Assembly: GCA_963663545.1 (NCBI GenBank)
Contig: OY760505.1
Location: 288,001 to 352,000, forward strand
Reading direction: 5' to 3'
Length of the DNA stretch: 64,000 bases
Source of the DNA: Candidatus Delongbacteria bacterium
GTDB lineage: Bacteria; CAIWAD01
Part shown: one piece after another, positions 1 through 64,000 of the stretch
Layout: each line of letters begins with the position of its first letter
How positions within the stretch are numbered: position 1 is the stretch's first letter
Notes under the pieces: generated by a model
What the model saw: only the letters and a program-made list of their open reading frames with translations
What the model was told of the DNA's origin: nothing
Database searches by the model: none
Translations under genes and position numbers: made by a program

Positions 1-1533
1 GGCCAGGGTGGTGGTGGAAGACTCGGTCTGGGTGATGCCGTTGAAGGTACCCGGCTCGCCCACATCAAAGGCGATGTCCATCATCGAGCCCGTGCCCGAA
101 TCGAAGGTCAGGCTGCCGCCGCCCGAATCGAACTTCCAGCTACCCAGCGATCCATCGTTGTTGAAGACCACCGTACCCGAATTGCCGCTGAAGCTGCGGG
201 CAGGGAAGGGAATGTCCACTTCCCAGGTCCAGGTGTTGGCTTCTTCGCTGCGGGTGAAGGTCATGGTCAGCGTGTGGGCCGAACCCAGACTGTCGTAGAT
301 GGTGATGGAGGTGTCGTGGTTGGTATCCGTGGTGGCAACCTGGAAAGTACCCGCCTGCAGTCCCTCCGGTGCGTAGACCGTCAGGCCGCCATCGCCCAGA
401 TTGGTGATGTTGGTGATCTGACCGGTCAGGGGATCCATGTCACCCAACTCCAGCACGACGGGATCCATCTCGACGCCGCTCGAGGTGGTGAAGATGCTGG
501 TGGCCACCAGGGTCTCGTCCACACCGTCGTCGGCCACCACATCTGAGGTGCCGAAGACCTGTGACAGGATGTTGCTGGTGGTGGCGTCCTCAGTGAGTTC
601 CACGTTCAGGTCGCTGCCGTTACCGAAGTAGGTACGATTGATCACCAGCTCACCGTCCACCAGACGGGCCTCGACGCCGGTCGAGGAGTTCTGGATGGTG
701 CTGATGAAATCGCCGATGGTCGTGTCGGCCGTCAAGCCGTCGATGGTCACGTCGCGCTGTCCGTCGATGGTCAGGGTCAGGTCACCGAAATCGGTAATGC
801 CCAGCTCCTCGAAGGTCGTGGTCACCAGCAGTTCCATGCCCATGGCATTGGTTCCGGTGAAGGTCGACTGCGTGGCGGCCTCACCGGTGACAGTCACGTC
901 GTACACTCCACCCAGGCCGTTGTAGGCCGTGCCACTGACACCCGTCACACCGGCGGTGTTGTTGATGTCGACCAGCGAAGCTTCCGAAGTGCTCTCGGTG
1001 GCGTTCAGATTGCACTTGAACTTCACTTCGGTGGTGGCTTCCGGCGCAATCTTCTGGCCCAGCGGGAGGGAGATAGCACCGATCTCGCTGATGTTGGGCA
1101 GCGCGCCATCCTGATCGGCCATCAGGCCCATCACGCGGTAGCCATTGGAAGAAATAAGGTTGCCGCTTTCATCCACCTGGAAAGCACCGTTGCGCGTGTA
1201 GAGGCGCTCGTTGCCGGCGGCGGTGATGAAAAAGGCGTCGCCCTGAATCGCCAGGTCCGTGTTTGTACCCGTCAACTCCAGGTTGCCCTGCTCGAAAATG
1301 CGGTCGATGGAAGAGACCTTCGTACCCAGGCCGATCTGGATCGGCACCAGGGTGGAGGCTCCACCGGCCGGCTTGAAGCTGTTGCGCAGCGTCTGCGAGA
1401 AGGTGTCGGTAAAGTTTACGCGGCTGCGCTTGAAGCCAACGGTGTTTGCGTTGGCAATGTTGTTACCGACCACATCCAGCTTCTGCTGGTGGGCCATCAA
1501 GCCAGAAATTCCTGTGAAGAGAGAACGCAACAT
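1..1533 (-). CDS. flgE: Flagellar hook protein FlgE (3' end runs off the window; absent from the ORF track)
   Basis: Manual translation from ATG 1533 (RBS GAAAGGAG): MLRSLFTGISGLMAHQQKLDVVGNNIANANTVGFKRSRVNF...GNLELTGTNTDLAIQGDAFF...YTRNGAF, later SITIYDSLG; follows flgD. Confidence 0.95.
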   Translation of the reverse strand, partial: MLRSLFTGISGLMAHQQKLDVVGNNIANANTVGFKRSRVNFTDTFSQTLRNSFKPAGGASTLVPIQIGLGTKVSSIDRIFEQGNLELTGTNTDLAIQGDAFFITAAGNERLYTRNGAFQVDESGNLISSNGYRVMGLMADQDGALPNISEIGAISLPLGQKIAPEATTEVKFKCNLNATESTSEASLVDINNTAGVTGVSGTAYNGLGGVYDVTVTGEAATQSTFTGTNAMGMELLVTTTFEELGITDFGDLTLTIDGQRDVTIDGLTADTTIGDFISTIQNSSTGVEARLVDGELVINRTYFGNGSDLNVELTEDATTSNILSQVFGTSDVVADDGVDETLVATSIFTTSSGVEMDPVVLELGDMDPLTGQITNITNLGDGGLTVYAPEGLQAGTFQVATTDTNHDTSITIYDSLGSAHTLTMTFTRSEEANTWTWEVDIPFPARSFSGNSGTVVFNNDGSLGSWKFDSGGGSLTFDSGTGSMMDIAFDVGEPGTFNGITQTESSTTTLA

Positions 1534-1626
1534 GATGCTCTCCTTTCAATCCATCCAATCTGCGTTAATTGATTTGTCAAGTTCGTGTATCACGGCCCTT
1601 ACCCCGTGATACAGCCGGAGTCAGGA

Positions 1627-2352
1627 TCAGAAAAGATCGCCAACAGCACTGGAGCCATTGGCCGTTTCGTCGCCCGTCTCATCCGGTTCTATGATTTCAG
1701 CCACGGAGGCCATCTCAACCTCCTGGTCGTCGATGATCAACAATGCCAGACCCTCACTGAAATGCACTGCGGTTACTTCGCCGCGCAACATGGCACGAAT
1801 CTCTACTTCCTCACCGGCTGAATCCTCAGCGGAGATCTCGATGGTGTAGGTGCCATCGGGAAGCTGCGTACCCGCGCTATCCTTGCCATCCCAAGAGACC
1901 GTGCCATCTCCATTGGGCTCCGTTGTGAAGCTCGCAAGCTGCGCACCCAGCGAATCCAGCACCTTCACCGTTACCTCAGATGGCTCCACCAACGCTTCAT
2001 AGGAAAGGGTGGCTTCGCCATCACGCAGCAAAATGCCATCGTGCACGGCAACCACTTCCTTACCGATCAAACCTGTGGCCATCTCGCTCTGAACGGAGCT
2101 AGCTAGAACCGTGGTCATCTCGATCTGGGTTTCCATCTGATCGTTCAGGTTTTCCATCTGCTCAAGGGAGGAGAATTGGGCGAGCTGCGCGGCGAACTCT
2201 TGTGACTCAAGTGGATTCAGCGGATCCTGATTCTGCAGCTGCACGACAAGCAATTGCAGGAAGTCGTCCTTGCTCATCACGGAGTTGTCACTGACGACGG
2301 ACGAGGCGTCGTAGGTGTAGGTGTTACTACTGATCGCGGTGATGTCACTCAT
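1627..2352 (-). CDS. flgD: Flagellar hook capping protein FlgD
   Basis: MSKDDFLQLLVVQLQNQDPLNP...FAAQLAQFSSLEQ and WDGKDSAG...LPDGTY motifs; lies between fliK and flgE. Confidence 0.95.
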   Translation of the reverse strand: MSDITAISSNTYTYDASSVVSDNSVMSKDDFLQLLVVQLQNQDPLNPLESQEFAAQLAQFSSLEQMENLNDQMETQIEMTTVLASSVQSEMATGLIGKEVVAVHDGILLRDGEATLSYEALVEPSEVTVKVLDSLGAQLASFTTEPNGDGTVSWDGKDSAGTQLPDGTYTIEISAEDSAGEEVEIRAMLRGEVTAVHFSEGLALLIIDDQEVEMASVAEIIEPDETGDETANGSSAVGDLF

Positions 2353-5300
2353 CTCAATGTCTCCTCACCAAAGGCGGCCATTTCCGATGCGAAATCCGCA
2401 TCGCCCTGTTTCACGCCGACCTCTTCAGGCCGACTCTGACCCTGCTCCTGACCGGATTGCGATCCGGTCTGCTGCCGCCTGGCACTCTCATCCTGCACCG
2501 CCAGCTCCACCTGATCCAGCCGAATGCCGGATCGCTGCAACTGCTCGCGCAGTTCGTTCAACCCCTCGCGCACTGTGTCACGTCCCGCGTGACTCTCAGC
2601 AATCACACGCAGACTTACTTCGCCCTGCTGTTCACTCAACTGCAGCCGAATTCTGCCTAGCTGGGCGGGATTCAACTCCATCAGGGCTTCGCGACGACCG
2701 CTGTACTGCATCAGCCGCATGCGCGCCGATAGGCGCTCCATGTTGGCTATCACCTGTCGACGCTGTTCCGCGCTTTCTTCCGTGGACAGTGAGCGGCTGT
2801 CCATTGTCTGCGCAGTACCTTGCCCGTCGCTGCTGTCAAAGCGCACACGCTGAAGTCCGCTTGTGGAAGCATTCCAGACCACTTTTGTCACGTCTGCAAC
2901 CGGCATCTCCGCAGCCTGCCGTTTCACGCTTGGCAAATCCCGCGCCTGTTTCTGCGAATTGTCTTCCTGTTGCTGTCTCTCGGCGTCTGTTGCGCCAAAA
3001 ACGCGATCCATTTCGCGGCGCAAACGGCTGCCTTCTCCCTGGCTGAGTACACTGTCACGCTCGTTCTGTGTCACAGATGTATCACGGGAATTCGCTTTAA
3101 CTCCGCCGTCTCCACTGTCCAAGCGGTTTCCAAAGCTCGTCGTCTGAAGCGAGTTCACAACTCCCGCCATCTCAGCGCTGCGCATCATTCCCTCGCGGCT
3201 GACCGCAATCAGCACATCCATGTCCTGCAACAAAGCGCTGATGGGACGCTGGCTAATTTGTGCGGACTGAGTTGGTGTCGGTTCAGGAGCTGCAACTAGG
3301 GAAGTTGCGGACTTCTGAAGGGAAAGCTCTTCCGACATTGTTGCAGGCCTTGTGGCGCTTTCTGCCCCTTCTACTTCCTCGGCACTGCGTGCTATATCCA
3401 GCTCGGGCACGGTCCACTCCGTATGTGCAGTGGAGCGATTGCCGGTTTGATTCGCCCAGCGCACAGCGTCAGGCCTAAGCTCATCGTGGATTAGCGATGA
3501 GGTAGCGGTCTGTGTCCCCACGGATGACTGGAACTCATCGGGATTCCCTGTCGCTTTCACGGAAGTAGAATCGTCAGAGGGACTGTCTTGCGCCTGTGTC
3601 ATTTGCTGAGGCTCAGACGGCGTCGCGCTCTGAGATTGCGGCTCAATCGGCAGGGTCGTTGGCTCCGCGACGATCCGTGTCACGGGCGTAGGAGCTGACT
3701 CCATATCAGCAATGGCCTGTGTCTGTGGCGGTGTCACAGTCTGCGGCTGCAGTTCAGTCGGCACGGTCGTTGGATCAGCGGCAACTCGTGTCACAGGCGT
3801 GGAAGTCGATTCGCCAGGCACGCTTGCCTGTGCCTGCGGCTCAATCTGCGATTGCGTGGCGTGTTGCGGCGCAGAGTGAATTGCCTGTTGCGGCTCCGTC
3901 GGCACGACCAACGGCTCAGCGGCAACTCGTGTCACGGGCGTGGAAGTCGAATCGCCAGATGCACCTGCCTGAACCTGCTGCGCGATCTGCGATTGCGCGG
4001 CTTGTTGCGGCGCAGATTGAGTTGCGTGTTGCGGCTCCGTCGGCACGGTTGTTGGATCAGCGGCAACTCGTGTCACGGGCGCGGCTGTCGATTCCGCAGA
4101 TACACTGGCCTGTGCCTGCGGCGCAATCTGCGATTGCGCGGCTTGTTGCGGCGCAGATTGAGTTGCGTGTTGCGGCTCCGTCGGCACGGTTGTTGGATCA
4201 GCGGCAACTCGTGTCACGGGCGCGGCTGTCGATTCCGCAGATACACTGGCCTGTGCCTGCGGCGCAATCTGGGATTGCGTGGATTGTTGCGGCGCAGAGT
4301 GAGTTGCCTGCTGCGGCTCCGTCGGCACGGCCAAAGGCTCAGCGGCAACTCGTGTCACGAGCGCGGCTGTAGAGTCGCCTGACACACTTGTCTGTGCCTG
4401 CGGCACGATCTGCGATTGCGCGGCTTGTTGCGGCGCAGACTGAGTTGCCTGCTGCGGCTGCGTCGGCGCGGCCACCGGTTCAACGGCAACTCGTGTCACG
4501 AGCGCGGCTGTAGAGTCGCCTGACACACTTGTCTGTGCCTGCGGCACGATCTGCGATTGCGCGGCTTGTTGTGGCGCAGAGTGAGTTGCCTGCTGCGGCT
4601 CCGTCGGCACGGCCATCGGCTCAACGCCAACTCGTGTCACGGGCGTGGAAGTCGACTCGCCAGATGCACCAGCCTGAACATGCTGCACGATCTTCGATTG
4701 CGCGGCTTGTTGCGGCGCAGACTGAGTTGCCTGCTGCGGCTGCGTCGGCGCGGCCACCGGTTCAACGGCAACTCGTGTCACGAGCGCGGCTGTAGAGTCG
4801 CCTGACACACTTGTCTGTGCCTGCGGCACGATCTGCGATTGCGCGGCTTGTTGTGGCGCAGAGTGAGTTGCCTGCTGCGGCTCCGTCGGCACGGCCATCG
4901 GCTCAACGCCAACTCGTGTCACGGGCGTGGAAGTCGACTCGCCAGATGCACCAGCCTGAACATGCTGCACGATCTTCGATTGCGCGGCTTGTTGCGGCGC
5001 AGAGTGGGTTGCCTGCTGCGGATCAGTCGAAACGACCGATGGCTCGACGGCTACTCGTGTCACGGACACGGCTGTCGATTCGCCAGACACGTTTGCCTGG
5101 TCCTGCTGCGCGATCTGCGATTGCGCGGTTTGTTGCGGCGCAGATTGAGTTGCCTGTTGCGGCTGCGTCGGCGCGGCCACCGGTTCAACGGCAACTCGTG
5201 TCACGAGCGCGGCTGTAGAGTCGCCTGACACACTTGTCTGTGCCTGCGGCTCGATCTGGGATTGCGCGGCGTGTTGCGGCGCAGAGTGAGTTGCCTGTTG

Positions 5301-8300
5301 CGGCTCCGTCTGCACGGCCAACGGCTCAGCGGCAACTCGTGTCACGGGCGCGGAAGTCGATTCGCCAGGCACGCGTGCTTGAACCTGCGGCTCGATCTGC
5401 GACTGCGCGGCGTGTGGCGGCGCAGAGTGAATTGCCTGTTGCGGCTCCGTCGAAACGACCGTTGACTCAACGACGACTCGTGTCACGGGCGCAGCAGTCG
5501 ATTCGCCAGGCACGCTTGCTTGAACCTGCTGCGCGATCTGCGATTGCGCGGCTTGTTGCGGCGCAGAGTGAGGTGCCTGTTGCGGCTCAGTTGGCACGCC
5601 CAAAGGTTCAACGGCTGCTCGTGTCACGGGCGCAGCAGTCGATTCGCCAGGCACGCTTGCCTGGGCCTGCGGCTCAATCTTCGATTGCGTGGATTGTTGC
5701 GGCGCAGAGTGAGTTGCCTGTTGCGGCTCCGTCGAAACAACCGTTGACTCAGCGACAACTCGTGTCACAGGCGCAGCAGTCGATTCGCCAGACACACTAG
5801 ACTGAACCTGCTGTGCGATCTGCGATTGCGCGGCTTGCTGCGGCGCAGAGTGAATTGCCTGCTGCGACTCCGTCGGCGAGGCCAACGGCTCAGCGCCAAC
5901 TCGTGTCACGGGCGTGGAAGTCGACTCGCCAGATGCACCAGCCAGAACATGCTGCGTGATCTGCGATTTCGTGGCGTGTTGCGGCGCAGAGTGGGTGGCC
6001 TGTTGCGGCTCCGTCGGCGCGGCCATCGGCTCAGCGTTAACTCGTGTCACGGGCGCAGAAGTCGATTCGCCAGATGCACCAGCCAGAACATGCTGCGTGA
6101 TCTGCGATTTCGTGGCGTGTTGCGGCGCAGAGTGGGTGGCCTGTTGCGGCTCCGTCGGCGCGGCCATCGGCTCAGCGTTAACTCGTGTCACGGGCGCAGA
6201 AGTCGATTCGCCAGGCACGCTTGCTTGAACCTGCTGCGCGATCTGCGATTGCGCGGCTTGTTGCGGCGCAGAGTGAGTTGCCTGCTGCGGCTCCGTCGAA
6301 ACGACCGTTGACTCAACGACGACTCGTGTCACGGGCGCAGCAGTCGATTCGCCAGGCACGCTTGCTTGAACCTGCTGCGCGATCTGGGATTGCGCGGCTT
6401 GTTGCGGCGCAGAGTGAGGTGCCTGTTGCGGCTCAGTTGGCACGCCCAAAGGTTCAACGGCTGCTCGTGTCACGGGCGCAGCAGTCGATTCGCCAGGCAC
6501 GCTTGCTTGAACCTGCTGCGCGATCTGGGATTGCGTGGCGTGTTGCGGCTCTGTCGGCGAGACCAACGGCTCGGCGGCAACTCGTGTCATAGGCACAGCA
6601 GTCGATTCGCCAGGCACGTGTGCTTGAACCTGCGGCTCGATCTGCGACTGCGCAGCGTGTTGCGGCGCAGAGTGGGTGGCCTGTTGCGGCTCCGTCGGCG
6701 CAGCCATCGGCTCAACGGCAACTCGTGTCAAGGGCGCAGAAGCAGACTCGGAAGGCACGCTTGCTTGAACCTGCTGCGTGATCTGCGATTGCGTGGCGTG
6801 TTGCGGCGCAGAGTGGGTGGCCTGTTGCGGCTCCGTCGGCACGGTCGTTGGATCAGCGGCAACTCGTGTCACAGGCATTGAAGTCGATTCGCCTGACACG
6901 CTTGCCCGTACCTGCGGCGCGATCTTCGATTGCGCGGCTTGTTGCGGCGCAGAGTGAGTTGCCTGCAGCGGCTCCGTCGGCACGGCCAAAGGCTCAGCGG
7001 CACCTCGTGTCACGGGCACGGCAGTCGAATCGCCAGATGCACCTGCCTGAACCTGTTGCGCGATCTTCGATTGCGCGGCTTGTTGCGGCGCAGAGTGAAT
7101 TGCCTGTTGCGGCTCTGTCGGCACGACCAACGGTTCAGCGACTACTCGTGTCACGGGCGTTGAAGTCGATTCGCCAGACATGCTTGCCTGGGCCTGCGGC
7201 TCAATCTGCGATTGCGCAGCGTGTTGCGGTGCAGAGTGAGGTGCCTGTTGCGGCTCCGTCGGCACGGCCATCGGCTCAGCGGCAACTCGTGTCACAGGCG
7301 CAGCAGTCGATTCGCCAGGCACGCTTGCCTGGGCCTGCTGCGCGATCTGCGATTGCGCGGCTTGTTGCGGCGCAGAGTGAGGTGCCTGCTGAGGCTCCGT
7401 TGGCGCGGCCAACGGTTCAGCGGCAACTCGTGTCACGGGCGCAGAAGCAGACTCGGAAGGCACGCTTGCCTGGGCCTGCGGCTCAATCTTCGATTGCGTG
7501 GCGTGTTGCGGCGCAGAGTGGGTTGCCTGTTGCGGCTCCGTCGACACGGCCAAAGGTTCAACGGCAACTCGTGTCACAGGCGCAGCAGTCGATTCGCCAG
7601 ACACGCTTGCCTGGGCCTGCGGCTCAATCTTCGATTGCGTGGATTGTTGCGGCGCAGAGTGAGTTGCCTGCAGCGGCTCCGACAGCACGGCCACCGGTTC
7701 GGTGGCAACTCGTGTCACGGGCGCAGAAGTCGATTCGCCAGGCACGCTTGCTTGAACCTGCTGCACGATCTTCGATTGCGCAGCTAGTTGCGGCGTAGGT
7801 TGGGTTGCCTGCTGCGGCTCCGTCGGCGCGACCAAAGGTTCAACGGCAACTCCAGTCACGGGCGCGGAAGTCGACTCGCCAGATGCACCAGCCTGAACAT
7901 GCTGCATGATCTTCGATTGCGTGGCGTTTTGCGGCGCAGAGTGAGTTGCCTGCAGCGGCTCAGTTGGCACGGCCAACGGTTCAACGGCAACTCGTGTCAC
8001 GGGCGCAGAAGCAGACTCGGAAGGCACGCTTGCTTGAACCTGCTGCGCGATCTGCGATTGCGTGGCGTGTTGCGGCGCAGAGTGGGTTGCCTGTTGCGGC
8101 TCCGTCGGCGCAGCCATCGGCTCAACGGCAACTCGTGTCACGGGCGAGGCTGTCGACTCGCCAGAAGCACCAGCCTGAACATGCTGCACGATCTTCGATT
8201 GCGCAGCTAGTTGCGGCGTAGGTTGGGTTGCCTGTTGCGGCTCCGTCGGCACGGCCATCGGCTCAGCGCCAACTCGTGTCACGGGCGCGGCAGTCGATAC

Positions 8301-10436
8301 GGCAGACACACTGGCCTGTGCCTGCGGCTCGATCTGCGATTGCGTGGCTTGCTGCGGCGCAGACTGTGTTGCCTGCTGCGGCTCCGTCGGCACGGCCAAT
8401 GGCTCAACGGCACCTCGTGTCACGGACGCGGCTGTCGATTCGCCAGATGCACCAGCCTGAACATGCTGCACGATCTTCGATTGCGCAGCTAGTTGCGGCG
8501 CAGAGTGGGTTGCCTGCTGCGGCTCCGTCGGCACGGCCAATGGCTCAACGGCACCTCGTGTCACGGACGCGGCTGTCGATTCGCCAGACACGTTTGCCTG
8601 GTCCTGCTGCGCGATCTGCGATTGCGCGGCTTGTTGCGGCGTAGGTTGGGTTGCCTGCTGCGGCTCCGTCGGCACGGTCGTTGGATCAGCGGCAACTCGT
8701 GTCACAGGCATTGAAGTCGATTCGCCTGACACGCTTGTCTGGGCCTGGGTCTCGATCTGCGATTGCGTGGCGTTTTGCGGCGCAGAGTGAGTTGCCTGTT
8801 GCGGCTCCGTCGGCGCAGCCAACGGCTCAGCGGCACCTCGTGTCACAGACGCGGCTGTCGATTCGGCAGACACGCTTGCCTGGTCCTGCTGCGCGATCTG
8901 CGATTGCGCGGCTTGTTGCGGCGTAGGTTGGGTTGCCTGCTGCGGCTCCGTCGGCACGGTCGTTGGATCAGCGGCAACTCGTGTCACAGGCATTGAAGTC
9001 GATTCGGCAGACACACTGGCCTGTGCCTGCGGCTCGATCTGCGACTGCATGGATTGCTGCGGCGCAGAGTGAATTGCCTGCTGCGACTCCGTCGGCGAGG
9101 ACAACGGCTCAGCGCCAACTCGTGTCACGGGCGTGGAAGTCGACTCGCCAGATGCACCAGCCTGAACATGCTGCACGATCTTCGATTGCGCAGCTTGTTG
9201 CGGCGTAGATTGGGTCGCCTGCTGCGGCTCCGTCGGCACGGTCGTTGGATCAGCGGCAACTCGTGTCACGGGCGCAGTGGCAGACTCACTAGAGGCGACG
9301 GCCTGTGTCTGTGTCTGTGTCGTTGCTCGCGGTTGCGGCGCAGGCTGCGCACTAGCAGTCGCGATCTCCTGTCTTGCCATTTGCGGCATCGCAACTGCAT
9401 CTGGCCGACTTGTTGAACGGGAAGCAGAATCGCCGTCAAGCTGTGACACGTGCGTTGGCGAAGTTTCTGCAGCCCCAGCCCGCACGGCAGGATTCACAGG
9501 CTCCCGCGAGATCGTGGTCGACTCTTTCGTAAAGACATCGCTTGTCCGATAGCGAATCTGCGCGCTACGCTCGCGCTGCCAGTCCTCCAACGCATCGGCC
9601 TCGTCCTGGAGCTGTTTGAAAGCAAGCACGCCCGATTCTTCGTCAGCGGAAGAGGCTTCGGTCTCGGCACTGGAGTGTGTCACAGCTTCTGCAGGCGATT
9701 CGCTTGTCCTCGGGACATCTGCACTTGTCTGCAGCGTATCACCGGCTTGCGACCGGTCCTGCCGGGTCAAGGTCTGAGCAAGACTCTGCTTCTGAGTCTG
9801 CTGCTGTGCCAACGGTTCCGTCTTCAGCAGCTGCACTTCAGGCCGTGCTTCTGCTGTAGCACGTGGCAGGTTCACGGGAGCTGCATCACCGCGCTGGTAT
9901 TCGTCCGGAGCAGCAACACCACTCATCGAGTCGTTGGCAGCTTCCTCGCCGGTCTTTTTGGCTAGGACGTCAACGCCCTCAGTCGCAGGGCGCGAAGTGG
10001 TGTTTGAGGAGACACTCCACAGCAGTGTGCCTGCCGCATCGGACGATGGTTCCTGCAGCAACTCATGGCTAGGCTCGGATTCATCTTCGCTACCGAAAGA
10101 TGGTGCGAGGGAAGCGTCGACAGCCTTTCGTGACACGGGCTCATCCTGAATCAGCCACTCCTCCAGTAGTTCGCTGGCGCGTGATACGCCGACCGCCGGT
10201 CGTTGCGTGATCAACTGAGAAGTCTGCTCAGGCAGGCTCGAGTTTTTTGTCTTCTCTGCCGATTGATACTGCGCCAGCGCAGCAGCAAAGCTCGTGGCTT
10301 TCCCGCCCTCCTGACTGCGCAGTTCGGCAAGCAGCTGCTCCAACTGGCGACCGGGTGACGCAGAGACGCCTGTACCGGCTTGTTCGCCGGTAGCAAAAAA
10401 GAAGAAACTGCTCTGCGAGTCGACCCTGCCCTGCAT
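2349..10436 (-). CDS. fliK: Giant flagellar hook-length control protein FliK (~2695 aa) with central tandem repeats
   Basis: C-terminal Flg_hook motif ELNPAQLGRIRLQL...LNELREQLQRSGI; position directly before flgD; ATG 10436 is 6 nt after AGGAG. Confidence 0.9.
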   Translation of the reverse strand: MQGRVDSQSSFFFFATGEQAGTGVSASPGRQLEQLLAELRSQEGGKATSFAAALAQYQSAEKTKNSSLPEQTSQLITQRPAVGVSRASELLEEWLIQDEPVSRKAVDASLAPSFGSEDESEPSHELLQEPSSDAAGTLLWSVSSNTTSRPATEGVDVLAKKTGEEAANDSMSGVAAPDEYQRGDAAPVNLPRATAEARPEVQLLKTEPLAQQQTQKQSLAQTLTRQDRSQAGDTLQTSADVPRTSESPAEAVTHSSAETEASSADEESGVLAFKQLQDEADALEDWQRERSAQIRYRTSDVFTKESTTISREPVNPAVRAGAAETSPTHVSQLDGDSASRSTSRPDAVAMPQMARQEIATASAQPAPQPRATTQTQTQAVASSESATAPVTRVAADPTTVPTEPQQATQSTPQQAAQSKIVQHVQAGASGESTSTPVTRVGAEPLSSPTESQQAIHSAPQQSMQSQIEPQAQASVSAESTSMPVTRVAADPTTVPTEPQQATQPTPQQAAQSQIAQQDQASVSAESTAASVTRGAAEPLAAPTEPQQATHSAPQNATQSQIETQAQTSVSGESTSMPVTRVAADPTTVPTEPQQATQPTPQQAAQSQIAQQDQANVSGESTAASVTRGAVEPLAVPTEPQQATHSAPQLAAQSKIVQHVQAGASGESTAASVTRGAVEPLAVPTEPQQATQSAPQQATQSQIEPQAQASVSAVSTAAPVTRVGAEPMAVPTEPQQATQPTPQLAAQSKIVQHVQAGASGESTASPVTRVAVEPMAAPTEPQQATHSAPQHATQSQIAQQVQASVPSESASAPVTRVAVEPLAVPTEPLQATHSAPQNATQSKIMQHVQAGASGESTSAPVTGVAVEPLVAPTEPQQATQPTPQLAAQSKIVQQVQASVPGESTSAPVTRVATEPVAVLSEPLQATHSAPQQSTQSKIEPQAQASVSGESTAAPVTRVAVEPLAVSTEPQQATHSAPQHATQSKIEPQAQASVPSESASAPVTRVAAEPLAAPTEPQQAPHSAPQQAAQSQIAQQAQASVPGESTAAPVTRVAAEPMAVPTEPQQAPHSAPQHAAQSQIEPQAQASMSGESTSTPVTRVVAEPLVVPTEPQQAIHSAPQQAAQSKIAQQVQAGASGDSTAVPVTRGAAEPLAVPTEPLQATHSAPQQAAQSKIAPQVRASVSGESTSMPVTRVAADPTTVPTEPQQATHSAPQHATQSQITQQVQASVPSESASAPLTRVAVEPMAAPTEPQQATHSAPQHAAQSQIEPQVQAHVPGESTAVPMTRVAAEPLVSPTEPQHATQSQIAQQVQASVPGESTAAPVTRAAVEPLGVPTEPQQAPHSAPQQAAQSQIAQQVQASVPGESTAAPVTRVVVESTVVSTEPQQATHSAPQQAAQSQIAQQVQASVPGESTSAPVTRVNAEPMAAPTEPQQATHSAPQHATKSQITQHVLAGASGESTSAPVTRVNAEPMAAPTEPQQATHSAPQHATKSQITQHVLAGASGESTSTPVTRVGAEPLASPTESQQAIHSAPQQAAQSQIAQQVQSSVSGESTAAPVTRVVAESTVVSTEPQQATHSAPQQSTQSKIEPQAQASVPGESTAAPVTRAAVEPLGVPTEPQQAPHSAPQQAAQSQIAQQVQASVPGESTAAPVTRVVVESTVVSTEPQQAIHSAPPHAAQSQIEPQVQARVPGESTSAPVTRVAAEPLAVQTEPQQATHSAPQHAAQSQIEPQAQTSVSGDSTAALVTRVAVEPVAAPTQPQQATQSAPQQTAQSQIAQQDQANVSGESTAVSVTRVAVEPSVVSTDPQQATHSAPQQAAQSKIVQHVQAGASGESTSTPVTRVGVEPMAVPTEPQQATHSAPQQAAQSQIVPQAQTSVSGDSTAALVTRVAVEPVAAPTQPQQATQSAPQQAAQSKIVQHVQAGASGESTSTPVTRVGVEPMAVPTEPQQATHSAPQQAAQSQIVPQAQTSVSGDSTAALVTRVAVEPVAAPTQPQQATQSAPQQAAQSQIVPQAQTSVSGDSTAALVTRVAAEPLAVPTEPQQATHSAPQQSTQSQIAPQAQASVSAESTAAPVTRVAADPTTVPTEPQHATQSAPQQAAQSQIAPQAQASVSAESTAAPVTRVAADPTTVPTEPQHATQSAPQQAAQSQIAQQVQAGASGDSTSTPVTRVAAEPLVVPTEPQQAIHSAPQHATQSQIEPQAQASVPGESTSTPVTRVAADPTTVPTELQPQTVTPPQTQAIADMESAPTPVTRIVAEPTTLPIEPQSQSATPSEPQQMTQAQDSPSDDSTSVKATGNPDEFQSSVGTQTATSSLIHDELRPDAVRWANQTGNRSTAHTEWTVPELDIARSAEEVEGAESATRPATMSEELSLQKSATSLVAAPEPTPTQSAQISQRPISALLQDMDVLIAVSREGMMRSAEMAGVVNSLQTTSFGNRLDSGDGGVKANSRDTSVTQNERDSVLSQGEGSRLRREMDRVFGATDAERQQQEDNSQKQARDLPSVKRQAAEMPVADVTKVVWNASTSGLQRVRFDSSDGQGTAQTMDSRSLSTEESAEQRRQVIANMERLSARMRLMQYSGRREALMELNPAQLGRIRLQLSEQQGEVSLRVIAESHAGRDTVREGLNELREQLQRSGIRLDQVELAVQDESARRQQTGSQSGQEQGQSRPEEVGVKQGDADFASEMAAFGEETLR
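3760..9290 (-). repeat. Coding tandem repeat, 141 bp (47 aa), ~40 diverged copies inside fliK
   Basis: Anchor ACTCGTGTCAC at 3784, 3925, 4066 ... 9259; the 5475-bp span equals 39x141 minus one 24-bp deletion near 6545. Confidence 0.95.
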
Positions 10437-10445
10437 GGGCAACTC

Positions 10446-11072
10446 CTAACTCTTTTCCCGTTGCTCGATGGCCAAGGCCCTTTCACGAATCAGGCGCGAA
10501 ATTCCGGCGGCGCGCTCGGGGGGCATTGCCGCAAGGATTTTTGCGGCAGTTCGCTCTTCGATCTGCAGCAGAATGGCCGCCACGCTGCGATCGTCCATCT
10601 TCATCATAACGGGAGCCGCCTTGCGCGGCTGCATCGAACCAAAGACGCGCGAGAGGCGCGCGATGTCGCCGGAGGTCAGCTCCAGCTCGCGACGTTCCAT
10701 TTCATCTAGCTGTTCACGCAGGGAATCCAGCCGCGAGATCATGCGAGCGGTTGAATCCTGCATCATGGCCAACTGGGTATTCTTCTCGACGACGTGATCC
10801 ACCAACTCGCCAATGGCCATGCTCAGACTGTCGGCCAGAAGCGAATCCATGGCGGCCTCGTACAGCGGATTGGGCCGGTTCTGCTCCAGCTCCGTCTGCG
10901 TGGCCTCCAGCTCTTCCATGTTCTTCTGGAAAAAGAAGAACATCATCATGTTGATGATGGCCATCGAGGTAAAGAAAGCGCCGACGACCAGCAGAACTTT
11001 CCCACCCTTCTTCTTGCCACCCTTTTTCGGCGGCTCCTGAGCCTCGCCTTCAAGGCGTTCTTTTTCGGCCAT
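10446..11072 (-). CDS. MotE/FlbB-like (MgtE N-terminal-domain) flagellar protein with N-terminal TM helix
   Basis: One TM segment, coiled coil, then VFGSMQPRKAAPVMMKM...AAKILAAMPPERAA; usual slot between fliJ and fliK. Confidence 0.75.
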   Translation of the reverse strand: MAEKERLEGEAQEPPKKGGKKKGGKVLLVVGAFFTSMAIINMMMFFFFQKNMEELEATQTELEQNRPNPLYEAAMDSLLADSLSMAIGELVDHVVEKNTQLAMMQDSTARMISRLDSLREQLDEMERRELELTSGDIARLSRVFGSMQPRKAAPVMMKMDDRSVAAILLQIEERTAAKILAAMPPERAAGISRLIRERALAIEQREKS

Positions 11073-11095
11073 TGCCGGCTCCTCGCGTGGGGCGA

Positions 11096-11602
11096 CTAGC
11101 GCCCGGACCGCTTGCTGCCTAGAGTTTTCGACTTCGCGCGCTCTTCGCCCGGTCGCGTGTGATCCAAACGCTGCCAGGCCTCGCGCAATCCGATATCATC
11201 CAATACGACCCGTTCGGCATGCGCTTCTTCGCGCAGCCAGGCTTCCTGCCATCGTTCGTGGAGGCGATCGAAAGCCTGCCGATCGCGGCCAGCCTCCACC
11301 AGTCGCTCGCGCGCCTTCTGCAGCGGCTCCTGTAGCAACTCCATCTTGGCTGAACGCCGACGGATATTCAGCTCCTGCCACTCCAGATACGCGTTCACCA
11401 GCGTCCAGCGATCTGAGGAAATTCCTGCCGCCATTTCCTCGCCGGCGCGCTCGTTCATCTCACAGAGCAATTGACGGGCCTCTTCCAGCGAACGCCGCTG
11501 GAGCTCCTGCTCCTGCAACAGTGCGCCCAGCTCGAGCTTGCGCTTTTTCTCGAGGCGCTCTTTGATGCGTTGCACACGCTTCAGCCGAAAACTGGCGCTC
11601 AT
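11096..11602 (-). CDS. fliJ: Flagellar export protein FliJ
   Basis: FRLKRVQRIKE N-terminus, coiled coil, E...LDD C-terminal motif; overlaps the fliI stop. Confidence 0.85.
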   Translation of the reverse strand: MSASFRLKRVQRIKERLEKKRKLELGALLQEQELQRRSLEEARQLLCEMNERAGEEMAAGISSDRWTLVNAYLEWQELNIRRRSAKMELLQEPLQKARERLVEAGRDRQAFDRLHERWQEAWLREEAHAERVVLDDIGLREAWQRLDHTRPGEERAKSKTLGSKRSGR

Positions 11603-12957
11603 CGCGCGCCCTGGGCCTGCGTGCTACGCGCCGCGCTTTGTGCTTGCTGAGTCAGAAGGCGCAGTCCCTCAAGGGTGTCTGCGAAGCGTGTGCCCTCGTA
11701 CATATCCTGCTGTAGAAAGGTGCGAATGGATTCCATGCGACGTAGCGCTTCGTCCACATCGGGATCCGCCCCGCGCTGGTAGGCGCCGATCTGGATCAAA
11801 TCCTCCGCTTCCTGATGGGCGGCCAGCCAGCGCTGCAATCTGCGGCTGGACTGCAAGTGCTCGGCGTCGACCAGATCGGTCATGACGCGTGATACACTGG
11901 CCAAAGTGTCGATGGCCGGATAATGGCCGCGGTCCGCCAGTCGCCGCGAAAGCACCATGTGACCATCCAGGATCGAGCGGGCCGAATCGGCAATGGGATC
12001 GGTCATGTCGTCGCCATCAACGAGCACCGTGTAGAAAGCGGTAATGGCGCCGTGCTGGTCGCGACCGGTACGTTCCAGCAGCGAAGGCAGCAGCGCAAAA
12101 ACCGAAGGCGTGTAGCCCTTTGTGGTCGGCGGCTCACCCGCTGCCAGACCAATCTCCCGCTGCGCCATGGCCACACGCGTGAGACTGTCCATCAGCAGCA
12201 GCACGTCCAACCCACGATCGCGGAAGCTCTCCGCCAGTGCCGTGGCCATTTGCGCGCCGCGCCGCTTCAGCAGCGGTGCCATGTCGCTGGTAACCACGAC
12301 GACCACGCTGCGCGCCAGACCCTCAGGCCCCAGGTCGCGCTCGATGAACTCGCGCACTTCGCGACCGCGCTCGCCGATGAGCCCGATCACGTTGACCTGC
12401 GCACTGCTCATGCGCGAAATCATGCCCAGCAGCACACTCTTGCCCACACCCGCACCAGCAAAGATGCCGACGCGCTGGCCGCTGCCGCAGGTGAGTTGAG
12501 AATCGATGGCGCGAATTCCGGTGGACAGTACCTGGTCGATACGCGGGCGACTGAGAGCTGCGGGTGCCAGGCGATGCAGCGGAACGGATTCCACTGTCGC
12601 CAAGGGCCCCAAGCCATCCAGTGGCCTGCCGAGCGGATCGATAACGCGGCCCAGGAGCTGCATGCCCGCAGGCACCGTGGGCGGCAGCGGGCTGCGTCTC
12701 ACTGTATCACCAGGACTAATTCCCGTCAAATCGCCCAAGGGCATCAGCAGTGTGTTACCGGCGCGAAAGCCGATGATCTCGGCCTCAATGCTGCCGCCGT
12801 CACGGGCGCGCTCGATGCGGCAGGCGTCGCCCAGACTGCCCTCCGGGCCACGACTCTCAACCACCAGACCCGTGACACGATCCACGCGACCCAGCAACGG
12901 CCAGGCCTGCTGGTGGATCACGCTCTCGTAGAGCCCGCTCAGTGCCAGCTCGCTCAC
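11599..12957 (-). CDS. fliI: Flagellar export ATPase FliI
   Basis: Walker A GAGVGKS, IGERGREV, MDSLTR, GEPPTTKGYTPS motifs. Confidence 0.97.
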   Translation of the reverse strand: MSELALSGLYESVIHQQAWPLLGRVDRVTGLVVESRGPEGSLGDACRIERARDGGSIEAEIIGFRAGNTLLMPLGDLTGISPGDTVRRSPLPPTVPAGMQLLGRVIDPLGRPLDGLGPLATVESVPLHRLAPAALSRPRIDQVLSTGIRAIDSQLTCGSGQRVGIFAGAGVGKSVLLGMISRMSSAQVNVIGLIGERGREVREFIERDLGPEGLARSVVVVVTSDMAPLLKRRGAQMATALAESFRDRGLDVLLLMDSLTRVAMAQREIGLAAGEPPTTKGYTPSVFALLPSLLERTGRDQHGAITAFYTVLVDGDDMTDPIADSARSILDGHMVLSRRLADRGHYPAIDTLASVSRVMTDLVDAEHLQSSRRLQRWLAAHQEAEDLIQIGAYQRGADPDVDEALRRMESIRTFLQQDMYEGTRFADTLEGLRLLTQQAQSAARSTQAQGAR

Positions 12958-13691
12958 GCCTCGTCCTCGGTAGCGGGACGTCGGACAATGGCCGCCAACG
13001 CCTGTTCCTCGAGATGGGCGAGCATTTCAGCAGGCAGTGTGTCGACGACGCCGTGCGCCAACTCCAGACGGCAGGAGCCCAGTGGGATCTCGGGACTCGC
13101 TACCCATTCAACACGCCCCTGCAAGCGCTGTCTAAGCTGTTCCATGCCAGGGTCCGCACTCAGACGACGGCGGTCCTCGGGGTGCAGACGAAAGCGATAC
13201 ACGTCCTCGCCCGCCCAGTGCTCCACCAGCTCGCGCACTTGACGCCCCAGCAACTGTTCGTCCAGCGGCAGTTCGCGCGCCAGCACACGTTCGGCCATCC
13301 AGCGCACCAGGCGCACCAGCTCACGATCTGCATCACGGTGATACTCGCCGGCTGCACGACGGAACTCCGTCTGCATCAGCGCAATCAGGCTGAACTGCTC
13401 GCGCATCTGCGCCAGCATTTCCTCGCGTCCCTGCTCGCGTCCCTCCTCGAGGGCCTGATTGGAGGCGGCCTCGAGACGACGATCCTCTTCAGCGGCCATC
13501 TCCGCCAGACTGGCCATCAGGCGACGATTATCCTCCTGCAAACGCTCGATGCGGCGCTGGTAGACGCGCATGGCGGTGCGCTCGCGCTCGCTGGCTTCGG
13601 GCATGCGCTGTGTGACACGCACTTCCTCAGGGCTTGCGGTATCGACGTAGCTCGCGCCTCCGGCTCGTATGCGGTCGGCGGGAATGATCAC
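12954..13691 (-). CDS. fliH: Flagellar assembly protein FliH
   Basis: EEGREQGREE repeats, LHPED, GSCRLELAHGVVD; between fliG and fliI. Confidence 0.88.
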   Translation of the reverse strand: MIIPADRIRAGGASYVDTASPEEVRVTQRMPEASERERTAMRVYQRRIERLQEDNRRLMASLAEMAAEEDRRLEAASNQALEEGREQGREEMLAQMREQFSLIALMQTEFRRAAGEYHRDADRELVRLVRWMAERVLARELPLDEQLLGRQVRELVEHWAGEDVYRFRLHPEDRRRLSADPGMEQLRQRLQGRVEWVASPEIPLGSCRLELAHGVVDTLPAEMLAHLEEQALAAIVRRPATEDEA

Positions 13692-13704
13692 AATGCGCTC
13701 CTGA

Positions 13705-14727
13705 TTAGACCATCACATCGCTGTTGTCGGAGGTACGGCTGATATGGATCTGGCCCTCCTCCTCGAGGCGACGGATGACGTCGACGATGCGCTGCTGCAC
13801 CTCTTCCACTTCGCGCAGACGCACCGGCGGCATGAATTCGAGTTCTTCGCGGATCATCTCGGCGGCACGGCTGGAGACGTTGCCCAGCATCTTGTCCGCC
13901 AGATCCGAGGTACAGGCCTTCAGCGCCAGCGTCAAGTCCTTGTTGTCCACCTCGCGCAGCACCTGCTGAATGGTGCGATCGTCCATGTTGATGATGTCTT
14001 CGAAGACGAACATCAGGTTCTTGATTTCGGCGGACAGATCCGGATCCTCGCGCGAAATGCCCTGCAGCACGCTCTTCTCCACACTCGAACCCGTCAGGTT
14101 GAGGATGTCGGCGGCCGCCTTTACGCCACCCAGCACCGAACCCATGGCGCTGAAGTCGATGCGGCTCTCGAGCACGCGCTCGACGCTCTGGATGGTTTCC
14201 GGTGATACACGCTCCATCTTCGAGAAGCGCAGGAGCGCCTCCGTGGCGATGTCCGTGGGCAGATTGGCCAGAATGTCGGCCGCCTGGGGCGGACTGAGCT
14301 GAGTCAGCACTAGCGCGATGGTCTGGGGGTGTTCACGCTGCAGGAAGCTCAGCAGCTCGCTGGAGTCCACATCTTTGAGCACGTTGAAGCCCTTGATTTG
14401 CAGACTGGCTTTCACTCGCTTGATGATGTCGATGGCCCTCATTTCGCCCAGTGCGCTCTGCAGCACATTCTGAGCGTAGTTCATACCGCCTTCCTTGATG
14501 TAGTCGGAGGCGAGAACCATTTCGTAAAAATCCTCTTCGGATGCACTCAAAACATCGGCGGGCATGTTTCCGAGCTGGATGATCTCCTTGGTGATCAGCT
14601 CCACTTCGTCGTCTTCGAGGTGCTTGATCACTTCGGTGGCCGACTCGGGACCGATGCTGATCATGAAAGCGGCCGCCTTCTGGATGCCGCTAAGTTCCTC
14701 GTACTGGGTCAGTCTGTCCTGTGACAT
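13705..14727 (-). CDS. fliG: Flagellar motor switch protein FliG
   Basis: LSGIQKAA, EHPQTIALVL, GGVKAAADILN, MFVFED, VEEVQQRIV motifs. Confidence 0.97.
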   Translation of the reverse strand: MSQDRLTQYEELSGIQKAAAFMISIGPESATEVIKHLEDDEVELITKEIIQLGNMPADVLSASEEDFYEMVLASDYIKEGGMNYAQNVLQSALGEMRAIDIIKRVKASLQIKGFNVLKDVDSSELLSFLQREHPQTIALVLTQLSPPQAADILANLPTDIATEALLRFSKMERVSPETIQSVERVLESRIDFSAMGSVLGGVKAAADILNLTGSSVEKSVLQGISREDPDLSAEIKNLMFVFEDIINMDDRTIQQVLREVDNKDLTLALKACTSDLADKMLGNVSSRAAEMIREELEFMPPVRLREVEEVQQRIVDVIRRLEEEGQIHISRTSDNSDVMV

Positions 14728-14730
14728 GGC

Positions 14731-16290
14731 TCAGGCCTCCAGCAGCCAGGTGCGCACCAGGCGGGCTGCTTCTTCGGGACTTTCCTTGCAGAACTCCATC
14801 ACCTTGCGGTGCGTGCGAATCAGCTGCCGCTGTTCGGGCGAACGCTGGTTCTCCGCCTCGGCGGAAAGCGGCATATCGTCCTCGGGTTCGTCGCCACTGC
14901 GACCACGGGCGCTGGCCAGAATCAAGGCACGCTTGTCGTCGAAGGCCACGCTGATGCTGCGATTGACGCGCACCACCACGTTGCGCAGCGTGATCAGAAA
15001 GACCACGATGCCAACCACAAAGATGATCTTGCGCAGAATATCCACACCGATGTTCTGGTACTGCATGCGACGCAGGCCGCTCATTTGGTCTTCGCGCTCG
15101 CTATTGTCGAAGGCGATGTTCATGGCGCTGATTTCGTCGCCGCGTGAGGCACTGAAACCGACGGCGGCCTTGAGCACATTGCCCAGACGCGCCATCTCGT
15201 CATCGCTGCGCGGCATGTAGGTCATGACCTGATCGCCGTCCTGCTCTACTTCCACGTAGGTGCCGTCCACCACCAGGGATACCGTGATACGTCGCAGGGC
15301 GCCCTGCTGGCCACGACTGTGCTCGAGGATCTCGTTCACCTCGTAATTCGTGATACGCCGCTCCTGATTGGTGGCGCTGGTATCCTGGGCGGTGCTGCTC
15401 TCTTCGTTGCTCTCCTGACTGCGCACGCTGCGCTTCTCAGGATCGAAGAGGCGGCTGGTGCGCTCGAGATAGGTGAAGTCCAGCTCTGCGGCCACGCGTA
15501 CTACACTGCGACCGGCGCCCAGCACCTGGTCCATCACCTGCTGGCCGGCGCGGGTCAGATAGGCATCGACGCGGCGATTGAGCTCGAGCTGCTTGTTGGT
15601 GACGGTGAAGAACTCGCTCTGGTCGCTGGCCTCGTTGAGCAGACGGCCACGGCTGTCCACGACGGTGACACGCGTGGGATCCAGGTTTTCGACGCTGGCG
15701 GCCACCAGCGCCACCACGCTCTGCACTTCGGCAGCGGGCGCCTGGGCTCCGACGGTGACCAGTGTGACGCTGGCGGTAACGGGCACGTCCTCGTCGCTGA
15801 AGAGGCTGGGTCGCGGCTGCACGATGTGTACGGTGGCGGCCTCGATCCAGTCGAGGGCGGCCAGCGTGCGCGCCAACTCGCCCTCGAGCGCGCGCTTCTG
15901 CATCATCTCCAGTTCGCGATCGCTGATGCCCAGTCGCTGCTGATCCAGCAGCTCGTAACCCGCGATGGGTTTGTGCGGACCTCCGTCGGCGGCCAGTTTG
16001 ATGCGCAGACGGTAGAGCTCGCTGCGGGGCACCATGACCGTACCGCCGCCCGCCGTCAACTTGTAGGGCACCTTCTGCGCTTCGAGGCTCTCCACCACCT
16101 TGCCGGCTTCGGCCTCCGCCAGGTTCGAGTAGAGGGGCGCCCAGTCGGGCTGGCTGGCCCAGACGCCCAGCAGCACGATCAGCACCAGACCGCCCACCAG
16201 CGCGGCGCCCGTCAATACCAGGCGCACGCGACCAGGGCCGTTCCAGCTCTCGCGCACATAATCCAAAAGGCTTTGTAGGAACTTGGGCAC
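14731..16290 (-). CDS. fliF: Flagellar M-ring protein FliF
   Basis: Two TM segments; GYELLD, RALEGELARTL, VAASVENL, AVGFSASRGDEI motifs. Confidence 0.96.
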   Translation of the reverse strand: MPKFLQSLLDYVRESWNGPGRVRLVLTGAALVGGLVLIVLLGVWASQPDWAPLYSNLAEAEAGKVVESLEAQKVPYKLTAGGGTVMVPRSELYRLRIKLAADGGPHKPIAGYELLDQQRLGISDRELEMMQKRALEGELARTLAALDWIEAATVHIVQPRPSLFSDEDVPVTASVTLVTVGAQAPAAEVQSVVALVAASVENLDPTRVTVVDSRGRLLNEASDQSEFFTVTNKQLELNRRVDAYLTRAGQQVMDQVLGAGRSVVRVAAELDFTYLERTSRLFDPEKRSVRSQESNEESSTAQDTSATNQERRITNYEVNEILEHSRGQQGALRRITVSLVVDGTYVEVEQDGDQVMTYMPRSDDEMARLGNVLKAAVGFSASRGDEISAMNIAFDNSEREDQMSGLRRMQYQNIGVDILRKIIFVVGIVVFLITLRNVVVRVNRSISVAFDDKRALILASARGRSGDEPEDDMPLSAEAENQRSPEQRQLIRTHRKVMEFCKESPEEAARLVRTWLLEA

Positions 16291-16304
16291 GGTTCAACTC
16301 CGCC

Positions 16305-16649
16305 TTAGATCTGCATTCTCATGACTTCCTGGTAGCCTTCCATCAGCTTGTTGCGGACCTCCACCAGAAAGCGGAAGGAGGTGCTGGCCTTTTCCATGGC
16401 CAGCATGGCGTCGTGGACATTCTCCACTTCGCCAGCGATGAAGCGCGCAGACATTTCGTCGCTGTTCACCTGCTGCTCGTTGACCGATTCCACCACCTTC
16501 TTCATGGTGTCGGTGAAGCTCGGCCCGTCGACGCTGCTGCTGCCTTGTGATACACCGGTGCCACTCGTTCCCGTGCGGATTCCGGCGGTCTCGTTGCGGT
16601 AGCCGGAAAGCAGCTGGTTGAAGCGTTCGCTGGGACTGATTACCGCCAT
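16305..16649 (-). CDS. fliE: Hook-basal body complex protein FliE
   Basis: C-terminal EVRNKLMEGYQEVMRMQI. Confidence 0.95.
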   Translation of the reverse strand: MAVISPSERFNQLLSGYRNETAGIRTGTSGTGVSQGSSSVDGPSFTDTMKKVVESVNEQQVNSDEMSARFIAGEVENVHDAMLAMEKASTSFRFLVEVRNKLMEGYQEVMRMQI

Positions 16650-16650
16650 A

Positions 16651-17151
16651 CTAGATCTCCAGAGCCTTGGCAGCCATTTCCTTGGCGGCCTGAATCGCCG
16701 TCAAGTTCGCCTCGTAAGCGCGACTGGCCGCAATCAAGTGCGTCATTTCTTCCACCAGATTGATGTCGGGATAGGCCACATAGCCGTTCTCGTCCGCGTC
16801 GGGATGGTCGGGATCGAACTCCATGCGCGGCTTGCGGTTCTGGGTCTGAATCTCCGCCTGGACGCCGTGCAGGGATTCGGGATAATCGCCCGCCTCGGTG
16901 GAGTTGATGTGATCCGGATGCGTGGTCAGGATCTCCACGCCCTCACGCTGCTCGGGATCGAAGTACTCCTGCTGCAGCTCGCCCTCGCGCATGGTGGTTA
17001 CCAGCGGCTGAAAGGGACCGCCGTTGGCGCCGCGCGTGGTGTGCACGTTGGCGATGTTCTCGCTGATGGCGTCCATGCGGCGACGCTGGGCCTGCAGCCC
17101 GCTGCGGCTGATGTCCAGATTGAAGAAAGCGGTGGGGTCCTGAATCTTCAT
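16651..17151 (-). CDS. flgC: Basal body rod protein FlgC
   Basis: ISRSGLQAQRRRMDAISENIAN; FDPDHPDADENGYVAYPDINLVEEM...SRAYEAN. Confidence 0.96.
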   Translation of the reverse strand: MKIQDPTAFFNLDISRSGLQAQRRRMDAISENIANVHTTRGANGGPFQPLVTTMREGELQQEYFDPEQREGVEILTTHPDHINSTEAGDYPESLHGVQAEIQTQNRKPRMEFDPDHPDADENGYVAYPDINLVEEMTHLIAASRAYEANLTAIQAAKEMAAKALEI

Positions 17152-17167
17152 TCTCTACACCTTGTGA

Positions 17168-17593
17168 CTAGTCCTGACCGGTGATGGCCAAACGCAGACT
17201 GCTGAATTTCTCTTGTGTCACACGCGTCTCAAAACGCCAGGTGAGCATCACACGCGCCAGCTCGGTCATTTCGCGGTCGATGTCGATGTTGTTGTGGCCG
17301 TTGAAATAGTCGGTGTTCTCGTCCACCGACAGCTTGGCCTGCACCACCTCGGCGTCGCCCGGGTGCGGCAGATGCTCGGGATGCGTGCGGGAAATCTCGC
17401 CGGAACGGTTTTCCTCCAGCGCTTCCTTCAGCTGCTCCTCGAATTCCACCACGCGACGCTGATAACCGTCCACTTCGGCGTTGGCCACGTTGTTGGCAAT
17501 GGCCTTCTGACGCAGCGCGGCCGCGTCCAGCGCGCTGTCCAGCAGGGGCAGCAGGCTGCGGCGGAAGAGCAGGTTGTCGCTGATTTCGTTCAT
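17168..17593 (-). CDS. flgB: Basal body rod protein FlgB
   Basis: LRQKAIANNVANAEVDGY; NNIDIDREM; start placed at the ATG following GGAGA. Confidence 0.93.
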   Translation of the reverse strand: MNEISDNLLFRRSLLPLLDSALDAAALRQKAIANNVANAEVDGYQRRVVEFEEQLKEALEENRSGEISRTHPEHLPHPGDAEVVQAKLSVDENTDYFNGHNNIDIDREMTELARVMLTWRFETRVTQEKFSSLRLAITGQD

Positions 17594-17654
17594 CATTCTC
17601 TCCAGGAATTCCGGTCCACGATTGCCCACGGGACCATGATCCGCGATGCTTTCG

Positions 17655-17669
17655 GCAATTCCTGTGCCA
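17655..17669 (-). promoter_or_regulatory. Sigma54 (-24/-12) promoter of the flagellar operon
   Basis: TGGCAC-AGGAA-TTGC, a perfect match to the TGGCAC-N5-TTGC consensus, ~60 nt upstream of flgB. Confidence 0.85.
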
Positions 17670-17779
17670 TGTAGCTAAGGCTAGGAGAATTCTGGTGTAA
17701 GTTCCGGAATGCAGAACTTCAGGAGTGGTGGATAGGGGGGCGTGCTTGCCCCCCTATGGAATTTGTTTCCCCCCGCTCA

Positions 17780-19128
17780 AATCGGTATCGGTGCCGACCC
17801 TGCGGGTCGGATCGCTATCGGTATCGAGGCATTGCCGTGCAGCCAGCCGTATGTATCCTATGGACGAAGGCGTGCTACTCTGTGGAACGACGCTGACAGC
17901 TGAGTTCATTTGCACGACTTCGTCGAGGTCACGTGCGCAGCGCGTGACACGCCTAGCGGCGGGGCTCTCGTCTGCGACGCAGCGAAAGAGCACCGCCGAC
18001 GCGGTGCAGGACCTACTTTTCTTTGTCGCAACAAAGAAAAGTAGGGCAAAAGAAAATGCTCGGGCTCTCCGACCCGAGGACGCTTGTCCGCTGGACAACC
18101 GCCGCGGGCGGGTACCATATGCTTGCAGCAGGGCTACGCTCATGTGTTCACACCTTCGGTGTTCACTTATGGCCTTACGGCCATTTGGGTGTGTCTGCTA
18201 TAGGGATGAGTGGCTGTATGGTTGAAGAATCGGGGCCGATTCTTCAGCCTCTTCTGACGGGAAGCCCAGTGTACACTATGGACGAAGACCCGCAATTTAG
18301 CGGAGTTGCAAATACGGTCGCACGAGATGCGGGGCTTCGTCGAGGTGCTGACCGCATAGCGGGCAGCACACCTGTATGGCTGAAGAATCGGCAGCCGATT
18401 CTTCGGCTTCTCTTCGACAGGAAGCCATTGTACACTGTGGGCGAAGACGTGCAGTTTCGTAGCGATGAGATTGCAGCAATTCATGATGCACGGGTTCGCC
18501 GAGGTGTTTTGCGAAGCAAAACACACGCGGGCGGGCACCATTTGATGGCTGAGGGGCTACGCTCATGTGTTCACAACGTAGGGCAGAATTCGCAAAGCGG
18601 ATTCTGCGAGCGACTTGACCCGAAGCAAAGCTAAGGGGCAAGTCGACGTTCACCTCTGGCCTAACGGCCATCTGGGTGAGCTGGCTTAGGGGTAGAGTGG
18701 CTGTATGGCTGAAGAATCGGCAGCCGATTCTTCGCCTTCTCTTCGACAGGAAGCCATTGTACACTGTGGGCGAAGACGTGCAGTTTCGTAGCGATGAGAT
18801 TGCAGCAATTCATGATGCACTGGTTCGCCGAGGTGTTTTGCGAAGCAAAACACACGCGGGCGGGTACCATTTATTGGCTTCTGGGCTACGCTCATTTGTT
18901 CACACCTTCGGTGTTCACTCTTGGCCTAACGGCCATCTGGGTGAGCTGGCTTAGGGGTAGAGTGGCTGTATGGCTGAAGAATCGGCAGCCGATTCTTCGG
19001 CTTCTCTTCGACAGCAATCATTGAAGGCCAGGAGGAGATTTCTCGCGAATTCGCAGAGCGGCGCAAGCGGCTCAAACTGAATGCGAGGAATCTCCGAGGT
19101 GTCGAGCACGTCGTGCTCGACACACGAG
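17780..19128. repeat. Left palindrome-rich repeat mosaic (REP/MITE-like), inverted relative to 29975-30790
   Basis: GAAGAATCGGCAGCCGATTCTTC-type palindromes at 18224, 18382, 18711 and 18976; internal direct repeats (18373-18570 vs 18702-18900); no credible protein. Confidence 0.85.
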
Positions 19129-19129
19129 T

Positions 19130-19534
19130 TCAATGCTTGAGCAGTTGCTTCAAATCGATGGTGCTTGCAGGGAAAGCGGCAAGCAGACCTTTGTCGGACG
19201 TGAAGAGGGGCACTTCCAGGCGCCGGGCCAGGGTAAGAAACTCGCAGTCGTAGGCCGGGCACGCGGATTCGTCGACACAGGAAAGCACATCAGCCGAGGC
19301 AGGCTCGTACTCCCCGCCGCTCATCAGTTCTTCCGCCTCCGTCATGAGTTGCAGAGCGGCACTTCTGCTTAGCTGACCGCCGCGCATGTACTGCGCAAGT
19401 ACGTTGCGGAACTCGCTGCGCCACAGCAGGGGAGCAAGCCAGTGGGAATCGCGCATGAACAGGGCTTCCGCATGAGGTGTGTACTCGCCCTCAATCAGCA
19501 GATAGGCAATCACATTGGTGTCCACGACAATCAT
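19130..19534 (-). CDS. vapC: Type II TA toxin, VapC/PIN family
   Basis: MIVVDTNV...E...AYDC...TSD acidic PIN motifs; start overlaps the antitoxin stop. Confidence 0.92.
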   Translation of the reverse strand: MIVVDTNVIAYLLIEGEYTPHAEALFMRDSHWLAPLLWRSEFRNVLAQYMRGGQLSRSAALQLMTEAEELMSGGEYEPASADVLSCVDESACPAYDCEFLTLARRLEVPLFTSDKGLLAAFPASTIDLKQLLKH

Positions 19535-19773
19535 GAGCGCCCCTGCGTACGCGCCTGGTCCAGTAGCTCCTGGGTCAATGCGGGCAGTTTGCGCCGACTA
19601 CGAGCGGCCGCCAGACGCTCGAGCAGCTCGTGCCTGCCCGAGGGACACGACCCCAGCGATGTGCTCAAGCGGTATAAGATTTCTCCTGCAATGCTGCGGT
19701 AGTTGGCTTGGGCACTGAATCTGATCCTCTCATACAAATCGTCGGGAATGTTCTTCAAGGTGATGGCTGGCAT
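19531..19773 (-). CDS. Antitoxin, Arc/FitA-like ribbon-helix-helix protein
   Basis: MPAITLKNIPDDLYERIRFSAQANYRSIAGEI RHH pattern; 80 aa; directly upstream of the PIN gene. Confidence 0.88.
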   Translation of the reverse strand: MPAITLKNIPDDLYERIRFSAQANYRSIAGEILYRLSTSLGSCPSGRHELLERLAAARSRRKLPALTQELLDQARTQGRS

Positions 19774-19785
19774 AGACGGCCTCGT

Positions 19786-19813
19786 GGTTCCATTTCGGTT
19801 GTGATTCGGAACC
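19786..19813. promoter_or_regulatory. Probable TA autoregulatory operator
   Basis: Inverted repeat GGTTCC-N16-GGAACC just upstream of the antitoxin start. Confidence 0.5.
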
Positions 19814-20048
19814 TAGTTTCAGCCTTGCACAAACACAAGCTACTTCCGCCTTGCTGGATTCCCTCCAGTATTTGGTCCTGAGGAAGGGGACGAGATCGTG
19901 GTGTCAGCGAACCTGCACACTTTTCTGCTCTCGTTCACCTGTTCTTTCTCATGACACGAGCGGGGCAATGGATCGGTATCTCTTTCGGCAGTGGTTTCGA
20001 CTTCCCGGAACACGTGGTCTACCGGCAATTTGGAGAAGTTGGCCGTTG

Positions 20049-20448
20049 TCAAAGCTGCGCCAGCCATTGTTTAACCAAACTTTGGATATACTCGCACTTT
20101 GCGACTGCATCCGAGTCAGACGCAAACGAAATGATGCAGCGATCCTTCGCTACCCACTTCACTAAACCCAAAACCCAGCGAATCATCCAACTGGAATTGC
20201 ACTGAATTGTCCTTGGTCTTTGCACCTCTATGAAGGATGAGCTGGAACATAGCGCCTGGATGGATCCGAAACGTTGCAAAGTGATCATCAAGGTAGAAGC
20301 TTGGAGCATTCCATTTCACTTCTTCTTGAATTCTCGTGTCTATGCCAAGAACTGCAATGCGTAGTGCTTCAATGCCCTTCTTGTACGGGTGCTGCAAGGC
20401 TACAAGGAATTCTTCAACTGACGAGGATTCTGACTTCTTCTTTGCCAT
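20049..20448 (-). pseudogene. DUF1801 (YdhG-like) protein, frameshifted
   Basis: EEVKWNAPSF motif; removing one copy of the 7-bp duplication AAACCCA (20164-20177) restores ...DDSLGLVKWVAKDRCIISF...VKQWLAQL. Confidence 0.8.
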
Positions 20449-20468
20449 CGATCATCTCATGTGTTGTT

Positions 20469-20700
20469 GGCTAACGTCGGCTTCTGCGGCACACGGCTAG
20501 TGGGTGTCGACTCGAAGCGAGTCGGGCGACGCTTGCGTCGCAAGATCTACGGGTTCGCGAAGCGAACCGGCTTTCGCTGAACCGTAACTTATGCATGCTC
20601 ACCTTCTTTGCCTTGGAGCGCCAAGGAAACCGCTACTTGTCGATAGTTCCGGAATTGTAGCGTAATTTCGCTTATAGCCAAGAAAAACAGTGTGGCTGCC
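20469..20700 (-). other. Degenerate, long attC-like site
   Basis: GTTAGCC core at 20469-20475 precedes the DUF1801 gene; several internal hairpins; no intact R'' end found. Confidence 0.5.
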
Positions 20701-20703
20701 TGC

Positions 20704-22977
20704 TCAGTCGAAAGATGCATGAACTCTGAAAAACTGCCGGGGCCACGTGTGGGAATCTAAACTGAAAGTTGTATCGGCTGTAACTTCAGCTAGCAAGCCC
20801 CATTCCTCAAAAGGAGCATATGAATCAACGGAGCTATAGATTTTATAGCCTGCGGCATACTGAACTGGATGCCAAGAGATTCTTAGACCAGTTGAGTCCT
20901 GCGAGGTGAAACTAAGTGTCGGGGCGTCTGAAAGCGAGTGTGGAAAAATCTCATCATGTAACTCGTTCAACCATGGCGTGAAATTACAGCTTCCGGAAAA
21001 GAGGTGAATCCCATCTGCAATGGAGGATGAATCCGTTGTGCCCCAATACATGAAGCCGAGATCCAGCTCAGCGGCATTGTTGTGGTAAACATTAAAGAGC
21101 CCGTTTGAATGAATATCGTTCCATTCAGAAACCGCTCCACCACCGTTCAACCCGCTGCTCTCGTTGTACAAATAGACACCATGAGTGCCATTATCAACTA
21201 TGTAACAGTTTATCAATGTCGGAGTGGAGTTTGGCCCCACATAGATCCCCGCTGTCTCGCTGTATCTGACTAAGCAGTTTGCGAAAGTGACTTCGTGGGA
21301 AGTTGACAGTCGGACACAACCAGTCGAAGAACCCGCATATTCAATTACACAGTCGGAACATCTGCAAGTTGACATCCCAAATGAATTATTAAACTGGATA
21401 CCCTTCCAATCACCGGGAGCAGGCGTTTCGCTATTTGAAGTGAAAACTATTGGTTCAAACTCGCTACCAATTGCCAGTAATGATCCCTGAGCATTTAAAA
21501 GATAATCGCCATTGAACCTAAGTGTGCACCCGGGCGCAATCTCCAGACTATCACCCGCCTGAACAAGTAAATCATCATCAATGATGTATGGAACATTGTA
21601 GTTATTCCAATATCCGCGACAACCATCTCCTTCGACTACTAGAATACCCTGAAAGGCATTATCATGCAAATTGAGCGGACCTGTGATGTTTGAAACACTT
21701 ACAGCCTCTAAAATTATCGGATAATCATCACAGTCCATGATTTCGCAATTATTCATTTCGACTTCGCAATCTATACCCAAACATATACCTGGACCAGAGC
21801 ATTCGCCTATTACACAATCATCGAAACATGCACGCGAGCTACTTATTGAAAACCCTCCGTACAAAGAAAACTGAATGTTGGAATTGCTAATGTTAACATT
21901 GCCCTGGGAAACTCTGACTGATCCGTTGGAGCTTGAACCGGCGTAGAAAATATCACAGAAGTTTAACCTTGAATCCCGTGAACCTGGATTGAAGGTAAAA
22001 CCGGCCCAATCACCTGCCGCTGGTGATTCATTATCAGAAGTGAAAGTAATCCTGGCTTCAGGTGTGCCTTCCGCAATTAGGGTTCCCGCAACGTTGACTG
22101 AAGCCGGATTAGTTGATACACCAGAAAGCCGTATGATATTGCCTGGATCAATTATTAATGTATCACCTCCTGCAATGCTAACAGATGCGTTTTGTATAAC
22201 ATACGGAACGCCAAAACTTGCCCAGCGCCCCTCAGTTAAACCATTTGCAGTAACAAGGATTGCATCTGTTGCATTTCCATAGATTTCCATGTCTCCGGTA
22301 ATTTCATTCACTCCAGATGCTGATGTCTCAATAGGGTACCCGCCGTTGTTGATAATGGTGCAGTCATTTATGTATGGTTCGGAATAGTAAACGCTTGTAC
22401 CTCTACAGATAACGCCGCCTGCTGCATTATTCCGTATCACGCAGTTCGTAATGGATGCATTATGGACTGTACTAGGCGTGCCGGTGTGAGCCGCGATTTG
22501 TATTCCATATGATGATGAATGCTGAATCGTGCTGTTGGCAATGAGTTTGTTGTCATCGTCGCCGATAACATAGATACCGCTACTCCCAGCATAAGAAATG
22601 TCGCAATAGTCGAATATCACACTATCTGAAGTTGTAGAGTAGAAGCCATTCCAATCTCCAGGATTTGGATTGGGAGAACTGGAGGTGAAGATAATCCGCT
22701 GAGTTAGAGTTCCGATTGCCTGAAGTGACCCGTGTATATAGACTGTTATCCTAAATTGTGCCTCAGCATCAAACTGAACATAGCATCCTGGTAAAATGAT
22801 CAGCGTTGCTCCCGTTCCGATCGTTAATCCTGCCCAGACAACATGTGGATTATCAGCTGGCGACCACACCTCATCCTCAAACAAATGACCGGAATGATAG
22901 GTTTGGGCCGATAGTGTAAGAGGCAAGAAAAGCAGACTCAGTATAACAACTAATTGCTGGACACAAATGCGATTCAT
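20704..22977 (-). CDS. Secreted right-handed parallel beta-helix repeat protein with FN3-like C-terminal tail
   Basis: Signal peptide after a GGAG RBS; three I(I/T/V)FTS....P.(P/A)GDW.G repeats; N/G/I-rich beta-helix turns; AT-rich. Confidence 0.8.
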   Translation of the reverse strand: MNRICVQQLVVILSLLFLPLTLSAQTYHSGHLFEDEVWSPADNPHVVWAGLTIGTGATLIILPGCYVQFDAEAQFRITVYIHGSLQAIGTLTQRIIFTSSSPNPNPGDWNGFYSTTSDSVIFDYCDISYAGSSGIYVIGDDDNKLIANSTIQHSSSYGIQIAAHTGTPSTVHNASITNCVIRNNAAGGVICRGTSVYYSEPYINDCTIINNGGYPIETSASGVNEITGDMEIYGNATDAILVTANGLTEGRWASFGVPYVIQNASVSIAGGDTLIIDPGNIIRLSGVSTNPASVNVAGTLIAEGTPEARITFTSDNESPAAGDWAGFTFNPGSRDSRLNFCDIFYAGSSSNGSVRVSQGNVNISNSNIQFSLYGGFSISSSRACFDDCVIGECSGPGICLGIDCEVEMNNCEIMDCDDYPIILEAVSVSNITGPLNLHDNAFQGILVVEGDGCRGYWNNYNVPYIIDDDLLVQAGDSLEIAPGCTLRFNGDYLLNAQGSLLAIGSEFEPIVFTSNSETPAPGDWKGIQFNNSFGMSTCRCSDCVIEYAGSSTGCVRLSTSHEVTFANCLVRYSETAGIYVGPNSTPTLINCYIVDNGTHGVYLYNESSGLNGGGAVSEWNDIHSNGLFNVYHNNAAELDLGFMYWGTTDSSSIADGIHLFSGSCNFTPWLNELHDEIFPHSLSDAPTLSFTSQDSTGLRISWHPVQYAAGYKIYSSVDSYAPFEEWGLLAEVTADTTFSLDSHTWPRQFFRVHASFD

Positions 22978-23172
22978 TTGGACACTCCCTGAGATAGACG
23001 AAAATTGAGAACACTGCAATTCCCAGACCTACGCCATCTCCATATGAATAACAATTGTTTACTGCCGTAATCTGTTTAATTGGAAGACCCAAAATGTACA
23101 TTTTCGTTCACCGTATATAGGTATGTAAATGATATTTCACTGGTATTCTTTGATTGCGGATTCTGCTTCTCT

Positions 23173-23247
23173 GCCTAACGGCGAGCATGAACCGCGTCGT
23201 GAAGGCCGTCGGCGGCCTTCACGTCGCGTTCCATGCTCTTGTTAGCT
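23173..23247 (-). other. attC site
   Basis: Minus strand AGCTAAC-aagagcatggaacgcgacgtgaaggcc...ggccttcacgacgcggttcatgctcgcc-GTTAGGC; the upstream gene's TAA lies in R''. Confidence 0.92.
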
Positions 23248-25305
23248 GTCCGTCTTCTTCTCCGCAATTGCACATAGCCAAGGAATGCTCTTACTTCCTC
23301 TCTCCTCAATCTCTCGCGCTATCTTCCTGACGAGGAACCCGTTCCTCTCAAGCACTCCAGTGAGAGAGCCGAAAGTATGAAATTGAAAAAAGCGTCCGCC
23401 GAGCCCCTCTTCAGTATCAAGAAAAGACAGACCATCTCCCTCTTTCGTCATCACAAAAAGGAGTCCGTGCGGTCGAAGAACGCGGTTGGATTCCGCCAAA
23501 GCTGCATCAGCCATAACTCCTTTTGCGATCACAGGCAAATGAAGAAGGGAAGCATTCTGCCTAACGACATCGAATGACTCCCCCTCGAAGTGGGAAAGAT
23601 CACGCATGTCGCATTCGACCACGCTTCCGTCAGTAAGAATACCAACTTGGATTTTATCCTCAATCATCCTGACAAAGGCAGGGCACTTCTCGATTCCCAC
23701 TGCGTCGATCTTTAACACGTTTTGAGCGTAATCGAGATCGCGACCGTTACCCGTCGCCACGTCAAGGATCCGGGGGCGTTCGAGCCCAAGGGCAGAGGCA
23801 CAGTGCGACAACATTTCACGCCACAGCCTCTTGTCCAAATCGTGAGGCTCCGTCCAGCGTATCTCCGCGTAACGATTAGCTCCGCAATCGTATGTTGATA
23901 CTGTCAGGTCAATCAATCGCTCTGCAAGAGCTACTGCGGCGCTCTGCGCGGCATGCCTGTCAGCGGGGTGACATTCGGTTATGCCTTGCAGAAGGTTCGC
24001 GAGTTCCGCTGTCATGTCATAACCAGATGTCATGTTTCGTCTCCTTATTGTATCCATGATCGTAGATGTCGTGTGTTCTCTTCCGTCGACTTCCGGTGTC
24101 TCCCGGAAAAGCCCCCAATATGCGCACTCCCTGGGACCCAATTTGAACAGGACGGGTGGTGACTCTCGGGCACTCAGCCCCGAGATCCGCTCACTCATTG
24201 TGCGGGCCACAACAAAAGCGTTGTATAGCGGAATATCCAGGATTCCGTGTACTAGCTCAAACGCACGGCATCCCTTAATCAAGGCGAGGTCAGCGAGGCG
24301 CACGAGGCCGCGCACCTCTGGCGATAGCTTGGTCCAGTTCAGGGCGGCCAGCGAAGGACCACTGGCAGTCCAAAAGAAGCGACCAGTGGCCGACAAGCCC
24401 CGCAGTTCACGGTATGGCGGAAGATGGAGAATCTGCAGTAGCTGCTGCAAACTGAGGTCATTACCATATTCTGCCCTTTTCGGCACCACGCACACGCTGG
24501 TGTGCCTCGCGTGACGGAGAAGCTCTTGGACAACCAGCAAGTCGAAGAACGACTCTATCACATCATCGGTGAACCACAGCACCAGTGCGGAGTGACCGAA
24601 GTCCTCAACAAACGCCTCAAACTCGAAGAGTGGTGTTGGGTGCAGGGCGCGTGATATGAGCTGTTCCAGGTAGCGCTCCGCGTCCTCGTCCGTGAGAGGT
24701 CTACCAACGTAGTCGGCGAGTGGTATGCCCACATCGCGAACAGTGGAGGCCGCGCTCGAGGCTCCCTTTAGATCGAGGCCAGAACACCCTGCTGCAATAG
24801 CCAATCGAACGAACTCCGAAAGGTCATGTTGGCCCGCCTCGCGCAATCGAAGAACGACGCGCGGAAGCAAGTCAAAGGCAAGGCGGTTGAACTCCGCATG
24901 GGAAGGCTTGGTCTCGTAGCCGTCGCGTAGAGCTGTGGCCCGCACAACCCGGCAGACTACATCCGGAATCTCTTGATTCCAGAGGGAGCGCGCGAGGATC
25001 CTTCCCCGGTGGGACAGGGCCAGAAACCGCTTCAGTTCGGCTATGCACGCGTCGGATAGGCGATGTGTCTCTTTCGAGCCGATCCCAGGGATGCACCGGT
25101 TGATGTACTCAAGTACTTGATCGCGGATCCAGTCGTCGGCGGATGGCTCACTGTCACCAAGCTCGACGAGATGTGTGCGCCGGTCATGGAGAGTAAAGGA
25201 CATGGGCAAGACTTCCGCGCTATAGCTTCCAACCTCACTAACGTCGAAGAAAGGGAAGTCATCACCCAGGAGATCCGCGAGTTCATCCATTGTCTTGATC
25301 CCCAT
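23242..25305 (-). CDS. Fusion of a DUF89/ARMT1-like metal-dependent phosphatase domain and a class I SAM methyltransferase
   Basis: WFTDDVIESFFD, YGND and ADLALIKGCRAFE resemble DUF89 motifs; C-terminal ILDVATGNGRD, CDMRDL, NASLLHLP are MTase motifs. Confidence 0.7.
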   Translation of the reverse strand: MGIKTMDELADLLGDDFPFFDVSEVGSYSAEVLPMSFTLHDRRTHLVELGDSEPSADDWIRDQVLEYINRCIPGIGSKETHRLSDACIAELKRFLALSHRGRILARSLWNQEIPDVVCRVVRATALRDGYETKPSHAEFNRLAFDLLPRVVLRLREAGQHDLSEFVRLAIAAGCSGLDLKGASSAASTVRDVGIPLADYVGRPLTDEDAERYLEQLISRALHPTPLFEFEAFVEDFGHSALVLWFTDDVIESFFDLLVVQELLRHARHTSVCVVPKRAEYGNDLSLQQLLQILHLPPYRELRGLSATGRFFWTASGPSLAALNWTKLSPEVRGLVRLADLALIKGCRAFELVHGILDIPLYNAFVVARTMSERISGLSARESPPVLFKLGPRECAYWGLFRETPEVDGREHTTSTIMDTIRRRNMTSGYDMTAELANLLQGITECHPADRHAAQSAAVALAERLIDLTVSTYDCGANRYAEIRWTEPHDLDKRLWREMLSHCASALGLERPRILDVATGNGRDLDYAQNVLKIDAVGIEKCPAFVRMIEDKIQVGILTDGSVVECDMRDLSHFEGESFDVVRQNASLLHLPVIAKGVMADAALAESNRVLRPHGLLFVMTKEGDGLSFLDTEEGLGGRFFQFHTFGSLTGVLERNGFLVRKIAREIEERGSKSIPWLCAIAEKKTDS

Positions 25306-26131
25306 CGTCCTTCATCTGATCACCATTGCCTTGATCCCACAGGTGGTCGAAATACGTGTTCAGCTTCGCGTATCCATGAGATCCCTTTCGAAAGACGATC
25401 ATCGGCAACCTCACTGGTGCGTCGCAGGAGAGGATGTTCGGCGAGAAGTAGCACCTATCGCTGAAAATGATGCATGTGCAGTACGGAGCTTGCATGTAGA
25501 AGCGATGGCTTATGGGGTGTTTGGAGAATGTCCGGTTCAAGTTGCCGATAGAGGCGACGGTGCTCTGTATGTCGATTGCGATTAGGGGCTCCTTCTCAAA
25601 CTCAGGGGTCTCAATTCTGGCCCGGTTGGTGGTCTCTGGCGCTTCTGGATGGGACAAGAGTGCCTTGACTGACACTGCTCCCGTCTCCTCGCTGAGTGAA
25701 CATATCTTGTAGATTGATCTGTAAAATGGGCCTGTTTGATTGAAGAAAACCCGAAGGGAAACTCCCACAAGCTTCACCTCGCCAGTAGTTGCATTGTCGA
25801 ATGCCGATTTAAGCGATATGAACGCGTTGTCAGGATACTCGTTCTGTTCGCGATCCTTGTAGACCCGGATGATGCCACCCTCCGCCAAATCCCGGAAAGC
25901 GGTCCAAATCGTGTCGGCGTCCTCCCGCTGCTTCACATGGTCGTAGAAGAAGCCCACCAAGAGGGGAAAGAGGATGCATGATCCCACCTGCGCGACAAGA
26001 AGAAGGACAATGGCCTTGAGAAGGCTTACGCTTGTCAACTGAGTGTTGAAGAGGGGGATCAGTAGGGAGATCGAGACGAGAAGGGATGAAACGGTTACCC
26101 AGAAGATGAACCAGTATCGCGTTTGCTTCAT
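25283..26131 (-). CDS. Two-TM membrane protein with DUF5919-like (PLD-like fold) cytoplasmic domain
   Basis: True start MKQTRYW at 26131 (the longer ORF runs through attC); two hydrophobic helices; VKLVGVSL, LLSHPEA...RARIE, FDHLWD patterns; overlaps the next gene. Confidence 0.6.
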   Translation of the reverse strand: MKQTRYWFIFWVTVSSLLVSISLLIPLFNTQLTSVSLLKAIVLLLVAQVGSCILFPLLVGFFYDHVKQREDADTIWTAFRDLAEGGIIRVYKDREQNEYPDNAFISLKSAFDNATTGEVKLVGVSLRVFFNQTGPFYRSIYKICSLSEETGAVSVKALLSHPEAPETTNRARIETPEFEKEPLIAIDIQSTVASIGNLNRTFSKHPISHRFYMQAPYCTCIIFSDRCYFSPNILSCDAPVRLPMIVFRKGSHGYAKLNTYFDHLWDQGNGDQMKDDGDQDNG

Positions 26132-26146
26132 TGTATGTTTCCCCAC

Positions 26147-26274
26147 AGCTAACGTGGTGTCCAGTGGGTGGGCGTCGAATCGCGACAGCCGACCAGAGAA
26201 CGAAATTTGTTGAGTGAAGACAGTGGTTAACAAAGGCGCGCTGTCGCCTGATCCACTGCAACACATGGTTAGCC
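26147..26274 (-). other. attC site
   Basis: Minus strand GGCTAAC-catgtgttgcagtgg...ccactggacaccac-GTTAGCT, 128 bp, with inner gcgacagc/gctgtcgc stem. Confidence 0.88.
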
Positions 26275-26275
26275 A

Positions 26276-26929
26276 TCATGCAGAAGGCAAAGTAAGTTTG
26301 TTAAGCTTTTCTACAAACGAGGAGGCTGAAGACCAGAAGAAGTCAGCGACTTCGTCAGCGAAATAATGCCAATTACTTCCCTCCTCTATGTGTCTTGATT
26401 CTAGAAGACCTTTCTTCAACAGGAAGTCCTCGACCTTTTTGTAGCCGCCGGAAAACTCTTCTTCCCAGAAGCCCCCAACGGCTGGTGGAAAGCACAGTTT
26501 ATAGCCAACCGCCCGACCGTGAGCAATGACATTCCTGAAATAGAACAACGTCTTTACGTTTTCCCAAAGCGCTGGATCACCGATGGTTTCGCTGGCTTTT
26601 TTTCCAACAACTAGCGAAAAGACTTCATCGTAGTTTTCGCTTCCGGTTGTTTTGGCAACGCGAAGACGAAGATCGTCTATAAGGCGCTTGTATAGAGGTA
26701 GAGAGTGTTCGCCACCTGTATTGATGTTCTTAATCAGGATGCGTTCGAAGTTGCCTTCGATAAAGTATGCAGAAGCAAGAATGATGGAATAGTTTATTCC
26801 CGATCGGATCGCCTCCGAGAGGTCTGGAGATGTTCTTTGCGTCGTTTGCCATTCAATCCACGGTGGGATGCACTCGAAGACATGAAAAGATTCGTGCGCT
26901 ACCGACCAGTTGCTAGGAGTAGATGCCAT
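26276..26929 (-). CDS. Hypothetical cassette protein with HEPN-like R-x4-H motif
   Basis: Helical protein with YFIEG...FRNVIAHG; sole gene between two attC sites. Confidence 0.6.
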   Translation of the reverse strand: MASTPSNWSVAHESFHVFECIPPWIEWQTTQRTSPDLSEAIRSGINYSIILASAYFIEGNFERILIKNINTGGEHSLPLYKRLIDDLRLRVAKTTGSENYDEVFSLVVGKKASETIGDPALWENVKTLFYFRNVIAHGRAVGYKLCFPPAVGGFWEEEFSGGYKKVEDFLLKKGLLESRHIEEGSNWHYFADEVADFFWSSASSFVEKLNKLTLPSA

Positions 26930-26942
26930 GATTCCCTCTAAG

Positions 26943-27005
26943 GGCTAACGCTGCTTTTCAGCGGGCGCAGGCTTTTTGCGATCCTCTGCAAAAGCCTTGT
27001 TAGAT
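26943..27005 (-). other. attC site
   Basis: Minus strand ATCTAAC-aaggcttttgcag...ctgaaaagcagc-GTTAGCC, 63 bp. Confidence 0.92.
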
Positions 27006-27008
27006 TTA

Positions 27009-28394
27009 TCATCTCCTAATTTCCCGTATTATCCCTGGTATGTCTGAATGTTCGTTAACCCAAATCACAGAAACACCGAGTTTATTGAATGTTGACTCCT
27101 CTAACCCTCTAAACACGTTAGATATCTTATTTATGTCTCCAATATTTTTCAGACTTTTATTAGGTTTCCAGTGGTCTTTTAGGATTGCGTAATGGCGTAC
27201 CCCAGGTCTCTTTCTATGAGATATCTCCAATAATCTGCGTAAATTTGGATCGGTCATGCTTAAGCCCACAAAAAGACAAACATTATTTCTGAGTAAATTC
27301 AATTGTGTAATGTTTGTCCAGGCGTAAGGATCATTAAACTGAGAATGGTATGCCTCTTCACTTAATACCAATGATTCTCGGTATTTAGTGTTCAATTTCC
27401 CCTTAAAGGGAAGAAAACCATGGGGATGGAATACAGGTAGCTCGTTTTTAGATGGAATATCACCTTCAGAAACAATTACATAATAATCAACAGACCTCTT
27501 CTGCAGTTCAATTTCTAAAATTTCATCGTAGTTGTATGTTACTAACCCGACCAAGCCTTGGCGCTTTCTTCCTGGCACACACAAAGCGCCAATCTCTTCG
27601 ACTAATTCAGAGCTTTTTGTGGAATCAAAATTTAAATAAAGACTTCTTCTAACATACTCTGGAAAATTATTGCCCAAGCTGTCTCTCAAAATTCTAGCAG
27701 TTATCAAAGGGGATGCAGGAATTTCAGATTTGAAATAATTCACTAAAGAGCCTTTGCTACTCTTTAAACTTTTGAACGCAGGGTTTTTTCCAACAAGTGA
27801 TATAGATAAACTATTTAGCAGACTTTCCCATGATGGGAGCCCCGATGCCAATGATATTCCGGCACCAAGAAATAAAACTAATTGGTCCTCAAGATATGCA
27901 GACTTAAGTGAAGCTAAGTTCTGTTTTGTAATTGCATTTACATCTCGGTCCTCAAATATCTCTACTGCTTGGTTTAAATATTTTCTATCGTAAGTGAATG
28001 CGGCTTCAGGATTTTGCGAGGATAATCGCTCTACCTCTTCTTTTCCGTAGATTTCTATGACATTATTAGGAAACCGATCATGCAAATTGGCTTTTAATTT
28101 ATTCAGGCGAGAGGAACTCTGATTTGTAACTAAAAGGATGCTTGCAAAATTATAGTTGGTTCTAAATGACCTGTCTATTACTTTTCTCAAGCTTTCCCAT
28201 GATGCTAAATACTTAATCTCAATTACACATGGCCCCGGCAAATTTAAAATTCCGTCTGGTGCGATTGCATTGAACCCATAGTCCGAACCTGTTTCAGGGC
28301 CGGCGAGAAGTATCTTATTTTCTTTTCGGGATACTGCCCTAAGTATATTAAGAACATAACTTTCAAATTGGAAAGCGTGCAAAATATCTTGCAT
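27009..28394 (-). CDS. SIR2-family (SIR2_2-like) protein with N-terminal restriction-endonuclease-like domain
   Basis: LFLGAGIS..SGLPSW, TYNYD, HPHG, FVGLSMTDPN; N-terminal VIEIK; start moved downstream of attC (RBS GAGGTG). Confidence 0.85.
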   Translation of the reverse strand: MQDILHAFQFESYVLNILRAVSRKENKILLAGPETGSDYGFNAIAPDGILNLPGPCVIEIKYLASWESLRKVIDRSFRTNYNFASILLVTNQSSSRLNKLKANLHDRFPNNVIEIYGKEEVERLSSQNPEAAFTYDRKYLNQAVEIFEDRDVNAITKQNLASLKSAYLEDQLVLFLGAGISLASGLPSWESLLNSLSISLVGKNPAFKSLKSSKGSLVNYFKSEIPASPLITARILRDSLGNNFPEYVRRSLYLNFDSTKSSELVEEIGALCVPGRKRQGLVGLVTYNYDEILEIELQKRSVDYYVIVSEGDIPSKNELPVFHPHGFLPFKGKLNTKYRESLVLSEEAYHSQFNDPYAWTNITQLNLLRNNVCLFVGLSMTDPNLRRLLEISHRKRPGVRHYAILKDHWKPNKSLKNIGDINKISNVFRGLEESTFNKLGVSVIWVNEHSDIPGIIREIRR

Positions 28395-28420
28395 TCCTAT
28401 CACCTCTATCATTTCACGAA

Positions 28421-28506
28421 ATCTAACGTTTGGGCTCAGGGGCGTCAAAAAGCGGAGCGAGGAACGAGCGCAGCTTTTTGACGTCCCTTTGAGCCCATTG
28501 TTATGC
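28421..28506 (-). other. attC site
   Basis: Minus strand GCATAAC-aatgggctcaaagggacgtcaaaaagc...gctttttgacgcccctgagcccaaac-GTTAGAT; the upstream gene's TAA lies in R''. Confidence 0.93.
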
Positions 28507-29427
28507 AAATTCTATTTCTTGGTGTCGTTTTAGCCAGCTTATAATCTCTGTTTGATCTCGAAGGTCTAGGCGCCATTGATGGTGCTCCTTTGCTTGTTGC
28601 TGAGCTGCCGAAGTGAAGCGACTGGTAGTTGCAATCATTCCCATAGTTGCCCTGAACTCTTCATTTACCCAATACATTACATTTCTTACTATCGATATAT
28701 CCACGGGATTACTTTGTGAGTGTCTTTTGCACTCCACGATTAATTTCACCGGTACACCCTCAATAAACTTGGACGATACAGCAATTATATCAGGACCTGG
28801 TGCATTGTTTCGTTTTACTAAATCAACAGCCCATCCATCTGCTTTAAGCAATTCGGCCACCATATTCTCAAAATCGCGTGGTGATACTATTTCCAACTCT
28901 TCAGGGTGCTCAATTAAATATTTAATATCCTTTTTTGTAATTTTAGACAGGAGTATTACAGAAGTTTCATCTCCTTCAAAAGCAGGCTCTTTTATATGCT
29001 TTAGTGCGAGGATTACTTGCTTTTTGAACTCAGCCTTGCTGTCGTAGCTGCTAATAACTCTTGACTCGGCAATCTTACCAAGTAGCGCACCGTAACTTGG
29101 ACGGTTATCTATTGCGTGCTTCGTAGATATTAAACCAGAGCGCCGTATAAAAAAGAAAACAGGCTTCCCAAAACTTTCCGCCAATTGAGTTTCAAATATA
29201 ACTCCAGGAACATTAACGTCATGTACCATCGTCCCCATTCTTGTTCCCAGAATGGTTAACACCGCGTCACATTGTTGAATAGAGCGGTTTAGGATTTCTT
29301 GAACAGTGAGTGTGGTAGCTGGAAAATATTCCCACATTACCGGAATGTGGCCAGCCGATAATATCGCATCTCTTGCGATTTCCCGTTCTTCCGCCATTTC
29401 AGACGTAGAACTGATGAAGATTCTCAT
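28501..29427 (-). CDS. DUF4062 domain + Mrr-like restriction endonuclease
   Basis: MRIFISST..MAEER...WEYFPA (DUF4062); SPRDFENMVAELL...PDIIA...VECKRH...TTSRFT (Mrr_cat PD-(D/E)xK). Confidence 0.85.
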   Translation of the reverse strand: MRIFISSTSEMAEEREIARDAILSAGHIPVMWEYFPATTLTVQEILNRSIQQCDAVLTILGTRMGTMVHDVNVPGVIFETQLAESFGKPVFFFIRRSGLISTKHAIDNRPSYGALLGKIAESRVISSYDSKAEFKKQVILALKHIKEPAFEGDETSVILLSKITKKDIKYLIEHPEELEIVSPRDFENMVAELLKADGWAVDLVKRNNAPGPDIIAVSSKFIEGVPVKLIVECKRHSQSNPVDISIVRNVMYWVNEEFRATMGMIATTSRFTSAAQQQAKEHHQWRLDLRDQTEIISWLKRHQEIEFA

Positions 29428-29450
29428 TCCATTTCGGCTCTGGTTTTCAT

Positions 29451-29510
29451 GCATAACATCTGATTCTACGGACCGTATAAGAACAGCCCTTGTGCCTTAT
29501 GCGGGTCCTG
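29451..29510 (-). other. First recombination core of the array (attI or eroded attC)
   Basis: GTTATGC core at 29451-29457 complements R'' of the first cassette; only a short residual hairpin upstream. Confidence 0.55.
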
Positions 29511-29974
29511 ATAAGTACGACAACCACATTGCTGCTTCTCTGTGCTTCCCATCCAATGTGTCCCTGAGAGTAGATATTCGGAGTAGGCAAAACAAGAGAA
29601 ATCACGGCTTTGTCCAGAATACATATCACCCGAAGTCGGCCCTGCAGCCTTCTCCAGGAATCTGTTTGCCTGCCCTACATAATCTCTTATCCCGACACAG
29701 AACGCGTACTTATCTGGGCAGACTTATCCTGACAGAGCCAGAGCTCCCGCCCTCCCTCCACGCCACCAGCCAATGACCATTTTCAGATTTCTGCATTCGT
29801 ACAGAAAGCAAGCCATTCATGTGCGTGCTGAGGGACATCGGGCCTTCCCTGTCATTGGGACGCGCACTCGACACCGTCGACTAGACTTCGGACCTCGCAC
29901 ATCGTCTAGTCGTTCGACGAAGCCGTGCTTCAGGTCTTTGCCATCTGCGCCTCGCTGCGAATATGCACGGCTTC

Positions 29975-30790
29975 AGTCCGTGTGTGTCCCGCGCTTTCAC
30001 GCGTGACTCCTCGGAGACTTCTCGCATTCGGTTTGAGCCGCTTGCGCCGCTCTGCGAATTCGCGAGAAATCTCCTCCTGGCCTTCAACGATTGCTGTCGA
30101 AGAGAAGACGAAGAATCGGCTGCCGATTCTTCAGCCATGCAGCCATCCTACCCAACAGCAAGCCCACCGAAATGGCCGCAAGGCCAGAGGTGAACGTCGA
30201 CTTACCCCTTAGCTTTGCTTCGGGTCAAGTCGCTCGCAGAATCCGCTTTGCGAATTCTGCCCTTCGGCGTGAACCAATGAGCGCTGCCCTCCAGCCATCA
30301 AATGGTGCCCTGCCCGCGTGTGTTTTGCTTCGCAAAACACCTCGACGAAGCCCCGCGCAAAACGTACCCGTACATGAAACTCCAGCCAATTGCGGGTCTT
30401 CGTCCATAGGATACAATGGGTTCCTACCGATGAAAGGATGAGACATGTCCCCTGCAGCCAGCCGTCTGTGAACGTCGACTTTGCTCGCAAAGTCGATCCG
30501 TCGACTTTGCCAAGCAAAGTCGATCGTGAACTCGTTAGCGTATCCCAAGGCATCAGCCATGCCCGACCAGGCGTCCTCGACGAGTCGTCGAGGGCCTCTG
30601 GGCGGGCGAGCGTTTTCTTTGCGCCACTTTCTTTGACGCGACAAAGAAAGTGGCATCTTCTTCGCTTAGCGCCAGCGTAAGCCCCGCGCCAGCGGCAAAG
30701 AGAGGACATCAGCCGAAAGGCAGCGCCTCGATACCGATTCGACTCCGATAGGAGTCGGCACCGATCCCGATACCGATACCGACTCAAGAA
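29975..30790. repeat. Right palindrome-rich repeat mosaic, inverted copy of modules in 17780-19128
   Basis: 30000-30135 matches 18975-19110, 30180-30345 matches 18495-18660, 30605-30655 matches 18015-18062 and 30727-30780 matches 17780-17830, all as reverse complements. Confidence 0.85.
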
Positions 30791-30859
30791 AATGGTGCAG
30801 AAGGGGCGCCCATCCCCTTGCTTTTTGCCCAGCAAAACCTGTTCTTTTGTTCACCTTTT

Positions 30860-32089
30860 ATGAACGCCAACGACTCGACATTCTGGCTCCACCTGCGGCT
30901 GCCCGACTTCGCGGTGCAGGTCGAAGAGCAACTGAATCCGGCCCTGCGCCGGTGTCCCTTCGCCCTCTGCACCAGCCTGGACGGCCACGGTCGCGTGCTG
31001 GCGCTGAGTCCAGCGGTGGAGCTGCCCGGCTTTCGCAAGGGCCATTCGGTGGGCGAGCTGCGAAGGCGCAGCGGCGAGGTGGAATGCCTGCCCTTTCAGC
31101 CCGCGCGCCTGCGCGCGGTTCACACTCGAGTGCTGCAACTGCTGCAGGAGCGCGTGCCCGCGGTCAGCGCCAGCGGCAGCACCGGGTTCAGCATAGCCCT
31201 GGCGGGTTGCCGTCACCTCTTCGCCAGCGCCGGGGATCTGGGACTGGAACTGCGCTCGCTTCTTTCGTCACGCGAGGGACTGCACTCGGCCATCGGGCTG
31301 GCCTCCAGTGCCCTAGGTGCGAGGCTGATCGCGCGGCGCGCTGAGGCGGGCGAAATCTGCGCTCTGGAAGAGGAAGAAGTGCAGAAGCTGCTGGATTCCT
31401 TTCCGCTGACCTGGCTGCCGGGGGTGGGCGGCCTGCGCGAGGAGCTGGCGGAGCTGGGCCTGCACCTCATCGGCGACGCACGCCTGCTGGATCCGGCCTG
31501 GCTGCGCCGCGTCTGTGGCGACCGCGCCCGTCTGCTCCTGCGCTCCTTGGGCGAGCTGGAACCGGGCCCGCGCCTGCGTTCGCTGCAAGTGGCCCGCCTA
31601 CAGGTGAAGGACGCGCACAAGGCAGCGACACACAAAACGCCCCTGCGCGTGGAGCGTTCGTTGCCGGTGGCCCAGAGCGATCCGGGCGCTCTCTGGCAGG
31701 AGCTTTTCGGTCTGCTGGACGAGGCCGCCCAGCGGCTACATGCGCTGGATCTGGAAGCGCGTCGTCTGCTATTGGCGGTGGAATGGGACGATGGTCGCGT
31801 CCTGCTGCGAGGCGCACCTGTGCTGCGGGAGCCGGGCGATAGCGCGCTGGCCGCGTTGCGTCACTGCGGTCGCGGGCTGCTGAGTCGTGCGCTGGACAGT
31901 CGCCGTCTGCGGGTGCGCGCCCTCAAGGTGGAGTTGGGATCGCTTTCGCAAGCGCCCCACACCGTCGACCTGTTCGCGGCGGCACAGCAGGAAAAGCTGC
32001 AGCGGCTGGAGAGCTCCCTGGGCGGCATCCGCTCGCGCTACGGCGGCAGCAGCATCCGACGCGGTATCTGTGGCGGGGCGGAATCGTGA
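30860..32089 (+). CDS. imuB: ImuB-like catalytically inactive Y-family polymerase
   Basis: Y-family layout (NPALRRCP, SAIGLAS, PLTWLPGVG, C-terminal DLF...IRSRYG) without the catalytic D/DE residues; upstream of dnaE2. Confidence 0.8.
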   Translation: MNANDSTFWLHLRLPDFAVQVEEQLNPALRRCPFALCTSLDGHGRVLALSPAVELPGFRKGHSVGELRRRSGEVECLPFQPARLRAVHTRVLQLLQERVPAVSASGSTGFSIALAGCRHLFASAGDLGLELRSLLSSREGLHSAIGLASSALGARLIARRAEAGEICALEEEEVQKLLDSFPLTWLPGVGGLREELAELGLHLIGDARLLDPAWLRRVCGDRARLLLRSLGELEPGPRLRSLQVARLQVKDAHKAATHKTPLRVERSLPVAQSDPGALWQELFGLLDEAAQRLHALDLEARRLLLAVEWDDGRVLLRGAPVLREPGDSALAALRHCGRGLLSRALDSRRLRVRALKVELGSLSQAPHTVDLFAAAQQEKLQRLESSLGGIRSRYGGSSIRRGICGGAES

Positions 32090-32525
32090 GCGCGTGCAGC
32101 AAACGACCTCCTGAAGCGGAAAGGACGAAAGCTCCGGACCCGTGCTGTGAAGGCTCACCGCGAGTTGCAGAAGCGGCTTCTCCATGGGGCAGAGCGTGCC
32201 CGAGCTCTCACGAAGAGACGCTGCATCCGGCTGCTCACGAAGGCGCGTTGCGTTTGCCGGTGCTCAGGCTTCCCTTTCTGAGGCTTCTGCGTGATACAGA
32301 CAGGAGCGGGAAGGCGGATCGGCAATGAGAACCGCTGCACCAAGGCGTGTGTGCTCTGCGTGGAAGCCACGGCGAGTAGATCTGCCAAGGAGAGATCTGC
32401 GGCGTGACACGCCTAAGCGAGTGGATACTTCGCGGAGGAAGCGCCTGCAGATGTAGCATCGCAGACATAGCCTCCATGAACTTGTGTCCGCACGCCGTAT
32501 AAACCGGAAGGGAAGGTGATGGCCC

Positions 32526-35500
32526 GTGCTGCTGGAAGCCCACAGTCACTTCAGCTTCGGCGAAGGTTGCCTGTCGCCGTTGGAGCTGGCACAGGCGGCG
32601 GCCAAGGCCGGTCATCGCAGTCTGGGCCTCTGCGACAACGACGGGCTCTATGGCATGGTGGAGTTCTACCGTGCCGCCCTCGCCGAAGGGCTGAAGCCCG
32701 TGCTGGGGCTGCGGCTGAGTGCGCTGGCGGGTGCGCTGCTGCTGGCGCGTGGTGAGACGGGTCGCCGTGAGCTCTGTCGTCTGGCCACGCTGGCGCAACT
32801 GGGTGACGAATCACCCTGGCTGCGTCAGTCTGAGGATTCGCTGCCCAAGCGGGGTCCGGGTTCGCCGCTGGATCACGCCAGTCCCTGGCAACGCACTCGC
32901 GCCGAGGCCACCGGCACGGCTCAGCAGCTGCGTGAGGCCATCGCCGAGCTACAGGATTGCGAGCTGATCCTGCCTTCGCTCGAGGCACTGGCAGCACTGC
33001 GCGAGTTGCCGGGGGGCTTGAATCCAGCCTGGGTCTCCGTCGGCGTGCATCCCGTGCTGGGGCGTCAGCGGGCCAACGAAGTCTGGAGTGCCGCCCGCGC
33101 TGCGGGCCTGCCCTGTGTTCCGCACCTGCCGGTGTATCACGAAACGCCGGTCGATCAGGAGCTGCATCGGCTCTTACGCGCCATCGCCACCGGTGATACA
33201 CTGGCGCGCGCGCGTCCCGTCTGCGCATCGGGTCATCTGGTGACACCAGAGGAGCTACGCCGCCCCTTCTCCACGTTACCAGAAACGCTGCGTCGTCTGG
33301 ACGAGATGGAAGAACGCTGCCGGCTCGAGCTGGAACTGGGCCGTCTGCACATGCCCGATCCCGAACTGCCTGCGGGCGTGAACGCCACCGACGTACTCTG
33401 GGAGCGCTGTCTGCGCGGCCTGCGACAGCACTATCCCGCTCCCGGCCCCGATGGGCTGCCGGTATCACAGGAAGAAGCCGCCCTGCGCCTGCAGCGCGAA
33501 GTGCGTGTGATCGACGCCATGCACTTCTCCGGCTACTTCCTGGTGGTGGACGAGATTCTGGATTTCGCGCGCGAGAACGGCTTGCCCTGGGTGGGGCGCG
33601 GCAGTGCGGCCAACAGTCTGGTGGCCTACTGTCTGGGCTTCACGGAGGTGGACCCCATCCGGCACAAACTCTACTTCGAGCGCTTCCTCAACCCGCAGCG
33701 CAGCAGTCCGCCGGACATCGACCTGGACTTCAGCTGGACCGACCGCGACCGCGTGCTGGCCAACGTCTACCACCGCTTCGGTCACGAGCGCGTAGCGATG
33801 ATCTGCACCACCATCACCTTCGGTCCCCGGGCCGCGGTGCGGGAGACAGCCAAAGCCATGGGCATCGGCGGTGACGGGCTCAAACGGCTTACCGACAATC
33901 TGCCCCACTCGGCGCGCGACCTACAGGAGATGCTGGCTGAGGAAGGACAACCGCGCCTGCGCGCGCGCGGCCTGCGGCCGGATCTGGAGCCCTTGGCGAG
34001 CGTGCTGCCTTTTGCCTTACGACTGATGGGACGCCCACGCCACCTAGGTATTCACGCGGGCGGCATCGTGGTCAGTCCGGATGCGGTCTACGAGCGCATG
34101 CCGCTGCAGCGGGCCAGCAAGGGACTGTGTGTCACGCAGCTCGACATGCACCCGGTCGAGGAGCTGGGCCTGGTCAAGATCGACCTGCTGGCCCAGCGCG
34201 GTCTGGGCGTCTACAGCGATCTGGTCCGCGATCTGGAGCAGCGCGGGCTGCCGCCGGTGCCCTTCAGCGTCGAGGAGCTGGAAGCCGACCCCGCGGTGCA
34301 GTCGATGATGGCCGAGGGGCGCAGCATGGGCTGCTTCTATATAGAAAGCCCCGGCATGCGCGCGCTCCTGCGCAAACTGCGCTGCGCCGACTTCGGCACC
34401 CTGGTGGCCGCCAGCTCCATCATCCGTCCCGGCGTGTCCGAATCGGGCATGATGCAGGCCTATATCGAACGGCACCTGGATCCCGCCAAGGCCCACTACC
34501 TGCACCCGCGCCTGCAGGAGGTGCTCGCCGACACCTACGGCGTGATGGTCTACCAGGAGGACGTGATCAAGGTGACCCACGCGCTGGCGGGCATGGACCT
34601 GGCCGAGGGCGATCTGCTGCGGCGTGCGATGTGCGGCAAGAGCACCGAACCCGGCGCACTGGCCCGTACCCGCAAACGCTTTCTGGACGGCTGCCGAGGC
34701 AACGGAATTGAAGACGCCATCGCACTGGAAGTCTGGCGGCAGATCCGCAGCTTCGCGGGCTACGCCTTCTGCAAAGCCCACAGTGCCAGCTTCGCCGTGC
34801 TCTCCATGCGCGTGGCCTGGATCAAGGTGCATCATCCCGCCGAGTTCATGGCCGCCGTGCTCAGCAACCAGGGCGGCTACTACGGCTGCGCCGCCTACGT
34901 GCAGGAAGCGCGCCGCATGGGACTGCGACTGTTGCCTCCCGATGTATCACACGGCGACGGTGTCTGGAAAGGAAGTGGCAACACCTTGCGCGTCGGACTG
35001 GCCCAGGTGGGCAGCCTCAGCTCCGCCGCCCTGCGACGACTGCTGCGGGAGCGTGCGCGAGCGCCCTGGCGCGGAATTCGAGATCTGCGCCGCCGCACAG
35101 GGTTGGCCCAGGACGAGTTGGAAGCGCTGATCCTTTGCGGTGCCTGCGACAGTCTGGGGGAACCGGGCGAGGACAGCCGCCACTTGCGTCCACGCCTGCT
35201 CTGGGCCGCCCGACTGGAACAGCAGACGCCCGCAGACGAAGGCTTGCTGCCTCTGGACGATCTTCCCGCTGTGCCCTCCTCCCTGATGCTCAGCGGGCTG
35301 GAGCTCTGGCAGCACGAGCGCCGCCTGCTGGGCTTCGGTGTGCATCACCATCCGCTGGCGCTCTACGACTTCGGCGAGCTGCCCGCGCACTGCGTCGACT
35401 CCCGCGAACTGCGCAACAGGCCCGCCGGGACGCGCGTCTGCATGCTGGGCTGGAACTACTCGCGCAAGGTGATCCTCACGCGCAGCAAGGAGCAGGCGCA

Positions 35501-35843
35501 ACCGCTGCCCATCGACGCGAACGACGATGCCCGTGCTCCAGCGCGTCTACCTACCGTCGCTGCGGCCCCAGTCTTAGCCGAATCCGCCCGGCGTCGCGAA
35601 GCCATGTCCTTCCTTTCTATGGAAGACCTGCAGGGCACCTGGGAGGCGGTGCTTTTTCCGCGCGTCTACGAACGCCATCAGCTCCTCTGCCGCGAACACG
35701 GTCCCTTTCTGTTGGAAGGCAAGGTCGAGTACGAGGCGGGCGAGGCCATGCTCATCGTCAGTGACATGCGCCGCATCGGGCGATTACGTCAACTCAACAG
35801 AACGCTGGCACATGGACAGGTTGAGGAATCTTTGACAACTTAG
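32526..35843 (+). CDS. dnaE2: Error-prone DNA polymerase III alpha (DnaE2/ImuC type)
   Basis: PHP HSHFSF, GRGSAANSLVAYCLG, FERFL...PPDIDLDF, KIDLL, GYAFCKAHSASF; next to imuB. Confidence 0.92.
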   Translation: MLLEAHSHFSFGEGCLSPLELAQAAAKAGHRSLGLCDNDGLYGMVEFYRAALAEGLKPVLGLRLSALAGALLLARGETGRRELCRLATLAQLGDESPWLRQSEDSLPKRGPGSPLDHASPWQRTRAEATGTAQQLREAIAELQDCELILPSLEALAALRELPGGLNPAWVSVGVHPVLGRQRANEVWSAARAAGLPCVPHLPVYHETPVDQELHRLLRAIATGDTLARARPVCASGHLVTPEELRRPFSTLPETLRRLDEMEERCRLELELGRLHMPDPELPAGVNATDVLWERCLRGLRQHYPAPGPDGLPVSQEEAALRLQREVRVIDAMHFSGYFLVVDEILDFARENGLPWVGRGSAANSLVAYCLGFTEVDPIRHKLYFERFLNPQRSSPPDIDLDFSWTDRDRVLANVYHRFGHERVAMICTTITFGPRAAVRETAKAMGIGGDGLKRLTDNLPHSARDLQEMLAEEGQPRLRARGLRPDLEPLASVLPFALRLMGRPRHLGIHAGGIVVSPDAVYERMPLQRASKGLCVTQLDMHPVEELGLVKIDLLAQRGLGVYSDLVRDLEQRGLPPVPFSVEELEADPAVQSMMAEGRSMGCFYIESPGMRALLRKLRCADFGTLVAASSIIRPGVSESGMMQAYIERHLDPAKAHYLHPRLQEVLADTYGVMVYQEDVIKVTHALAGMDLAEGDLLRRAMCGKSTEPGALARTRKRFLDGCRGNGIEDAIALEVWRQIRSFAGYAFCKAHSASFAVLSMRVAWIKVHHPAEFMAAVLSNQGGYYGCAAYVQEARRMGLRLLPPDVSHGDGVWKGSGNTLRVGLAQVGSLSSAALRRLLRERARAPWRGIRDLRRRTGLAQDELEALILCGACDSLGEPGEDSRHLRPRLLWAARLEQQTPADEGLLPLDDLPAVPSSLMLSGLELWQHERRLLGFGVHHHPLALYDFGELPAHCVDSRELRNRPAGTRVCMLGWNYSRKVILTRSKEQAQPLPIDANDDARAPARLPTVAAAPVLAESARRREAMSFLSMEDLQGTWEAVLFPRVYERHQLLCREHGPFLLEGKVEYEAGEAMLIVSDMRRIGRLRQLNRTLAHGQVEESLTT

Positions 35844-35873
35844 GCGCGACCCGAAACCAAATCCGGAGCCCTC

Positions 35874-37709
35874 GTGAAGCATCTCGCCCATTCCCTCCTA
35901 CAAGTCTGCCGCAAGCATCCGCGTCGCACCGCCATGCGCTGGCAGCAGGATGGCCGCTGGCATCGTCTGCACTACGTCGAGGTCAGTCAGCGTGTACGCC
36001 GCATCGCCCGTGGTCTGCGCGAAGTGGGCGTAGCTTCCGGCGATCGCGTCGCCCTGCTCTCGGCCAACATTCCGGAATGGAGCCTCTGCGATTACGCGCT
36101 GATGAGCTTGCACGCCGTCAGCGTCCCCCTGTTCACCAGCACATCCTCCGCGCAGATCACCAGTCTGCTGGAGGACTGCGACGCGCGCATTCTGCTGGTG
36201 GCCGGTGAGGAGCCCGCGCGCCGCGCGCTGGAAGTGCTGGATCAGGGCAAGCTGGACTACCTGGTTTTCCTGGACGGCGAACCTGCTGGCCTGACCCCCG
36301 AACAGCATGTACGCGTGCGCACGCTGGAAGAGCTCGAAGAGAAGGGTGAGCTGGACGAGGAGGAACTGCTTCGTGATCTGGCGCAGTCCGATCCCGAGGA
36401 GCTGGCCACGCTGATCTACACTTCGGGCACCACCGGCAATCCCAAAGGCGTGATGCTGAAGCACAGCAATTTCTTTCCCGAGATACACGCCATTCGCGAA
36501 CTCTTCAGCATTGATCATCGCGAGCGCAGCCTCTGCTTCCTGCCGCTGAGTCACGTCTTTGAGCGCGCCTGGACGCTACTGATGCACAACCACGGTTCCT
36601 GTGTCACCTACCTGGCCAATCCGCGCGACATCGCCGAGGCGCTACCCCGGGTCAAGCCCAACGTGTTCTGCAGTGTGCCGCGTCTTTTCGAGAAGGTGCA
36701 CGATGTGATACACGAGCGTATGGACGCTGCGCCTGCGCGCAAGCGCCGCATCTTCCAGTGGGCCACCGCCCAAGGCCGCATGTATCACGGACTGGAAGGC
36801 GCTCCCGCCGACCGCAGCCTGCGCAGGCGTATCACCTATCGCATTGCCGATCTGCTAGTCCTGCGTCGCATTCGCGCTGCACTGGGCGGACAGAAAAAGG
36901 TGTTGGCCGCAGGCGGAGCCGCGCTGGCACCCCATGTATCACGCTTCTTCCACAGCGCCGGTCTGCTGATTCACCAGGGCTACGGGCTCACCGAAACCGC
37001 GCCGCTGGTCACCTGCAACACGGCGGCCGATCACCGTCACGGCAGCGTTGGCCGACCGGTTCCCGGCGTCGAGGTGCGCATCAGCACCGAGGGCGAGATT
37101 CTGGTGAAGGGACCGAACGTCTCCACCGGCTACTGGAACCGCCCAGAGGAAAACGCAGCCACCTTCCGCGACGGCTGGTTCCACACCGGCGACATCGGCC
37201 ACTTTGACAGCGAAGGCTACCTGAGCATCACTGGCCGCTGCAAGGAGTTGATCGTCACCTCCGGCGGCAAGAACGTCGCCCCGCAGCTCATTGAAGAAGC
37301 CCTGACCCGCGATCGCTACATCGAGCAAGCCAGCGCCGTCGGCGACGGCCGCCAGTTCATCGCCGCGCTGGTGGTACCTACCTTCTCCGCCCTCGAGGAG
37401 TTGGCGCGCGAGCAGCAGTGGCAGTTCGCCAACCACGAAAGTCTGTTGCGCATGCCCGAGGTGCTGGATTTCTACCAACAGCGCATTGCCACCGCCTGTC
37501 GCGACTTGGCCGATCACGAGGCCGTGCGACGCTTCACACTGCTGCCCCAGCAGTTCAGCGAGGTCGCCGGCGAACTGACGCCAACGCTGAAGCTGCGCCG
37601 TCACGTCATTACCAGACGCTACGAAGAGCTGATCGAGTCCATGTATAAGCAGTCGCGCCAGATGCTGGGCGAGAAGCAGCGTGGTCTGGATTCGCAGGCA
37701 AGTCGCTAA
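35874..37709 (+). CDS. Long-chain fatty acid-CoA ligase (AMP-binding)
   Basis: IYTSGTTGNPKG, GYGLTET, GWFHTGDIG, ELTPTLKLRR. Confidence 0.92.
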   Translation: MKHLAHSLLQVCRKHPRRTAMRWQQDGRWHRLHYVEVSQRVRRIARGLREVGVASGDRVALLSANIPEWSLCDYALMSLHAVSVPLFTSTSSAQITSLLEDCDARILLVAGEEPARRALEVLDQGKLDYLVFLDGEPAGLTPEQHVRVRTLEELEEKGELDEEELLRDLAQSDPEELATLIYTSGTTGNPKGVMLKHSNFFPEIHAIRELFSIDHRERSLCFLPLSHVFERAWTLLMHNHGSCVTYLANPRDIAEALPRVKPNVFCSVPRLFEKVHDVIHERMDAAPARKRRIFQWATAQGRMYHGLEGAPADRSLRRRITYRIADLLVLRRIRAALGGQKKVLAAGGAALAPHVSRFFHSAGLLIHQGYGLTETAPLVTCNTAADHRHGSVGRPVPGVEVRISTEGEILVKGPNVSTGYWNRPEENAATFRDGWFHTGDIGHFDSEGYLSITGRCKELIVTSGGKNVAPQLIEEALTRDRYIEQASAVGDGRQFIAALVVPTFSALEELAREQQWQFANHESLLRMPEVLDFYQQRIATACRDLADHEAVRRFTLLPQQFSEVAGELTPTLKLRRHVITRRYEELIESMYKQSRQMLGEKQRGLDSQASR

Positions 37710-37846
37710 TCCGCCCGAGGCGCATTTTCTGGCAGAGTTTACACTGTGCAATTTCCTGCAGTGGAAGTCGCGCAGCTCTGGGCGCCGACCTACATTCTAT
37801 TGTTGTTATTTCATCACTTATCTCACATTGTTTTCCCACTGGACAG

Positions 37847-37898
37847 GGCACGAATTTTGCGCCCTACTTAGCCTACTCTGAATCGTGGGACGTTCAGA
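37847..37898 (+). promoter_or_regulatory. Sigma54 promoter plus conserved 5' leader hairpin
   Basis: GGCAC-GAATT-TTGC (37847-37860), then CTACTCTGAATCGTGGGACGTTCAGA. Confidence 0.7.
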
Positions 37899-37924
37899 AT
37901 AAAATCTAGCCACAGGGAGACGCC

Positions 37925-40900
37925 ATGAGAGGTCGTTCTCTACTGCTCTGTGCAAGCTTGTTCTGCCTAAGCGCTCCGGCTTGGGCTGATCATCTGCAGT
38001 TCAGTTATCAACTTCCCGATCCGCAGGTTGCAAACAGCGATACAGGCATGATGCTGAATCTGCCGGGCGCCCATCGTCACGATGTGGCCGGCGCTCCGGA
38101 CCTGCCCGTTTGGCCGATGCGTCTGCTTCTGCCAGCGGGACACGAAGCCCTTTCGCTCAGCGTGCGCTACGAGGACGTGGAGCTTCAGTCCATCGACCCG
38201 CTGCGCCCGCACCAGCAGGACTTCCCCATTTCGCAGCGCCAGCTGGCCACTCGCACCGCACCCGATGCGGACCTCTACGGCAGCGACGCCTTCTGGCCCG
38301 CCGTCGACAGTGCGAACCTGAGCACTTCGGCCGAGGACGGCCACTGCATCGCGCTTGCCGACCTTTACCCGCTGCGCTACAATCCGGTGAGCGGCGAACT
38401 TTCCATCGCGCATCGCATTGTGGTCGAGGTGGAAACCGCAGCCAACGAGCGCTTCCTGCCCCCGCGCGCGGATCATTTGCGCGAGGTGCGCGCCCACGTG
38501 GACAATCCCCAGGCGCTGGCCACATATCAGTACGCGGACGAGGCTTCGCGCACGGACGATGTGGAAATGCTGATCATCACCGACGACTATTTCCTGCCCG
38601 CCTTTCAGCTCTTGGCCGACTACAAGAACAGCCTGGGCCTGAGCTGCGAAATCCAGTACATCATGGACATTCTGGATGCACAGGATGGACGCGACAACGC
38701 CGAGCGCCTGCGCAACCATCTCATCGCCCAGTACGCCACGCGCAATGTGCGCTACGTGCTGCTTGGTGGTGACACGGAGTACATTCCCCTCCGCAGCCTT
38801 TACGTGGACACCGGCGGCGGAACCGCCGACCACCTGCCCTCCGACTTCTACTATGCGGCGCTGGACGGCGACTGGAACGCCGACGGAGACAGCCGCTGGG
38901 GCGAGCCCGGCGAAGAGGACTGGTACGCCGAACTGGCCGTTGGCCGTGCGGGCGTCAGCACCTTGGCCGATGCACAGAATTTCGTGCATAAGCAGATTTC
39001 CTATCAGGACGATCCGGTTACCGCCGATGTGTCAAGCTACCTGCTTGTGGGTGAGCAGCTGAATGACGATCCCGTCACCTGGGGCGGCGACTGCAAGGAC
39101 GAAGTGGCCGACGGCAGCAGCAATTGGGGCATGACCACAACAGGTTTCCCAACTACGGTGGGCGTCACCACCCTTTACGATCGTGACCACTTCTGGGCCA
39201 ACACCGAGCTTTTCTCGGCCCTGTCGGCTGGCGTGAACTTCAGCAATCACCTGGGCCATTCGAACTGGAACTACGTGATGAAGTTCAGCAATGACGACGT
39301 CACCACCAGCAATTTCCCCAGCAATGGCGATTCCCACAGCTACCATTTGGGCTACAGCCAGGGTTGTATTCCCGGTGCTTTTGATGAAGATGCCTGCATT
39401 CTGGAGCGCCTGACCAACCTGAGCACCGGCTACGCGGCCTTCATCGGCAACTCGCGCTACGGCTGGTACTCGCCCGGCCAGACCAGCGGACCCAGCCAGC
39501 TCTTCGATCGCCAGTTCTTCGATGCCCTCTTTGGCGAAGGCATTCGCGAGCTGGCTGCCGCCAACAACGACAGCAAGCACGACCTGGTCAGCTGGGCCAA
39601 CAGCCAGGGCACCATGCGCTGGTGCTACTACGAACTGAATCTCTTCGGCGACCCCAGCCTGATTCCCTGGAGTTCGCCCCCCTGCATGCTGCAGGTGTTC
39701 GCCGACAATCAGGTTCTGCCCGGCACCAACAGCATCGACCTTTCGATCAGTGTGGCAAGCCAATCCCCCGAGGGAACCCGCGTAGCGCTGCTGAATGAGG
39801 ACGGCACCCTTCTGGGCGCAAGCACCGCAGACGCCGCGGGCGATGTGCAGCTGCTGCTGGACACTCCCATGACCGAGGTTGTCGACTACGAGCTGGTGGT
39901 TTCGGGCTTCAACCTGCGCACTCATCGTGAGACGATTACGCTGATCGAGCCGGAGAACGCGCACCTGGCCTCTTCCGCCATGAGCTTCACCGACAGCAAC
40001 GGGAATGGAGTGATGGAGGCCGCCGAGCCCTGTGCCCTTCAACTGACGCTGACAAACTACGGAAACACCGATGCGCACAACGTAGTGCTGACTCTGCTGA
40101 CCAGCGACAATTATGCTGTGACACAGGGCAGTCTGATCTGCGGCACCATTGCCGCCGGTGGCAGTGCAACCCCGGGTGGCACGCTGCAGCTTATCCCCGC
40201 TTTCTCACTTGCCGATGGCGCCGTCCTCAGCTTGCAGTTTGAAGCCGTGGCCGACGAGGGAAGCTGGGAGTTCGAACTGCGTCAGACGGTGCAGAGCCCG
40301 GTCTTCGGTCTGGGCACTCTGCTTGCCCAGGACGGCAGCAACGATCACCTGGACCCGCAGGAAAGCACAAGCCTGGTTCTCGAGCTGCTCAACAACGGTG
40401 AAGGCAGCTACCTGAACGGCAGCGCCACCCTGCTCTGCAGCACTCCAGGCGTGACAATTACCAGTCCGGCACAGCAGGTGGGCAATCTGGCCTACGGTGA
40501 AAGCCAGTCTTTGAGTTTTGCCATGAACATTGGTGGTGCGCTGCAAAACGGCGACAATCTGGAGTTCACCTTCCAGGTGCACGACGCCCAGAGCAACCTG
40601 CGCTACGAGCAGGTGCTTCAGCTTCAATTGGGCGATGTGGAAGTGGGCTACGAGAGCGGTGCCCTGGATGAACTCAACTGGGAAAGCGAGGGTGCTTCCT
40701 GGTCGGTGACATCCAGCGGAGCCGCGGAGGGCAGTTACTGCGCACGCAGCGGATCCATCGGACACAACAGCCGCAGCGTGCTCTACGTCGAGCGTTGGTT
40801 TGATTGTATCACGCAGGTTGCCTTCCAGTACAAAGTCAGCTCCGAACAGGGCTTCGACTTCCTGCGCTTTGAGGTGGATGAAGTTCCGGTGGCTTCCTGG

Positions 40901-42106
40901 TCCGGCGAAGTGGACTGGTCGGAGTACAGCTACAATGTATCACCGGGTTTCCATCGCATCGGCTGGCGCTACGCCAAGGACGGCGGAGCCGTTGAGGGCA
41001 ACGACTGTGCCTGGCTGGACGCACTGCAACTGGGACCTGCGCCCCAGGCACGTATTGCCTGTGACACAGAATCCATCAACCTGACCCTGGCAGCGGGTGC
41101 CAGCACGACCCTTGAACTGGCCCTCAGCAATCCGGGTAGCGACGAACTGCACTGGCAGGCCATGGCCCTGGCACAAAGCGTGCGCTCCTTCTCCGACGAT
41201 ATGGAAGACGGTGACGGCGACTGGACGCACGATGGCACCCACGACAACTGGCACCGCAGCACTCAGCGCGCCTACTCCGGCAGCACCTCCTGGTACTGCG
41301 GCGTTGAGGGCGACGAATACCAGAATGACACCCACTCCTGGCTGATTAGTCCTGCCTTCCTTGTCGAGCCCGAAGCCACTTTCGGCTTCCGTCACTGGAT
41401 TGATATGGAAATTGCCAGCGCCACTCACGCCTGGGACGGTGGTCTGGTGGAGATCAGCCTTGAGGGCAGCGACACCTGGACGGTGATCAATCCGCTGGGC
41501 GGTTATCCCTACCTGGTGGAGCCCAACGAAGACTCGCCCTTTGACGCCAACACGCCGGTCTTCTCCGGTAGCGTAAACTGGGAACTGGCCGAATTCGATC
41601 TGGCGGATTACGCCGGGCAGATCGTGCGCGTACGTTTCCGCTTTGGCAGTGACGCAGCCGTCACTGAAGAAGGCTGGTACATCGACGATGTGAGCCTCAG
41701 CGGCATTGGCGTAGATTGGCTGAGCATCGATCCCACCAGCGGCACGGTGCTACCCGATGGATCACAGACGCTAACCCTTAGCGTGGATGCTACGGATCAA
41801 GAACCTGGTGCACTGGAAGCCGTGCTGCTTTTTGTTAGCGACGCGGTCAATGCACCAAGTCTTGCGGTGCCCGTGAGTCTGGTGGTGGGCATGACCGATC
41901 CCATCAGCGATCTGCGTATCACGCTGGCTACACCAATGCTGCAGCTTCAGTGGTCGGCACAGAGCGGGGCGCTGAGTTACCTCATTCAGCGGTGCAGCGA
42001 GCCCTACGGCACCTACAGCACTGTGGGCACCACGACTGACACTTTCTGGCAGGAGCAGATCCCGCGCTCTTCTGCCGCCTATTACCGGGTAATTGTCGAG
42101 CGCTGA
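37925..42106 (+). CDS. Secreted C25 (gingipain-like) cysteine peptidase, paralog 1
   Basis: Signal peptide, propeptide (GAPDLP, PLRYNPVSGEL), YVLLGGD, SDFYY, AVGR, catalytic HLGH and SQGC; C-terminal cleaved-adhesin/MAM-like domains (GWYIDDV). Confidence 0.88.
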   Translation: MRGRSLLLCASLFCLSAPAWADHLQFSYQLPDPQVANSDTGMMLNLPGAHRHDVAGAPDLPVWPMRLLLPAGHEALSLSVRYEDVELQSIDPLRPHQQDFPISQRQLATRTAPDADLYGSDAFWPAVDSANLSTSAEDGHCIALADLYPLRYNPVSGELSIAHRIVVEVETAANERFLPPRADHLREVRAHVDNPQALATYQYADEASRTDDVEMLIITDDYFLPAFQLLADYKNSLGLSCEIQYIMDILDAQDGRDNAERLRNHLIAQYATRNVRYVLLGGDTEYIPLRSLYVDTGGGTADHLPSDFYYAALDGDWNADGDSRWGEPGEEDWYAELAVGRAGVSTLADAQNFVHKQISYQDDPVTADVSSYLLVGEQLNDDPVTWGGDCKDEVADGSSNWGMTTTGFPTTVGVTTLYDRDHFWANTELFSALSAGVNFSNHLGHSNWNYVMKFSNDDVTTSNFPSNGDSHSYHLGYSQGCIPGAFDEDACILERLTNLSTGYAAFIGNSRYGWYSPGQTSGPSQLFDRQFFDALFGEGIRELAAANNDSKHDLVSWANSQGTMRWCYYELNLFGDPSLIPWSSPPCMLQVFADNQVLPGTNSIDLSISVASQSPEGTRVALLNEDGTLLGASTADAAGDVQLLLDTPMTEVVDYELVVSGFNLRTHRETITLIEPENAHLASSAMSFTDSNGNGVMEAAEPCALQLTLTNYGNTDAHNVVLTLLTSDNYAVTQGSLICGTIAAGGSATPGGTLQLIPAFSLADGAVLSLQFEAVADEGSWEFELRQTVQSPVFGLGTLLAQDGSNDHLDPQESTSLVLELLNNGEGSYLNGSATLLCSTPGVTITSPAQQVGNLAYGESQSLSFAMNIGGALQNGDNLEFTFQVHDAQSNLRYEQVLQLQLGDVEVGYESGALDELNWESEGASWSVTSSGAAEGSYCARSGSIGHNSRSVLYVERWFDCITQVAFQYKVSSEQGFDFLRFEVDEVPVASWSGEVDWSEYSYNVSPGFHRIGWRYAKDGGAVEGNDCAWLDALQLGPAPQARIACDTESINLTLAAGASTTLELALSNPGSDELHWQAMALAQSVRSFSDDMEDGDGDWTHDGTHDNWHRSTQRAYSGSTSWYCGVEGDEYQNDTHSWLISPAFLVEPEATFGFRHWIDMEIASATHAWDGGLVEISLEGSDTWTVINPLGGYPYLVEPNEDSPFDANTPVFSGSVNWELAEFDLADYAGQIVRVRFRFGSDAAVTEEGWYIDDVSLSGIGVDWLSIDPTSGTVLPDGSQTLTLSVDATDQEPGALEAVLLFVSDAVNAPSLAVPVSLVVGMTDPISDLRITLATPMLQLQWSAQSGALSYLIQRCSEPYGTYSTVGTTTDTFWQEQIPRSSAAYYRVIVER

Positions 42107-42134
42107 AGCGCGTATCACACAAGTCGAGTTCCCC

Positions 42135-42167
42135 GGGGTCGCGAGGATTTCCTTCGCGGCCCCTTTT
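42135..42167 (+). terminator. Rho-independent terminator
   Basis: GGGGTCGCGA...TCGCGGCCCC-TTTT after the peptidase stop. Confidence 0.75.
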
Positions 42168-42173
42168 GCTTCA

Positions 42174-42221
42174 TCGATACCGATCCGACGCCGATGGTGT
42201 CGGCACCGATAGCGATAGCGA
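42174..42221. repeat. Solitary REP-like (GATACCGAT) element
   Basis: TCGATACCGATCCGAC...GTCGGCACCGATAGCGAT resembles 17780-17830 and 30727-30780. Confidence 0.65.
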
Positions 42222-42343
42222 TTTAAGACAGGCTTAACACTCCCGTCATTTCTCCGTGCAGAGCAGCAAGAGTCCAACCTTCGCAGAACTCGTTCAATAC
42301 TGTAGTTTCAGCACTTAGCAGCGACCCGCGCCTCCAAGCTGAG

Positions 42344-42396
42344 GGCATGAAATTTGCATCATTAATGGATCTACTCTGAATCGTGGGACATTCAGA
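42344..42396 (+). promoter_or_regulatory. Sigma54 promoter plus conserved 5' leader hairpin
   Basis: GGCAT-GAAAT-TTGCA, then CTACTCTGAATCGTGGGACATTCAGA (25/26 identical to the leader of paralog 1). Confidence 0.7.
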
Positions 42397-42423
42397 TGAC
42401 ATTCATAGACACGGGGAGACCTC

Positions 42424-45400
42424 ATGCCGGGTCGTTCGTCTCTTGTACTCTGTGTGACACTCGTAGGCTTTGCGCTACAGGCACACGCAGACCATCTGCA
42501 ATTCAGCTATACCCTTCCAGCAGCGCACTTCACGCGCAGTGCGGAAGGCGGCACCTTGAACCTTCCGGGTTCTCATCGTCATGGTATTGCGGGTGCTCCC
42601 GACCTTCCCGTCTGGCCGCTGCAGCTACTGTTGCCAGCTGGTCACGAAGCGATTTCGCTCAACGTGCGCTATGAGGACGTGGAGCTTCAATCCGTCGATC
42701 CACTGCGACCCAGCCAACAGGCTGTGCCCATCTCCCAAAGTCAACTTGCCCGTCGCACACGGCCCGACGAGCAGATCTACAACCGAGATGCTTTCTGGCC
42801 GGAGTCCGACTATGCGCACTTGAGCACTTCTGCGCTGGGCGGCCACTGCATCGCCCTGGCGGATCTTTATCCCCTGCGCTACAATGCTGTCAGCGGCGAA
42901 TTTAGCTTCGCGCATCGCATCGTCGTGGATGTGGAAACAGCACCCGGCGAGCGCTTCCTGCCGCCGCGTGCGGAGTTCCAGCGCGAGCTCAGCGGTCGCA
43001 TCGACAACGCGCAGGCGATGGCCGACTACAGGTATTGCATGGACGCCAGCCGCACTGATCCTGTGGAGATGCTGATCATTACCGACAGCTCTCTGGAATC
43101 CGCCTTTCAGCCGCTGGCTGACTACAAAAACAGCCTGGGTCTGAGTTGTGAGATTCAGTCGATCGATGAGATTCTGGCCGCCCAGAACGGGCGCGACAAC
43201 GCCGAGAAGCTGCGCAATCACCTGATCGCCCAGTATGAGGAGCGCAATATCCGCTACGTGCTGCTGGGCGGTGATACAGAGGTCATTCCCTACCGCAGTC
43301 TCTACGTGGATACGGGCTATGATACTGCCGATCACCTCCCCTCCGATTTCTATTTCGCCGCCTTGGATGGCGATTGGAACAGCGATGGCGACAACCGCTG
43401 GGGTGAGCCGGGCGAAGAAGACTGGTACGCCGAATTGGCTGTGGGAAGGGCCAGCGTCAGCACCACGACCGAAGCGCAGAACTTTGTACACAAGCAGATT
43501 TCCTATCAAAGCAATCCGGTCCTTGCCGATGTATCACAGTACCGCATGGTGGGCGAAGAACTGAACGATGATCCCCAGACCTGGGGCGGCGACAGCAAGG
43601 ATGAAGTGGCCGCAGGCAGCAGTACCTATGGAATCACGACTGCGGGGTTCCCGCCCTCGGTCACCACGAGCACTCTCTACGATCGCGACCACACCTGGGT
43701 CAAAACCGAACTCTTCTCTGCGTTGGCCAATGGCGTGAACTTCAGCAATCACTTGGGTCACTCCAACTGGAACTACGTGATGAAGTTCGGCAACTCCGAT
43801 GTGACCACGGCCAACTTCCCCAGTGATGGCGTGAATCACAGCTATCATCTGGGCTATAGCCAGGGCTGCATTCCCGGCGCCTTTGAATACAACGATTGCA
43901 TTCTGGAGCACCTGACCAATCTGAGTACGGGCTACGCGGCCTTCATTGGCAACTCGCGCTACGGCTGGTACTCGCCCGGCCAGACCAGCGGCCCCAGCCA
44001 GTTCTTTGATCGCGAGTTTTTCGACGCCCTCTTCGACGAGGGTATTCGCGAATTGGCTGCCGCCAACAATGACAGCAAACACGATCTGGTGAGCTGGGCC
44101 AACAGCGATGGCATCATGCGCTGGTGCTACTATGAATTGAATCTCTTCGGCGACCCCGGACTGATCCCCTGGAGCTCAGCCCCCTGCGTGCTGCAAGTCG
44201 ATGTGGAAAACGAAGTGCTGCCCGGCACAAACAGCCTTTCGCTACTGCTGAACCTAACCGGCCAATCACCCGCTGGCACGCGTGTGTCCCTGCTGGACGC
44301 AGGCGGCAACATTCTGGGCACGACTACGGCTAACGCTTTCGGGGAAGCGACCCTGCAACTGGATGCGCCAATGACCGAAATCGCCGACTACGAGTTGGTG
44401 GTATCCGGTTACAACCTGCTGGTGCATCGGGAAACCATCCGTCTGAGCGAACCTGCGGAGGCGCATCTTGTTGCCAATGCCATGCTCATTGAGGACACGA
44501 ACGGCAACGGTGCACTGGAAGCCGGCGAAGAAGCCAGCCTCTTTCTCAACCTGCACAACTACGGCGGGGCTGATGCCACGAATGCTGGGCTACAGCTGCT
44601 TGAAAGCGAGGACTACGAAGTTGTCCAGGGCTCGCTGGCCTTCGAGAATTCCATTGCGTCGGGTGGAGACGCTACGCCTGCCACTCCTCTGGTGATACGC
44701 CCCCGCTTTGATCTTGAGGACGGCACGGACCTGACCCTTTTCTTTGCGGCAAGCGCGGACAATGGATACTGGGAGTTTGAACTCTCCCGAACGGTGCTGA
44801 GTCCGCTCTATGCACTGGGAAGCCTGACGGCTGAGGATACCGCCAACGGCCATCTGGACCCGCAGGAAAGCTCACAGCTCATTCTGGAATTGCAGAACGA
44901 GGGCCAGGGCAGCTATCTGGACGGCGAGGCTGAACTCCTGTGCAGCATCGGCGGTGTCGACATTAGCACGAGCATTCTGCCGGTGGGCGATCTGAGTCAC
45001 GGCGCTAGCCTGCAATTGCCCTTTGCCCTGAACATTGGTGGAACTCTCCAGGCGGGTGATCTACTGGACTTCAGCTTCCGCGTCCGCGACGAGCAAAACA
45101 ACCTGCGCTTCGAGCAGGACTTTGTGTTACAACTGGGCGAAGTCGCCGTCGGCTTCGAGAGTGGTGCGCTGGATGAACTGAGCTGGGAATCCGAAGACAC
45201 AGTCTGGTCGGTGATCTCCAGTGGTGCGGCGGAAGGCGGCTACTGTGCGCGTAGCGCTTCCATCGGTCACAACAGCAGCAGTGGGCTTTTCTTCGATTTG
45301 GGTTTCGATTGTATCACACGCGTGGCTTTTCAGTACCGTGTCAGCTCTGAAGAGGGCGACGACCTTCTGCGTTTCGAAGTGGATGGGCAAACGGTGGCCT

Positions 45401-46611
45401 CCTGGTCGGGCGAGGAAGGCTGGGACTCATACAGTGTCAATGTATCACCCGGTCTGCATCGCATCGGCTGGCGCTATGTCAAGGACAACGCCTACAGCAG
45501 CGGCCAGGATTGCGCCTGGTTGGACGATATTCAAATCGGTCCCGCGCCCCAGGCTCGCATCTACTGTGACACAGAATCCATCCATACTACTGTTGCCGCT
45601 GGCAGCAGTGGCAGCATCGACTTGGTGCTAAGCAACACCGGTAGCGACGATCTGCACTGGCAGGCGGCGCTCCTGGAGCAAATTACGCGCTCCTTCAGCG
45701 ACGACATGGAAGAAGGCGAAGGCGGCTGGAGTCACGACGGCAGCAACGACGATTGGCACCTTAGCACTCAGCGCGCCTACTCCGGCAGCACTTCCTGGCA
45801 CTGCGGCATTGATGGAGGTGACTACCAAAACAACACCCACGCCTGGCTGGTTAGCCCGACCTTCTTCGTGGAACCGCAGGCCACCTTCGGCTTCCGTCAC
45901 TGGCTGGAGATGGAGCTAGGCAGCCCCACTCACGCCTGGGATGGCGCCCTGGTGGAGATCAGTCTTGCGGAAAGTGATACGTGGACGTCGATCAATCCGC
46001 TGGGCGGTTATCCTTATCTCGCACAGCCCAATGTGGATTCACCTTTTGATCCCTACACGCCGATCTACTCCGGTTCGGTTGACTGGGAGCAGGAGGAGTT
46101 TGATCTGGCGGATTACGCTGGCCAGCTTGTACGTGTACGCTTCCGCTTCGGTAGCGATGCTGGAAACAGCGCGGAAGGCTGGTATATCGACGATGTGCGC
46201 ATCAATGGTCTCACGGTGGAATGGCTGAGTCTCGATCCCGCTGCGGGCACAATTCTGCCGGAAGAATCCCAGACCTTGACCCTTGCCGTGGACACGAACG
46301 ACCTGGATCTCGGTGTGCATGAGGCAAGACTGTTCTTTGCCAGCGATGCGATCAATGATCCCAGTCTGGCCCTGCCCGTGACCTTGATTGTCGGCGTGGC
46401 CGAACCGGTCGACGACCTGCAAATCAGCTGGACGGCGCCCTACGTTTGTCTGCACTGGACCGCCCTGAGTGGCACTCCGGTTTATCGGATACAGCGCAGC
46501 GGCGAGCCCTATGGCGACTACATAACCGTGGGCACAACCACCAACGCCTTCTGGCAGGAGCGCATGCCGCGCTTCCCCGTCGGCTACTACCGGGTGATCG
46601 TCGAGCGTTAG
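42424..46611 (+). CDS. Secreted C25 (gingipain-like) cysteine peptidase, paralog 2
   Basis: Colinear with 37925-42106 over the full length; same HLGH/SQGC motifs. Confidence 0.88.
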   Translation: MPGRSSLVLCVTLVGFALQAHADHLQFSYTLPAAHFTRSAEGGTLNLPGSHRHGIAGAPDLPVWPLQLLLPAGHEAISLNVRYEDVELQSVDPLRPSQQAVPISQSQLARRTRPDEQIYNRDAFWPESDYAHLSTSALGGHCIALADLYPLRYNAVSGEFSFAHRIVVDVETAPGERFLPPRAEFQRELSGRIDNAQAMADYRYCMDASRTDPVEMLIITDSSLESAFQPLADYKNSLGLSCEIQSIDEILAAQNGRDNAEKLRNHLIAQYEERNIRYVLLGGDTEVIPYRSLYVDTGYDTADHLPSDFYFAALDGDWNSDGDNRWGEPGEEDWYAELAVGRASVSTTTEAQNFVHKQISYQSNPVLADVSQYRMVGEELNDDPQTWGGDSKDEVAAGSSTYGITTAGFPPSVTTSTLYDRDHTWVKTELFSALANGVNFSNHLGHSNWNYVMKFGNSDVTTANFPSDGVNHSYHLGYSQGCIPGAFEYNDCILEHLTNLSTGYAAFIGNSRYGWYSPGQTSGPSQFFDREFFDALFDEGIRELAAANNDSKHDLVSWANSDGIMRWCYYELNLFGDPGLIPWSSAPCVLQVDVENEVLPGTNSLSLLLNLTGQSPAGTRVSLLDAGGNILGTTTANAFGEATLQLDAPMTEIADYELVVSGYNLLVHRETIRLSEPAEAHLVANAMLIEDTNGNGALEAGEEASLFLNLHNYGGADATNAGLQLLESEDYEVVQGSLAFENSIASGGDATPATPLVIRPRFDLEDGTDLTLFFAASADNGYWEFELSRTVLSPLYALGSLTAEDTANGHLDPQESSQLILELQNEGQGSYLDGEAELLCSIGGVDISTSILPVGDLSHGASLQLPFALNIGGTLQAGDLLDFSFRVRDEQNNLRFEQDFVLQLGEVAVGFESGALDELSWESEDTVWSVISSGAAEGGYCARSASIGHNSSSGLFFDLGFDCITRVAFQYRVSSEEGDDLLRFEVDGQTVASWSGEEGWDSYSVNVSPGLHRIGWRYVKDNAYSSGQDCAWLDDIQIGPAPQARIYCDTESIHTTVAAGSSGSIDLVLSNTGSDDLHWQAALLEQITRSFSDDMEEGEGGWSHDGSNDDWHLSTQRAYSGSTSWHCGIDGGDYQNNTHAWLVSPTFFVEPQATFGFRHWLEMELGSPTHAWDGALVEISLAESDTWTSINPLGGYPYLAQPNVDSPFDPYTPIYSGSVDWEQEEFDLADYAGQLVRVRFRFGSDAGNSAEGWYIDDVRINGLTVEWLSLDPAAGTILPEESQTLTLAVDTNDLDLGVHEARLFFASDAINDPSLALPVTLIVGVAEPVDDLQISWTAPYVCLHWTALSGTPVYRIQRSGEPYGDYITVGTTTNAFWQERMPRFPVGYYRVIVER

Positions 46612-46635
46612 GTCTTGTATCACACGAACAAACAG

Positions 46636-46666
46636 AAGGGGTCGTGAGCAGTTCACGACCCCTTTT
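46636..46666 (+). terminator. Rho-independent terminator
   Basis: AAGGGGTCGTGA-gcagt-TCACGACCCCTT-TT. Confidence 0.8.
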
Positions 46667-46694
46667 CTTCTCCAATCGATGGGAACGGGTGCGA

Positions 46695-46928
46695 TCACTT
46701 CAGCAGCAGCACCTTCTGCGTTTGTGTTACGTCAGCGGCTTGAAGCCGAACGAGGTAAACGCCGCTCGCCAGACCGCTGCCATCAAAGGCCAGACGATGT
46801 TCTCCCGCCGGGCGCACTTCGTCACACAAACACGCCACTTCCTGCCCCAACAGGTTGTAGACACTCAGGCTCACGCGGGACTCGCTCCCCTGTTGCCAAC
46901 GGATCTGTGTCACGGGATTGAAGGGGTT
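46695..46928 (-). pseudogene. Orphan C-terminal sorting-domain fragment
   Basis: NPFNPVTQI...VYNLLGQEV...FDGSGLASGVYLVRL...QKVLLLK with no upstream cargo domain or signal peptide. Confidence 0.75.
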
Positions 46929-47107
46929 TCCGGATCGCTTATGGTCAGTTCTTGTGATAGGATTCGAGTGATTGCGGTGCTGCCCAAGTAGCTACAGAAT
47001 CAGCAACTCATTAGGCGCAGATACTACTATTGCCAACCTTGTGATACGAGAGGAATTGCACCTGCAACTAGCCTATAAAAGTCAGGTACTGGTTTTGAAC
47101 TGAGCGG

Positions 47108-47641
47108 CTACATGGAAAGAGGAGGCAAATACACCCAGCGCTCGCGAAGAAGCACTCCATCCTCGTCCTGCAGTTCGTCACGCAGGCCGATCTCATTCCA
47201 GTCGGTCGGTGATACAAATCCTAGTTCACGGCTCAGTCTGCGCTCCGTGATACGCATGGTGCGTCCAAGATCGGTGCTGGATTCGGTCACAAGTGGTTGC
47301 AGGTATTCTTCACCACGCAGCAACAGCAGCTCGCAATCAAAGAGTGTAGGCCAGGTGATACAGCACACGGGGATCAGCGCGGAAGCCTCGCCTTTGAGTT
47401 TGCGCTGCAATAGAGCGGATGCCCTGAGCACTTCCTGTAGCACCGTACGCTGTATCACGAAACGCGCTCGCGGGCCTTCCACCATTGCCGAGTTCACCGG
47501 CAGACGCCAGTAGTAGCCGGCGTCGTCCACACCATCGGGCGCTGGCGGGTGCTGTGCAAACCTATCGGCCCAGGCAGCCAGCGCACGCAGTCGGCGTTTG
47601 AGGCCGCGTACACGTTTGTTGCTGATGGCAAGCTCTCGCAT
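47108..47641 (-). CDS. Hypothetical protein, DUF3916-like
   Basis: RBS GAGGTGA; N-terminus KRVRGLKRRLR...YWRLPV...ITWPTLFDCEL resembles DUF3916. Confidence 0.6.
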   Translation of the reverse strand: MRELAISNKRVRGLKRRLRALAAWADRFAQHPPAPDGVDDAGYYWRLPVNSAMVEGPRARFVIQRTVLQEVLRASALLQRKLKGEASALIPVCCITWPTLFDCELLLLRGEEYLQPLVTESSTDLGRTMRITERRLSRELGFVSPTDWNEIGLRDELQDEDGVLLRERWVYLPPLSM

Positions 47642-47752
47642 GATGTCACCTCACTATGCCCAAACTTCGTCCCATCGCATCGCCTCCAGCACGCCCTTGC
47701 GGTACTCCTGCCAGCGGCCCTGCTGAAGGGCCAGACGGGCGTCGCGCAACGC

Positions 47753-50329
47753 CTATTTTAGCAACAAAACCTTCCGTGTCTGCGCCACATCTTCTGTGCG
47801 CAAGGTGATGAAGTAAACGCCGCTGGCCAGCGCTTGGCCATCAAAGCGAACCTGATGCTCGCCGGGCATGAAATCCCCTTCGGCCAAATCGGCCACAAGC
47901 TGCCCGCACAGGTTGTAGGCGGAAAGACGCAGATGCGTGGGTGCCTGTATGATAAAGGGAATCGTCGTTACCGGATTGAAGGGATTGGGATACGCGTCAC
48001 CCAGTGTCGGCGAGGCGGGAAGCGTGGCCGCCTTGAGCGGCGGCACCGCCAGCCAGGGATCACCCGGAGCCAGCGGACCGCCGGTGTAACCGATATCACA
48101 GCGCAGGCCGCCCAGCCCGGGCCACAGGGCAATGGCGGGAATCTCGCTATCGGGAAGATCCTGCCAGCTAGGATCTGGATCGCCCGCATCCACACAGGGC
48201 GAGTTGCTCGCTAGATACGGCACACCACGCTGCTCATCGAAGCGCGCGTCGGCCACCACGAAATTACCTTCGCCGGGCTGCGCCTCCTGCAAACAACTAT
48301 AGGTGAATGGCGGCGTGTACTTATCGCCGGCGTACCATTCATGCAGCTCGTGCCCCAAGCTGATATAGCTGCAATTGTTCACCAGGATGTTGCGCCATAC
48401 CGAATACCTTGGGCGAATTCGAATATTGTACGTGTTGCTCTCGTGCGTGAGGAACTTGGTGTTGCAGTCCACCAGAGTGACGTTTTCCACATGAACGCTA
48501 TCGCTACAGACACAAAAGGGGTCCTGCTCACCGACATCGTAGGCTACGCCAGGAAAGATTCTTAGCGTATCTGTGTTCTGAATCAGAACGTTTTGCACCC
48601 GCGCAAAACAGACAGAATCGTAGGGTGCGGGAATTCCTGAAGCACGCAGAGCATAGCGGTTGTTGTCGATGTATTGACAATTGCGCACCGTCAAACGCCT
48701 GGCTGAAAACTCGCTGGCGCCGTCGTCATTGTCCACAAACAGGCAGTCCTCCACCAGCATGTCGCCCTTTGACAAGCCCAGCATCTGACGAGCACCAGCG
48801 GACACCGTGCTGCCAACGTGTATTAGGCGCAAATTCGGGTCAAAGGGCCAGGTATATTCCATGTTCTCGTACCGGTTGTGTAGCACACGCAGATTGCGCA
48901 ACTCGAGACGACAGGGATGGCAGTACGCATATACGGATATTGTAAGCACTCGAAATGGGCAACGGGTGCCACGGCTGAAGTAGTTGTAGGGGTCATCTAG
49001 GTCAATCACTTCATTGCCCTCACAAAGCAAGTCCTCAAAAACAAAGGTGCCTTCAGTATCTGAAAACTCTGCCTCTAACAGTGCTTTGCTAACAGCGTGC
49101 ACTTCATGAAGCACGCCATCACCGTAATCGACCAAATACTTCGGCGCAACGGAGGTGTTCCGGCAAAGCTCGCCATGACGCAGATTCATCCGCCTAGTGG
49201 CCATAGCTCTGCCTGGACCGGCAGAGTACAAAGTGTCCTCATCTCCTGGATCAGTAACATTGTCGTTAAAACGAAAATTGCTCAACTCGCCAAGCCGCCC
49301 ACCGACGATTCCGAGCAGGCGCCAGGATCTACTTGAACAACGTTCGAAGACCAGCCCGTCCACGGTGGTCATACTTTCGCAATGGATCATTGCGTAGAAG
49401 CTCGCGTCGTAGTTAAGCGGATCGTCCGAAACCGTGTTATCACTAATCTCAACATCTCGCACGCGCACATCCCGATCCGATGCGATGTTAAGAAGGGGGC
49501 TGTAGTTGTGAATGTGCGTCATGCGCACGCCCTGCACATCAAGATCAAACTCGCTTCCCACATTAAACACAGAACAGCCGGAGTTACCGAAAAGGTGAAG
49601 ATTGTGGAAGTCGACGCCTTCTACGCGAGTGTAGGTATCGCTACCGAAGCTGAACTCTGCTTCGGCTACTGAATCCCCCTCCATGCTGACCTGCAGATCT
49701 CGGACTTCAAGGGTATCCTCAACACCGATTCGCACACTGTATGACGAATACTCAAAGGATCTCGTGTCATCCATTACAAAGTGGCTGTTATACAAGCGAG
49801 TAGAACGTGGCGTTTCCGTGATCTGCACATGGGTGGAATCCACCAAGTACACATGGGGTTTTGCCATCAGATCTCGAGCAGCAACCCCAATCTCTGTACG
49901 GTTCCAGCGAAAACGCAGATGCTCCAGACGGGCATCGGCCAGTTCCCGCTGATGAATACCGCCTGGGAAATCGTAAGGAGGTTCATCTAAACGCCTCATC
50001 CCCATGCCGTGCTGTATGGTAAAGCCCACAACGCGGCAGAAATGCGGATCTGTATTGCGAATAGTCAGCACGGTGCCCGTCAGTTCTCCATCGAGCTGAG
50101 TTTCCAGAATGTCGGTGGTGTCGCCGCTGAACAGATAATTGGAGCACAGAGTCAGATCCCGGTCCGGCGTCACCAGATGAACCGGCCAGCAGCCACGGGC
50201 CACCAGCACCGTATCGCCAGGCTCGGTCTGGTCCAGGGCCTGCTGGAGATTGTCGATCTGGGAAGGGAACTCAAGAACAGCCGCACGGGCACAGAAGCAG
50301 CAAACAAGCAACAGCAGGTGGCGTATCAT
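47753..50329 (-). CDS. Secreted beta-helix-like protein with YPNPFNP C-terminal sorting domain (copy 1)
   Basis: Start MIRHLLLL after AGGAGGAG; LQQALD...GDTVLVARG, SPCVDAGDP, AYPNPFNP...LASGVYF...KVLLLK. Confidence 0.85.
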   Translation of the reverse strand: MIRHLLLLVCCFCARAAVLEFPSQIDNLQQALDQTEPGDTVLVARGCWPVHLVTPDRDLTLCSNYLFSGDTTDILETQLDGELTGTVLTIRNTDPHFCRVVGFTIQHGMGMRRLDEPPYDFPGGIHQRELADARLEHLRFRWNRTEIGVAARDLMAKPHVYLVDSTHVQITETPRSTRLYNSHFVMDDTRSFEYSSYSVRIGVEDTLEVRDLQVSMEGDSVAEAEFSFGSDTYTRVEGVDFHNLHLFGNSGCSVFNVGSEFDLDVQGVRMTHIHNYSPLLNIASDRDVRVRDVEISDNTVSDDPLNYDASFYAMIHCESMTTVDGLVFERCSSRSWRLLGIVGGRLGELSNFRFNDNVTDPGDEDTLYSAGPGRAMATRRMNLRHGELCRNTSVAPKYLVDYGDGVLHEVHAVSKALLEAEFSDTEGTFVFEDLLCEGNEVIDLDDPYNYFSRGTRCPFRVLTISVYAYCHPCRLELRNLRVLHNRYENMEYTWPFDPNLRLIHVGSTVSAGARQMLGLSKGDMLVEDCLFVDNDDGASEFSARRLTVRNCQYIDNNRYALRASGIPAPYDSVCFARVQNVLIQNTDTLRIFPGVAYDVGEQDPFCVCSDSVHVENVTLVDCNTKFLTHESNTYNIRIRPRYSVWRNILVNNCSYISLGHELHEWYAGDKYTPPFTYSCLQEAQPGEGNFVVADARFDEQRGVPYLASNSPCVDAGDPDPSWQDLPDSEIPAIALWPGLGGLRCDIGYTGGPLAPGDPWLAVPPLKAATLPASPTLGDAYPNPFNPVTTIPFIIQAPTHLRLSAYNLCGQLVADLAEGDFMPGEHQVRFDGQALASGVYFITLRTEDVAQTRKVLLLK

Positions 50330-50414
50330 GATCTCTCCTCCTTGCACTCTTTCGCAACTAAAGGGAAAGCGCGGCCGCCGCACGAAGCGGCGACCGCATC
50401 AAGTATCACCTCAG

Positions 50415-53294
50415 TTACTTGACCATCAGCATTTTCTGCATGGCCAACTGACCGCCACCGGCGGCGCGCACCAAATAGCAACCAGAGGCCAGGGCAGAGC
50501 CATCAAACTGGAACTGATGGCTGCCGGCGTCCAGGTGTCCCTGGTGCAGTGTGCTCACAAGCTGTCCCTGCAGGTTGTACACCTCGACCGTCAGGGTCTG
50601 GGCAGTATTCACCTGTAGAGTGATGCTTGTTGTCGGATTGAAGGGATTGGGATAAACCTCACCCAACTGGAATGCCGCAGGCTGCGCAGTGCGGCTTCCC
50701 GGCTCGGCTCCCGCGCTGGACAAGGGGCGGTAGTCAAGCATATTCTGCACGGCTTCCTGCTGCCGCTGCGCTTCGTGTCCGCCAAGGCTGCTGGTAGCAC
50801 CCACGGAGGGATAAGTGGCAATCTCAAGCAGGGCCAGAGTTGCTGTTTCCACCGCGGCCTCGTTTGCCCCCTCAAGAAGGACGGCCTGCAAATTGGCGCG
50901 GGCTCCTTCGACATCGCCGGCACGGGCCAGCACGCACTGGGCAGCGCTGTACTGCATGGCGGCCTGCCAGCTCAGATCGGCCTCGGCGGAACCCACGGCA
51001 GCAGCTTCAAGAGTGCTGGCAATGGCAAGCTTCTCATCGGACTGATACTTACCCAGCTCCTTCAGTCGACTGGCGGCTTCAGCCGCGTACTTCGACTGAG
51101 GATAGAGCAGCACCAGCTCGGAATAGTACCATACGGCATCCGAGCTAAGACCCAGCTCTTCTGCCCCATTGCCGTCGTCCCACAGCTTCACATCGTCGAT
51201 ATTGCCGTTGGGATCGGGACAGAAGGGGGTGTAATTCAGGGTGGGACCCCAGAAGCCGATGCACAGGCTGCCATCGGCATAAGCGGGGATTTCTCCATTT
51301 GGATTGTGATCTAGAATGCTGCAGTCGGGAATCGAAGTATTCTGGTCTTCACCCCAGAAATTGTTGCGCCAGTAAAGAGAGACAGGATCCGGGGATTCGG
51401 AGTAGAAAAAGCGTGAATCACTGTCTAGCCAATCGCGGTTGGCAAAGCCGTTGTAGCCACAGTCCATCAGGGTGTGCCCATGGATCTCGTGTACTAGACA
51501 ATCGACATCGTGTACTTCTACAGAAAAGCCATTGCAGCCTTCATCGCTCATATCCGTGGCATTGCAGAGCAGTCCCAGTTGAAGCTCCTCGCCTCCCGTA
51601 AAGGTGTTGCGCAGCATGCGCGTGGCACCATTGCTGAGTTGCGCAATGGGGCGATCTGCATAGCTTTCACTGCAATTGAAGTCGCAGTCAATGAGGCTTG
51701 TGTTCGTTCCGCATAGCGCATACAGTGGGTAGTAGTTACCGGCGGGGGTCTGGTTTTCAACAAAGCTGCAATTTTTCACTCGTAGCTTGCCGCCCAGCAC
51801 AAGGGCCACTGAACGAACGCCTATCTTGTCGTACATGTAAGGCGTATCCAAGAACTGGTTATGCCCATTATCATCAAAATAGAAGTCCCTGAGAGTGCCC
51901 GTAACGTCAACGAAGTGCAGGTTGGCGTGCCCCAGGTTGGCCAGCTGCAGGTTCTCATCTTCGGCGTCCTTGCTGCCCACCAAGCTCAGGTTCTTCATGT
52001 ACCCAAAGGAGAACGCAGTGCTGGGGGCCACATTCAGCAGAAGGCCGTGAATCGTCGCATTGCTGCGAGTAGAGGTATTGCCGCGCAAACTGAAGTAGCT
52101 ACCTGCAATGAGGTTGTAATTGACGGGATCGAAGTCGCCGCCAACAAAGGCCACACGGGGCTTGCCGCTTTCGCCAATGACAATATCGCCACTCGTATTC
52201 AAATAGGTATTGGCACCTGCGGAGGTCACGCGGAGCACCACATCCGACTTGATCTGCATTCCCGTCGGAAAATCATGAGTCGTCTGTGTGTCGACGGTGT
52301 ACCAACCGGGCTTCACCTGCTCGCCCTGGAAGGACTCGCTGATCGGGCGCACAGGATACTTCTGCTTCCAGCCAATGTCGGCGTAGCTCAGGTCGAAATC
52401 GCGAGGGAAGCTGGGATCGCCTGCGTCTTCCAGCACGCTCTTGAAGCGAGGACGGTAATCGTGGTTGGCCAGGTTGGTGAAGCCAAGGTCTGCCACTTGC
52501 AGCCATCCGCGAACACCAGGCACAGGACTGTAGCTTCTATCCGAGGCCAAGAAAGCAGCATCCAAAGTCCCGGTGAATTGAAGACAGGGAGTTTGCCCAG
52601 TGCCTTTATAACGGCTGAACACACAGTTGCGAACGTGGGCATGGCCCCCGCGAAAGCTCACGTCGGCATGATCGCCCACAGAGTTGTTATCAAAGGTGCA
52701 TCCTGCCACAATCGCACCGTAATTCGCTTCGAGAATACACTCATCAGCCTCGTTCTCGTAGAACAGACAGTTCTCAAACCTAGGCGGCGTGCCATGGGCC
52801 GGACGATGAACGGCTCTCAACATACTCCTGGCCGCTTCACAAGAGTTGCCGTAGAATCGGCAATCGCGCACTACGCAATCGGCGCCTGAAAGTCTGAGCA
52901 CCGCACCTCGACTCCATCCACTGAACGTAATTCCCTGTAGTGTCAGCGATCCATTGTCCCAGCAATCCACCAGGAAAACGCCCCCTGCACTTCCGTCCAT
53001 GACTACGGAACCATCGTAGCATTCCTGATGGCTCTGCGGAGTCCCGGCGACGGCGCGAATTCGCACCTTGGCGCGATTCGAGACCAAGAAAACAGGACCG
53101 CGGGGTTGGTATTTACCGGGGAAAACCAGCAATTCACAGTCAGAGCTCTGGCTGTCAATCCAATTCGATGCCGCATCAAGGTCGGCAAAATCGAAGATCG
53201 GCGGACCACCTGGCCCCAGGGTCTTTGACACATCCGCGGCCAGGACCGTCGTGTGAATCCAACACAACACGATCAAAGCGAATGAATGAATCAG
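50415..53294 (-). CDS. Secreted beta-helix-like protein with TPR-like helical segment and YPNPFNP sorting domain (copy 1; probable CTG start)
   Basis: DYRPRFKSVLEDAGDP, YPQSKYAAEA, VYPNPFNP...KMLMVK; an in-frame CTG at 53294 follows GGAGA at the same spacing as the paralog's ATG. Confidence 0.8.
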   Translation of the reverse strand: MIHSFALIVLCWIHTTVLAADVSKTLGPGGPPIFDFADLDAASNWIDSQSSDCELLVFPGKYQPRGPVFLVSNRAKVRIRAVAGTPQSHQECYDGSVVMDGSAGGVFLVDCWDNGSLTLQGITFSGWSRGAVLRLSGADCVVRDCRFYGNSCEAARSMLRAVHRPAHGTPPRFENCLFYENEADECILEANYGAIVAGCTFDNNSVGDHADVSFRGGHAHVRNCVFSRYKGTGQTPCLQFTGTLDAAFLASDRSYSPVPGVRGWLQVADLGFTNLANHDYRPRFKSVLEDAGDPSFPRDFDLSYADIGWKQKYPVRPISESFQGEQVKPGWYTVDTQTTHDFPTGMQIKSDVVLRVTSAGANTYLNTSGDIVIGESGKPRVAFVGGDFDPVNYNLIAGSYFSLRGNTSTRSNATIHGLLLNVAPSTAFSFGYMKNLSLVGSKDAEDENLQLANLGHANLHFVDVTGTLRDFYFDDNGHNQFLDTPYMYDKIGVRSVALVLGGKLRVKNCSFVENQTPAGNYYPLYALCGTNTSLIDCDFNCSESYADRPIAQLSNGATRMLRNTFTGGEELQLGLLCNATDMSDEGCNGFSVEVHDVDCLVHEIHGHTLMDCGYNGFANRDWLDSDSRFFYSESPDPVSLYWRNNFWGEDQNTSIPDCSILDHNPNGEIPAYADGSLCIGFWGPTLNYTPFCPDPNGNIDDVKLWDDGNGAEELGLSSDAVWYYSELVLLYPQSKYAAEAASRLKELGKYQSDEKLAIASTLEAAAVGSAEADLSWQAAMQYSAAQCVLARAGDVEGARANLQAVLLEGANEAAVETATLALLEIATYPSVGATSSLGGHEAQRQQEAVQNMLDYRPLSSAGAEPGSRTAQPAAFQLGEVYPNPFNPTTSITLQVNTAQTLTVEVYNLQGQLVSTLHQGHLDAGSHQFQFDGSALASGCYLVRAAGGGQLAMQKMLMVK

Positions 53295-53569
53295 TCGGCT
53301 CTCCGTGCATTAGAACTACGCTGTGGTGGCTGTGTGACCACCTCTCGACCCTAGAGTAATACAGTGTTTTGCCATGCACAAGGCTTATTTGTCTTGCGTA
53401 TCACCTTGCGCCCTCTTCTATCGTGTGACACAAAAGGAGGCGAAATTCTATCAAGTACTGCTGCGATATAGGACGGAGCTCAGCGCTCGCCCTCGTAGGC
53501 AGCCAGCACGCCCTTGCGGTACTCCTGCCAGCGGCCCTGCTGAAGGGCCAGACGGGCGTCGCGCAACGC

Positions 53570-56140
53570 CTATTTTAGCAACAAAACCTTCCTTGTCTGC
53601 GCCACATCCTCTGTGCGCAAGGTGATGAAGTAAACGCCGCTGGCCAGCGCTTGGCCATCAAAGCGAACCTGATGCTCGCCGGGCATGAAATCCCCTTCGG
53701 CCAAATCGGCCACAAGCTGCCCGCACAGGTTGTAGGCGGAAAGACGCAGATGCGTGGGTGCCTGTATGACAAAGGGAATCGTCGTTACCGGATTGAAGGG
53801 ATTGGGATACGCGTCACCCAGTGTCGGCGAGGCGGGAAGCGTGGCCGCCTTGAGCGGCGGCACCGCCAGCCAGGGATCACCCGGAGCCAGCGGACCGCCG
53901 GTGTAACCGATATCACAGCGCAGGCCGCCCAGCCCGGGCCACAGGGCAATAGCGGGAATCTCGCTATCGGGAAGATCCTGCCAGCTAGGATCTGGATCGC
54001 CCGCATCCACACAGGGCGAGTTGCTCGCTAGATACGGCACACCACGCTGCTCATCGAAGCGCGCGTCGGCCACCACGAAATTACCTTCGCCGGGCTGCGC
54101 CTCCTGCAAACAACTATAGGTGAATGGCGGCGTGTATTCATCGCCGTAGTACCATTCATGCAGCTCGTGCCCCAAGCTGATATAGCTGCAATTGTTCACC
54201 AGGATGTTGCGCCATACCGAATACCTTGGGCGAATTCGAATATTGTACGTGTTGCTCTCCTGCGTGAGGAACTTGGTGTTGCAGTCCACCAAAGTGACGT
54301 TTTCCACATGAACGCTATCGCTACTGACAACAAGTGGATCCTGCTCGCCGATATCGTAGGCTACGCCAGGAAAGATTCTTAGCGTATCTGTGTTCTGAAT
54401 CAGAACGTTTTGCACCCGGGCAAAACAGACAGAATCGTAGGGTGCGGGAATTCCTGAAGCACGCAGAGCATAGCGGTTGTTGTCGATGTATTGACAATTG
54501 CGCACCGTCAAACGCCTGGCTGAAAACTCGCTGGCGCCGTCGTCATTGTCCACAAACAGGCAGTCCTCCACCAGCATGTCGCCCTTTGACAAGCCCAGCA
54601 TCTGACGAGCACCAGCGGACACCGTGCTGCCAACGTGCACTAGGCGCAAATTCGGGTCAAAGGGCCAGGTATATTCCATGTTCTCGTACCGGTTGTGTAG
54701 CACACGCAGATTGCGCAACTCGAGACGACAGGGATGGCAGTACGCATATACGGATATTGTAAGCACTCGAAATGGGCAACGGGTGCCACGGCTGAAGTAG
54801 TTGTAGGGGTCATCTAGGTCAATCACTTCATTGCCCTCACAAAGCAAGTCCTCAAAAACAAAGGTGCCTTCAGTATCTGAAAACTCTGCCTCTAACAGTG
54901 CTTTGCTAACAGCGTGCACTTCATGAAGCACGCCATCACCGTAATCGACCAAGTACTTCGGCGCAACGGAGGTGTTCCGGCAAAGCTCGCCATGACGCAG
55001 ATTCATCCGCCTAGTGGCCATAGCTCTGCCTGGACCGGCAGAGTACAAAGTGTCCTCATCTCCTGGATCAGTAACATTGTCGTTAAAACGAAAATTGCTC
55101 AATTCGCCAAGCCGCCCACCGACGATTCCGAGCAGGCGCCAGGATCTACTTGAACAACGTTCGAAGACCAGCCCGTCCACGGTGGTCATACTTTCGCTAT
55201 GGATCATTGCGCAGAAGCTCGCATCGTAGTTAAGCGGATCGTCCGAAACCGTGTTATCACTAATCTCAACATCTCGCACGCGCACATCCCGATCCGATGC
55301 AATGTTAAGAAGAGTTCTGTAGTTATGAATGTGCGTCATGCGCACGCCCTGCACATCAAGATCAAACTCGCTTCCCACACTAAACACATTATAGCCGGAG
55401 TTGCCGAAGAGGTGAAGATTGTGGAAGTCGACGTCTTCTACGCGAGTGTAGGTATCGCTGCTAAAGCTGAACGCTGTTCCCGCTACTGAATCACCAACCA
55501 TGCTGACATGGAAGTCACGGACTTCAAGGCTGTCCACAACGTAAATCCTCACATTCTGCCTGAAAGAAGGTGTTGTTTCCATATCATCGAGGACAACATG
55601 ACAGGCTTTGACGCGAGCAGCCCTGGGATACAAGCCTATATACTCACCATCAATCATGAAATAACCACCGATTGAATTGATATCAATGGCCGCAGATGAA
55701 CTCTGGGTACGATTCCAACGAAATCGCAGGTGCTCCAACTCCCCCTCTGACAACTCCCGAATGTGTATTCCACCGGCGAAATCGTGGGGTGGATCATCAG
55801 GACGCCTCATCCCCATGCCGTGCTGTATGGTAAAGCCCACAACGCGGCAGAAATGCGGATCTGTATTGCGAATAGTCAGCACGGTGCCCGTCAGTTCGCC
55901 ATCAAGCTGAGTTTCCAGAATGTCGGTGGTGTCGCCGCTGAACAGATAATTGGAGCACAGAGTCAGATCCCGGTCCGGCGTCACCAGATGAACCGGCCAG
56001 CAGCCACGGGCCACCAGCACCGTATCGCCAGGCTCGGTCTGGTCCAGGGCCTGCTGGAGATTGTCGATCTGGGAAGGGAACTCAAGAACAGCCGCACGGG
56101 CACAGAAGCAGCAAACAAGCAACAGCAGGTGGCGTATCAT
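53570..56140 (-). CDS. Secreted beta-helix-like protein with YPNPFNP sorting domain (copy 2)
   Basis: Near-identical to 47753-50329 except for one internal variable segment. Confidence 0.85.
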   Translation of the reverse strand: MIRHLLLLVCCFCARAAVLEFPSQIDNLQQALDQTEPGDTVLVARGCWPVHLVTPDRDLTLCSNYLFSGDTTDILETQLDGELTGTVLTIRNTDPHFCRVVGFTIQHGMGMRRPDDPPHDFAGGIHIRELSEGELEHLRFRWNRTQSSSAAIDINSIGGYFMIDGEYIGLYPRAARVKACHVVLDDMETTPSFRQNVRIYVVDSLEVRDFHVSMVGDSVAGTAFSFSSDTYTRVEDVDFHNLHLFGNSGYNVFSVGSEFDLDVQGVRMTHIHNYRTLLNIASDRDVRVRDVEISDNTVSDDPLNYDASFCAMIHSESMTTVDGLVFERCSSRSWRLLGIVGGRLGELSNFRFNDNVTDPGDEDTLYSAGPGRAMATRRMNLRHGELCRNTSVAPKYLVDYGDGVLHEVHAVSKALLEAEFSDTEGTFVFEDLLCEGNEVIDLDDPYNYFSRGTRCPFRVLTISVYAYCHPCRLELRNLRVLHNRYENMEYTWPFDPNLRLVHVGSTVSAGARQMLGLSKGDMLVEDCLFVDNDDGASEFSARRLTVRNCQYIDNNRYALRASGIPAPYDSVCFARVQNVLIQNTDTLRIFPGVAYDIGEQDPLVVSSDSVHVENVTLVDCNTKFLTQESNTYNIRIRPRYSVWRNILVNNCSYISLGHELHEWYYGDEYTPPFTYSCLQEAQPGEGNFVVADARFDEQRGVPYLASNSPCVDAGDPDPSWQDLPDSEIPAIALWPGLGGLRCDIGYTGGPLAPGDPWLAVPPLKAATLPASPTLGDAYPNPFNPVTTIPFVIQAPTHLRLSAYNLCGQLVADLAEGDFMPGEHQVRFDGQALASGVYFITLRTEDVAQTRKVLLLK

Positions 56141-56225
56141 GATCTCTCCTCCTTGCACTCTCTCGCAACTAAAGGGAAAGCGCGGCCGCCGCACGAAGCG
56201 GCGACCGCATCAAGTATCACCTCAG

Positions 56226-59066
56226 TTACTTGACCATCAGCATTTTCTGCATGGCCAACTGACCGCCACCGGCGGCGCGCACCAAATAGCAACCAGAGGC
56301 CAGGGCAGAGCCATCAAACTGGAACTGATGGCTGCCGGCTTCCAGGTGTCCCTGGTGCAGGGTGCTCACAAGCTGTCCCTGCAGGTTGTACACCTCGACC
56401 GTCAGGGTCTGGGCAGTATTCACCTGTAGAGTGATGCTTGTTGTCGGGTTGAAGGGATTGGGATAGACCTCGGCCAACTGGAATGCCGTAGGCTGTGCAG
56501 CACGGTTTCCCGTCTCGTGTTCCGAAGTGGACAGAGGCTGGTACCCAAGCAAGTTCTGCACGGCTTCCTGCTGCCGCTGCGCTTCGTGTCCACCAAGGCT
56601 GCTGGTGCCACCCACGGCGGGGTAGGTGGCAATCTCAAGCAGGGCCAGAGTTGCTGTTTCCACCGCGGCCTCGTTTGCCCCCTCAAGAAGGACGGCCTGC
56701 AAATTGGCGCGGGCTCCTTCGATATCGCCGGCACGGGCCAGCACGCACTGGGCAGCGCTGTACTGCATGGCGGCCTGCCAGCTCAGATCGGCCTCAGCGG
56801 AGCCCACTGCGGCAGCTTCAAGAGTGCTGGCAATGGCAAGCTTCTCATCGGACTGATACTTACCCAGCTCCTTCAGTCGACTGGCGGCTTCAGCCGCGTA
56901 CTTCGACTGAGGATAGAGCAGCACCAGCTCGGAATAGTACCATACGGCATCCGAGCTAAGACCCAGCTCTTCTGCTCCATTGCCGTCGTCCCACAGCTTC
57001 ACATCGTCGATATTGCCGTTGGCATCGGGACAGAAGGGGACATAATTCAGGGTGGGACCCCAGAAGCCGATGCACAGGCTGCCATCGGCATAAGCGGGGA
57101 TTTCTCCATTTGGATTGTGATCTAGAATGCTGCAGTCGGGAATCGAAGCATTCTGGTCTGCACCCCAGAAATTGTTGCGCCAGTAAAGAGAGACAGGATC
57201 CGGGGATTCGGAGTAGAAAAAGCGTGAACCGGCATAGGACCAATCGCGGTTGGCAAAGCCGTTGTAGCCACAGTCCATCAGGGTGTGACCCAGGATCTCG
57301 TGCACCAGACAATCGACATCGTGTACTTCTACAGAAAAGCCATTGCAGCCTTCATCGCTCATATCCGTGGCATTGCAGAGCAGTCCCAGTTGAAGCTCCT
57401 CGCCTCCCGTAAAGGTGTTGCGCAGCATGCGCGTGGCACCATTGCTGAGTTGCGCAATGGGGCGATCTGCATAGCTTTCACTGCAATTGAAGTCGCAGTC
57501 AATGAGGCTAGTGTTCGTTCCGCATAGTGCATACAGTGGGTAGTAGTTACCGGCGGGGGTCTGGTTTTCAACAAAGCTGCAATTTTTCACTCGTAGCTTG
57601 CCGCCCAGCACAAGGGCCACTGAACGAACGCCTATCTTGTTGTACATGTAAGGCGTATCCAAGAACTGGTTATGCCCATTATCATCAAAATAGAAGTCCC
57701 TGAGAGTGCCCGCAACGTCAACGAAGTGCAGGTTGGCGTGGCCCAGATTGGCCAGCTGCAGGTTCTCATCTTCGGCGTCCTTGCTGCCCACCAAGCTCAG
57801 GTTCTTCATGTACCCAAAGGAGAACGCAGTGCTGGGGGCCACATTCAGCAGAAGGCCGTGAATCGTCGCATTGCTGCGAGTAGAGGTATTGCCGCGCACA
57901 CTGAAGTAGTTGCCTGCAACCAAGTTGTTACCGTTGAAGTTGCCACCAACAAAGGCCACACGGGGCTTGCCGCTTTCGCCAATGACAATATCGCCGCTCG
58001 TATTCAAATAGGTATTGGCACCTGCGGAGGTCACGCGGAGCACCACATCCGACTTGATCTGCATTCCCGTCGGAAATACATGAGTCGTCTGAGTGTCTAC
58101 GGTGTACCAACCGGGCTTCACCTGCTCGCCCTGGAAGGACTCGCTGATCGGGCGCACAGGATACTTCTGCTTCCAACCAATGTCGGCGTAGCTCAGATCA
58201 AAATCGCGAGGGAAGCTGGGATCACCGGCGTCTTCCAGCACGCTCTTGAAGCGGGGACGGTAGTCGTGGTTGGCCAGGCTGGTGAAGCCGAGGTCTGCAG
58301 TTGAGAAAGAATGCACTGCGCCCATTCTAGAGAAACCACCATCAGTAGCGATGTAGTCCGCATTCAGGATACCACCACAATCAATGTAAATTGACGATCC
58401 CGTTCCATAACGACGACTAAATACGCTGTTTCGAATGGTGGCATTTCCCGCCGATGAGACTACGGGCTCATAGCCATTTCCGTTGTAATCAAACGTGCAG
58501 CCGTTCATCGTAAGAGTTGACGTCTCGACAATGTACTTGTCAGGGGTTGGAGCACTATTCTGGTAAAACAGGCAGTTGTTCAGACAGAGCATACCTCCAT
58601 AAACGGCTCCATGACAAATGATCTGGTCACTCGACGTATTGTCATGAAACACACAGTCGCTTAACTCGAGGTAGTCACCTTCACTGTCGATAACCCTATT
58701 TTGAAAACCAGCAAAGGTTACGCCCTGCAACTTGAACGATGAGTTAAAGGCAATGGTGATATGACACGGGCTGTTAATGACGACGGCTCCATTATAGCTA
58801 TCCTCATAGTCGGCGGGCGTACCTGATACAGCACGGAACGTAACTTCGTAGCCACTGGCGACGAAGCCTGCCCCGGCATATGTTCCTGGGAAAACAAGGA
58901 TCTCACAATCGTCGGTCTGATCAAGAACCCAATTGTTTGCATCATCCAACGTTAGAAAGTCGTAGGTTTGGTCTCCACTTGGCCCCACGGTCCTGGTTGT
59001 GAGAGCCATTGATTGGACGGCCATACAGGACAAGCCGAGTACGGCCAGTACGAGTGTGTTTTTCAT
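56226..59066 (-). CDS. Secreted beta-helix-like protein with TPR-like segment and YPNPFNP sorting domain (copy 2)
   Basis: Signal peptide MKNTLVLAVLGL after GGAGA; C-terminal ~690 aa near-identical to 50415-53294. Confidence 0.85.
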   Translation of the reverse strand: MKNTLVLAVLGLSCMAVQSMALTTRTVGPSGDQTYDFLTLDDANNWVLDQTDDCEILVFPGTYAGAGFVASGYEVTFRAVSGTPADYEDSYNGAVVINSPCHITIAFNSSFKLQGVTFAGFQNRVIDSEGDYLELSDCVFHDNTSSDQIICHGAVYGGMLCLNNCLFYQNSAPTPDKYIVETSTLTMNGCTFDYNGNGYEPVVSSAGNATIRNSVFSRRYGTGSSIYIDCGGILNADYIATDGGFSRMGAVHSFSTADLGFTSLANHDYRPRFKSVLEDAGDPSFPRDFDLSYADIGWKQKYPVRPISESFQGEQVKPGWYTVDTQTTHVFPTGMQIKSDVVLRVTSAGANTYLNTSGDIVIGESGKPRVAFVGGNFNGNNLVAGNYFSVRGNTSTRSNATIHGLLLNVAPSTAFSFGYMKNLSLVGSKDAEDENLQLANLGHANLHFVDVAGTLRDFYFDDNGHNQFLDTPYMYNKIGVRSVALVLGGKLRVKNCSFVENQTPAGNYYPLYALCGTNTSLIDCDFNCSESYADRPIAQLSNGATRMLRNTFTGGEELQLGLLCNATDMSDEGCNGFSVEVHDVDCLVHEILGHTLMDCGYNGFANRDWSYAGSRFFYSESPDPVSLYWRNNFWGADQNASIPDCSILDHNPNGEIPAYADGSLCIGFWGPTLNYVPFCPDANGNIDDVKLWDDGNGAEELGLSSDAVWYYSELVLLYPQSKYAAEAASRLKELGKYQSDEKLAIASTLEAAAVGSAEADLSWQAAMQYSAAQCVLARAGDIEGARANLQAVLLEGANEAAVETATLALLEIATYPAVGGTSSLGGHEAQRQQEAVQNLLGYQPLSTSEHETGNRAAQPTAFQLAEVYPNPFNPTTSITLQVNTAQTLTVEVYNLQGQLVSTLHQGHLEAGSHQFQFDGSALASGCYLVRAAGGGQLAMQKMLMVK

Positions 59067-59360
59067 GCTGTTCTCCAAATCATCTCTTGTGTTGCTGTGG
59101 TGGCTGTGCTACCACCTCTCGCGGGACAGGATAGTACAGATTCCGGCGTGGCGCAACAGAAATCTGTTCTTATTCAAATTCTCACACACTCTGCCAAAGC
59201 GTACCTTTCAAAACCTGTACGTCATGAATTCTGCTATGTGATCTGTTCCATCTTGCAGACTATCCAATTGCCCCCTTCATTACCTTCAGCTCGAGTACAG
59301 CGCGTTGGTCGCGGTGACCGAACATGAATATCCATCTTTTCCGCTGCACAATGAAGCAGC

Positions 59361-60518
<1,158 letters not shown>

Positions 60519-60564
60519 TCAATTGGGCTGTCAAGGTAAGGAAGAAGGAGCGTGCGCGCAGTGG

Positions 60565-60782
60565 AAAAAGCAAAAGCCCGCCGGGCAAGACGGGCTTTCA
60601 TCTCCTGGACACTTGGTCCCCTAGGGCAAACCGAAAGGGCACATCAGTAGTAGCGGCTACCGATGACCGCAGGTGTCGCACTTCGTCGGATTCCATTTGG
60701 GCTCCCCACAAGCACCAGAAGCCGATGAAAGGGGTTATTGCGACTCCCCGGTTCGCACACACCGACAGCACGAATTGTGCCA
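60565..60782 (-). ncRNA. Candidate sigma54-dependent small RNA (or 32-aa small ORF 60598-60696)
   Basis: TGGCAC-AATTC-GTGC at 60768-60782; internal hairpins; terminator AAAGCCCG...CGGGCTTTT at ~60571-60598. Confidence 0.45.
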
Positions 60783-60859
60783 GAATCTACGCAGCTTGTG
60801 TTTTAAGCCTTTAGCGACTGTACAGGCCGCATCAGGAGCTGGAAATGCGTTCCAGTTGT

Positions 60860-61204
60860 TCAAAACCCGACAGGCGCCATGTCGCCGTGGTCGGCGCCCG
60901 GCTGCCACATGGCCAAAGACATGTCCACTTGGTGCGCCGAACGCAAGGGGACGTCCTCTTCCCACAAGCGCGCGAACTGCTCCTCCTGCCCATCCACACC
61001 GGGCATCCGGCTGCGACCATCGGACGACAGCACGCGGTGCCAGGGGAGGTCCGGATCCGGCAAATGACTGCAGAACCAGGCGGCCAACCGCGCCTGTCCG
61101 GGCACACCGGCCAACTCGGCCAAACGGCCATAACTAAGGACCCTGCCGGTGGGGATGCTCTCCACCAGCAGGGTCATACGGTCAAGAATCGTCTTGCGGT
61201 CCAC
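60860..61204 (-). CDS. Alkyltransferase-like (MGMT family, ATL) protein
   Basis: IPTGRVLSYGRLA...LPWHRV (Trp replaces the catalytic Cys). Confidence 0.88.
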   Translation of the reverse strand: MDRKTILDRMTLLVESIPTGRVLSYGRLAELAGVPGQARLAAWFCSHLPDPDLPWHRVLSSDGRSRMPGVDGQEEQFARLWEEDVPLRSAHQVDMSLAMWQPGADHGDMAPVGF

Positions 61205-61217
61205 GAATACGTGCCTT

Positions 61218-63998
61218 CTATTTCAACAACAACAAGCGCTGCACTCGCATCTCACCCCCGACCTGCACACTGAGCAGATAGACACCGGAGGCAAGCATGG
61301 CACCGTCCACTTCCAGATCATGATCACCGGCGGCCAGGGTGCCTCGCAGGATCTCATGTACCAATTCACCGCGCAGGTTGTAGAGACGCGCGTGCACCTG
61401 CGACTGCTGTGGTAACGACAAGCTCAGGTGACACACGGGATTGAAGGGATTGGGATAGGGTGTTCCCAGGCGGAAAGCCTCCGGCGTGGCCAGCGGTGCA
61501 GCCACATCCAGTGCACCGTCCACCAGCGAGAGTTCGTCCACGTAGTAGCCGACGTTCAGCCCGTTGGTGTCGAAGTCGCTGAAAAGCCGGAAGCGAATGC
61601 GCAGCGTTTCCTCGCCCACAAACTCACCCAGCGAAATCTGGTTGTTGTGCCAGGTCGAACCACCCGTACGTGTGGCAACCGTGTTCCAGCTGCTGCCCTG
61701 ATCGGTGCTGACTTCAACAAACACAAAGTCGTCGTCCTGCTCGAGGAACCAGCATTCCCATAGCTCCAGACATACATCGTCGGGCGCGCCCACCAGACAG
61801 AAGTCGTAGTCCAGCTCAGCGGTGCTGTTATCGTTGGCACTGTAGAAGCCGGTGTCGCTGGTCCCCAGTGCCCACTCGCCCTCGTGCACACGCATATCCT
61901 GGGCGGTCCAGCCACCCTGTAGCGACCAAAACTCCGTCTGGTATTCGGGGAAGTTGTCGATGAACTGGTACTGCCCCAAGCTAATCTGCACCGTGTCGCT
62001 GTGACCCGCGTTCGGAATTTGTGCCTGATCATCGGCACCAAGACGGAAGAAGAGCTCGTCCTCGGTGGCTTCGTCCAGCGCAAGCTCGTAGGTCCAGACG
62101 CCAGCCTCTTCGTCACACTGCAAATCGGCGACAAACTCCCACTCGCTGCCGTTGCTGCTGCGTTCCAGCCAGACTTGGTTCACACCCAGATTGTCATAGG
62201 CTTCGGCTTGAATGTCGAAGCGGCCCGTGTGGCCGATGAGATCGTGCGGTGCTTCTACAAAAACGGTCACTGGCGGAGTGGTATCGGCGCCAACGCGGAA
62301 AGAGAACCAATCTTCACCCGCGGGCAGCGAACTGAAGAAGCCCACCGTATTGCTGACTTCCAGCCTGTAGTCGATGCTCTGGTCATTGAAGGGGCCAGGT
62401 ATGGCGGCGTGATACAAAAGTTGCGTGGAATCGGGCAACATCTCCACATCCTGAGTTTCACCGCCGTCCACGCGATAACGCAACAGGAAGGAGTCCACCG
62501 GAATGGCCGTGCTCAGCGTAGCATAAATCTCAAAGCTGGTTTGCGTCAGATCCTCGCTATCACAGAGGGGCTCGTGCTGGATGCTCGCAGGACTGGCAAA
62601 GCCCAGATACTGCAGATCGTCGATGTACCAGCCCGGCGCAGTCACCTCTCCATCCGAGAACAGATTGAAGCACAGGGCTACTTCATCTCCGGGTTCAACC
62701 AGCTCCGTCAGGTCCAGCACATCGCGCACCCAACCATCGCTGTAACCGTTGAAAGCGGGAACATAGGACCAGATATTGCTCTCCGGCGTTGTGAAATCGT
62801 AGCCATCAACAGGTGTGATATTCTGCCAAGGACCTTCATTGATGGAAATCTGGCAGTTGGCACCATCCCAACCCTCTTCGATAGCGTACCAGTGGTGGAA
62901 GTGAATGATCGCGCGCTGGTCGCTCTCAACGACCTGGGATGGGAAAATGAGCTGATGCAGCGAGAAGTCCTCGTAGTGACCGCTGAGATTGGTCGCCCAA
63001 ACCCGGTCTCCCGAGTGCGCTCCCCAAGGTCCGCTTTGCGGTTCACCCCAGGCCCAGACGCCATCACCCTCGGCGGCACCGTCCTCGTCTTCAAAATCAA
63101 GCAGCAAGCCATCCGCGTAGCCATAAGTGACCCTATAGACGCTTTCCGGCGCATCTGCAGGCAAGCGCAACACTTGGTCCAGTGAGTTCAGCACATCCAA
63201 ATAGAGACTGACCATCGTACCGAGAGCTTGACCGGGCAGTACGCCCTCCCAGCCGTCCTCCAGCTGGACACAGGGCGTGTACTGCGTGTCGGCGTCGCTG
63301 GTCCACCATACAAGCTGAATGCCCTCTGGTTGCAGGATGGTGGGCAGGCTGAGCTGCACGTGTAGCGGCAGGTCCTCCATTGGCATCTGGAAGAAGGGCA
63401 CATCATCCTCGACATAGAGCTCAGCGCCGATCCAGGCGAGATCCGTGCCAATACCATGGTTGTTGAAGGCCTCGTTCAACTGTGCGAAGTGTGGCGTCAA
63501 GTTGCCCAGGTCGCCGTCGTCATCATCCACCACCAACACTTCGAGAAAGTAATCGAAGTAGCAGCGGCCAAGGTCCACATCGTCAGCGGTTCCCCAACGG
63601 GCAAAGTGCACCAAGTTGCTGATCAGGTCAATGTCACCGGTCAGCAGGCGCGCATCCCAGATGGCGCCACCCATGAAGCGTCCATCGGCGTGGCTCTCGC
63701 CTTGCATGTCTTCGGGATAGTGCAGCGTGTTGCTCAAGTCGCGTAGCGCCCATCCGGGAGCAACATAGTCCACGTCCATCTGCAACACGGCAGTCGCGTC
63801 GGCCAAGCCCTCGTGAAGTGAAGCATTGGCCATGCCACCTACGCCCGCCTGCTGGTAGACGCGATCGTTGATCCCGTGACCATACTCGTGATACAACACT
63901 CCCGCAAGCTGCGCCGTGTTGGGGCAGCCGCCGCCTTCACGATAGAAATTGATGGAGCTGCCATCCCAATAGGCATTGCATGTAGCATTGATGTTGAC
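61218..63998 (-). CDS. Large secreted zinc metallopeptidase (thermolysin/M4-M36-like) with YPNPFNP sorting domain; 5' end lies beyond the window
   Basis: Frame open to the window end: CNAYWDG...YHEYGHG...LHEGLAD; cleaved-adhesin-like domains; C-terminal PYPNPFNP...RLLLLK. Confidence 0.85.
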   Translation of the reverse strand, partial: VNINATCNAYWDGSSINFYREGGGCPNTAQLAGVLYHEYGHGINDRVYQQAGVGGMANASLHEGLADATAVLQMDVDYVAPGWALRDLSNTLHYPEDMQGESHADGRFMGGAIWDARLLTGDIDLISNLVHFARWGTADDVDLGRCYFDYFLEVLVVDDDDGDLGNLTPHFAQLNEAFNNHGIGTDLAWIGAELYVEDDVPFFQMPMEDLPLHVQLSLPTILQPEGIQLVWWTSDADTQYTPCVQLEDGWEGVLPGQALGTMVSLYLDVLNSLDQVLRLPADAPESVYRVTYGYADGLLLDFEDEDGAAEGDGVWAWGEPQSGPWGAHSGDRVWATNLSGHYEDFSLHQLIFPSQVVESDQRAIIHFHHWYAIEEGWDGANCQISINEGPWQNITPVDGYDFTTPESNIWSYVPAFNGYSDGWVRDVLDLTELVEPGDEVALCFNLFSDGEVTAPGWYIDDLQYLGFASPASIQHEPLCDSEDLTQTSFEIYATLSTAIPVDSFLLRYRVDGGETQDVEMLPDSTQLLYHAAIPGPFNDQSIDYRLEVSNTVGFFSSLPAGEDWFSFRVGADTTPPVTVFVEAPHDLIGHTGRFDIQAEAYDNLGVNQVWLERSSNGSEWEFVADLQCDEEAGVWTYELALDEATEDELFFRLGADDQAQIPNAGHSDTVQISLGQYQFIDNFPEYQTEFWSLQGGWTAQDMRVHEGEWALGTSDTGFYSANDNSTAELDYDFCLVGAPDDVCLELWECWFLEQDDDFVFVEVSTDQGSSWNTVATRTGGSTWHNNQISLGEFVGEETLRIRFRLFSDFDTNGLNVGYYVDELSLVDGALDVAAPLATPEAFRLGTPYPNPFNPVCHLSLSLPQQSQVHARLYNLRGELVHEILRGTLAAGDHDLEVDGAMLASGVYLLSVQVGGEMRVQRLLLLK

Positions 63999-64000
63999 GT

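Follow-up and report, generated by a model that had tools for sequence, protein, structure and literature searches.

In the 64-kb window (the whole stretch of DNA that we analysed), the fliK position of a flagellar operon is occupied by a single open reading frame (ORF) of 2695 aa. FliK, which is secreted, determines when export changes over from hook to filament components, and it is the textbook nanometre-scale length-measuring protein; tests of the ruler rule have been confined to engineered proteins of ≤785 aa. The locus raises the question of whether so long a protein is a true FliK and, if so, whether its length would be read out as hook length. The host is apparently known from sequence only; among named relatives, those nearest by the window's Tgt are Candidatus Delongbacteria MAGs (69–71% identity).

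A fliK gene in an early flagellar operon

Pfam analysis gave the gene order flgB-flgC-fliE-fliF-fliG-fliH-fliI-fliJ-flbB/ylxF-like-fliK-flgD-flgE, which we call a complete early flagellar operon. The features around and within fliK are as follows.

1..1533, minus strand: flgE (hook protein), of which the window covers the first 511 aa (Pfam Flg_bb_rod, LlgE_F_G_D1, FlgE_D2)
1627..2352, minus strand: flgD (hook cap), translationally coupled to fliK (ATGA overlap; Pfam FlgD, FlgD_ig, FLgD_tudor)
2349..10436, minus strand: fliK coding sequence (ORF, AGGAG and ATG, stop overlapping the flgD ATG)
2352..2483, minus strand: C-terminal tail of FliK, aa 2652–2695, rich in Q/E/G/S (sequence; low pLDDT)
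2484..2720, minus strand: Flg_hook/T3S4 substrate-specificity-switch domain, aa 2573–2651 (PF02120, 2rrl, Foldseek)
2721..3632, minus strand: non-repeat linker from the array to the switch domain, aa 2269–2572 (sequence, Pfam)
3633..9359, minus strand: tandem array, aa 360–2268, 39 clear 47-aa units and 2 degenerate end units (repeat analysis)
9360..10436, minus strand: N-terminal non-repeat region, aa 1–359, acidic (net charge −23)
10446..11072, minus strand: flbB/ylxF-like gene directly upstream of fliK (MgtE_N and FlbB matches below cut-off)
11096..17629, minus strand: fliJ, fliI, fliH, fliG, fliF, fliE, flgC and flgB, which make up the operon upstream of the flbB/ylxF-like gene (Pfam match for each)

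The ORF listing and its translation gave one open frame of 2695 aa plus a stop codon at 2349..10436. The longest version of the ORF (2349..10442, minus strand) has a TTG start and encodes 2697 aa; the preferred start is the ATG at 10436, which follows 6 nt after an AGGAG that shares bases with the stop codon of the preceding gene, and the fliK stop and flgD start share the ATGA overlap. The original prediction of an uninterrupted ORF in the fliK position, with its start at this same ATG, is thereby confirmed. The flbB/ylxF-like gene matched MgtE_N weakly in Pfam (25.0 bits; cut-off, 25.9) and the FlbB collar protein in NCBIfam at 29.9 bits (cut-off, 110). Gene order is of the fliJ-ylxF/flbB-fliK-flgD-flgE type, as in Bacillus and the genomes of our comparison panel, and differs from that of Salmonella; in other genomes, the ORF just before flgD was the one in the fliK slot at 64 of the 65 loci in which flgD was found. 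The window contained no flhB, no injectisome genes recognizable by Pfam or NCBIfam and no match to an Rfam RNA family.

The C-terminal switch domain identifies FliK

The C-terminal hook-control motif noted in the original prediction passed the HMM check: Pfam PF02120 (Flg_hook) matched aa 2573–2651 with a score of 49.5 bits (curated cut-off, 29.8; E = 3.9e-13), and the C-terminal piece alone gave 51.3 bits (E = 1.1e-13). A phmmer search against the PDB returned the FliK structure 2rrl as the sole sequence match (E = 9.5e-5). AlphaFold modelling of the C-terminal 200 aa (mean pLDDT, 72) gave low confidence to about aa 2551, followed by a helix at aa 2552–2572, and the blocks of model residues 61–150 averaged 80–96. 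The best Foldseek match to this model was 5cuk, the switch domain of PscP (E = 2.3e-4; TM 0.53 on the target, the only match with E ≤ 0.001), and the second was 2rrl, the C-terminal domain of FliK (E = 1.3e-3). Flg_hook was also present in 30/30 of the nearest Atlas clusters. The linker had no Pfam family other than the Flg_hook/HpaP matches further on. Identification of the gene as FliK, also part of the original prediction, is thus supported by the HMM, the sequence match to 2rrl, the predicted fold of the switch domain and the slot before flgD.

A YscP/PscP-type injectisome ruler does not fit the locus, given that all neighbours are flagellar and that HpaP reached only 19.3 bits in the C-terminal piece (cut-off, 23.8). 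We rejected the idea that several switch domains account for the length, as the whole 64-kb window contains a single Flg_hook domain. The layout is the usual three-part one for FliK: N-terminal region, spacer and, at the C-terminal end, a single T3S4 switch domain.

If other FliKs are a guide, aa 1–359 should contain the export signal and the part that senses the hook or cap. This region matched no Pfam family at E ≤ 0.01, and blastp comparison with 64 FliK ORFs of other genomes gave no match; against a profile of 16 FliK N-termini, the hhalign probability was 0.1%. The missing similarity says little because the 16 reference N-termini hardly resemble one another (18% mean column identity). Complex prediction for FliK aa 1–160 with FlgD gave a score of 0.00 (mark, 0.32), with the partner poorly folded, and weighs on neither side.

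A spacer built from 47-aa repeats

The original prediction described about 40 repeats of 47 aa, rich in Q/A/S/T/P, as the source of the extra length, and both points were borne out. In the assembled sequence, the array spans aa 360–2268 (1909 aa) and comprises 39 clear units and two degenerate end units. Tandem Repeats Finder detected a 141-nt period with 19.8 copies at 3757–6549 and 19.4 copies at 6544–9277, and super-periods of 282 and 423 nt across 3746–9275. At the protein level we found 41 anchor motifs, with 38/40 spacings of exactly 47 aa, one of 39 aa (a junction short by 8 aa) and one of 37 aa; both length changes keep the frame. Mean identity between units is 70% for amino acids and 82% for nucleotides. 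A, Q, P, S, T and V make up 79% of the array, aromatic residues are absent and the net charge is −77. The chain is acidic, proline-rich and predicted to be disordered, which its composition fits. Four units modelled from a self-alignment of 30 rows had a pLDDT of 35.9 and no secondary structure, on which grounds we rejected a folded domain repeat. Neither the repeats nor the N-terminal region matched a Pfam or NCBIfam family.

The protein is also far longer than comparable FliKs. As a comparison panel we used 80 fliI loci from a genome-contig scan with a FliI query (FliI identity of 49–61%, none a close relative), in which 63 full-length FliK ORFs from loci of similar flagellar gene order had a median length of 482 aa and a maximum of 1192 aa. 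In a library of 1.84 billion proteins, the best 150 of 1936 matches had a median length of 469.5 aa, and the longest of them was 1894 aa; when seven long library relatives were checked, several switch domains explained the length in six. Word-index searches with the C-terminal 427 aa returned nothing at E ≤ 0.001 in the 1482–4717 and 30–1481 aa classes. A literature search (FliK hook length and repeats; Delongbacteria flagella) revealed no giant or repeat-built FliK, which is not proof of absence because most subscription journals lay outside its coverage. At about five times the usual size, 2695 aa is an exceptional length. Together, the Flg_hook domain, the operon slot, the repeat array and the length comparison indicate a genuine FliK whose spacer has been amplified to an extreme length by repeats, and 2349..10436 almost certainly encodes a functional fliK orthologue.

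The array frame is maintained

Selection maintains the open frame of the array. When the 602 differences from the consensus in 36 full units were placed at random in 2000 simulation runs, the mean number of stop codons was 31 (minimum, 14) and 0/2000 runs were stop-free, compared with 0 stops observed; as the units share ancestry, the simulated changes are not all independent. Variability between units was highest at the third codon position (0.165, compared with 0.096 at the first and 0.094 at the second). A dN/dS of around 0.52 between units shows that the unit sequence is under loose constraint only.

These data bear on whether the length is real and whether the gene is still in use. If the array were an assembly artefact, the real unit number would be lower (or higher) and the figure of 2695 aa unreliable. 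A long array with a 141-nt period is hard for short reads; exact repeats of up to 309 nt are located in units 30–36, including, in units 32–35, identical stretches of 309 nt offset by 282 nt, and the word-index searches did not return the giant FliK itself, though the window's own Tgt was returned by a search of its own. That Tgt, however, lies on a contig of 3,721,866 bases, as large as a whole or near-whole chromosome, which points to a high-quality and probably long-read assembly. Exact repeats of ≥150 nt cover only 591/5727 array bases (10.3%), the frame is open throughout, and only 6/630 unit pairs reach ≥95% identity; most units differ from their nearest unit by 5–13% of nucleotides, and collapse or inflation could therefore touch only a few of them. 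We regard an artefact as very improbable. Decay, in which a flagellar system that is being lost or lacks length control carries a functionless fliK lengthened by runaway slippage, is likewise very improbable: the loose constraint and the extreme length would agree with it, but the array is free of stops and its length changes are in frame, the ribosome-binding site and the translational coupling to flgD are intact, the switch domain scores above its cut-off and the eleven neighbouring flagellar genes are intact with family matches (that of the flbB/ylxF-like gene below cut-off; flgE leaves the window).

Proposed length control by the array

Salmonella hooks measure 55 nm (PMC6972891), and ruler measurements with alpha-helical inserts in Salmonella FliK, up to 785 aa, gave 0.2 nm of hook per inserted residue, FliKs of 363–785 aa producing hooks of 42–135 nm (PMC6126814). 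The background of the original prediction (55-nm hooks and hook length scaling with FliK length) agrees with these two sources. Hook length is also described as optimized for bundle stability (PMC6126814), and a half-micron hook might for that reason work poorly, at least in a bundled flagellum.

In the mechanism that we propose, tandem duplication of the 141-nt unit would have amplified the spacer into a 1909-aa chain. FliK would be exported through the growing rod and hook with its N-terminus retained in that structure or at its tip, and the switch domain would reach FlhB only when the hook is long enough to draw out the spacer; a spacer so long would thus postpone the switch, and hooks would grow to a few hundred nanometres. 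The linear Salmonella rule would put the hook at about 0.4–0.5 µm, a value that extrapolates 3.4-fold past the tested range, from helical inserts to a predicted disordered, proline-rich chain and into another phylum. By such linear extrapolation very long hooks are plausible; the export of the giant FliK, its ruler action and the length of its hooks are inferred. Unequal recombination between units would be a simple way for the lineage to alter spacer length. The statement as a whole, that this is a FliK with a repeat-amplified spacer acting as a ruler and that hooks are clearly lengthened, stands in our judgement at even chances. More tentative, and on balance doubtful, is the specific form in which a hook or hook-like FlgE filament of several hundred nanometres, up to about ten times that of Salmonella, is set by the disordered 1909-residue ruler, and the addition or removal of 47-aa units, each worth about 9 nm under the Salmonella rule, acts as a heritable length dial.

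Alternatively, the protein may be a true FliK whose array is not read as length, in which case hooks would be ordinary or modestly longer and the array neutral or used otherwise after secretion. With a slack, disordered chain the switch domain could get to FlhB early, or timing could dominate, as in the infrequent-ruler idea that FliK acts mainly by timing; the array could also be a mucin-like, possibly glycosylated extracellular chain. For the two alternatives named in the original prediction, a glycosylated extension and the spanning of a thick envelope, the sequence speaks neither way. The S/T/P-rich make-up of the array (S+T, 22%; P, 12%) is reminiscent of secreted stalk or mucin-like regions, it is predicted to be disordered and not helical, and its units are only loosely constrained. 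Natural FliKs of the panel span 380–1192 aa, and the literature search gave no report of hooks scaling accordingly. Yet every engineered change in ruler length in the accessible parts of PMC6126814 and PMC3469391 shifted hook or needle length linearly, 6/47 unit positions are invariant across 36 units, and no glycosylation genes were recognized adjoining the operon. If the length were idle, it would moreover be costly to maintain 5.7 kb open and in frame and to export an additional 1909 residues with each molecule. We consider an array that is not read as length rather unlikely.

Comparison with known rulers and significance

Phage tail tape-measure proteins follow the same principle as a FliK ruler, in that protein length sets tube length; they are helical and remain inside the tube, whereas FliK is exported, and no tape-measure family matched the window's protein in Pfam. 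Salmonella enterica FliK (405 aa; C-terminal domain, 2rrl) shares the C-terminal Flg_hook/T3S4 domain and likewise has one such domain behind a flexible spacer in a flagellar operon, but is 6.7 times shorter; its central region is partly helical (PMC6126814), unlike the 39-unit, proline-rich and predicted disordered spacer described here. P0146, a 1405-aa Flg_hook protein of the 1.84-billion-protein library, has the same plan, with a single C-terminal Flg_hook domain (aa 1273–1352) behind a long tandem array of 69-aa period (autocorrelation, 0.58). It is half the length, its lysine- and glycine-rich unit is unrelated and of another period, and similarity to the window's FliK is confined to the switch-domain region (E = 1.1e-6; 22% identity). 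The Yersinia needle ruler YscP, the relative of our best fold match PscP (5cuk), also has a T3S4 switch domain. Its length differs between strains through tandem repeats of 14, 25 and 46 aa and is linearly related to needle length (PMC3469391); it is, however, an injectisome ruler of 452–538 aa with a handful of repeats compared with 39 here.

As a natural FliK of 2695 aa, the protein offers a ready test of how far ruler scaling extends; its spacer consists of discrete 47-aa steps, which can be grafted singly. The host seems to be uncultured, and direct measurement may therefore rest on heterologous grafts or on tomography of environmental cells. The protein could show whether a chain that is disordered and rich in proline measures as a helical one does, and it bears on the effect of a very long hook on swimming. 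With P0146 and YscP, it points to tandem amplification as a recurring evolutionary route to retuning type III rulers. If the hook is indeed several hundred nanometres long, this FliK would exceed in length all molecular rulers known to act through a type III channel, and the ruler principle would hold across a more than six-fold range of protein length.

Gene context and identity of the giant FliK

In the ORF listing, the stretch 2349–10442 on the minus strand is a single open frame. The ATG at 10436 is the likely fliK start, with a 6-nt spacer to an AGGAG that overlaps the preceding gene's stop codon; for the alternative TTG at 10442, the spacer would be zero. At the other end, the fliK stop codon and the ATG of the next gene overlap as ATGA, a sign of translational coupling of fliK and flgD. 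The neighbouring operon genes, named by Pfam, are all on the same strand and are given here in order of transcription.

17168–17629, minus strand: flgB, first of the operon genes listed (Pfam)
after flgB, minus strand: flgC, fliE, fliF, fliG, fliH and fliI, in this order (Pfam)
11096–11602, minus strand: fliJ (Pfam)
10446–11072, minus strand: small MgtE_N-like gene directly upstream of fliK (weak Pfam and NCBIfam matches)
2349–10436, minus strand: giant fliK (ORF; Pfam Flg_hook)
1627–2352, minus strand: flgD (Pfam)
1–1533, minus strand: flgE, truncated by the window edge (Pfam)

The small upstream gene scored 25.0 bits against MgtE_N (Pfam; cut-off, 25.9) and 29.9 bits against the spirochaete collar protein FlbB (NCBIfam; cut-off, 110), and occupies the ylxF/flbB position. 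flgD was found in 65 of the fetched loci (fliI loci from other genomes), and in 64 of these the fliK-slot ORF ends immediately ahead of it. The giant gene, in agreement with the original prediction an uninterrupted ORF of 2695 aa in the fliK position, lies between the MgtE_N-like gene and flgD.

The anticipated C-terminal hook-control motif was recovered as Pfam Flg_hook at aa 2573–2651 (E 3.9e-13; 49.5 bits, curated cut-off, 29.8). Searched alone, the C-terminal 427 aa matched Flg_hook with E 1.1e-13 and the injectisome relative HpaP below threshold; the sole solved structure matched by sequence was the FliK C-terminal domain (2rrl; E 9.5e-5). A structure model of the last 200 aa, for which 63 FliK C-termini of the fetched loci were aligned, had a mean pLDDT of 72.1 (80–96 for residue blocks 61–150 in model numbering) and a core of helix, four strands, helix and strand. 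Its top PDB fold matches were the PscP substrate-specificity-switch domain (5cuk; E 2.3e-4), the one match at E ≤ 0.001, and FliK-C (2rrl; E 1.3e-3); those ranking under these two were weak. Flg_hook was present in all 30 nearest ESM Atlas clusters. A scan of the 64-kb window with a profile from the library matches found no second Flg_hook-type domain; this profile was seeded with the giant FliK and is informative only for the absence of other matches. The giant gene is almost certainly a functional fliK orthologue.

Other genes in the window

Just past the flagellar operon, a PIN-domain protein (19130–19534, minus strand) and, at 27009–29454 (minus strand), a SIR2_2-domain protein (weak Dsr1 match) adjoining a DUF4062 and Mrr_cat nuclease protein look like a small defence island. 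At 30818–35843 (plus strand), a gene for a DnaE-type polymerase lies downstream of a Y-family polymerase-like gene (DNA polymerase IV). The DnaE-type protein scores slightly lower with the error-prone polymerase model than with DnaE (both under cut-off), and the two genes resemble a mutagenesis cassette. Several window proteins carry T9SS sorting domains, including, at their ends, all four proteins of a tandem duplication of ~5.8 kb at 47686–59078 (minus strand), in which a gene pair occurs twice (876 + 953 aa and 874 + 950 aa) with 88–99% identity between copies across sampled 300-nt stretches. Two paralogues of 1393 and 1395 aa lie side by side at 37925–46611 (plus strand; DNA identity, 72–76%) and contain PorU-like and choice-of-anchor J regions. 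The Rfam search found neither rRNA nor any other RNA family in the 64-kb window.

Structure and history of the repeat array

Tandem Repeats Finder detected a 141-nt period across 3746–9277 (~39 copies overall), together with super-periods of 282 and 423 nt. The protein contains 41 anchor motifs, spaced by exactly 47 aa in 38 of 40 cases (the others by 39 and 37 aa), and the array spans aa 360–2268 (1909 aa), with 39 clear units and one degenerate unit at each end, which bears out the proposed ~40 repeats of 47 aa. Across the 36 full-length units that are in register, identity averages 70% for protein (range, 53–100%) and 82% for DNA (72–100%); 6 of the 47 columns are invariant (A1, P6, S12, I14, S26 and T32), and V31, R33, T43 and Q7 each have one deviating unit. 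The array consists of 79% A/Q/P/S/T/V, has no aromatic residues or cysteine and carries a net charge of −77. A four-unit model, for which 30 overlapping four-unit stretches of the array served as the alignment, had a pLDDT of 35.9 and no secondary structure; on this basis, the array looks like an intrinsically disordered chain punctuated by prolines, and we rejected folded domain repeats. No Pfam or NCBIfam family and none of the 64 FliK ORFs of other genomes matched the array or the N-terminal 359 aa.

Compared with their consensus, the 36 units show 602 differing positions. Simulating 602 changes with the observed substitution spectrum (2000 trials) produced a mean of 31 stop codons (minimum, 14), whereas the gene has none; 602 is an upper count of independent changes given that units share ancestry, although the gap remains very large. 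Both internal length changes of the array are multiples of three, and variability is higher at third codon positions (0.165) than at first (0.096) or second (0.094) positions. Given the lack of stops, the in-frame length changes and the third-position excess, the reading frame is under selection, with the exact unit sequence loosely constrained (dN/dS between units of ~0.52). This pattern is expected of a spacer in which length and general chemistry outweigh individual residues. Decay of fliK is highly improbable, as the frame is open and its signals and neighbour genes are intact.

Most units diverge by 5–13% (DNA) from their nearest unit, and identity of at least 95% occurs in only 6 of the 630 unit pairs (22/28, 30/33, 30/35, 32/34, 33/35 and 37/38). 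The longest exact duplicate in the array is 309 nt, and 591 of its 5727 bases lie inside exact repeats of at least 150 nt. The array is thus old and diversified, has recently gained a few two-unit duplications and continues to evolve. The same figures argue against the copy number being an assembly artefact, as does the size of the sequence bearing the Tgt of the window (3,721,866 bases), which suggests a chromosome-scale assembly; we consider such an artefact quite unlikely, although a miscount by a few units around units 30–36 is possible.

Comparison with other FliK proteins

A phmmer search of 1.84 billion representative proteins with the C-terminal 426 aa (E ≤ 0.001) returned 1936 matches, only 10 of which had E ≤ 1e-10, with top identities of ~40% over the domain; this library thus holds no close relative. 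The best 150 of the 1936 matches were 122 to 1894 aa long (median, 469.5). Among these 150, six of the seven longest relatives owe their length to 2–11 Flg_hook domains (library proteins P0002, P0003, P0007, P0008, P0039 and P0017, with 11, 5, 4, 5, 6 and 2 tandem Flg_hook stretches, respectively); P0002 carries a proline-rich repeat in its N-terminal part as well. We found no report of such multi-switch-domain FliKs in the literature searched. Only P0146 (1405 aa) among the seven longest listed relatives shares the plan of the giant FliK, with one C-terminal Flg_hook domain behind a tandem-repeat spacer (period, 69 aa), and is an independent instance of a repeat-built ruler spacer.

A FliK ORF was found by profile in 64 of the 80 fetched fliI loci: one 92-aa fragment and 63 full-length proteins of 380–1192 aa (median, 482), those of 700–1192 aa coming mostly from Ignavibacteria, Melioribacter, Calditrichia, Neomarinimicrobiota and similar MAGs. 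At 2695 aa, the giant FliK is 5.6 times the median and 2.3 times the maximum of these 63 proteins. One fetched locus, from the cultured Sporomusa silvacetica (L021, 13039–15111), encodes a 690-aa FliK with a 25-aa internal periodicity (autocorrelation, 0.32), a small-scale repeat spacer.

FliI of the window is at most 61% identical to any fetched sequence. The closest named relatives of the window's Tgt are from Candidatus Delongbacteria MAGs, at 71% and 69% (other relatives, up to 74%). The source organism probably belongs to this candidate phylum or to a neighbouring lineage, and is probably uncultured. Homologue searches of a protein collection returned this Tgt at 100% identity; the giant FliK was returned in neither of two length classes and seems to be absent from that collection. 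No natural FliK of 2695 aa with a 39-unit tandem spacer was reported in the literature searched, which lay mostly outside subscription journals.

Implications for hook length

The giant FliK follows the plan of its family, with an N-terminal region, a spacer and a C-terminal domain of the type that flips the substrate specificity of FlhB. In Salmonella FliK, the export signal lies in the N-terminal region, which also makes contact with the hook and its cap. Salmonella FliK variants of 363–785 aa produce hooks of 42–135 nm, or 0.2 nm per inserted residue (PMC6126814), and the wild-type hook measures ~55 nm (PMC6972891). Yersinia strains differ in YscP by repeats of 14, 25 and 46 aa, and YscP length tracks needle length (PMC3469391). 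Extrapolated 3.4-fold past the tested FliK range, with a per-residue figure from helical inserts, the hook would measure 55 + 0.2 × (2695 − 405) = ~510 nm by the Salmonella rule or ~370 nm by plain proportion, and the share of the array alone would be ~380 nm (9.4 nm per unit). A disordered chain could give more nanometres per residue if stretched and less if slack. We put at about even the chance that the array serves as a ruler spacer and makes hooks clearly longer than usual, and propose hooks several hundred nanometres long only tentatively. Somewhat more doubtful is that array length is not read linearly, with the array neutral or taking a role after secretion. We also considered the original suggestion that the array spans a thick envelope; rod length is governed by other means, and we know of no envelope that needs anything near 1909 residues.

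The hook protein FlgE is itself large and unusual. Within the 511 N-terminal residues (1–1533, minus strand; the gene extends beyond the window), Pfam places a rod motif (aa 7–35), D1 (aa 95–153) and D2 (aa 401–509), and the ~250 aa between D1 and D2 match no Pfam family. The enlarged hook subunit may be connected with the enlarged FliK ruler. The giant FliK is an extreme repeat-amplified ruler within a family and a ruler principle that are already known, rather than a new kind of system.

Follow-up and report, generated by a model that had tools for sequence, protein, structure and literature searches.

Clusters of attC sites without an integrase gene (intI) nearby are defined as CALINs (Cury 2016, PMC4889954), with thresholds of two or more attC sites separated by less than 4 kb, no intI within 4 kb, and intI pseudogenes sought within 10 kb. 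According to the same paper, CALINs with fewer than six sites make up 83% of the total, intI pseudogenes lie near only 15 of 279, and attI could not be searched for in most integrons. Sedentary chromosomal integrons, for which the threshold is a large array (above 10-19 cassettes) whose attC sites are homogeneous (Cury 2016; Darracq 2024), are described together with CALINs as banks of anti-phage systems (Darracq 2024 preprint, 10.1101/2024.07.02.601686; Kieffer preprint, 10.1101/2024.07.02.601719), and the first of these preprints reports that Mrr_cat fusions and HEPN-only proteins from Vibrio integron cassettes defend.

In the 64-kb stretch of DNA analysed here (the window), positions 23173-29760 very probably hold the remnant of an integron platform, consisting of an attI and four IntI-inserted cassettes, from which the integrase has gone (Table 1). 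The four attC sites are clustered (widest gap 2.9 kb, from 26147 to 23247) and the nearest intI is 98 kb away; the array is a CALIN with defence-type cargo, a kind of element already well known. Like the CALINs described by Cury 2016, it is small, has no detected antibiotic-resistance genes, and shares its replicon with an intI located elsewhere; unlike them, it has a recognisable attI and a visible point of integrase removal. With four sites of 63-128 nt and dissimilar stems, it is not a sedentary chromosomal integron. The cargo resembles the Vibrio cassettes of Darracq 2024 in comprising compact, single-gene candidate defence proteins, including an Mrr_cat fusion and a HEPN-only protein, but the cassettes number four rather than tens to hundreds, attC lengths are heterogeneous, and the host is uncultured and not a Vibrio; the terms 'SIR2' and 'DUF4062' are absent from the main text of that preprint. 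Compared with class 1 mobile integrons on plasmids (intI1-attI1-cassettes), the attC architecture is shared, the sites of the window being scored by a model whose training set was mostly class 1, and a relative's IntI and IntI1 are 55% identical; by contrast, the window has no integrase, Tn402-type context or resistance cargo in the array, and its attI sequence is unrelated.

Table 1. Features of the array and its flanks (positions in the window).
Feature	Position	Strand	Details
Composite repeat, hairpin-rich, left copy	17780-19103		inverted relative to 30005-30782
RHH antitoxin (19531-19773) and PIN toxin (19130-19534)	19130-19773	-	adjoins array
Presumed cassette 6	20038-20479	-	GTTAGCC (20479-20473), DUF1801-like ORF 20116-20448, GGCCAAC (20044-20038)
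Foreign DNA past last attC	20480-23178	-	GC 0.45; gene 20704-22977
attC 4	23173-23247	-	75 nt, AGCTAAC...GTTAGGC; R1 25.3 bits, E 6e-4; last verified site
Cassette 4	23179-26152	-	2974 nt, GC 0.55; two overlapping genes
Cassette 4 gene 2	23242-25305	-	ARMT1-like domain fused to class I methyltransferase (Pfam)
Cassette 4 gene 1	25283-26131	-	two predicted N-terminal helices and PLD-fold domain
attC 3	26147-26274	-	128 nt, GGCTAAC...GTTAGCT; R1 11.0 bits, E 1.7; weakest of the four
Cassette 3	26153-26948	-	796 nt, GC 0.48; ORF 26276-26929, 217-aa HEPN-type protein
attC 2	26943-27005	-	63 nt, ATCTAAC...GTTAGCC; R1 26.7 bits, E 3e-4
Cassette 2	26949-28426	-	1478 nt, GC 0.38; ORF 27009-28388
attC 1	28421-28506	-	86 nt, GCATAAC...GTTAGAT; R1 34.8 bits, E 3e-6
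Cassette 1	28427-29456	-	1030 nt, GC 0.42; ORF 28501-29454
attI-type site and former intI-attI intergenic region	29457-29760	-	crossover G at 29457; beyond the range of the first-pass annotation
Composite repeat, right copy	30005-30782		at the expected place of intI; no IntI similarity at E<=10

An attC site carries an R'' ending in AAC and an R' of the form GTTRRRY at its two ends, 57-141 nt apart, and the four sites of the array share the pattern nnnTAAC...GTTAGnn. Nivina 2016 (PMC5027507) likewise gives the R' and R'' consensus and places extrahelical bases on the R''-L'' arm. All four palindromes listed in the first-pass annotation were recovered in place by an independent attC covariance model built here (R1), a stand-in for IntegronFinder's model with a shortened calibration, trained on 11 attC sites (eight class 1 and three Kovacikia) from plasmid records, beside annotated integrases. 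Applied unfiltered to the window in both orientations, R1 returned ten matches at E<=10, among which the four sites ranked 1, 2, 3 and 5, with ends identical to those annotated; three are significant alone (E<=6e-4), attC 3 being weak. The fourth-ranked match (32883-32938, 17.9 bits) lies inside dnaE2 and has no AAC/GTT. R1 models bulges on the R''-L'' arm and sets all four sites on the minus strand; in each, that arm exceeds the L'-R' arm by one or two bases, in line with a bottom strand that folds as an imperfect hairpin with extrahelical bases, which determine the orientation of an attC. DNA fold z-scores were -6.7 for attC 1 and -6.5 for attC 4, and weaker for attC 2 (-3.0) and attC 3 (-1.5).

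The pairing of cores along the array is exact, as had been claimed: GTTATGC (29457-29451) with GCATAAC (28506-28500), GTTAGAT with ATCTAAC, GTTAGCC with GGCTAAC, and GTTAGCT with AGCTAAC. In all four verified cassettes, the opening six bases (TTRRRY) thus find their complement in the R'' of the attC that closes the same cassette, as would follow if each cassette entered as a circle recombining at G|TT. For attC 3, both cores are exact complements in this chain with the neighbouring cores. Because variation among these sites is confined to the three outer bases of each 7-mer, the chance of four exact matches is, by our own arithmetic, about (1/64)^4 = 6e-8. The sites appear to behave as attC, and the original interpretation is supported. 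We assign negligible probability to the palindromes being terminators or REP-like elements with a chance likeness to attC: although a crude scanner for AAC...GTT hairpins counts no fewer in a reversed-sequence control than in the genome itself, it shows no second cluster of four anywhere in the genome, homologous sites stand beside other genes in other samples, and chance would not readily give exact ends in an independent model, one orientation and four chained cores.

At the head of the array, the attI stretch is 84% identical over 288 nt to DNA at 3401 kb in the genome, immediately upstream of a 5' intI fragment that this copy abuts in divergent orientation, and 76% and 74% identical to two further genome copies (three paralogues in total). 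In the four-way alignment, homology stops at the GTT of the crossover (GATGTTA), with divergence after GTTAnnC, in all four copies. In those at 3401 kb and 2257 kb, the junction core reads GTTATAC and is matched by an exactly complementary R'' (GTATAAC) in the first attC. The array therefore appears to retain its attI, an assignment based on paralogy and the junction pattern only; no homology to DNA beside the intI of relatives was detected for this stretch, and no sigma-70-type promoter was found in it, a consensus that may not be this organism's promoter type.

No intI adjoins this attI and its cassettes, as it would in a complete integron. A TIGR02249 search of the genome gave no match inside the window, and tblastn with two IntI queries from relatives (E<=10) detected no IntI-like sequence at genome positions 305-322 kb, in agreement with the earlier remark that no tyrosine recombinase lies beyond 29457. 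That IntI was 'lost or acts in trans' holds for the loss, which is clean from attI outward; for action in trans, the only full-length intI is the distant copy, which reads frameshifted. An intI once oriented divergently beyond attI would have been deleted, with a dispersed hairpin-rich repeat now in its place. The arms of this repeat (220 and 196 nt) are 88-89% complementary, and its family is dispersed in the genome. Such inverted repeats of about 200 nt, which bracket the array, could also mediate rearrangement, and in public run X3 positions 18279 and 30596 are joined, on opposite strands, within one contig. The array might accordingly have been split from an extant integron by inversion or translocation, or have been built by IntI at a secondary site, so that it never lost an integrase of its own; both routes to CALIN formation are listed in Cury 2016 (PMC4889954). 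We regard this as improbable: an own attI ending at the crossover point is not expected of a secondary-site insertion, and there is no intact partner in the genome to split from, because every other copy of this attI type is without a whole intI.

A remnant whose integrase was deleted is thus the preferred reading, and the search for intI elsewhere in the genome, as had been proposed, yields one full-length copy (190146-191079). Its TIGR02249 score exceeds the cut-off, an array of three attC belongs to it, and it is frameshifted as assembled; its sole defect is one +1 shift within a run of seven A, and the second frame retains an undamaged C-terminal HxxR...H...Y box. Should the A7 run be an assembly error or a reversible slip, this integrase might be functional and, in trans, excise and reshuffle the cassettes of the window, as one active distributed integron; Cury 2016 (PMC4889954) argues that CALIN cassettes are mobilisable by integrases. 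We consider this unlikely, given that the gene is broken as assembled, the A-run is absent at that position in six relatives, and its attI region has no similarity to that of the window. Moreover, contigs of two studies hold the array unchanged (0 differences), and no excision, circles or variant arrays were seen. This possibility bears on whether the array is active rather than on what it is, and does not conflict with the remnant reading.

Beyond attC 4, the array is less regular than first annotated: of six cassettes, four are verified. The gene at 20704-22977 encodes a secreted right-handed beta-helix protein (PF13229, 2.1e-26), but R1 finds no R'' or attC at the 3' border of this segment, and the R'' expected for a fifth cassette (GCCTAAC, <=1 mismatch) is absent from 19900-20720. 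The core GGCCAAC, described as 'one base off', is at chance level, 7-mers within one mismatch of GGCTAAC occurring at 0.82 per kb per strand in the window; neither this position nor the border of cassettes 5 and 6 is recognised by R1 (best 4.3 bits), and Pfam matches of the DUF1801-like ORF fall below the curated cut-off. Positions 20038-23172 are probably foreign DNA whose cassette borders have decayed. The adjoining pair of RHH antitoxin (PF22513, 5.5e-7) and PIN toxin (PF01850, 1.9e-6) is not built as a cassette, with no attC there by R1.

In line with a foreign origin, the array differs in composition from its host and is absent from relatives. Cassette GC is 0.38-0.55 versus 0.567 for the genome, and GTATCAC, abundant in the genome, occurs three times against 12.5 expected. 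Parts of the array recur elsewhere: near-copies of attC 2 with unlike flanks are present in four public runs, an 84% copy of attC 2 in a distant genome (G013), and copies of attC 3 with unlike flanks in run X3, while a public run holding a tenth of the sampled words contains pieces of the SIR2 gene at about 98% similarity. In metagenomes, four of eight loci with cassette 1 relatives carry a same-strand R1 site whose end precedes the gene by 20-28 nt; in genomes, such a site starts at most 50 nt after the gene in 5 of 80 loci with SIR2 relatives. A Janthinobacterium protein shares 83% identity with that of cassette 3. Relatives of the cargo sit in cassettes elsewhere, consistent with a shared cassette pool.

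The three proximal cassettes would encode a TIR-like domain with an Mrr nuclease, a nuclease-like domain with a SIR2 NADase, and a HEPN RNase, respectively. The cassette 1 protein (likely start 29427, MRIF) is a fusion of DUF4062 (TIR-like; PF13271, 1.4e-15) to an Mrr_cat nuclease (PF04471, 1.1e-18; 67.8 bits versus a cut-off of 21), and matches PDC-S02 in PADLOC (1.9e-10). S15, S16, E88, D222 and E241-C-K243 are invariant in 22 sequences, the last two providing the D...(D/E)xK motif of Mrr and PD-(D/E)xK nucleases.

The cassette 2 protein (459 aa) carries an N-terminal D...ExK-like domain, which matches no Pfam family, fused to SIR2_2 (PF13289, 6.7e-17); in PADLOC, it matches ThsA1 (2.9e-17), and LmuA and Dsr1 at the domain level. 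Across 29 sequences, positions G175, G177, S179, N286, H321 and H323 are invariant and D288 is nearly so. The protein shares the conserved GAGxS, N, D and H positions with ThsA, Dsr1 and the LmuA SIR2 type as modelled in PADLOC and NCBIfam, but lacks the SLOG/STALD domain and ThsB partner of Thoeris, and is much shorter than Dsr1 (~1260 aa; 27 bits versus a cut-off of 1400). The SIR2 part alone matches these systems, with no second gene in the cassette. In some relatives of the SIR2 domain, a TIR domain replaces the N-terminal domain.

The cassette 3 protein is matched by no Pfam, NCBIfam or PADLOC model, but R132-N-x-x-A-H137-G is invariant in 37 sequences. This R-x4-H falls within the R-x4-6-H that, on a four-helix core, marks the HEPN superfamily. 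The AF2 model of the protein (pLDDT 86) has a beta-hairpin inserted at 142-158, and HEPN domains are the best matches to its helical fold. Five of the top ten fold matches have HEPN in their titles (Z 8.2-9.9, r.m.s.d. 3.0-4.2, 118-133 residues aligned), values to be read with caution, as for any helical protein with Z below 13; Foldseek returned nothing at E<=0.001. By motif and predicted HEPN-type fold, the protein represents a putative new HEPN family. It shares the invariant motif and helical fold with HEPN-MNT, AbiV, AbiJ-type and RnlA-type proteins; unlike these, it has the inserted hairpin, no MNT or antitoxin partner in the cassette, and no model match.

In cassette 4, the N-terminal helices of the first gene product are read as a putative membrane anchor. 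Its AF2 model (pLDDT 92) retrieves PLD-family chains with Foldseek (for example Nuc, 1byr, E 1.5e-5), but G123, L126 and R170 are the sole invariant columns in 36 sequences, and the HxK(x)4D catalytic motif is missing from these, with no invariant or nearly invariant His or Lys column. The protein has a PLD-like fold and probably no catalytic function.

The description of the array as loaded with defence genes fits cassettes 1-3 at the domain level, but not the beta-helix and DUF1801-like genes; likewise, the suggested PADLOC check gave domain-level matches and no complete known system. For cassettes 1-3, the lack of a complete system and of any partner gene, together with the fact that HEPN, PIN and Mrr domains are also found in toxin-antitoxin and restriction settings, would suit addiction or toxin modules, or DNA- or NAD-handling enzymes with other roles. 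We find this possible but rather unlikely in view of the conserved catalytic motifs, the TIR-bearing SIR2 relatives, the protective Vibrio cassette proteins cited above, and a sister array at 2257 kb with AbiTii, DUF4365-TPR and Hypoth_Ymh genes. Cassettes 1-3 each likely encode a single-protein candidate anti-phage effector.

The remnant would thus consist of attI followed by four minus-strand cassettes, each closed by a folded attC. These cassettes are presumably now largely frozen, and further movement would need IntI in trans. The uncultured host bacterium holds several such decayed platforms, and the cargo that the cassettes of this one have kept may defend it against phages.

From 29457 down to 23173, the minus strand carries four blocks of same-strand genes, each closed by an imperfect palindrome that is bounded, in all four blocks, by nnnTAAC (the inverse core, R'') and GTTAGnn (the core, R'). 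At four successive junctions, each cassette's 5' core is exactly reverse-complementary to its own R'', as the first-pass annotation had read it; with three variable positions per core, the chance of four exact matches is ~6e-8. This complementarity is symmetric under reverse complementation, and so cannot alone set the orientation of the array, which is fixed instead by the asymmetry of the palindrome arms, by a covariance model for attC sites (R1) and by genes with stop codons at or in R''. Cassettes and attC sites are numbered 1–4 downwards from the head of the array.

R1 is a stand-in for IntegronFinder's own attC model. It was trained on 11 attC sites from plasmid integrons with annotated integrases (three of class 1, one cyanobacterial), delimited from R'' to R' in intergenic stretches 3' of the cassette genes; its structure has 17 pairs with both bulges on the 5' arm, and window sequence was absent from the training set. 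The plasmid integrons were located by querying a plasmid collection with the IntI of a relative, and were used because the relatives' own intI loci showed no chained sites (a hairpin scanner found none beside the intact intI of six relatives). Searching both strands of the 64-kb window with filters off, R1 gave 10 matches at E ≤ 10, with E-values that are rough owing to a shortened calibration, and recovered all four proposed attC sites with exact ends and on the minus strand throughout (Table). In 4/4 sites, the R''–L'' arm exceeds its partner arm by one or two bases; this is the arm on which, in the parts of Nivina et al. (2016, PMC5027507) drawn on here, the extrahelical bases of attC are placed. 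The assignment as attC sites, which the first-pass annotation had tied to a covariance-model score and to extrahelical bases, thus holds on both counts.

Table. Features of the cassette array and its surroundings in window coordinates; bits and E-values refer to R1
Feature	Position	Strand	Score	Remark
attC1 (R1 rank 1)	28506-28421	minus	34.8 bits, E 3e-6	proposed in the first-pass annotation
attC2 (R1 rank 2)	27005-26943	minus	26.7 bits, E 3e-4	proposed in the first-pass annotation
attC4 (R1 rank 3)	23247-23173	minus	25.3 bits, E 6e-4	proposed in the first-pass annotation
R1 rank 4	32883-32938		17.9 bits, E 0.037	within dnaE2, without AAC/GTT, taken as false
attC3 (R1 rank 5)	26274-26147	minus	11.0 bits, E 1.7	proposed in the first-pass annotation; weak
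Beta-helix protein gene	20704-22977			not defence-like (Pfam); translation read as having a signal peptide
DUF1801-like ORF	past attC4			not defence-like (Pfam)
Hairpin-rich composite repeat, right copy	30005-30782			in place of intI
Hairpin-rich composite repeat, left copy	17780-19103			inverted relative to the right copy, on the far side of the array

An AAC...GTT hairpin scanner was discarded as evidence, being unspecific (a reversed-genome control gave equal or more matches), and was kept for locating candidates. A whole-genome R1 search scored 150 of 484 candidates and missed attC2, and is therefore not a census. Rfam gave no match over the window at gathering scores. A promoter-like site (TTGACG-17 nt-TAGATT, 28448-28420; a consensus match only) lies inside attC1 and is directed into cassette 2.

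Beyond attC4, there is no R'' of the kind expected for a fifth cassette. R1 scores the GTTAGCC core (20479-20473) at 4.3 bits and has no match at 20038, and near-matches of the kind on which a sixth cassette had been proposed, one base off, occur 0.82 times per kb per strand. Since the core pattern ends after attC4, the six cassettes first counted reduce to four verified ones, behind which lie 3.1 kb of foreign DNA whose borders have decayed. A 58-nt palindromic element (20520-20577), which recurs at genome position 2634662-2634719 (93%) and in the genome of a relative, G002 (94%), separates the beta-helix gene from the GTTAGCC core, and may have disrupted a fifth attC. GC content drops from roughly 0.6 on either side of the array to 0.37-0.57 within it (0.42, 0.38, 0.48 and 0.55 for cassettes 1–4, versus 0.567 for the genome), and the heptamer GTATCAC occurs 3 times in 20038-29457, versus 12.5 expected from the genome rate. 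The organism's relatives have the flanking genes in common with it and lack the array.

Judged by sequence comparison, the array is headed by an attI, which the first-pass annotation had missed. Window positions 29453-29740 are 84% identical to genome positions 3401305-3401018, a copy that lies directly upstream of a 5' integron integrase fragment in divergent orientation, and two further copies occur at 436 kb and 2257 kb. A four-way alignment shows agreement through ...AATCAGATGTTA and divergence immediately past GTTAnnC, the pattern expected where a conserved attI precedes unlike first cassettes. In the 3401-kb and 2257-kb copies, the first downstream R1 site (28.5 and 26.5 bits) begins with GTATAAC, which exactly complements the GTTATAC core at their junctions. 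Hence, the window's array represents a platform whose integrase was lost, as opposed to cassettes inserted at a secondary site, which would not have brought an attI ending at the crossover point. The sister platform at about 2257-2263 kb has the same attI type and two to three attC sites, and carries AbiTii (4.8e-48), DUF4365-TPR, nucleoside deoxyribosyltransferase-like, GNAT and Hypoth_Ymh proteins. A promoter scan of the attI stretch found nothing with a sigma-70-type consensus, which may not be the host's.

No integrase lies beside the array, in agreement with the first-pass annotation: the integron integrase profile TIGR02249 has no match in the window, and tblastn with the IntI of relatives (two queries) found nothing at E ≤ 10 in genome positions 305-322 kb. 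Pfam identifies the ORFs beyond attI as imuB (30818-32089) and dnaE2 (32526-35843), and this error-prone polymerase pair (30818-35843) stands directly past the repeat that replaces intI. The sole full-length intI of the genome lies 98 kb from the array (190146-191079). It consists of two reading frames overlapping at a run of seven A, of which the first part alone scores 267 bits against the TIGR02249 cut-off of 265; the A-run is absent from the corresponding position in six relatives, and the split may be an artefact of sequencing, the mark of a dead gene or a slippage switch. This intI has an array of its own at about 185-190 kb, with three R1 sites (24.6, 12.5 and 23.5 bits) and genes for FGE-sulfatase-type, SEC-C-motif and beta-lactamase-fold (PF00144) proteins. 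Its attI stretch shows no similarity to that of the window, nor does either stretch to intI-adjacent DNA of the relatives. The other three intI pieces (3303715-3304125, 3255257-3255635 and 3400526-3401020) are 5' fragments only, covering roughly residues 27-184, and each ends beside a copy of a dispersed repeat.

This hairpin-rich repeat, whose modules of about 265-329 nt are exemplified by GAAGAATCGGCAGCCGATTCTTC, occurs at about twenty genome places (our reading of a blastn table) and has no match in Rfam at E ≤ 0.1. Seven platform pieces are definable: besides the full-length intI and its three 5' fragments elsewhere, there are three attI copies that lack intI, one of them in the window. 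At 7/7 of them, a repeat copy is found no more than about 600 nt away on the side of the integrase. The repeat may have caused the intI deletions or may merely accumulate in such places. A composite transposon was considered and dropped, as, among the repeat matches, only the window's array has repeats on both sides. One contig of the public sequencing run X3 joins the two flanking repeats (18279 to 30596) on opposite strands, with a side of 62 letters, which could reflect either inversion of the array as a whole or a further repeat copy.

Contigs of the probable source run cover 20541-29534 with 0 differences, and those of another study's run cover 19048-30060 in identical pieces; no trustworthy rearranged form of the array was seen in run contigs, and gaps in cover in runs X1 and X5 were not counted as absence. 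A contig of run X4 that joins 20577 to 29450, skipping 8872 nt, was rejected as an excision product: its joint is not at G|TT, the shorter of its two sides, both of which recur elsewhere, measures 27 letters, and the genome lacks the joined form. We read it as another locus or organism. As assembled, the array appears frozen, which a homopolymer error or a slip in intI would change. In a far-reaching extension that we consider improbable, the genome would hold a distributed, switchable integron, in which one intI, held off by a slippage-prone A7 tract, serves at least three attI platforms that lack an integrase (window, 2257 kb and 3401 kb) as separate defence-gene banks, with the flanking repeat as a working part that, for example, duplicates or inverts platforms.

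The description of the cargo as candidate defence genes stands at domain level for cassettes 1–3, and fails for the beta-helix and DUF1801-like genes, to which Pfam gives no such role. The cassette 1 protein combines DUF4062 with Mrr_cat (Pfam); its PADLOC matches (the candidate system PDC-S02, ZorD and type IV restriction) cover the nuclease part only, and 22 sequences agree throughout at S15, S16, E88, D222 and E241-C-K243. Relatives of the DUF4062-Mrr fusion number only 45 at E ≤ 1e-5 among 1580 scored candidates from a library of 5.8 billion proteins, nearly all from short metagenome contigs and with the window's own counted. The 459-aa protein of cassette 2 contains a SIR2_2 domain (Pfam), in which GAGxS, N286, H321 and H323 are invariant, and D288 nearly so, in 29 sequences. 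The first 160 residues of the protein are without a Pfam match and have a conserved D...IEIK pattern that suggests a nuclease-like domain; some of its relatives (668 at E ≤ 1e-5 among 7991 scored candidates) have a TIR domain in place of this part. For both cassettes, single-protein scans found no close relatives, whereas alignment-based scans succeeded.

No Pfam, NCBIfam or PADLOC family covers the cassette 3 protein, whose RNxxAHG motif is unchanged across 37 sequences. Its predicted structure (pLDDT 86), compared with 48,161 PDB representatives, is matched best by HEPN proteins (Z 8.2-9.9); five of the ten best carry HEPN in their titles, and the remaining five we take to be HEPN-fold proteins. 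Foldseek against the PDB gave nothing at E ≤ 0.001, and a profile search of PDB sequences gave chance-level matches only. Relatives that are 83% and 73% identical occur in Janthinobacterium and Achromobacter xylosoxidans, respectively, hosts from phyla distant from the source organism; such high identity would fit lateral spread.

Cassette 4 holds two overlapping genes. In the model of the first protein, two long N-terminal helices (residues 2-28 and 37-68), probably membrane-spanning given their hydrophobic sequence, precede a confident PLD-type fold (pLDDT 92) that matches 54 PDB chains at E ≤ 0.001 in Foldseek, including Nuc, PLD3, NucT and two restriction nucleases, SauUSI and NgoAVII. The alignment of this protein has no conserved His or Lys column. 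It has 74 relatives among 1.84 billion representatives, and among the 20 scanned, two are fused to TIR and one to a calcineurin-like phosphoesterase; the TIR fusions offer a lead towards conflict systems for the pair. The second protein joins an ARMT1-like domain to a class I methyltransferase (Pfam), a fusion for which a protein atlas search returned generic methyltransferase clusters only, at 0.85. An RHH-PIN pair adjoins the array.

Copies elsewhere show that these cassettes are drawn from a shared pool. All four runs whose contigs were compared contain near-copies of attC2 set in different sequence on either side; run X3 also has such near-copies of attC3, and an attC2 copy (84%) is found in a distant genome. 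A salt-marsh metagenome run that contains just a tenth of the sampled words has fragments of the SIR2 gene, 217-295 nt long, with four or five differences. At eight metagenome loci with relatives of the cassette 1 protein, R1 gives 10 matches at E ≤ 0.1, on the gene's strand throughout, with a site ending 20-28 nt before the gene at four of the eight and starting 9-21 nt after it at two. Among 80 genome loci with SIR2 relatives, five have an R1 site starting at most 50 nt past the gene (default filters).

The observation of an integron cassette array without an adjacent integrase is thus confirmed, and its interpretation supported. The array falls within the definition of a CALIN, an attC cluster without integrase, as worded in the portion of Cury et al. 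(2016) used here, but outside those of complete and of sedentary chromosomal integrons. Excerpts of a preprint by Darracq et al. (2024) describe anti-phage systems stored in integron and CALIN cassettes, including Mrr_cat fusions and HEPN-only proteins, and excerpts of one by Kieffer et al. describe them in mobile integrons as well; the array is one more CALIN with defence-type cargo, a category already known. It provides a clean natural example of one CALIN origin, in which docking site and cassettes persist and the integrase is cut out, with sister platforms at other stages of decay in the same genome. It also yields three or four compact candidate anti-phage genes: a DUF4062-Mrr fusion, a putative nuclease-like-SIR2 fusion, a profile-less HEPN family and, possibly, a PLD-fold/ARMT1-methyltransferase pair. 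The IntI of a relative, G001, is 55% identical to class 1 IntI1 and 58% to that of a Kovacikia plasmid integron. The array also carries the view of integrons as defence banks into an uncultured lineage where such integrases are frequent, scoring above the family cut-off in 13 of the 31 sampled genomes, this one counted.

Follow-up and report, generated by a model that had tools for sequence, protein, structure and literature searches.

A two-gene cassette pairing a membrane pseudo-PLD protein with a DUF89-methyltransferase fusion: a candidate small-molecule module

In CBASS, Pycsar and type II Thoeris, the gene of an enzyme is combined with the gene of a transmembrane effector. The cassette described here, from a Candidatus Delongbacteria bacterium, has a similar layout, in that an enzyme gene adjoins the gene of a small membrane protein with a soluble domain resembling a ligand binder, and it shares with the signalling defences that the pair is mobile, patchily distributed and has SIR2 and Mrr genes as neighbours. 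It differs from the three systems in that it encodes no CD-NTase, cyclase or TIR domain and has no match in PADLOC, and from signalling defences more generally in that its enzyme is a putative phosphatase-methyltransferase, not a nucleotide cyclase, and in that the soluble domain of its membrane protein is a pseudo-PLD with an invariant Cys, some relatives of which are linked to selD.

Of the described phosphatases, those of the DUF89/ARMT1 type are closest to the putative enzyme. In Duf8901 of S. pombe, D248 is the nucleophile and N249 and D286 are metal ligands (PMC9062747). The enzyme shares with Duf8901 and with PH1575 of P. horikoshii (PDB 2g8l) the fold and the KG..E motif. To judge from motifs and the alignment with 2g8l, it would also keep the Asp nucleophile and a second Asp as metal ligand, but the position of the metal-binding Asn beside the nucleophile is an Asp in all 27 close and 19 distant relatives. 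It also differs from the damage-control phosphatases, the NCBIfam model of which gives 20 bits against a cut-off of 440, and its clade is fused to methyltransferase, TIR, HIT or PNP domains, not to pantothenate kinase.

The membrane protein is to be compared with the PLD superfamily, the catalytic members of which have the motif HxK(x)4D...GSxN with a catalytic His and a catalytic Lys. Like the C-terminal domain of TrmBL2 (5bpd) and the DUF1669 domain of FAM83 (5lzk), it has the PLD fold but no functional HKD motif. The best Foldseek E-values (1.7e-6) are those of TrmBL2, but with low TM-scores (0.31-0.41), and the protein has no sequence relationship to either TrmBL2 or FAM83, from which it is further set apart by a signature of its own, APYCT...PN, and by a 2-TM anchor.

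The cassette and its array

The window, i.e., the whole stretch of 64 kb that was analysed, contains at 23242..26131 exactly two ORFs, both on the minus strand, which make up a cassette of 2.9 kb. Gene 1 (25283..26131, minus strand) encodes a membrane protein of 282 aa when its ATG is chosen to match the starts of the homologues, and gene 2 (23242..25305, minus strand) encodes a soluble fusion protein of 687 aa. Their overlap is 23 nt, which shrinks to 8 nt with the second ATG of gene 2 (25290) as the true start.

The borders are marked by attC-like sites, assigned by core motif, position and folding. At the 5' border, the upstream site (26143..26275, minus strand; GGCTAAC ... GTTAGCT) begins where the preceding gene, of 217 aa, has its stop codon; its bottom-strand fold pairs both cores and two inner stems, and this folding is the weaker of the two (z -1.8; 13 of 200 shuffles fold equally well). 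At the 3' border, the downstream site (23175..23245, minus strand; CTAAC ... GTTAG(GC); inverted repeat I18) forms on the coding strand an imperfect 26-nt hairpin with bulged bases, with a DNA fold of -29.5 kcal/mol (z -7.54; 0/200 shuffles), and is by far the strongest candidate in a scan of the window. The core motif taken alone has eight matches in the window against a shuffle mean of 6.6, and is thus not rarer than chance. No attC-like site was found between gene 1 and gene 2. Because the genes overlap and are flanked by attC-like sites, they constitute a single cassette unit, as had been claimed in the initial annotation.

The cassette belongs to a low-GC array that also carries SIR2 and Mrr genes. 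Among the neighbours named in that annotation, a SIR2_2 gene (ThsA/Dsr1-like SIR2, E 3.8e-17) and a DUF4062+Mrr_cat gene are both confirmed by Pfam, whereas the supposed HEPN gene gives no match in Pfam or PADLOC, and only an RNVIAH motif was noted in it by eye. A PIN-domain ORF occurs in the same array. No tyrosine-recombinase domain, as in an integron integrase, was found among the 29 larger window ORFs scanned, and over the 64 kb of the window the array has the character of an integrase-less cluster of attC sites. No riboswitch or other Rfam family was found at positions 17000-31000 of the window at E<=0.1.

The two proteins

In the membrane protein, two TM helices are joined by a stalk helix to a pseudo-PLD domain. 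The TM helices, at about residues 7-28 and 35-62 (25946..26113, minus strand), follow from Kyte-Doolittle hydropathy (>=1.6 in a 19-residue window at centres 15-26 and 37-54), from the alignment and from an AlphaFold2 model (pLDDT 90.2) with helices at residues 2-28 and 37-84 followed by an alpha/beta domain. In the second TM helix, F55 is nearly invariant and P56 invariant in the homologue alignment. The domain beyond the stalk (about residues 85-268; 25328..25879, minus strand), which is predicted to be cytoplasmic, is assigned to the PLD fold by Foldseek, which gives 43 matches in the PDB at E<=1e-3, among them Nuc (1byr, TMt 0.61), NucT (6ehi), F13, PLD3 and PssA (8yr6), and also finds TrmBL2 and FAM83.

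The domain thus has the alpha/beta fold of the superfamily and lacks its HKD motif. At the position of the catalytic motif its strand reads APYCT...SPN, and among 38 homologues there is no His or Lys conserved above 82%, the best-kept His residues, H252 (82%) and H263 (79%), being both outside the core. Invariant in the alignment are R94, R127, R170, E174, A215-P-Y-C-T219 and P231-N232. Of these, APYCT, R94, R127, R170, E174 and N232 are kept down to relatives at 27% identity, and the APYCT...PN signature persists even at 27-30% identity and in a relative that has no TM helices. To judge from this alignment, the invariant, Cys-containing pocket would be no less in keeping with an enzyme than with a passive sensor.

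There are 112 homologues of the protein at E<=1e-3. It has no match in Pfam (E<=0.1), NCBIfam or PADLOC, and its profile finds nothing below E 0.8 among PDB sequences. The N-terminus of the PLD-like domain is exchanged between relatives, being formed by two TM helices, by Metallophos (locus L014) or by a soluble domain (P0111); fused or longer forms of 567-2000 aa were not found, which is weak evidence. The description in the initial annotation, a 2-TM protein with a soluble domain devoid of the HxK motif, agrees with these results, and its label of DUF5919-like is rejected: no Pfam family reaches E<=0.1 for the window protein, and 0/38 homologues match PF19319 at E<=1. DUF5919 is an ESM-Atlas look-alike only (rank 3, score 0.95; PF19319 on 31% of the cluster members), and no mention of DUF5919 was found in the literature search.

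The gene 2 protein has no hydrophobic segment by hydropathy and is modelled by AlphaFold2 with pLDDT 91.1 and pTM 0.89; full-length relatives are P0114-P0116 and the proteins of loci L001 and L003. Its DUF89/ARMT1-like phosphohydrolase domain spans about residues 32-400 (24106..25212, minus strand), as given by PF01937 (31.7 bits against a cut-off of 25, E 1.2e-7, residues 139-358) and by Foldseek matches to 2g8l (E 4.8e-10, TMt 0.78) and 2ffj (TMt 0.75), both of which are also weakly matched by sequence. The domain has 189 cluster representatives. Its conserved residues are NQE110-112, D178, K180, D247, D248, E251, D255, N282, D283, K344-G-C-R347 and E350; the motifs DDVIE (247-251), GND (281-283) and KG (344-345) are conserved in 27/27 close relatives, and D247, D248, N282, D283, K180, R347 and E350 are kept in 19/19 distant ones. 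By a correspondence drawn from motifs and the alignment with 2g8l, not from structural superposition, these residues map to the nucleophile and the metal ligands described in PMC9062747. The nucleophile Asp is then kept and DN has become DD, with D248 at the Asn position in all 27 close and all 19 distant relatives.

The second domain, at about residues 457-683 (23257..23937, minus strand), has the glycine-rich motif and the fold of class I SAM methyltransferases (PF08241/PF13649 and Foldseek). Methyltransf_11 (PF08241) scores 41.2 bits against 21.2, motif I reads LDVATGNGRD, and D515, G519 and G521 are conserved in 21-22 of 22 sequences. The Foldseek matches, which include METTL6 (7f1e, E 5.3e-11), phosphoethanolamine N-methyltransferase and UbiG-type enzymes, suggest that by fold the domain resembles small-molecule enzymes. 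The joining of a DUF89/ARMT1-like domain with a SAM methyltransferase, as first annotated, is thereby upheld.

Other fusions occur in the ARMT1-like clade. Among 51 scanned proteins, ten are fused to TIR, at 20-25% identity, and other partners are PNP-type, HIT (three), NUDIX, MBL and Metallophos domains. The PNP-type partner matches the PADLOC model 'Effector PN-superfamily' (E 2e-20) and is CBASS-effector-like. By analogy, the fusions in this clade look like nucleotide-centred conflict proteins.

Genomic partners of the relatives

Consider now the 14 genomic loci in which the surroundings of the membrane gene were compared. At least one enzyme gene adjoins it in 14/14. The fusion itself is adjacent in two of them (L001, Bipolaricaulota; L003, Roseburia), in L011 (Methanothrix) the ARMT1-like and methyltransferase parts are split genes, and eight loci have an orthologous methyltransferase (E 1e-36 to 1e-52) no further than about 2.3 kb away, as a separate gene in L002, L004-L006, L010 and L011. 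Two metagenomic pairs of membrane protein and fusion have matching contig sizes (5976 and 7945), and these two coincidences are what supports their occurrence together on metagenomic contigs. The pairing is thus conserved across phyla, and for this reason chance adjacency of unrelated genes is rejected. An Rfam scan of 11 of the loci, with L008, L009 and L012 left out, gave one tRNA only.

In nine of the 14 loci the membrane gene adjoins selD. The adjacent gene is a genuine selD: TIGR00476 scores 222-306 bits against a cut-off of 125 in the four tested, GGCxCK is present in 9/9, and PDB 3u0o is matched with E 4.8e-61. In four loci the stop codon of selD overlaps the start of the membrane gene; the gene order of L002 differs. 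The nine membrane proteins form one clade, and therefore the link may be a single event. Five loci of the selD set encode two further enzymes, one a ROK-like kinase that matches PDB 1woq (E 7.8e-5) and the other an NMNAT-like nucleotidyltransferase that matches 1f9a (E 9e-11), and operons so composed look biosynthetic. The 'middle' gene of these five-gene operons was considered as an ARMT1-like homologue and rejected (hhalign probability 0.6%); it is ROK/ASKHA-like. In the window's own clade (the window, L001, L003 and L011) there is no selD in the DNA examined, nor anywhere in the 64-kb window. The initial annotation had named residence in metabolic operons as a finding that would speak against its signalling proposal, and for the membrane orthologues of these nine operons this is in part the case.

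The selD-linked loci invite comparison with the sen cluster of the selenoneine pathway (EgtB-like SenA, SenB, and SenC, which is a SelD), in which SenB uses selenophosphate and a UDP-sugar, as stated in the portion of the source available to us (bioRxiv 10.1101/2022.04.13.486033). They are like it in joining a selD operon with possible sugar-activating enzymes. No homologue of SenB (TIGR04348) and no EgtB-like one was found among 16 operon proteins scanned, and the window cassette is unlike the selenoneine pathway in having no selD. A membrane pseudo-PLD as candidate handler of selenium goes unmentioned for the sen cluster in that same portion.

Candidate functions

We tentatively regard the cassette as a self-contained, horizontally mobile module of a small-molecule pathway, whose substrate at the membrane would be a phospho-sugar or a nucleotide, and not as a demonstrated immune system. 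In such a module gene 2 would encode a soluble two-step enzyme, with the DUF89-type domain taking a phosphate off, or possibly passing it on, via an aspartyl-phosphate intermediate and the fused SAM methyltransferase acting next, to methylate the same metabolite, most likely a phosphorylated ribose or sugar or a nucleotide-type compound. The PLD-fold domain of gene 1 would lie against the inner face of the membrane as a pseudo-PLD, its His-Lys chemistry replaced by an invariant, Arg-rich, Cys-containing pocket, and the protein would make, carry or consume the phospho-intermediate there instead of being a mere anchor. Together with the methyltransferase, the membrane protein would in the sister clade act alongside selenophosphate synthetase, a sugar kinase and an NMNAT-like nucleotidyltransferase. 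From this set of partners it becomes plausible that an activated sugar or nucleotide acceptor and a (seleno)phosphate-type donor meet at the pseudo-PLD, that DUF89 then removes the phosphate and that the methyltransferase caps the product with a methyl group; the window cassette may use selenium as well. Against a pathway module stand the TIR, PNP, HIT, NUDIX and Metallophos fusions, which would fit immunity better than biosynthesis, the lack of selD in the window clade, the place of the cassette among SIR2 and Mrr cassettes, and the non-catalytic precedents (TrmBL2, FAM83) for PLD folds without His and Lys.

An abortive-infection-type defence, in line with the signalling proposal of the initial annotation, is possible and only a little less probable than the pathway module. 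Here the phosphatase-methyltransferase would make or edit a nucleotide or sugar-phosphate messenger upon infection, the pseudo-PLD would sense it, and the TM helices would damage the membrane. The layout, an enzyme and a 2-TM protein with a ligand-binding-like domain, would suit this, as would the conserved TM2 with its invariant P56, but the invariant Cys of the pocket suggests chemistry over mere binding. The exchange of N-terminal TIR, PNP, HIT, MBL and Metallophos domains on the ARMT1-like and methyltransferase module resembles effector swapping, and the PLD-like domain has swapped N-termini too, but the TIR fusions are only distant relatives. The spread over bacteria and archaea is patchy, L003 and L004 have transposases next to them and L004 a PD-Lambda-2_C gene as well, all of which would fit a defence, yet tblastn against 72,556 plasmids and 50,697 phage records gave no match to the membrane protein or to residues 1-450 of the fusion. 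The array also holds the SIR2 gene and the DUF4062-Mrr pair, and integron cassettes are reported, in the portion of the source available to us, to encode phage defences (bioRxiv 10.1101/2024.07.02.601719). Known defence genes, whose enrichment around homologues the initial annotation had proposed to test, were found beside just one of the 14 loci, with one further weak pVip-like match. Neither protein matches a named system in PADLOC v2.0.0 (E<=0.1) or NCBIfam, and a literature search on DUF89/ARMT1 with phage terms found nothing relevant, which leaves standing the view that the pair is no named system and speaks at the same time, as far as PADLOC is concerned, against defence. The tight linkage to selD, sugar kinase and NMNAT-like genes, finally, does not sit easily with a signal triggered by infection, since that signal would depend on scarce selenium.

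Modification of lipids or the envelope is improbable. The 2-TM PLD-like protein would then transfer phosphatidyl or phospho groups, much like one half of a cardiolipin or phosphatidylserine synthase, and the preparation or completion of a methylated head group would fall to the soluble enzyme. Two N-terminal TM helices are a feature of cardiolipin synthases, as of the gene 1 protein, and its PLD-fold matches include phosphatidylserine synthase of E. coli (8yr6), but the His and Lys that the phosphatidyl-enzyme mechanism requires are absent in all homologues and each chain has one PLD-like half only. Likewise, the methyltransferase resembles phosphoethanolamine and phosphatidylethanolamine N-methyltransferases, among many others, but lipid-synthesis genes share the operon in 0/14 loci, and selD and NMNAT-like partners do not fit head-group synthesis. 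Most improbable is an addiction cassette, in which a membrane toxin and a neutralising enzyme stabilise the array: toxin-antitoxin pairs are frequent among the two-gene cassettes of chromosomal integron arrays, many such pairs overlap as these genes do, and the array has a PIN-domain ORF, but 282 and 687 aa are far above the usual sizes, both enzyme domains retain full catalytic motifs, and the partner of the membrane protein varies (SelD alone, five-gene operon, fusion) around an invariant pocket.

If the cassette were a defence, messenger-based immunity would gain a phosphatase-plus-methyltransferase chemistry and, in the pseudo-PLD, a receptor fold, both of them new, and the unreported TIR-DUF89-methyltransferase proteins would acquire a function. 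Being small, with two genes in 2.9 kb, the cassette is directly testable. A wider reading, which we consider unlikely, is that the pseudo-PLD family provides the terminal enzyme or receptor of unrecognised small-molecule pathways, with selenophosphate in one clade and a conflict cassette in the clade of the window. Were it true, the window-clade cassette would act in conflict with phages or mobile elements through a dephosphorylated, methyl-capped messenger of ribose or nucleotide type, the TIR-DUF89-methyltransferase fusions would make the same kind of molecule from NAD, and the pseudo-PLD of the selD clade would be a further selenium-utilisation trait beside selenocysteine, selenouridine and selenoneine. 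If the link to selD is functional, the membrane family would mark an undescribed route of selenium use in Actinomycetota and Acidobacteriota.

The attC-bounded cassette and its array

The 282-aa membrane protein (gene 1, 26131..25283, minus strand) and the 687-aa fusion protein (gene 2, 25305..23242, minus strand) are encoded by ORFs that share 23 nt, or 8 nt if gene 2 begins at its second ATG. They lie in a low-GC stretch at approximately 19.8-29.5 kb (GC 0.37-0.57), which is surrounded by chromosome with GC 0.6 and flanked by a flagellar operon on one side and an imuB/dnaE2 pair on the other. Directly after the stop of gene 2 there is an attC-like site (23175-23245), a 71-nt imperfect palindrome CTAAC...GTTAG with bulged bases, which folds with a z of -7.5, a stability that is reached by none of 200 shuffled sequences. 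A longer site with the same CTAAC/GTTAG cores (26143-26275) starts at the stop of the gene for a 217-aa protein and ends 12 nt short of the start region of gene 1; here the cores pair, and the fold is weakly above that of shuffled sequences (z -1.8). A third site (26943-27007, z -2.0) follows a SIR2 gene. The core words by themselves occur 8 times in the window against 6.6 times by chance, so that they are not rarer and are insufficient alone; the calls are made because the sites stand after three successive stop codons and because they fold. Since such elements are found at both borders and none between the two genes, the proposal in the initial annotation that the genes move as one unit is upheld, and we accept the pair as a single attC-bounded cassette in an array without an integrase: a scan of the window's 29 larger ORFs revealed none.

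In the same array, a DUF4062+Mrr_cat gene (29454..28501, minus strand) overlaps a SIR2_2 gene (28508..27009, minus strand), with PADLOC matches of the ThsA/LmuA/Dsr1-like type, by 8 nt, and because an attC-like site occurs only after the SIR2 gene, these two form an apparent second two-gene cassette. The 217-aa protein (26276-26929, minus strand), a single-gene cassette, had been called HEPN; the RNVIAH (Rx4H-type) motif behind that call is present, but the protein is without match in Pfam, NCBIfam or PADLOC. The cassette on the other side (20704-23019, minus strand) holds the gene for a right-handed beta-helix/NosD-like protein of 771 aa, which starts with a signal-like segment and is non-defence cargo within the array. 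A PIN-domain ORF of 134 aa at the left end (19130-19534, minus strand) is possibly the toxin half of a toxin-antitoxin cassette. The edges of the array (18156-19103 and 30005-30420) carry inverted copies of a repeat of about 200-220 nt, 88-89% complementary, which includes the palindrome GAAGAATCGGCAGCCGATTCTTC and is tandemly reiterated at the left side with 329-nt spacing.

Elsewhere in the window, a 2697-aa FliK-like hook-length protein (2349-10442, minus strand) is made of many DNA repeats of ~140 nt, which account for false attC-like matches in the scan. Tandem duplicate gene pairs (37925-46611 and 47753-59078) encode two Peptidase_C25 proteins of 1393/1395 aa and proteins that end in T9SS sorting tails, the latter in two sets of 876/953 aa and 874/950 aa.

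The membrane protein and the fusion enzyme

Gene 1 encodes a protein with two hydrophobic segments, the second of which has one invariant proline, and by sequence it has no match in Pfam, NCBIfam, PADLOC or the PDB. Its AlphaFold2 model, built from 38 homologues (pLDDT 90.2), has helices at residues 2-28 and 37-84 and, after them, an alpha/beta domain, and when this model is compared with the PDB by Foldseek, every one of the 43 matches with E<=1e-3 has a PLD fold, among them TrmBL2, vaccinia F13, Nuc, NucT, FAM83, PLD3, bacterial PLDs and phosphatidylserine synthase. The description of the protein as DUF5919-like finds no support in the Pfam model, which none of the 38 homologues matches, and persists only as a resemblance to an ESM-Atlas look-alike. 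The accompanying remark, that an HxK catalytic motif is lacking, was correct, as neither His nor Lys is conserved anywhere in the 38-homologue alignment. The family has 112 members (E<=1e-3), with a strongly conserved soluble domain whose invariant residues are R94, E95, R127, R170, E174, P216-Y-C-T219 and N232; APYCT, R94, R127, R170, E174 and P231-N232 persist in one TM-less form and in relatives with 27-30% identity. By fold and alignment, this is a PLD domain in which the classical chemistry is gone and a strictly conserved, Arg-rich, Cys-containing site has been kept (a pseudo-PLD domain).

Gene 2 had been read as a DUF89/ARMT1-like domain with altered motifs joined to a SAM methyltransferase, and Pfam, Foldseek and conservation agree on this. 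Pfam gives the ARMT1-like domain 31.7 bits (cut-off 25) together with a class-I methyltransferase, and the AlphaFold2 model (pLDDT 91.1, pTM 0.89) resembles the DUF89 structures 2g8l and 2ffj (TMt 0.75-0.78) as well as small-molecule-type methyltransferases (METTL6, phosphoethanolamine N-methyltransferase and UbiG). According to PMC9062747, the human DUF89/ARMT1 family member is a phosphatase and not a methyltransferase, and in S. pombe Duf8901 the nucleophile Asp248 forms an aspartyl-phosphate, with Asn249 and Asp286 as metal ligands. Judged by motif, the positions that would correspond in gene 2 are D247-D248 and N282-D283, so that where Duf8901 as described there has the metal-binding Asn after the nucleophile, the gene 2 clade would have Asp (D248). 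All 27 close relatives keep both pairs as well as K180, K344-G-C-R347 and E350, and D247, D248, N282, D283, K180, R347 and E350 are kept in 19 of 19 sequences when distant fusions are included. From these intact residues it follows that the ARMT1-like domain looks active, with an apparent clade-specific change from Asn to Asp.

Residues 1-450 of gene 2, used as the query of an exhaustive search, gave 189 cluster representatives, and domains were scanned in 51 of the 150 representatives listed, namely 46 of the 50 that exceed 640 aa and 5 shorter ones. The combination with a methyltransferase at ~700 aa, as in the window, was found in 12 of the 51, an N-terminal TIR domain in 10 (6 of which also have a methyltransferase), a HIT domain in 3, and a PNP_UDP_1 domain, matching the PADLOC CBASS 'PN-superfamily effector' (E 2e-20), in 1; metallo-beta-lactamase, Metallophos, NUDIX with PPDK, guanylate kinase, UDPGP and MFS are single cases. 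Such partners are those of conflict proteins that centre on nucleotides and NAD. The TIR proteins with a DD-type ARMT1-like domain, often with a methyltransferase, are large single-chain metagenomic proteins (P0191, P0197, P0202, P0209, P0213, P0215, P0216, P0226, P0240 and P0249), of which P0226 has an additional Metallophos domain; no description of this architecture was found in literature searches.

Conservation of the pair and its operon partners

When 185,579 species genomes were scanned once with the gene 1 family alignment, 14 loci (L001-L014) were obtained. In L001 (Bipolaricaulota) and L003 (Roseburia) a complete fusion gene follows the membrane gene, and in L011 (Methanothrix) the methyltransferase follows it, while an ARMT1-like gene stands on the opposite strand, 2.6 kb upstream. 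Five-gene operons in L002 (Acidobacteriaceae), L004-L006 (Streptomyces) and L010 (Glycomyces) combine the membrane gene with the orthologous methyltransferase, a middle gene of 425 aa, the gene for a small nucleotidyltransferase and one labelled 'AIR synthase-related', and the last of these is the sole partner in L007, L008, L009 and L012 (Streptomyces). The distant relatives L013 and L014 have another methyltransferase, which is joined to a nucleoside-deoxyribosyltransferase-like domain, as well as a protein of 525 aa that weakly resembles sugar-phosphate isomerases; in L014 the TM helices give way to a Metallophos domain. Some enzyme gene thus adjoins the membrane gene in all 14 loci, and the orthologous methyltransferase lies within ~2.3 kb of it in 8; the pairing is conserved. 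Members of two further metagenomic pairs of gene 1 and gene 2 relatives are on contigs of equal size.

The 'AIR synthase-related' gene of nine loci is a genuine selenophosphate synthetase gene (selD): it matches E. coli SelD (PDB 3u0o) with E 4.8e-61, scores 222-306 bits on TIGR00476 (cut-off 125) in the four cases tested, and has an invariant GGCxCK motif (9/9). In four loci the selD stop codon and the start of the membrane gene overlap; the Streptomyces two-gene units L007, L008, L009 and L012 (about 6850-8775 each) show this overlap and are possibly an undescribed selenium-utilisation pair; in L002 selD is at the opposite end of the operon. The middle gene is ROK/ASKHA sugar-kinase-like (PDB 1woq, E 7.8e-5) and unrelated to the ARMT1-like domain, with which homology had been considered. 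The small nucleotidyltransferase is nearest to archaeal NMN adenylyltransferases, with scores under their cut-offs. In a tree of 15 membrane proteins, including all loci, with spurious N-terminal extensions trimmed from five rows, the nine selD-linked proteins form one well-supported clade (100/99), so that the selenium link may have arisen only once. The window protein, L001, L003 and L011 branch outside this clade in unresolved order, and no selD was seen in this group or within the 64-kb window. The commonest selD-overlapping genes named in a part of a study of selD neighbourhoods are selA, TIGR04348 (senB), selU, yedF and DUF3343 (bioRxiv 10.1101/2022.04.13.486033), and literature searches on selD with PLD or nucleotidyltransferase found no description of the pair of gene 1 and gene 2.

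Possible roles: small-molecule pathway or defence signalling

Tentatively, we favour a cassette that is a small-molecule pathway module, acting on a phospho-sugar or nucleotide at the membrane. This substrate class is suggested by the fusion partners of gene 2, most of which make or cut (ADP-)ribose-phosphate compounds, and the pathway is favoured because the biosynthetic partners are genuine, including selD overlapping the membrane gene, because one methyltransferase is common to both clades, because the pocket of the pseudo-PLD domain has an invariant Cys, and because catalytic motifs are intact throughout.

The signalling-type phage defence put forward in the initial annotation, which we place only slightly behind, draws on how the cassette is laid out and on its mobility, on its SIR2 and Mrr neighbours, on fusions with TIR, PNP and HIT domains in the enzyme clade and on the swapping of N-termini on the pseudo-PLD domain. 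Defence genes are scarce around the homologues: of 57 locus proteins scanned with PADLOC, one next to L004 is a PD-Lambda-2_C homologue and one in L012 gives a weak pVip-like match, and nothing else was found. The PD-Lambda-2_C homologue is a 'Beta protein' (4986-6107; PF14350; PADLOC E 1e-33) ~700 nt upstream of selD, which in L004 is the first gene of the operon, with an IS-type DDE transposase after the last; transposases flank both L003 and L004, and outside the operons the neighbours vary between loci. No homologues of the cassette proteins were found on plasmid and phage collections, and no riboswitch in window positions 17000-31000 or in 11 of the 14 loci (L001-L007, L010, L011, L013 and L014). 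That the pair matches no named system agrees with the literature, where searches on DUF89/ARMT1 with phage, TIR or defence, and on DUF5919, found no description of it; the single immunity paper naming ARMT1 alongside phage deals with an unrelated nitrogen-fixation neighbourhood.

The defence interpretation is thus plausible but unproven, and it now faces in the pathway a serious rival, invisible from the window sequence alone, that edges ahead of it. The two are not fully exclusive, since a defence could make its messenger via such a pathway. The observation itself is real: gene 1 and gene 2 constitute a conserved, uncharacterised module.
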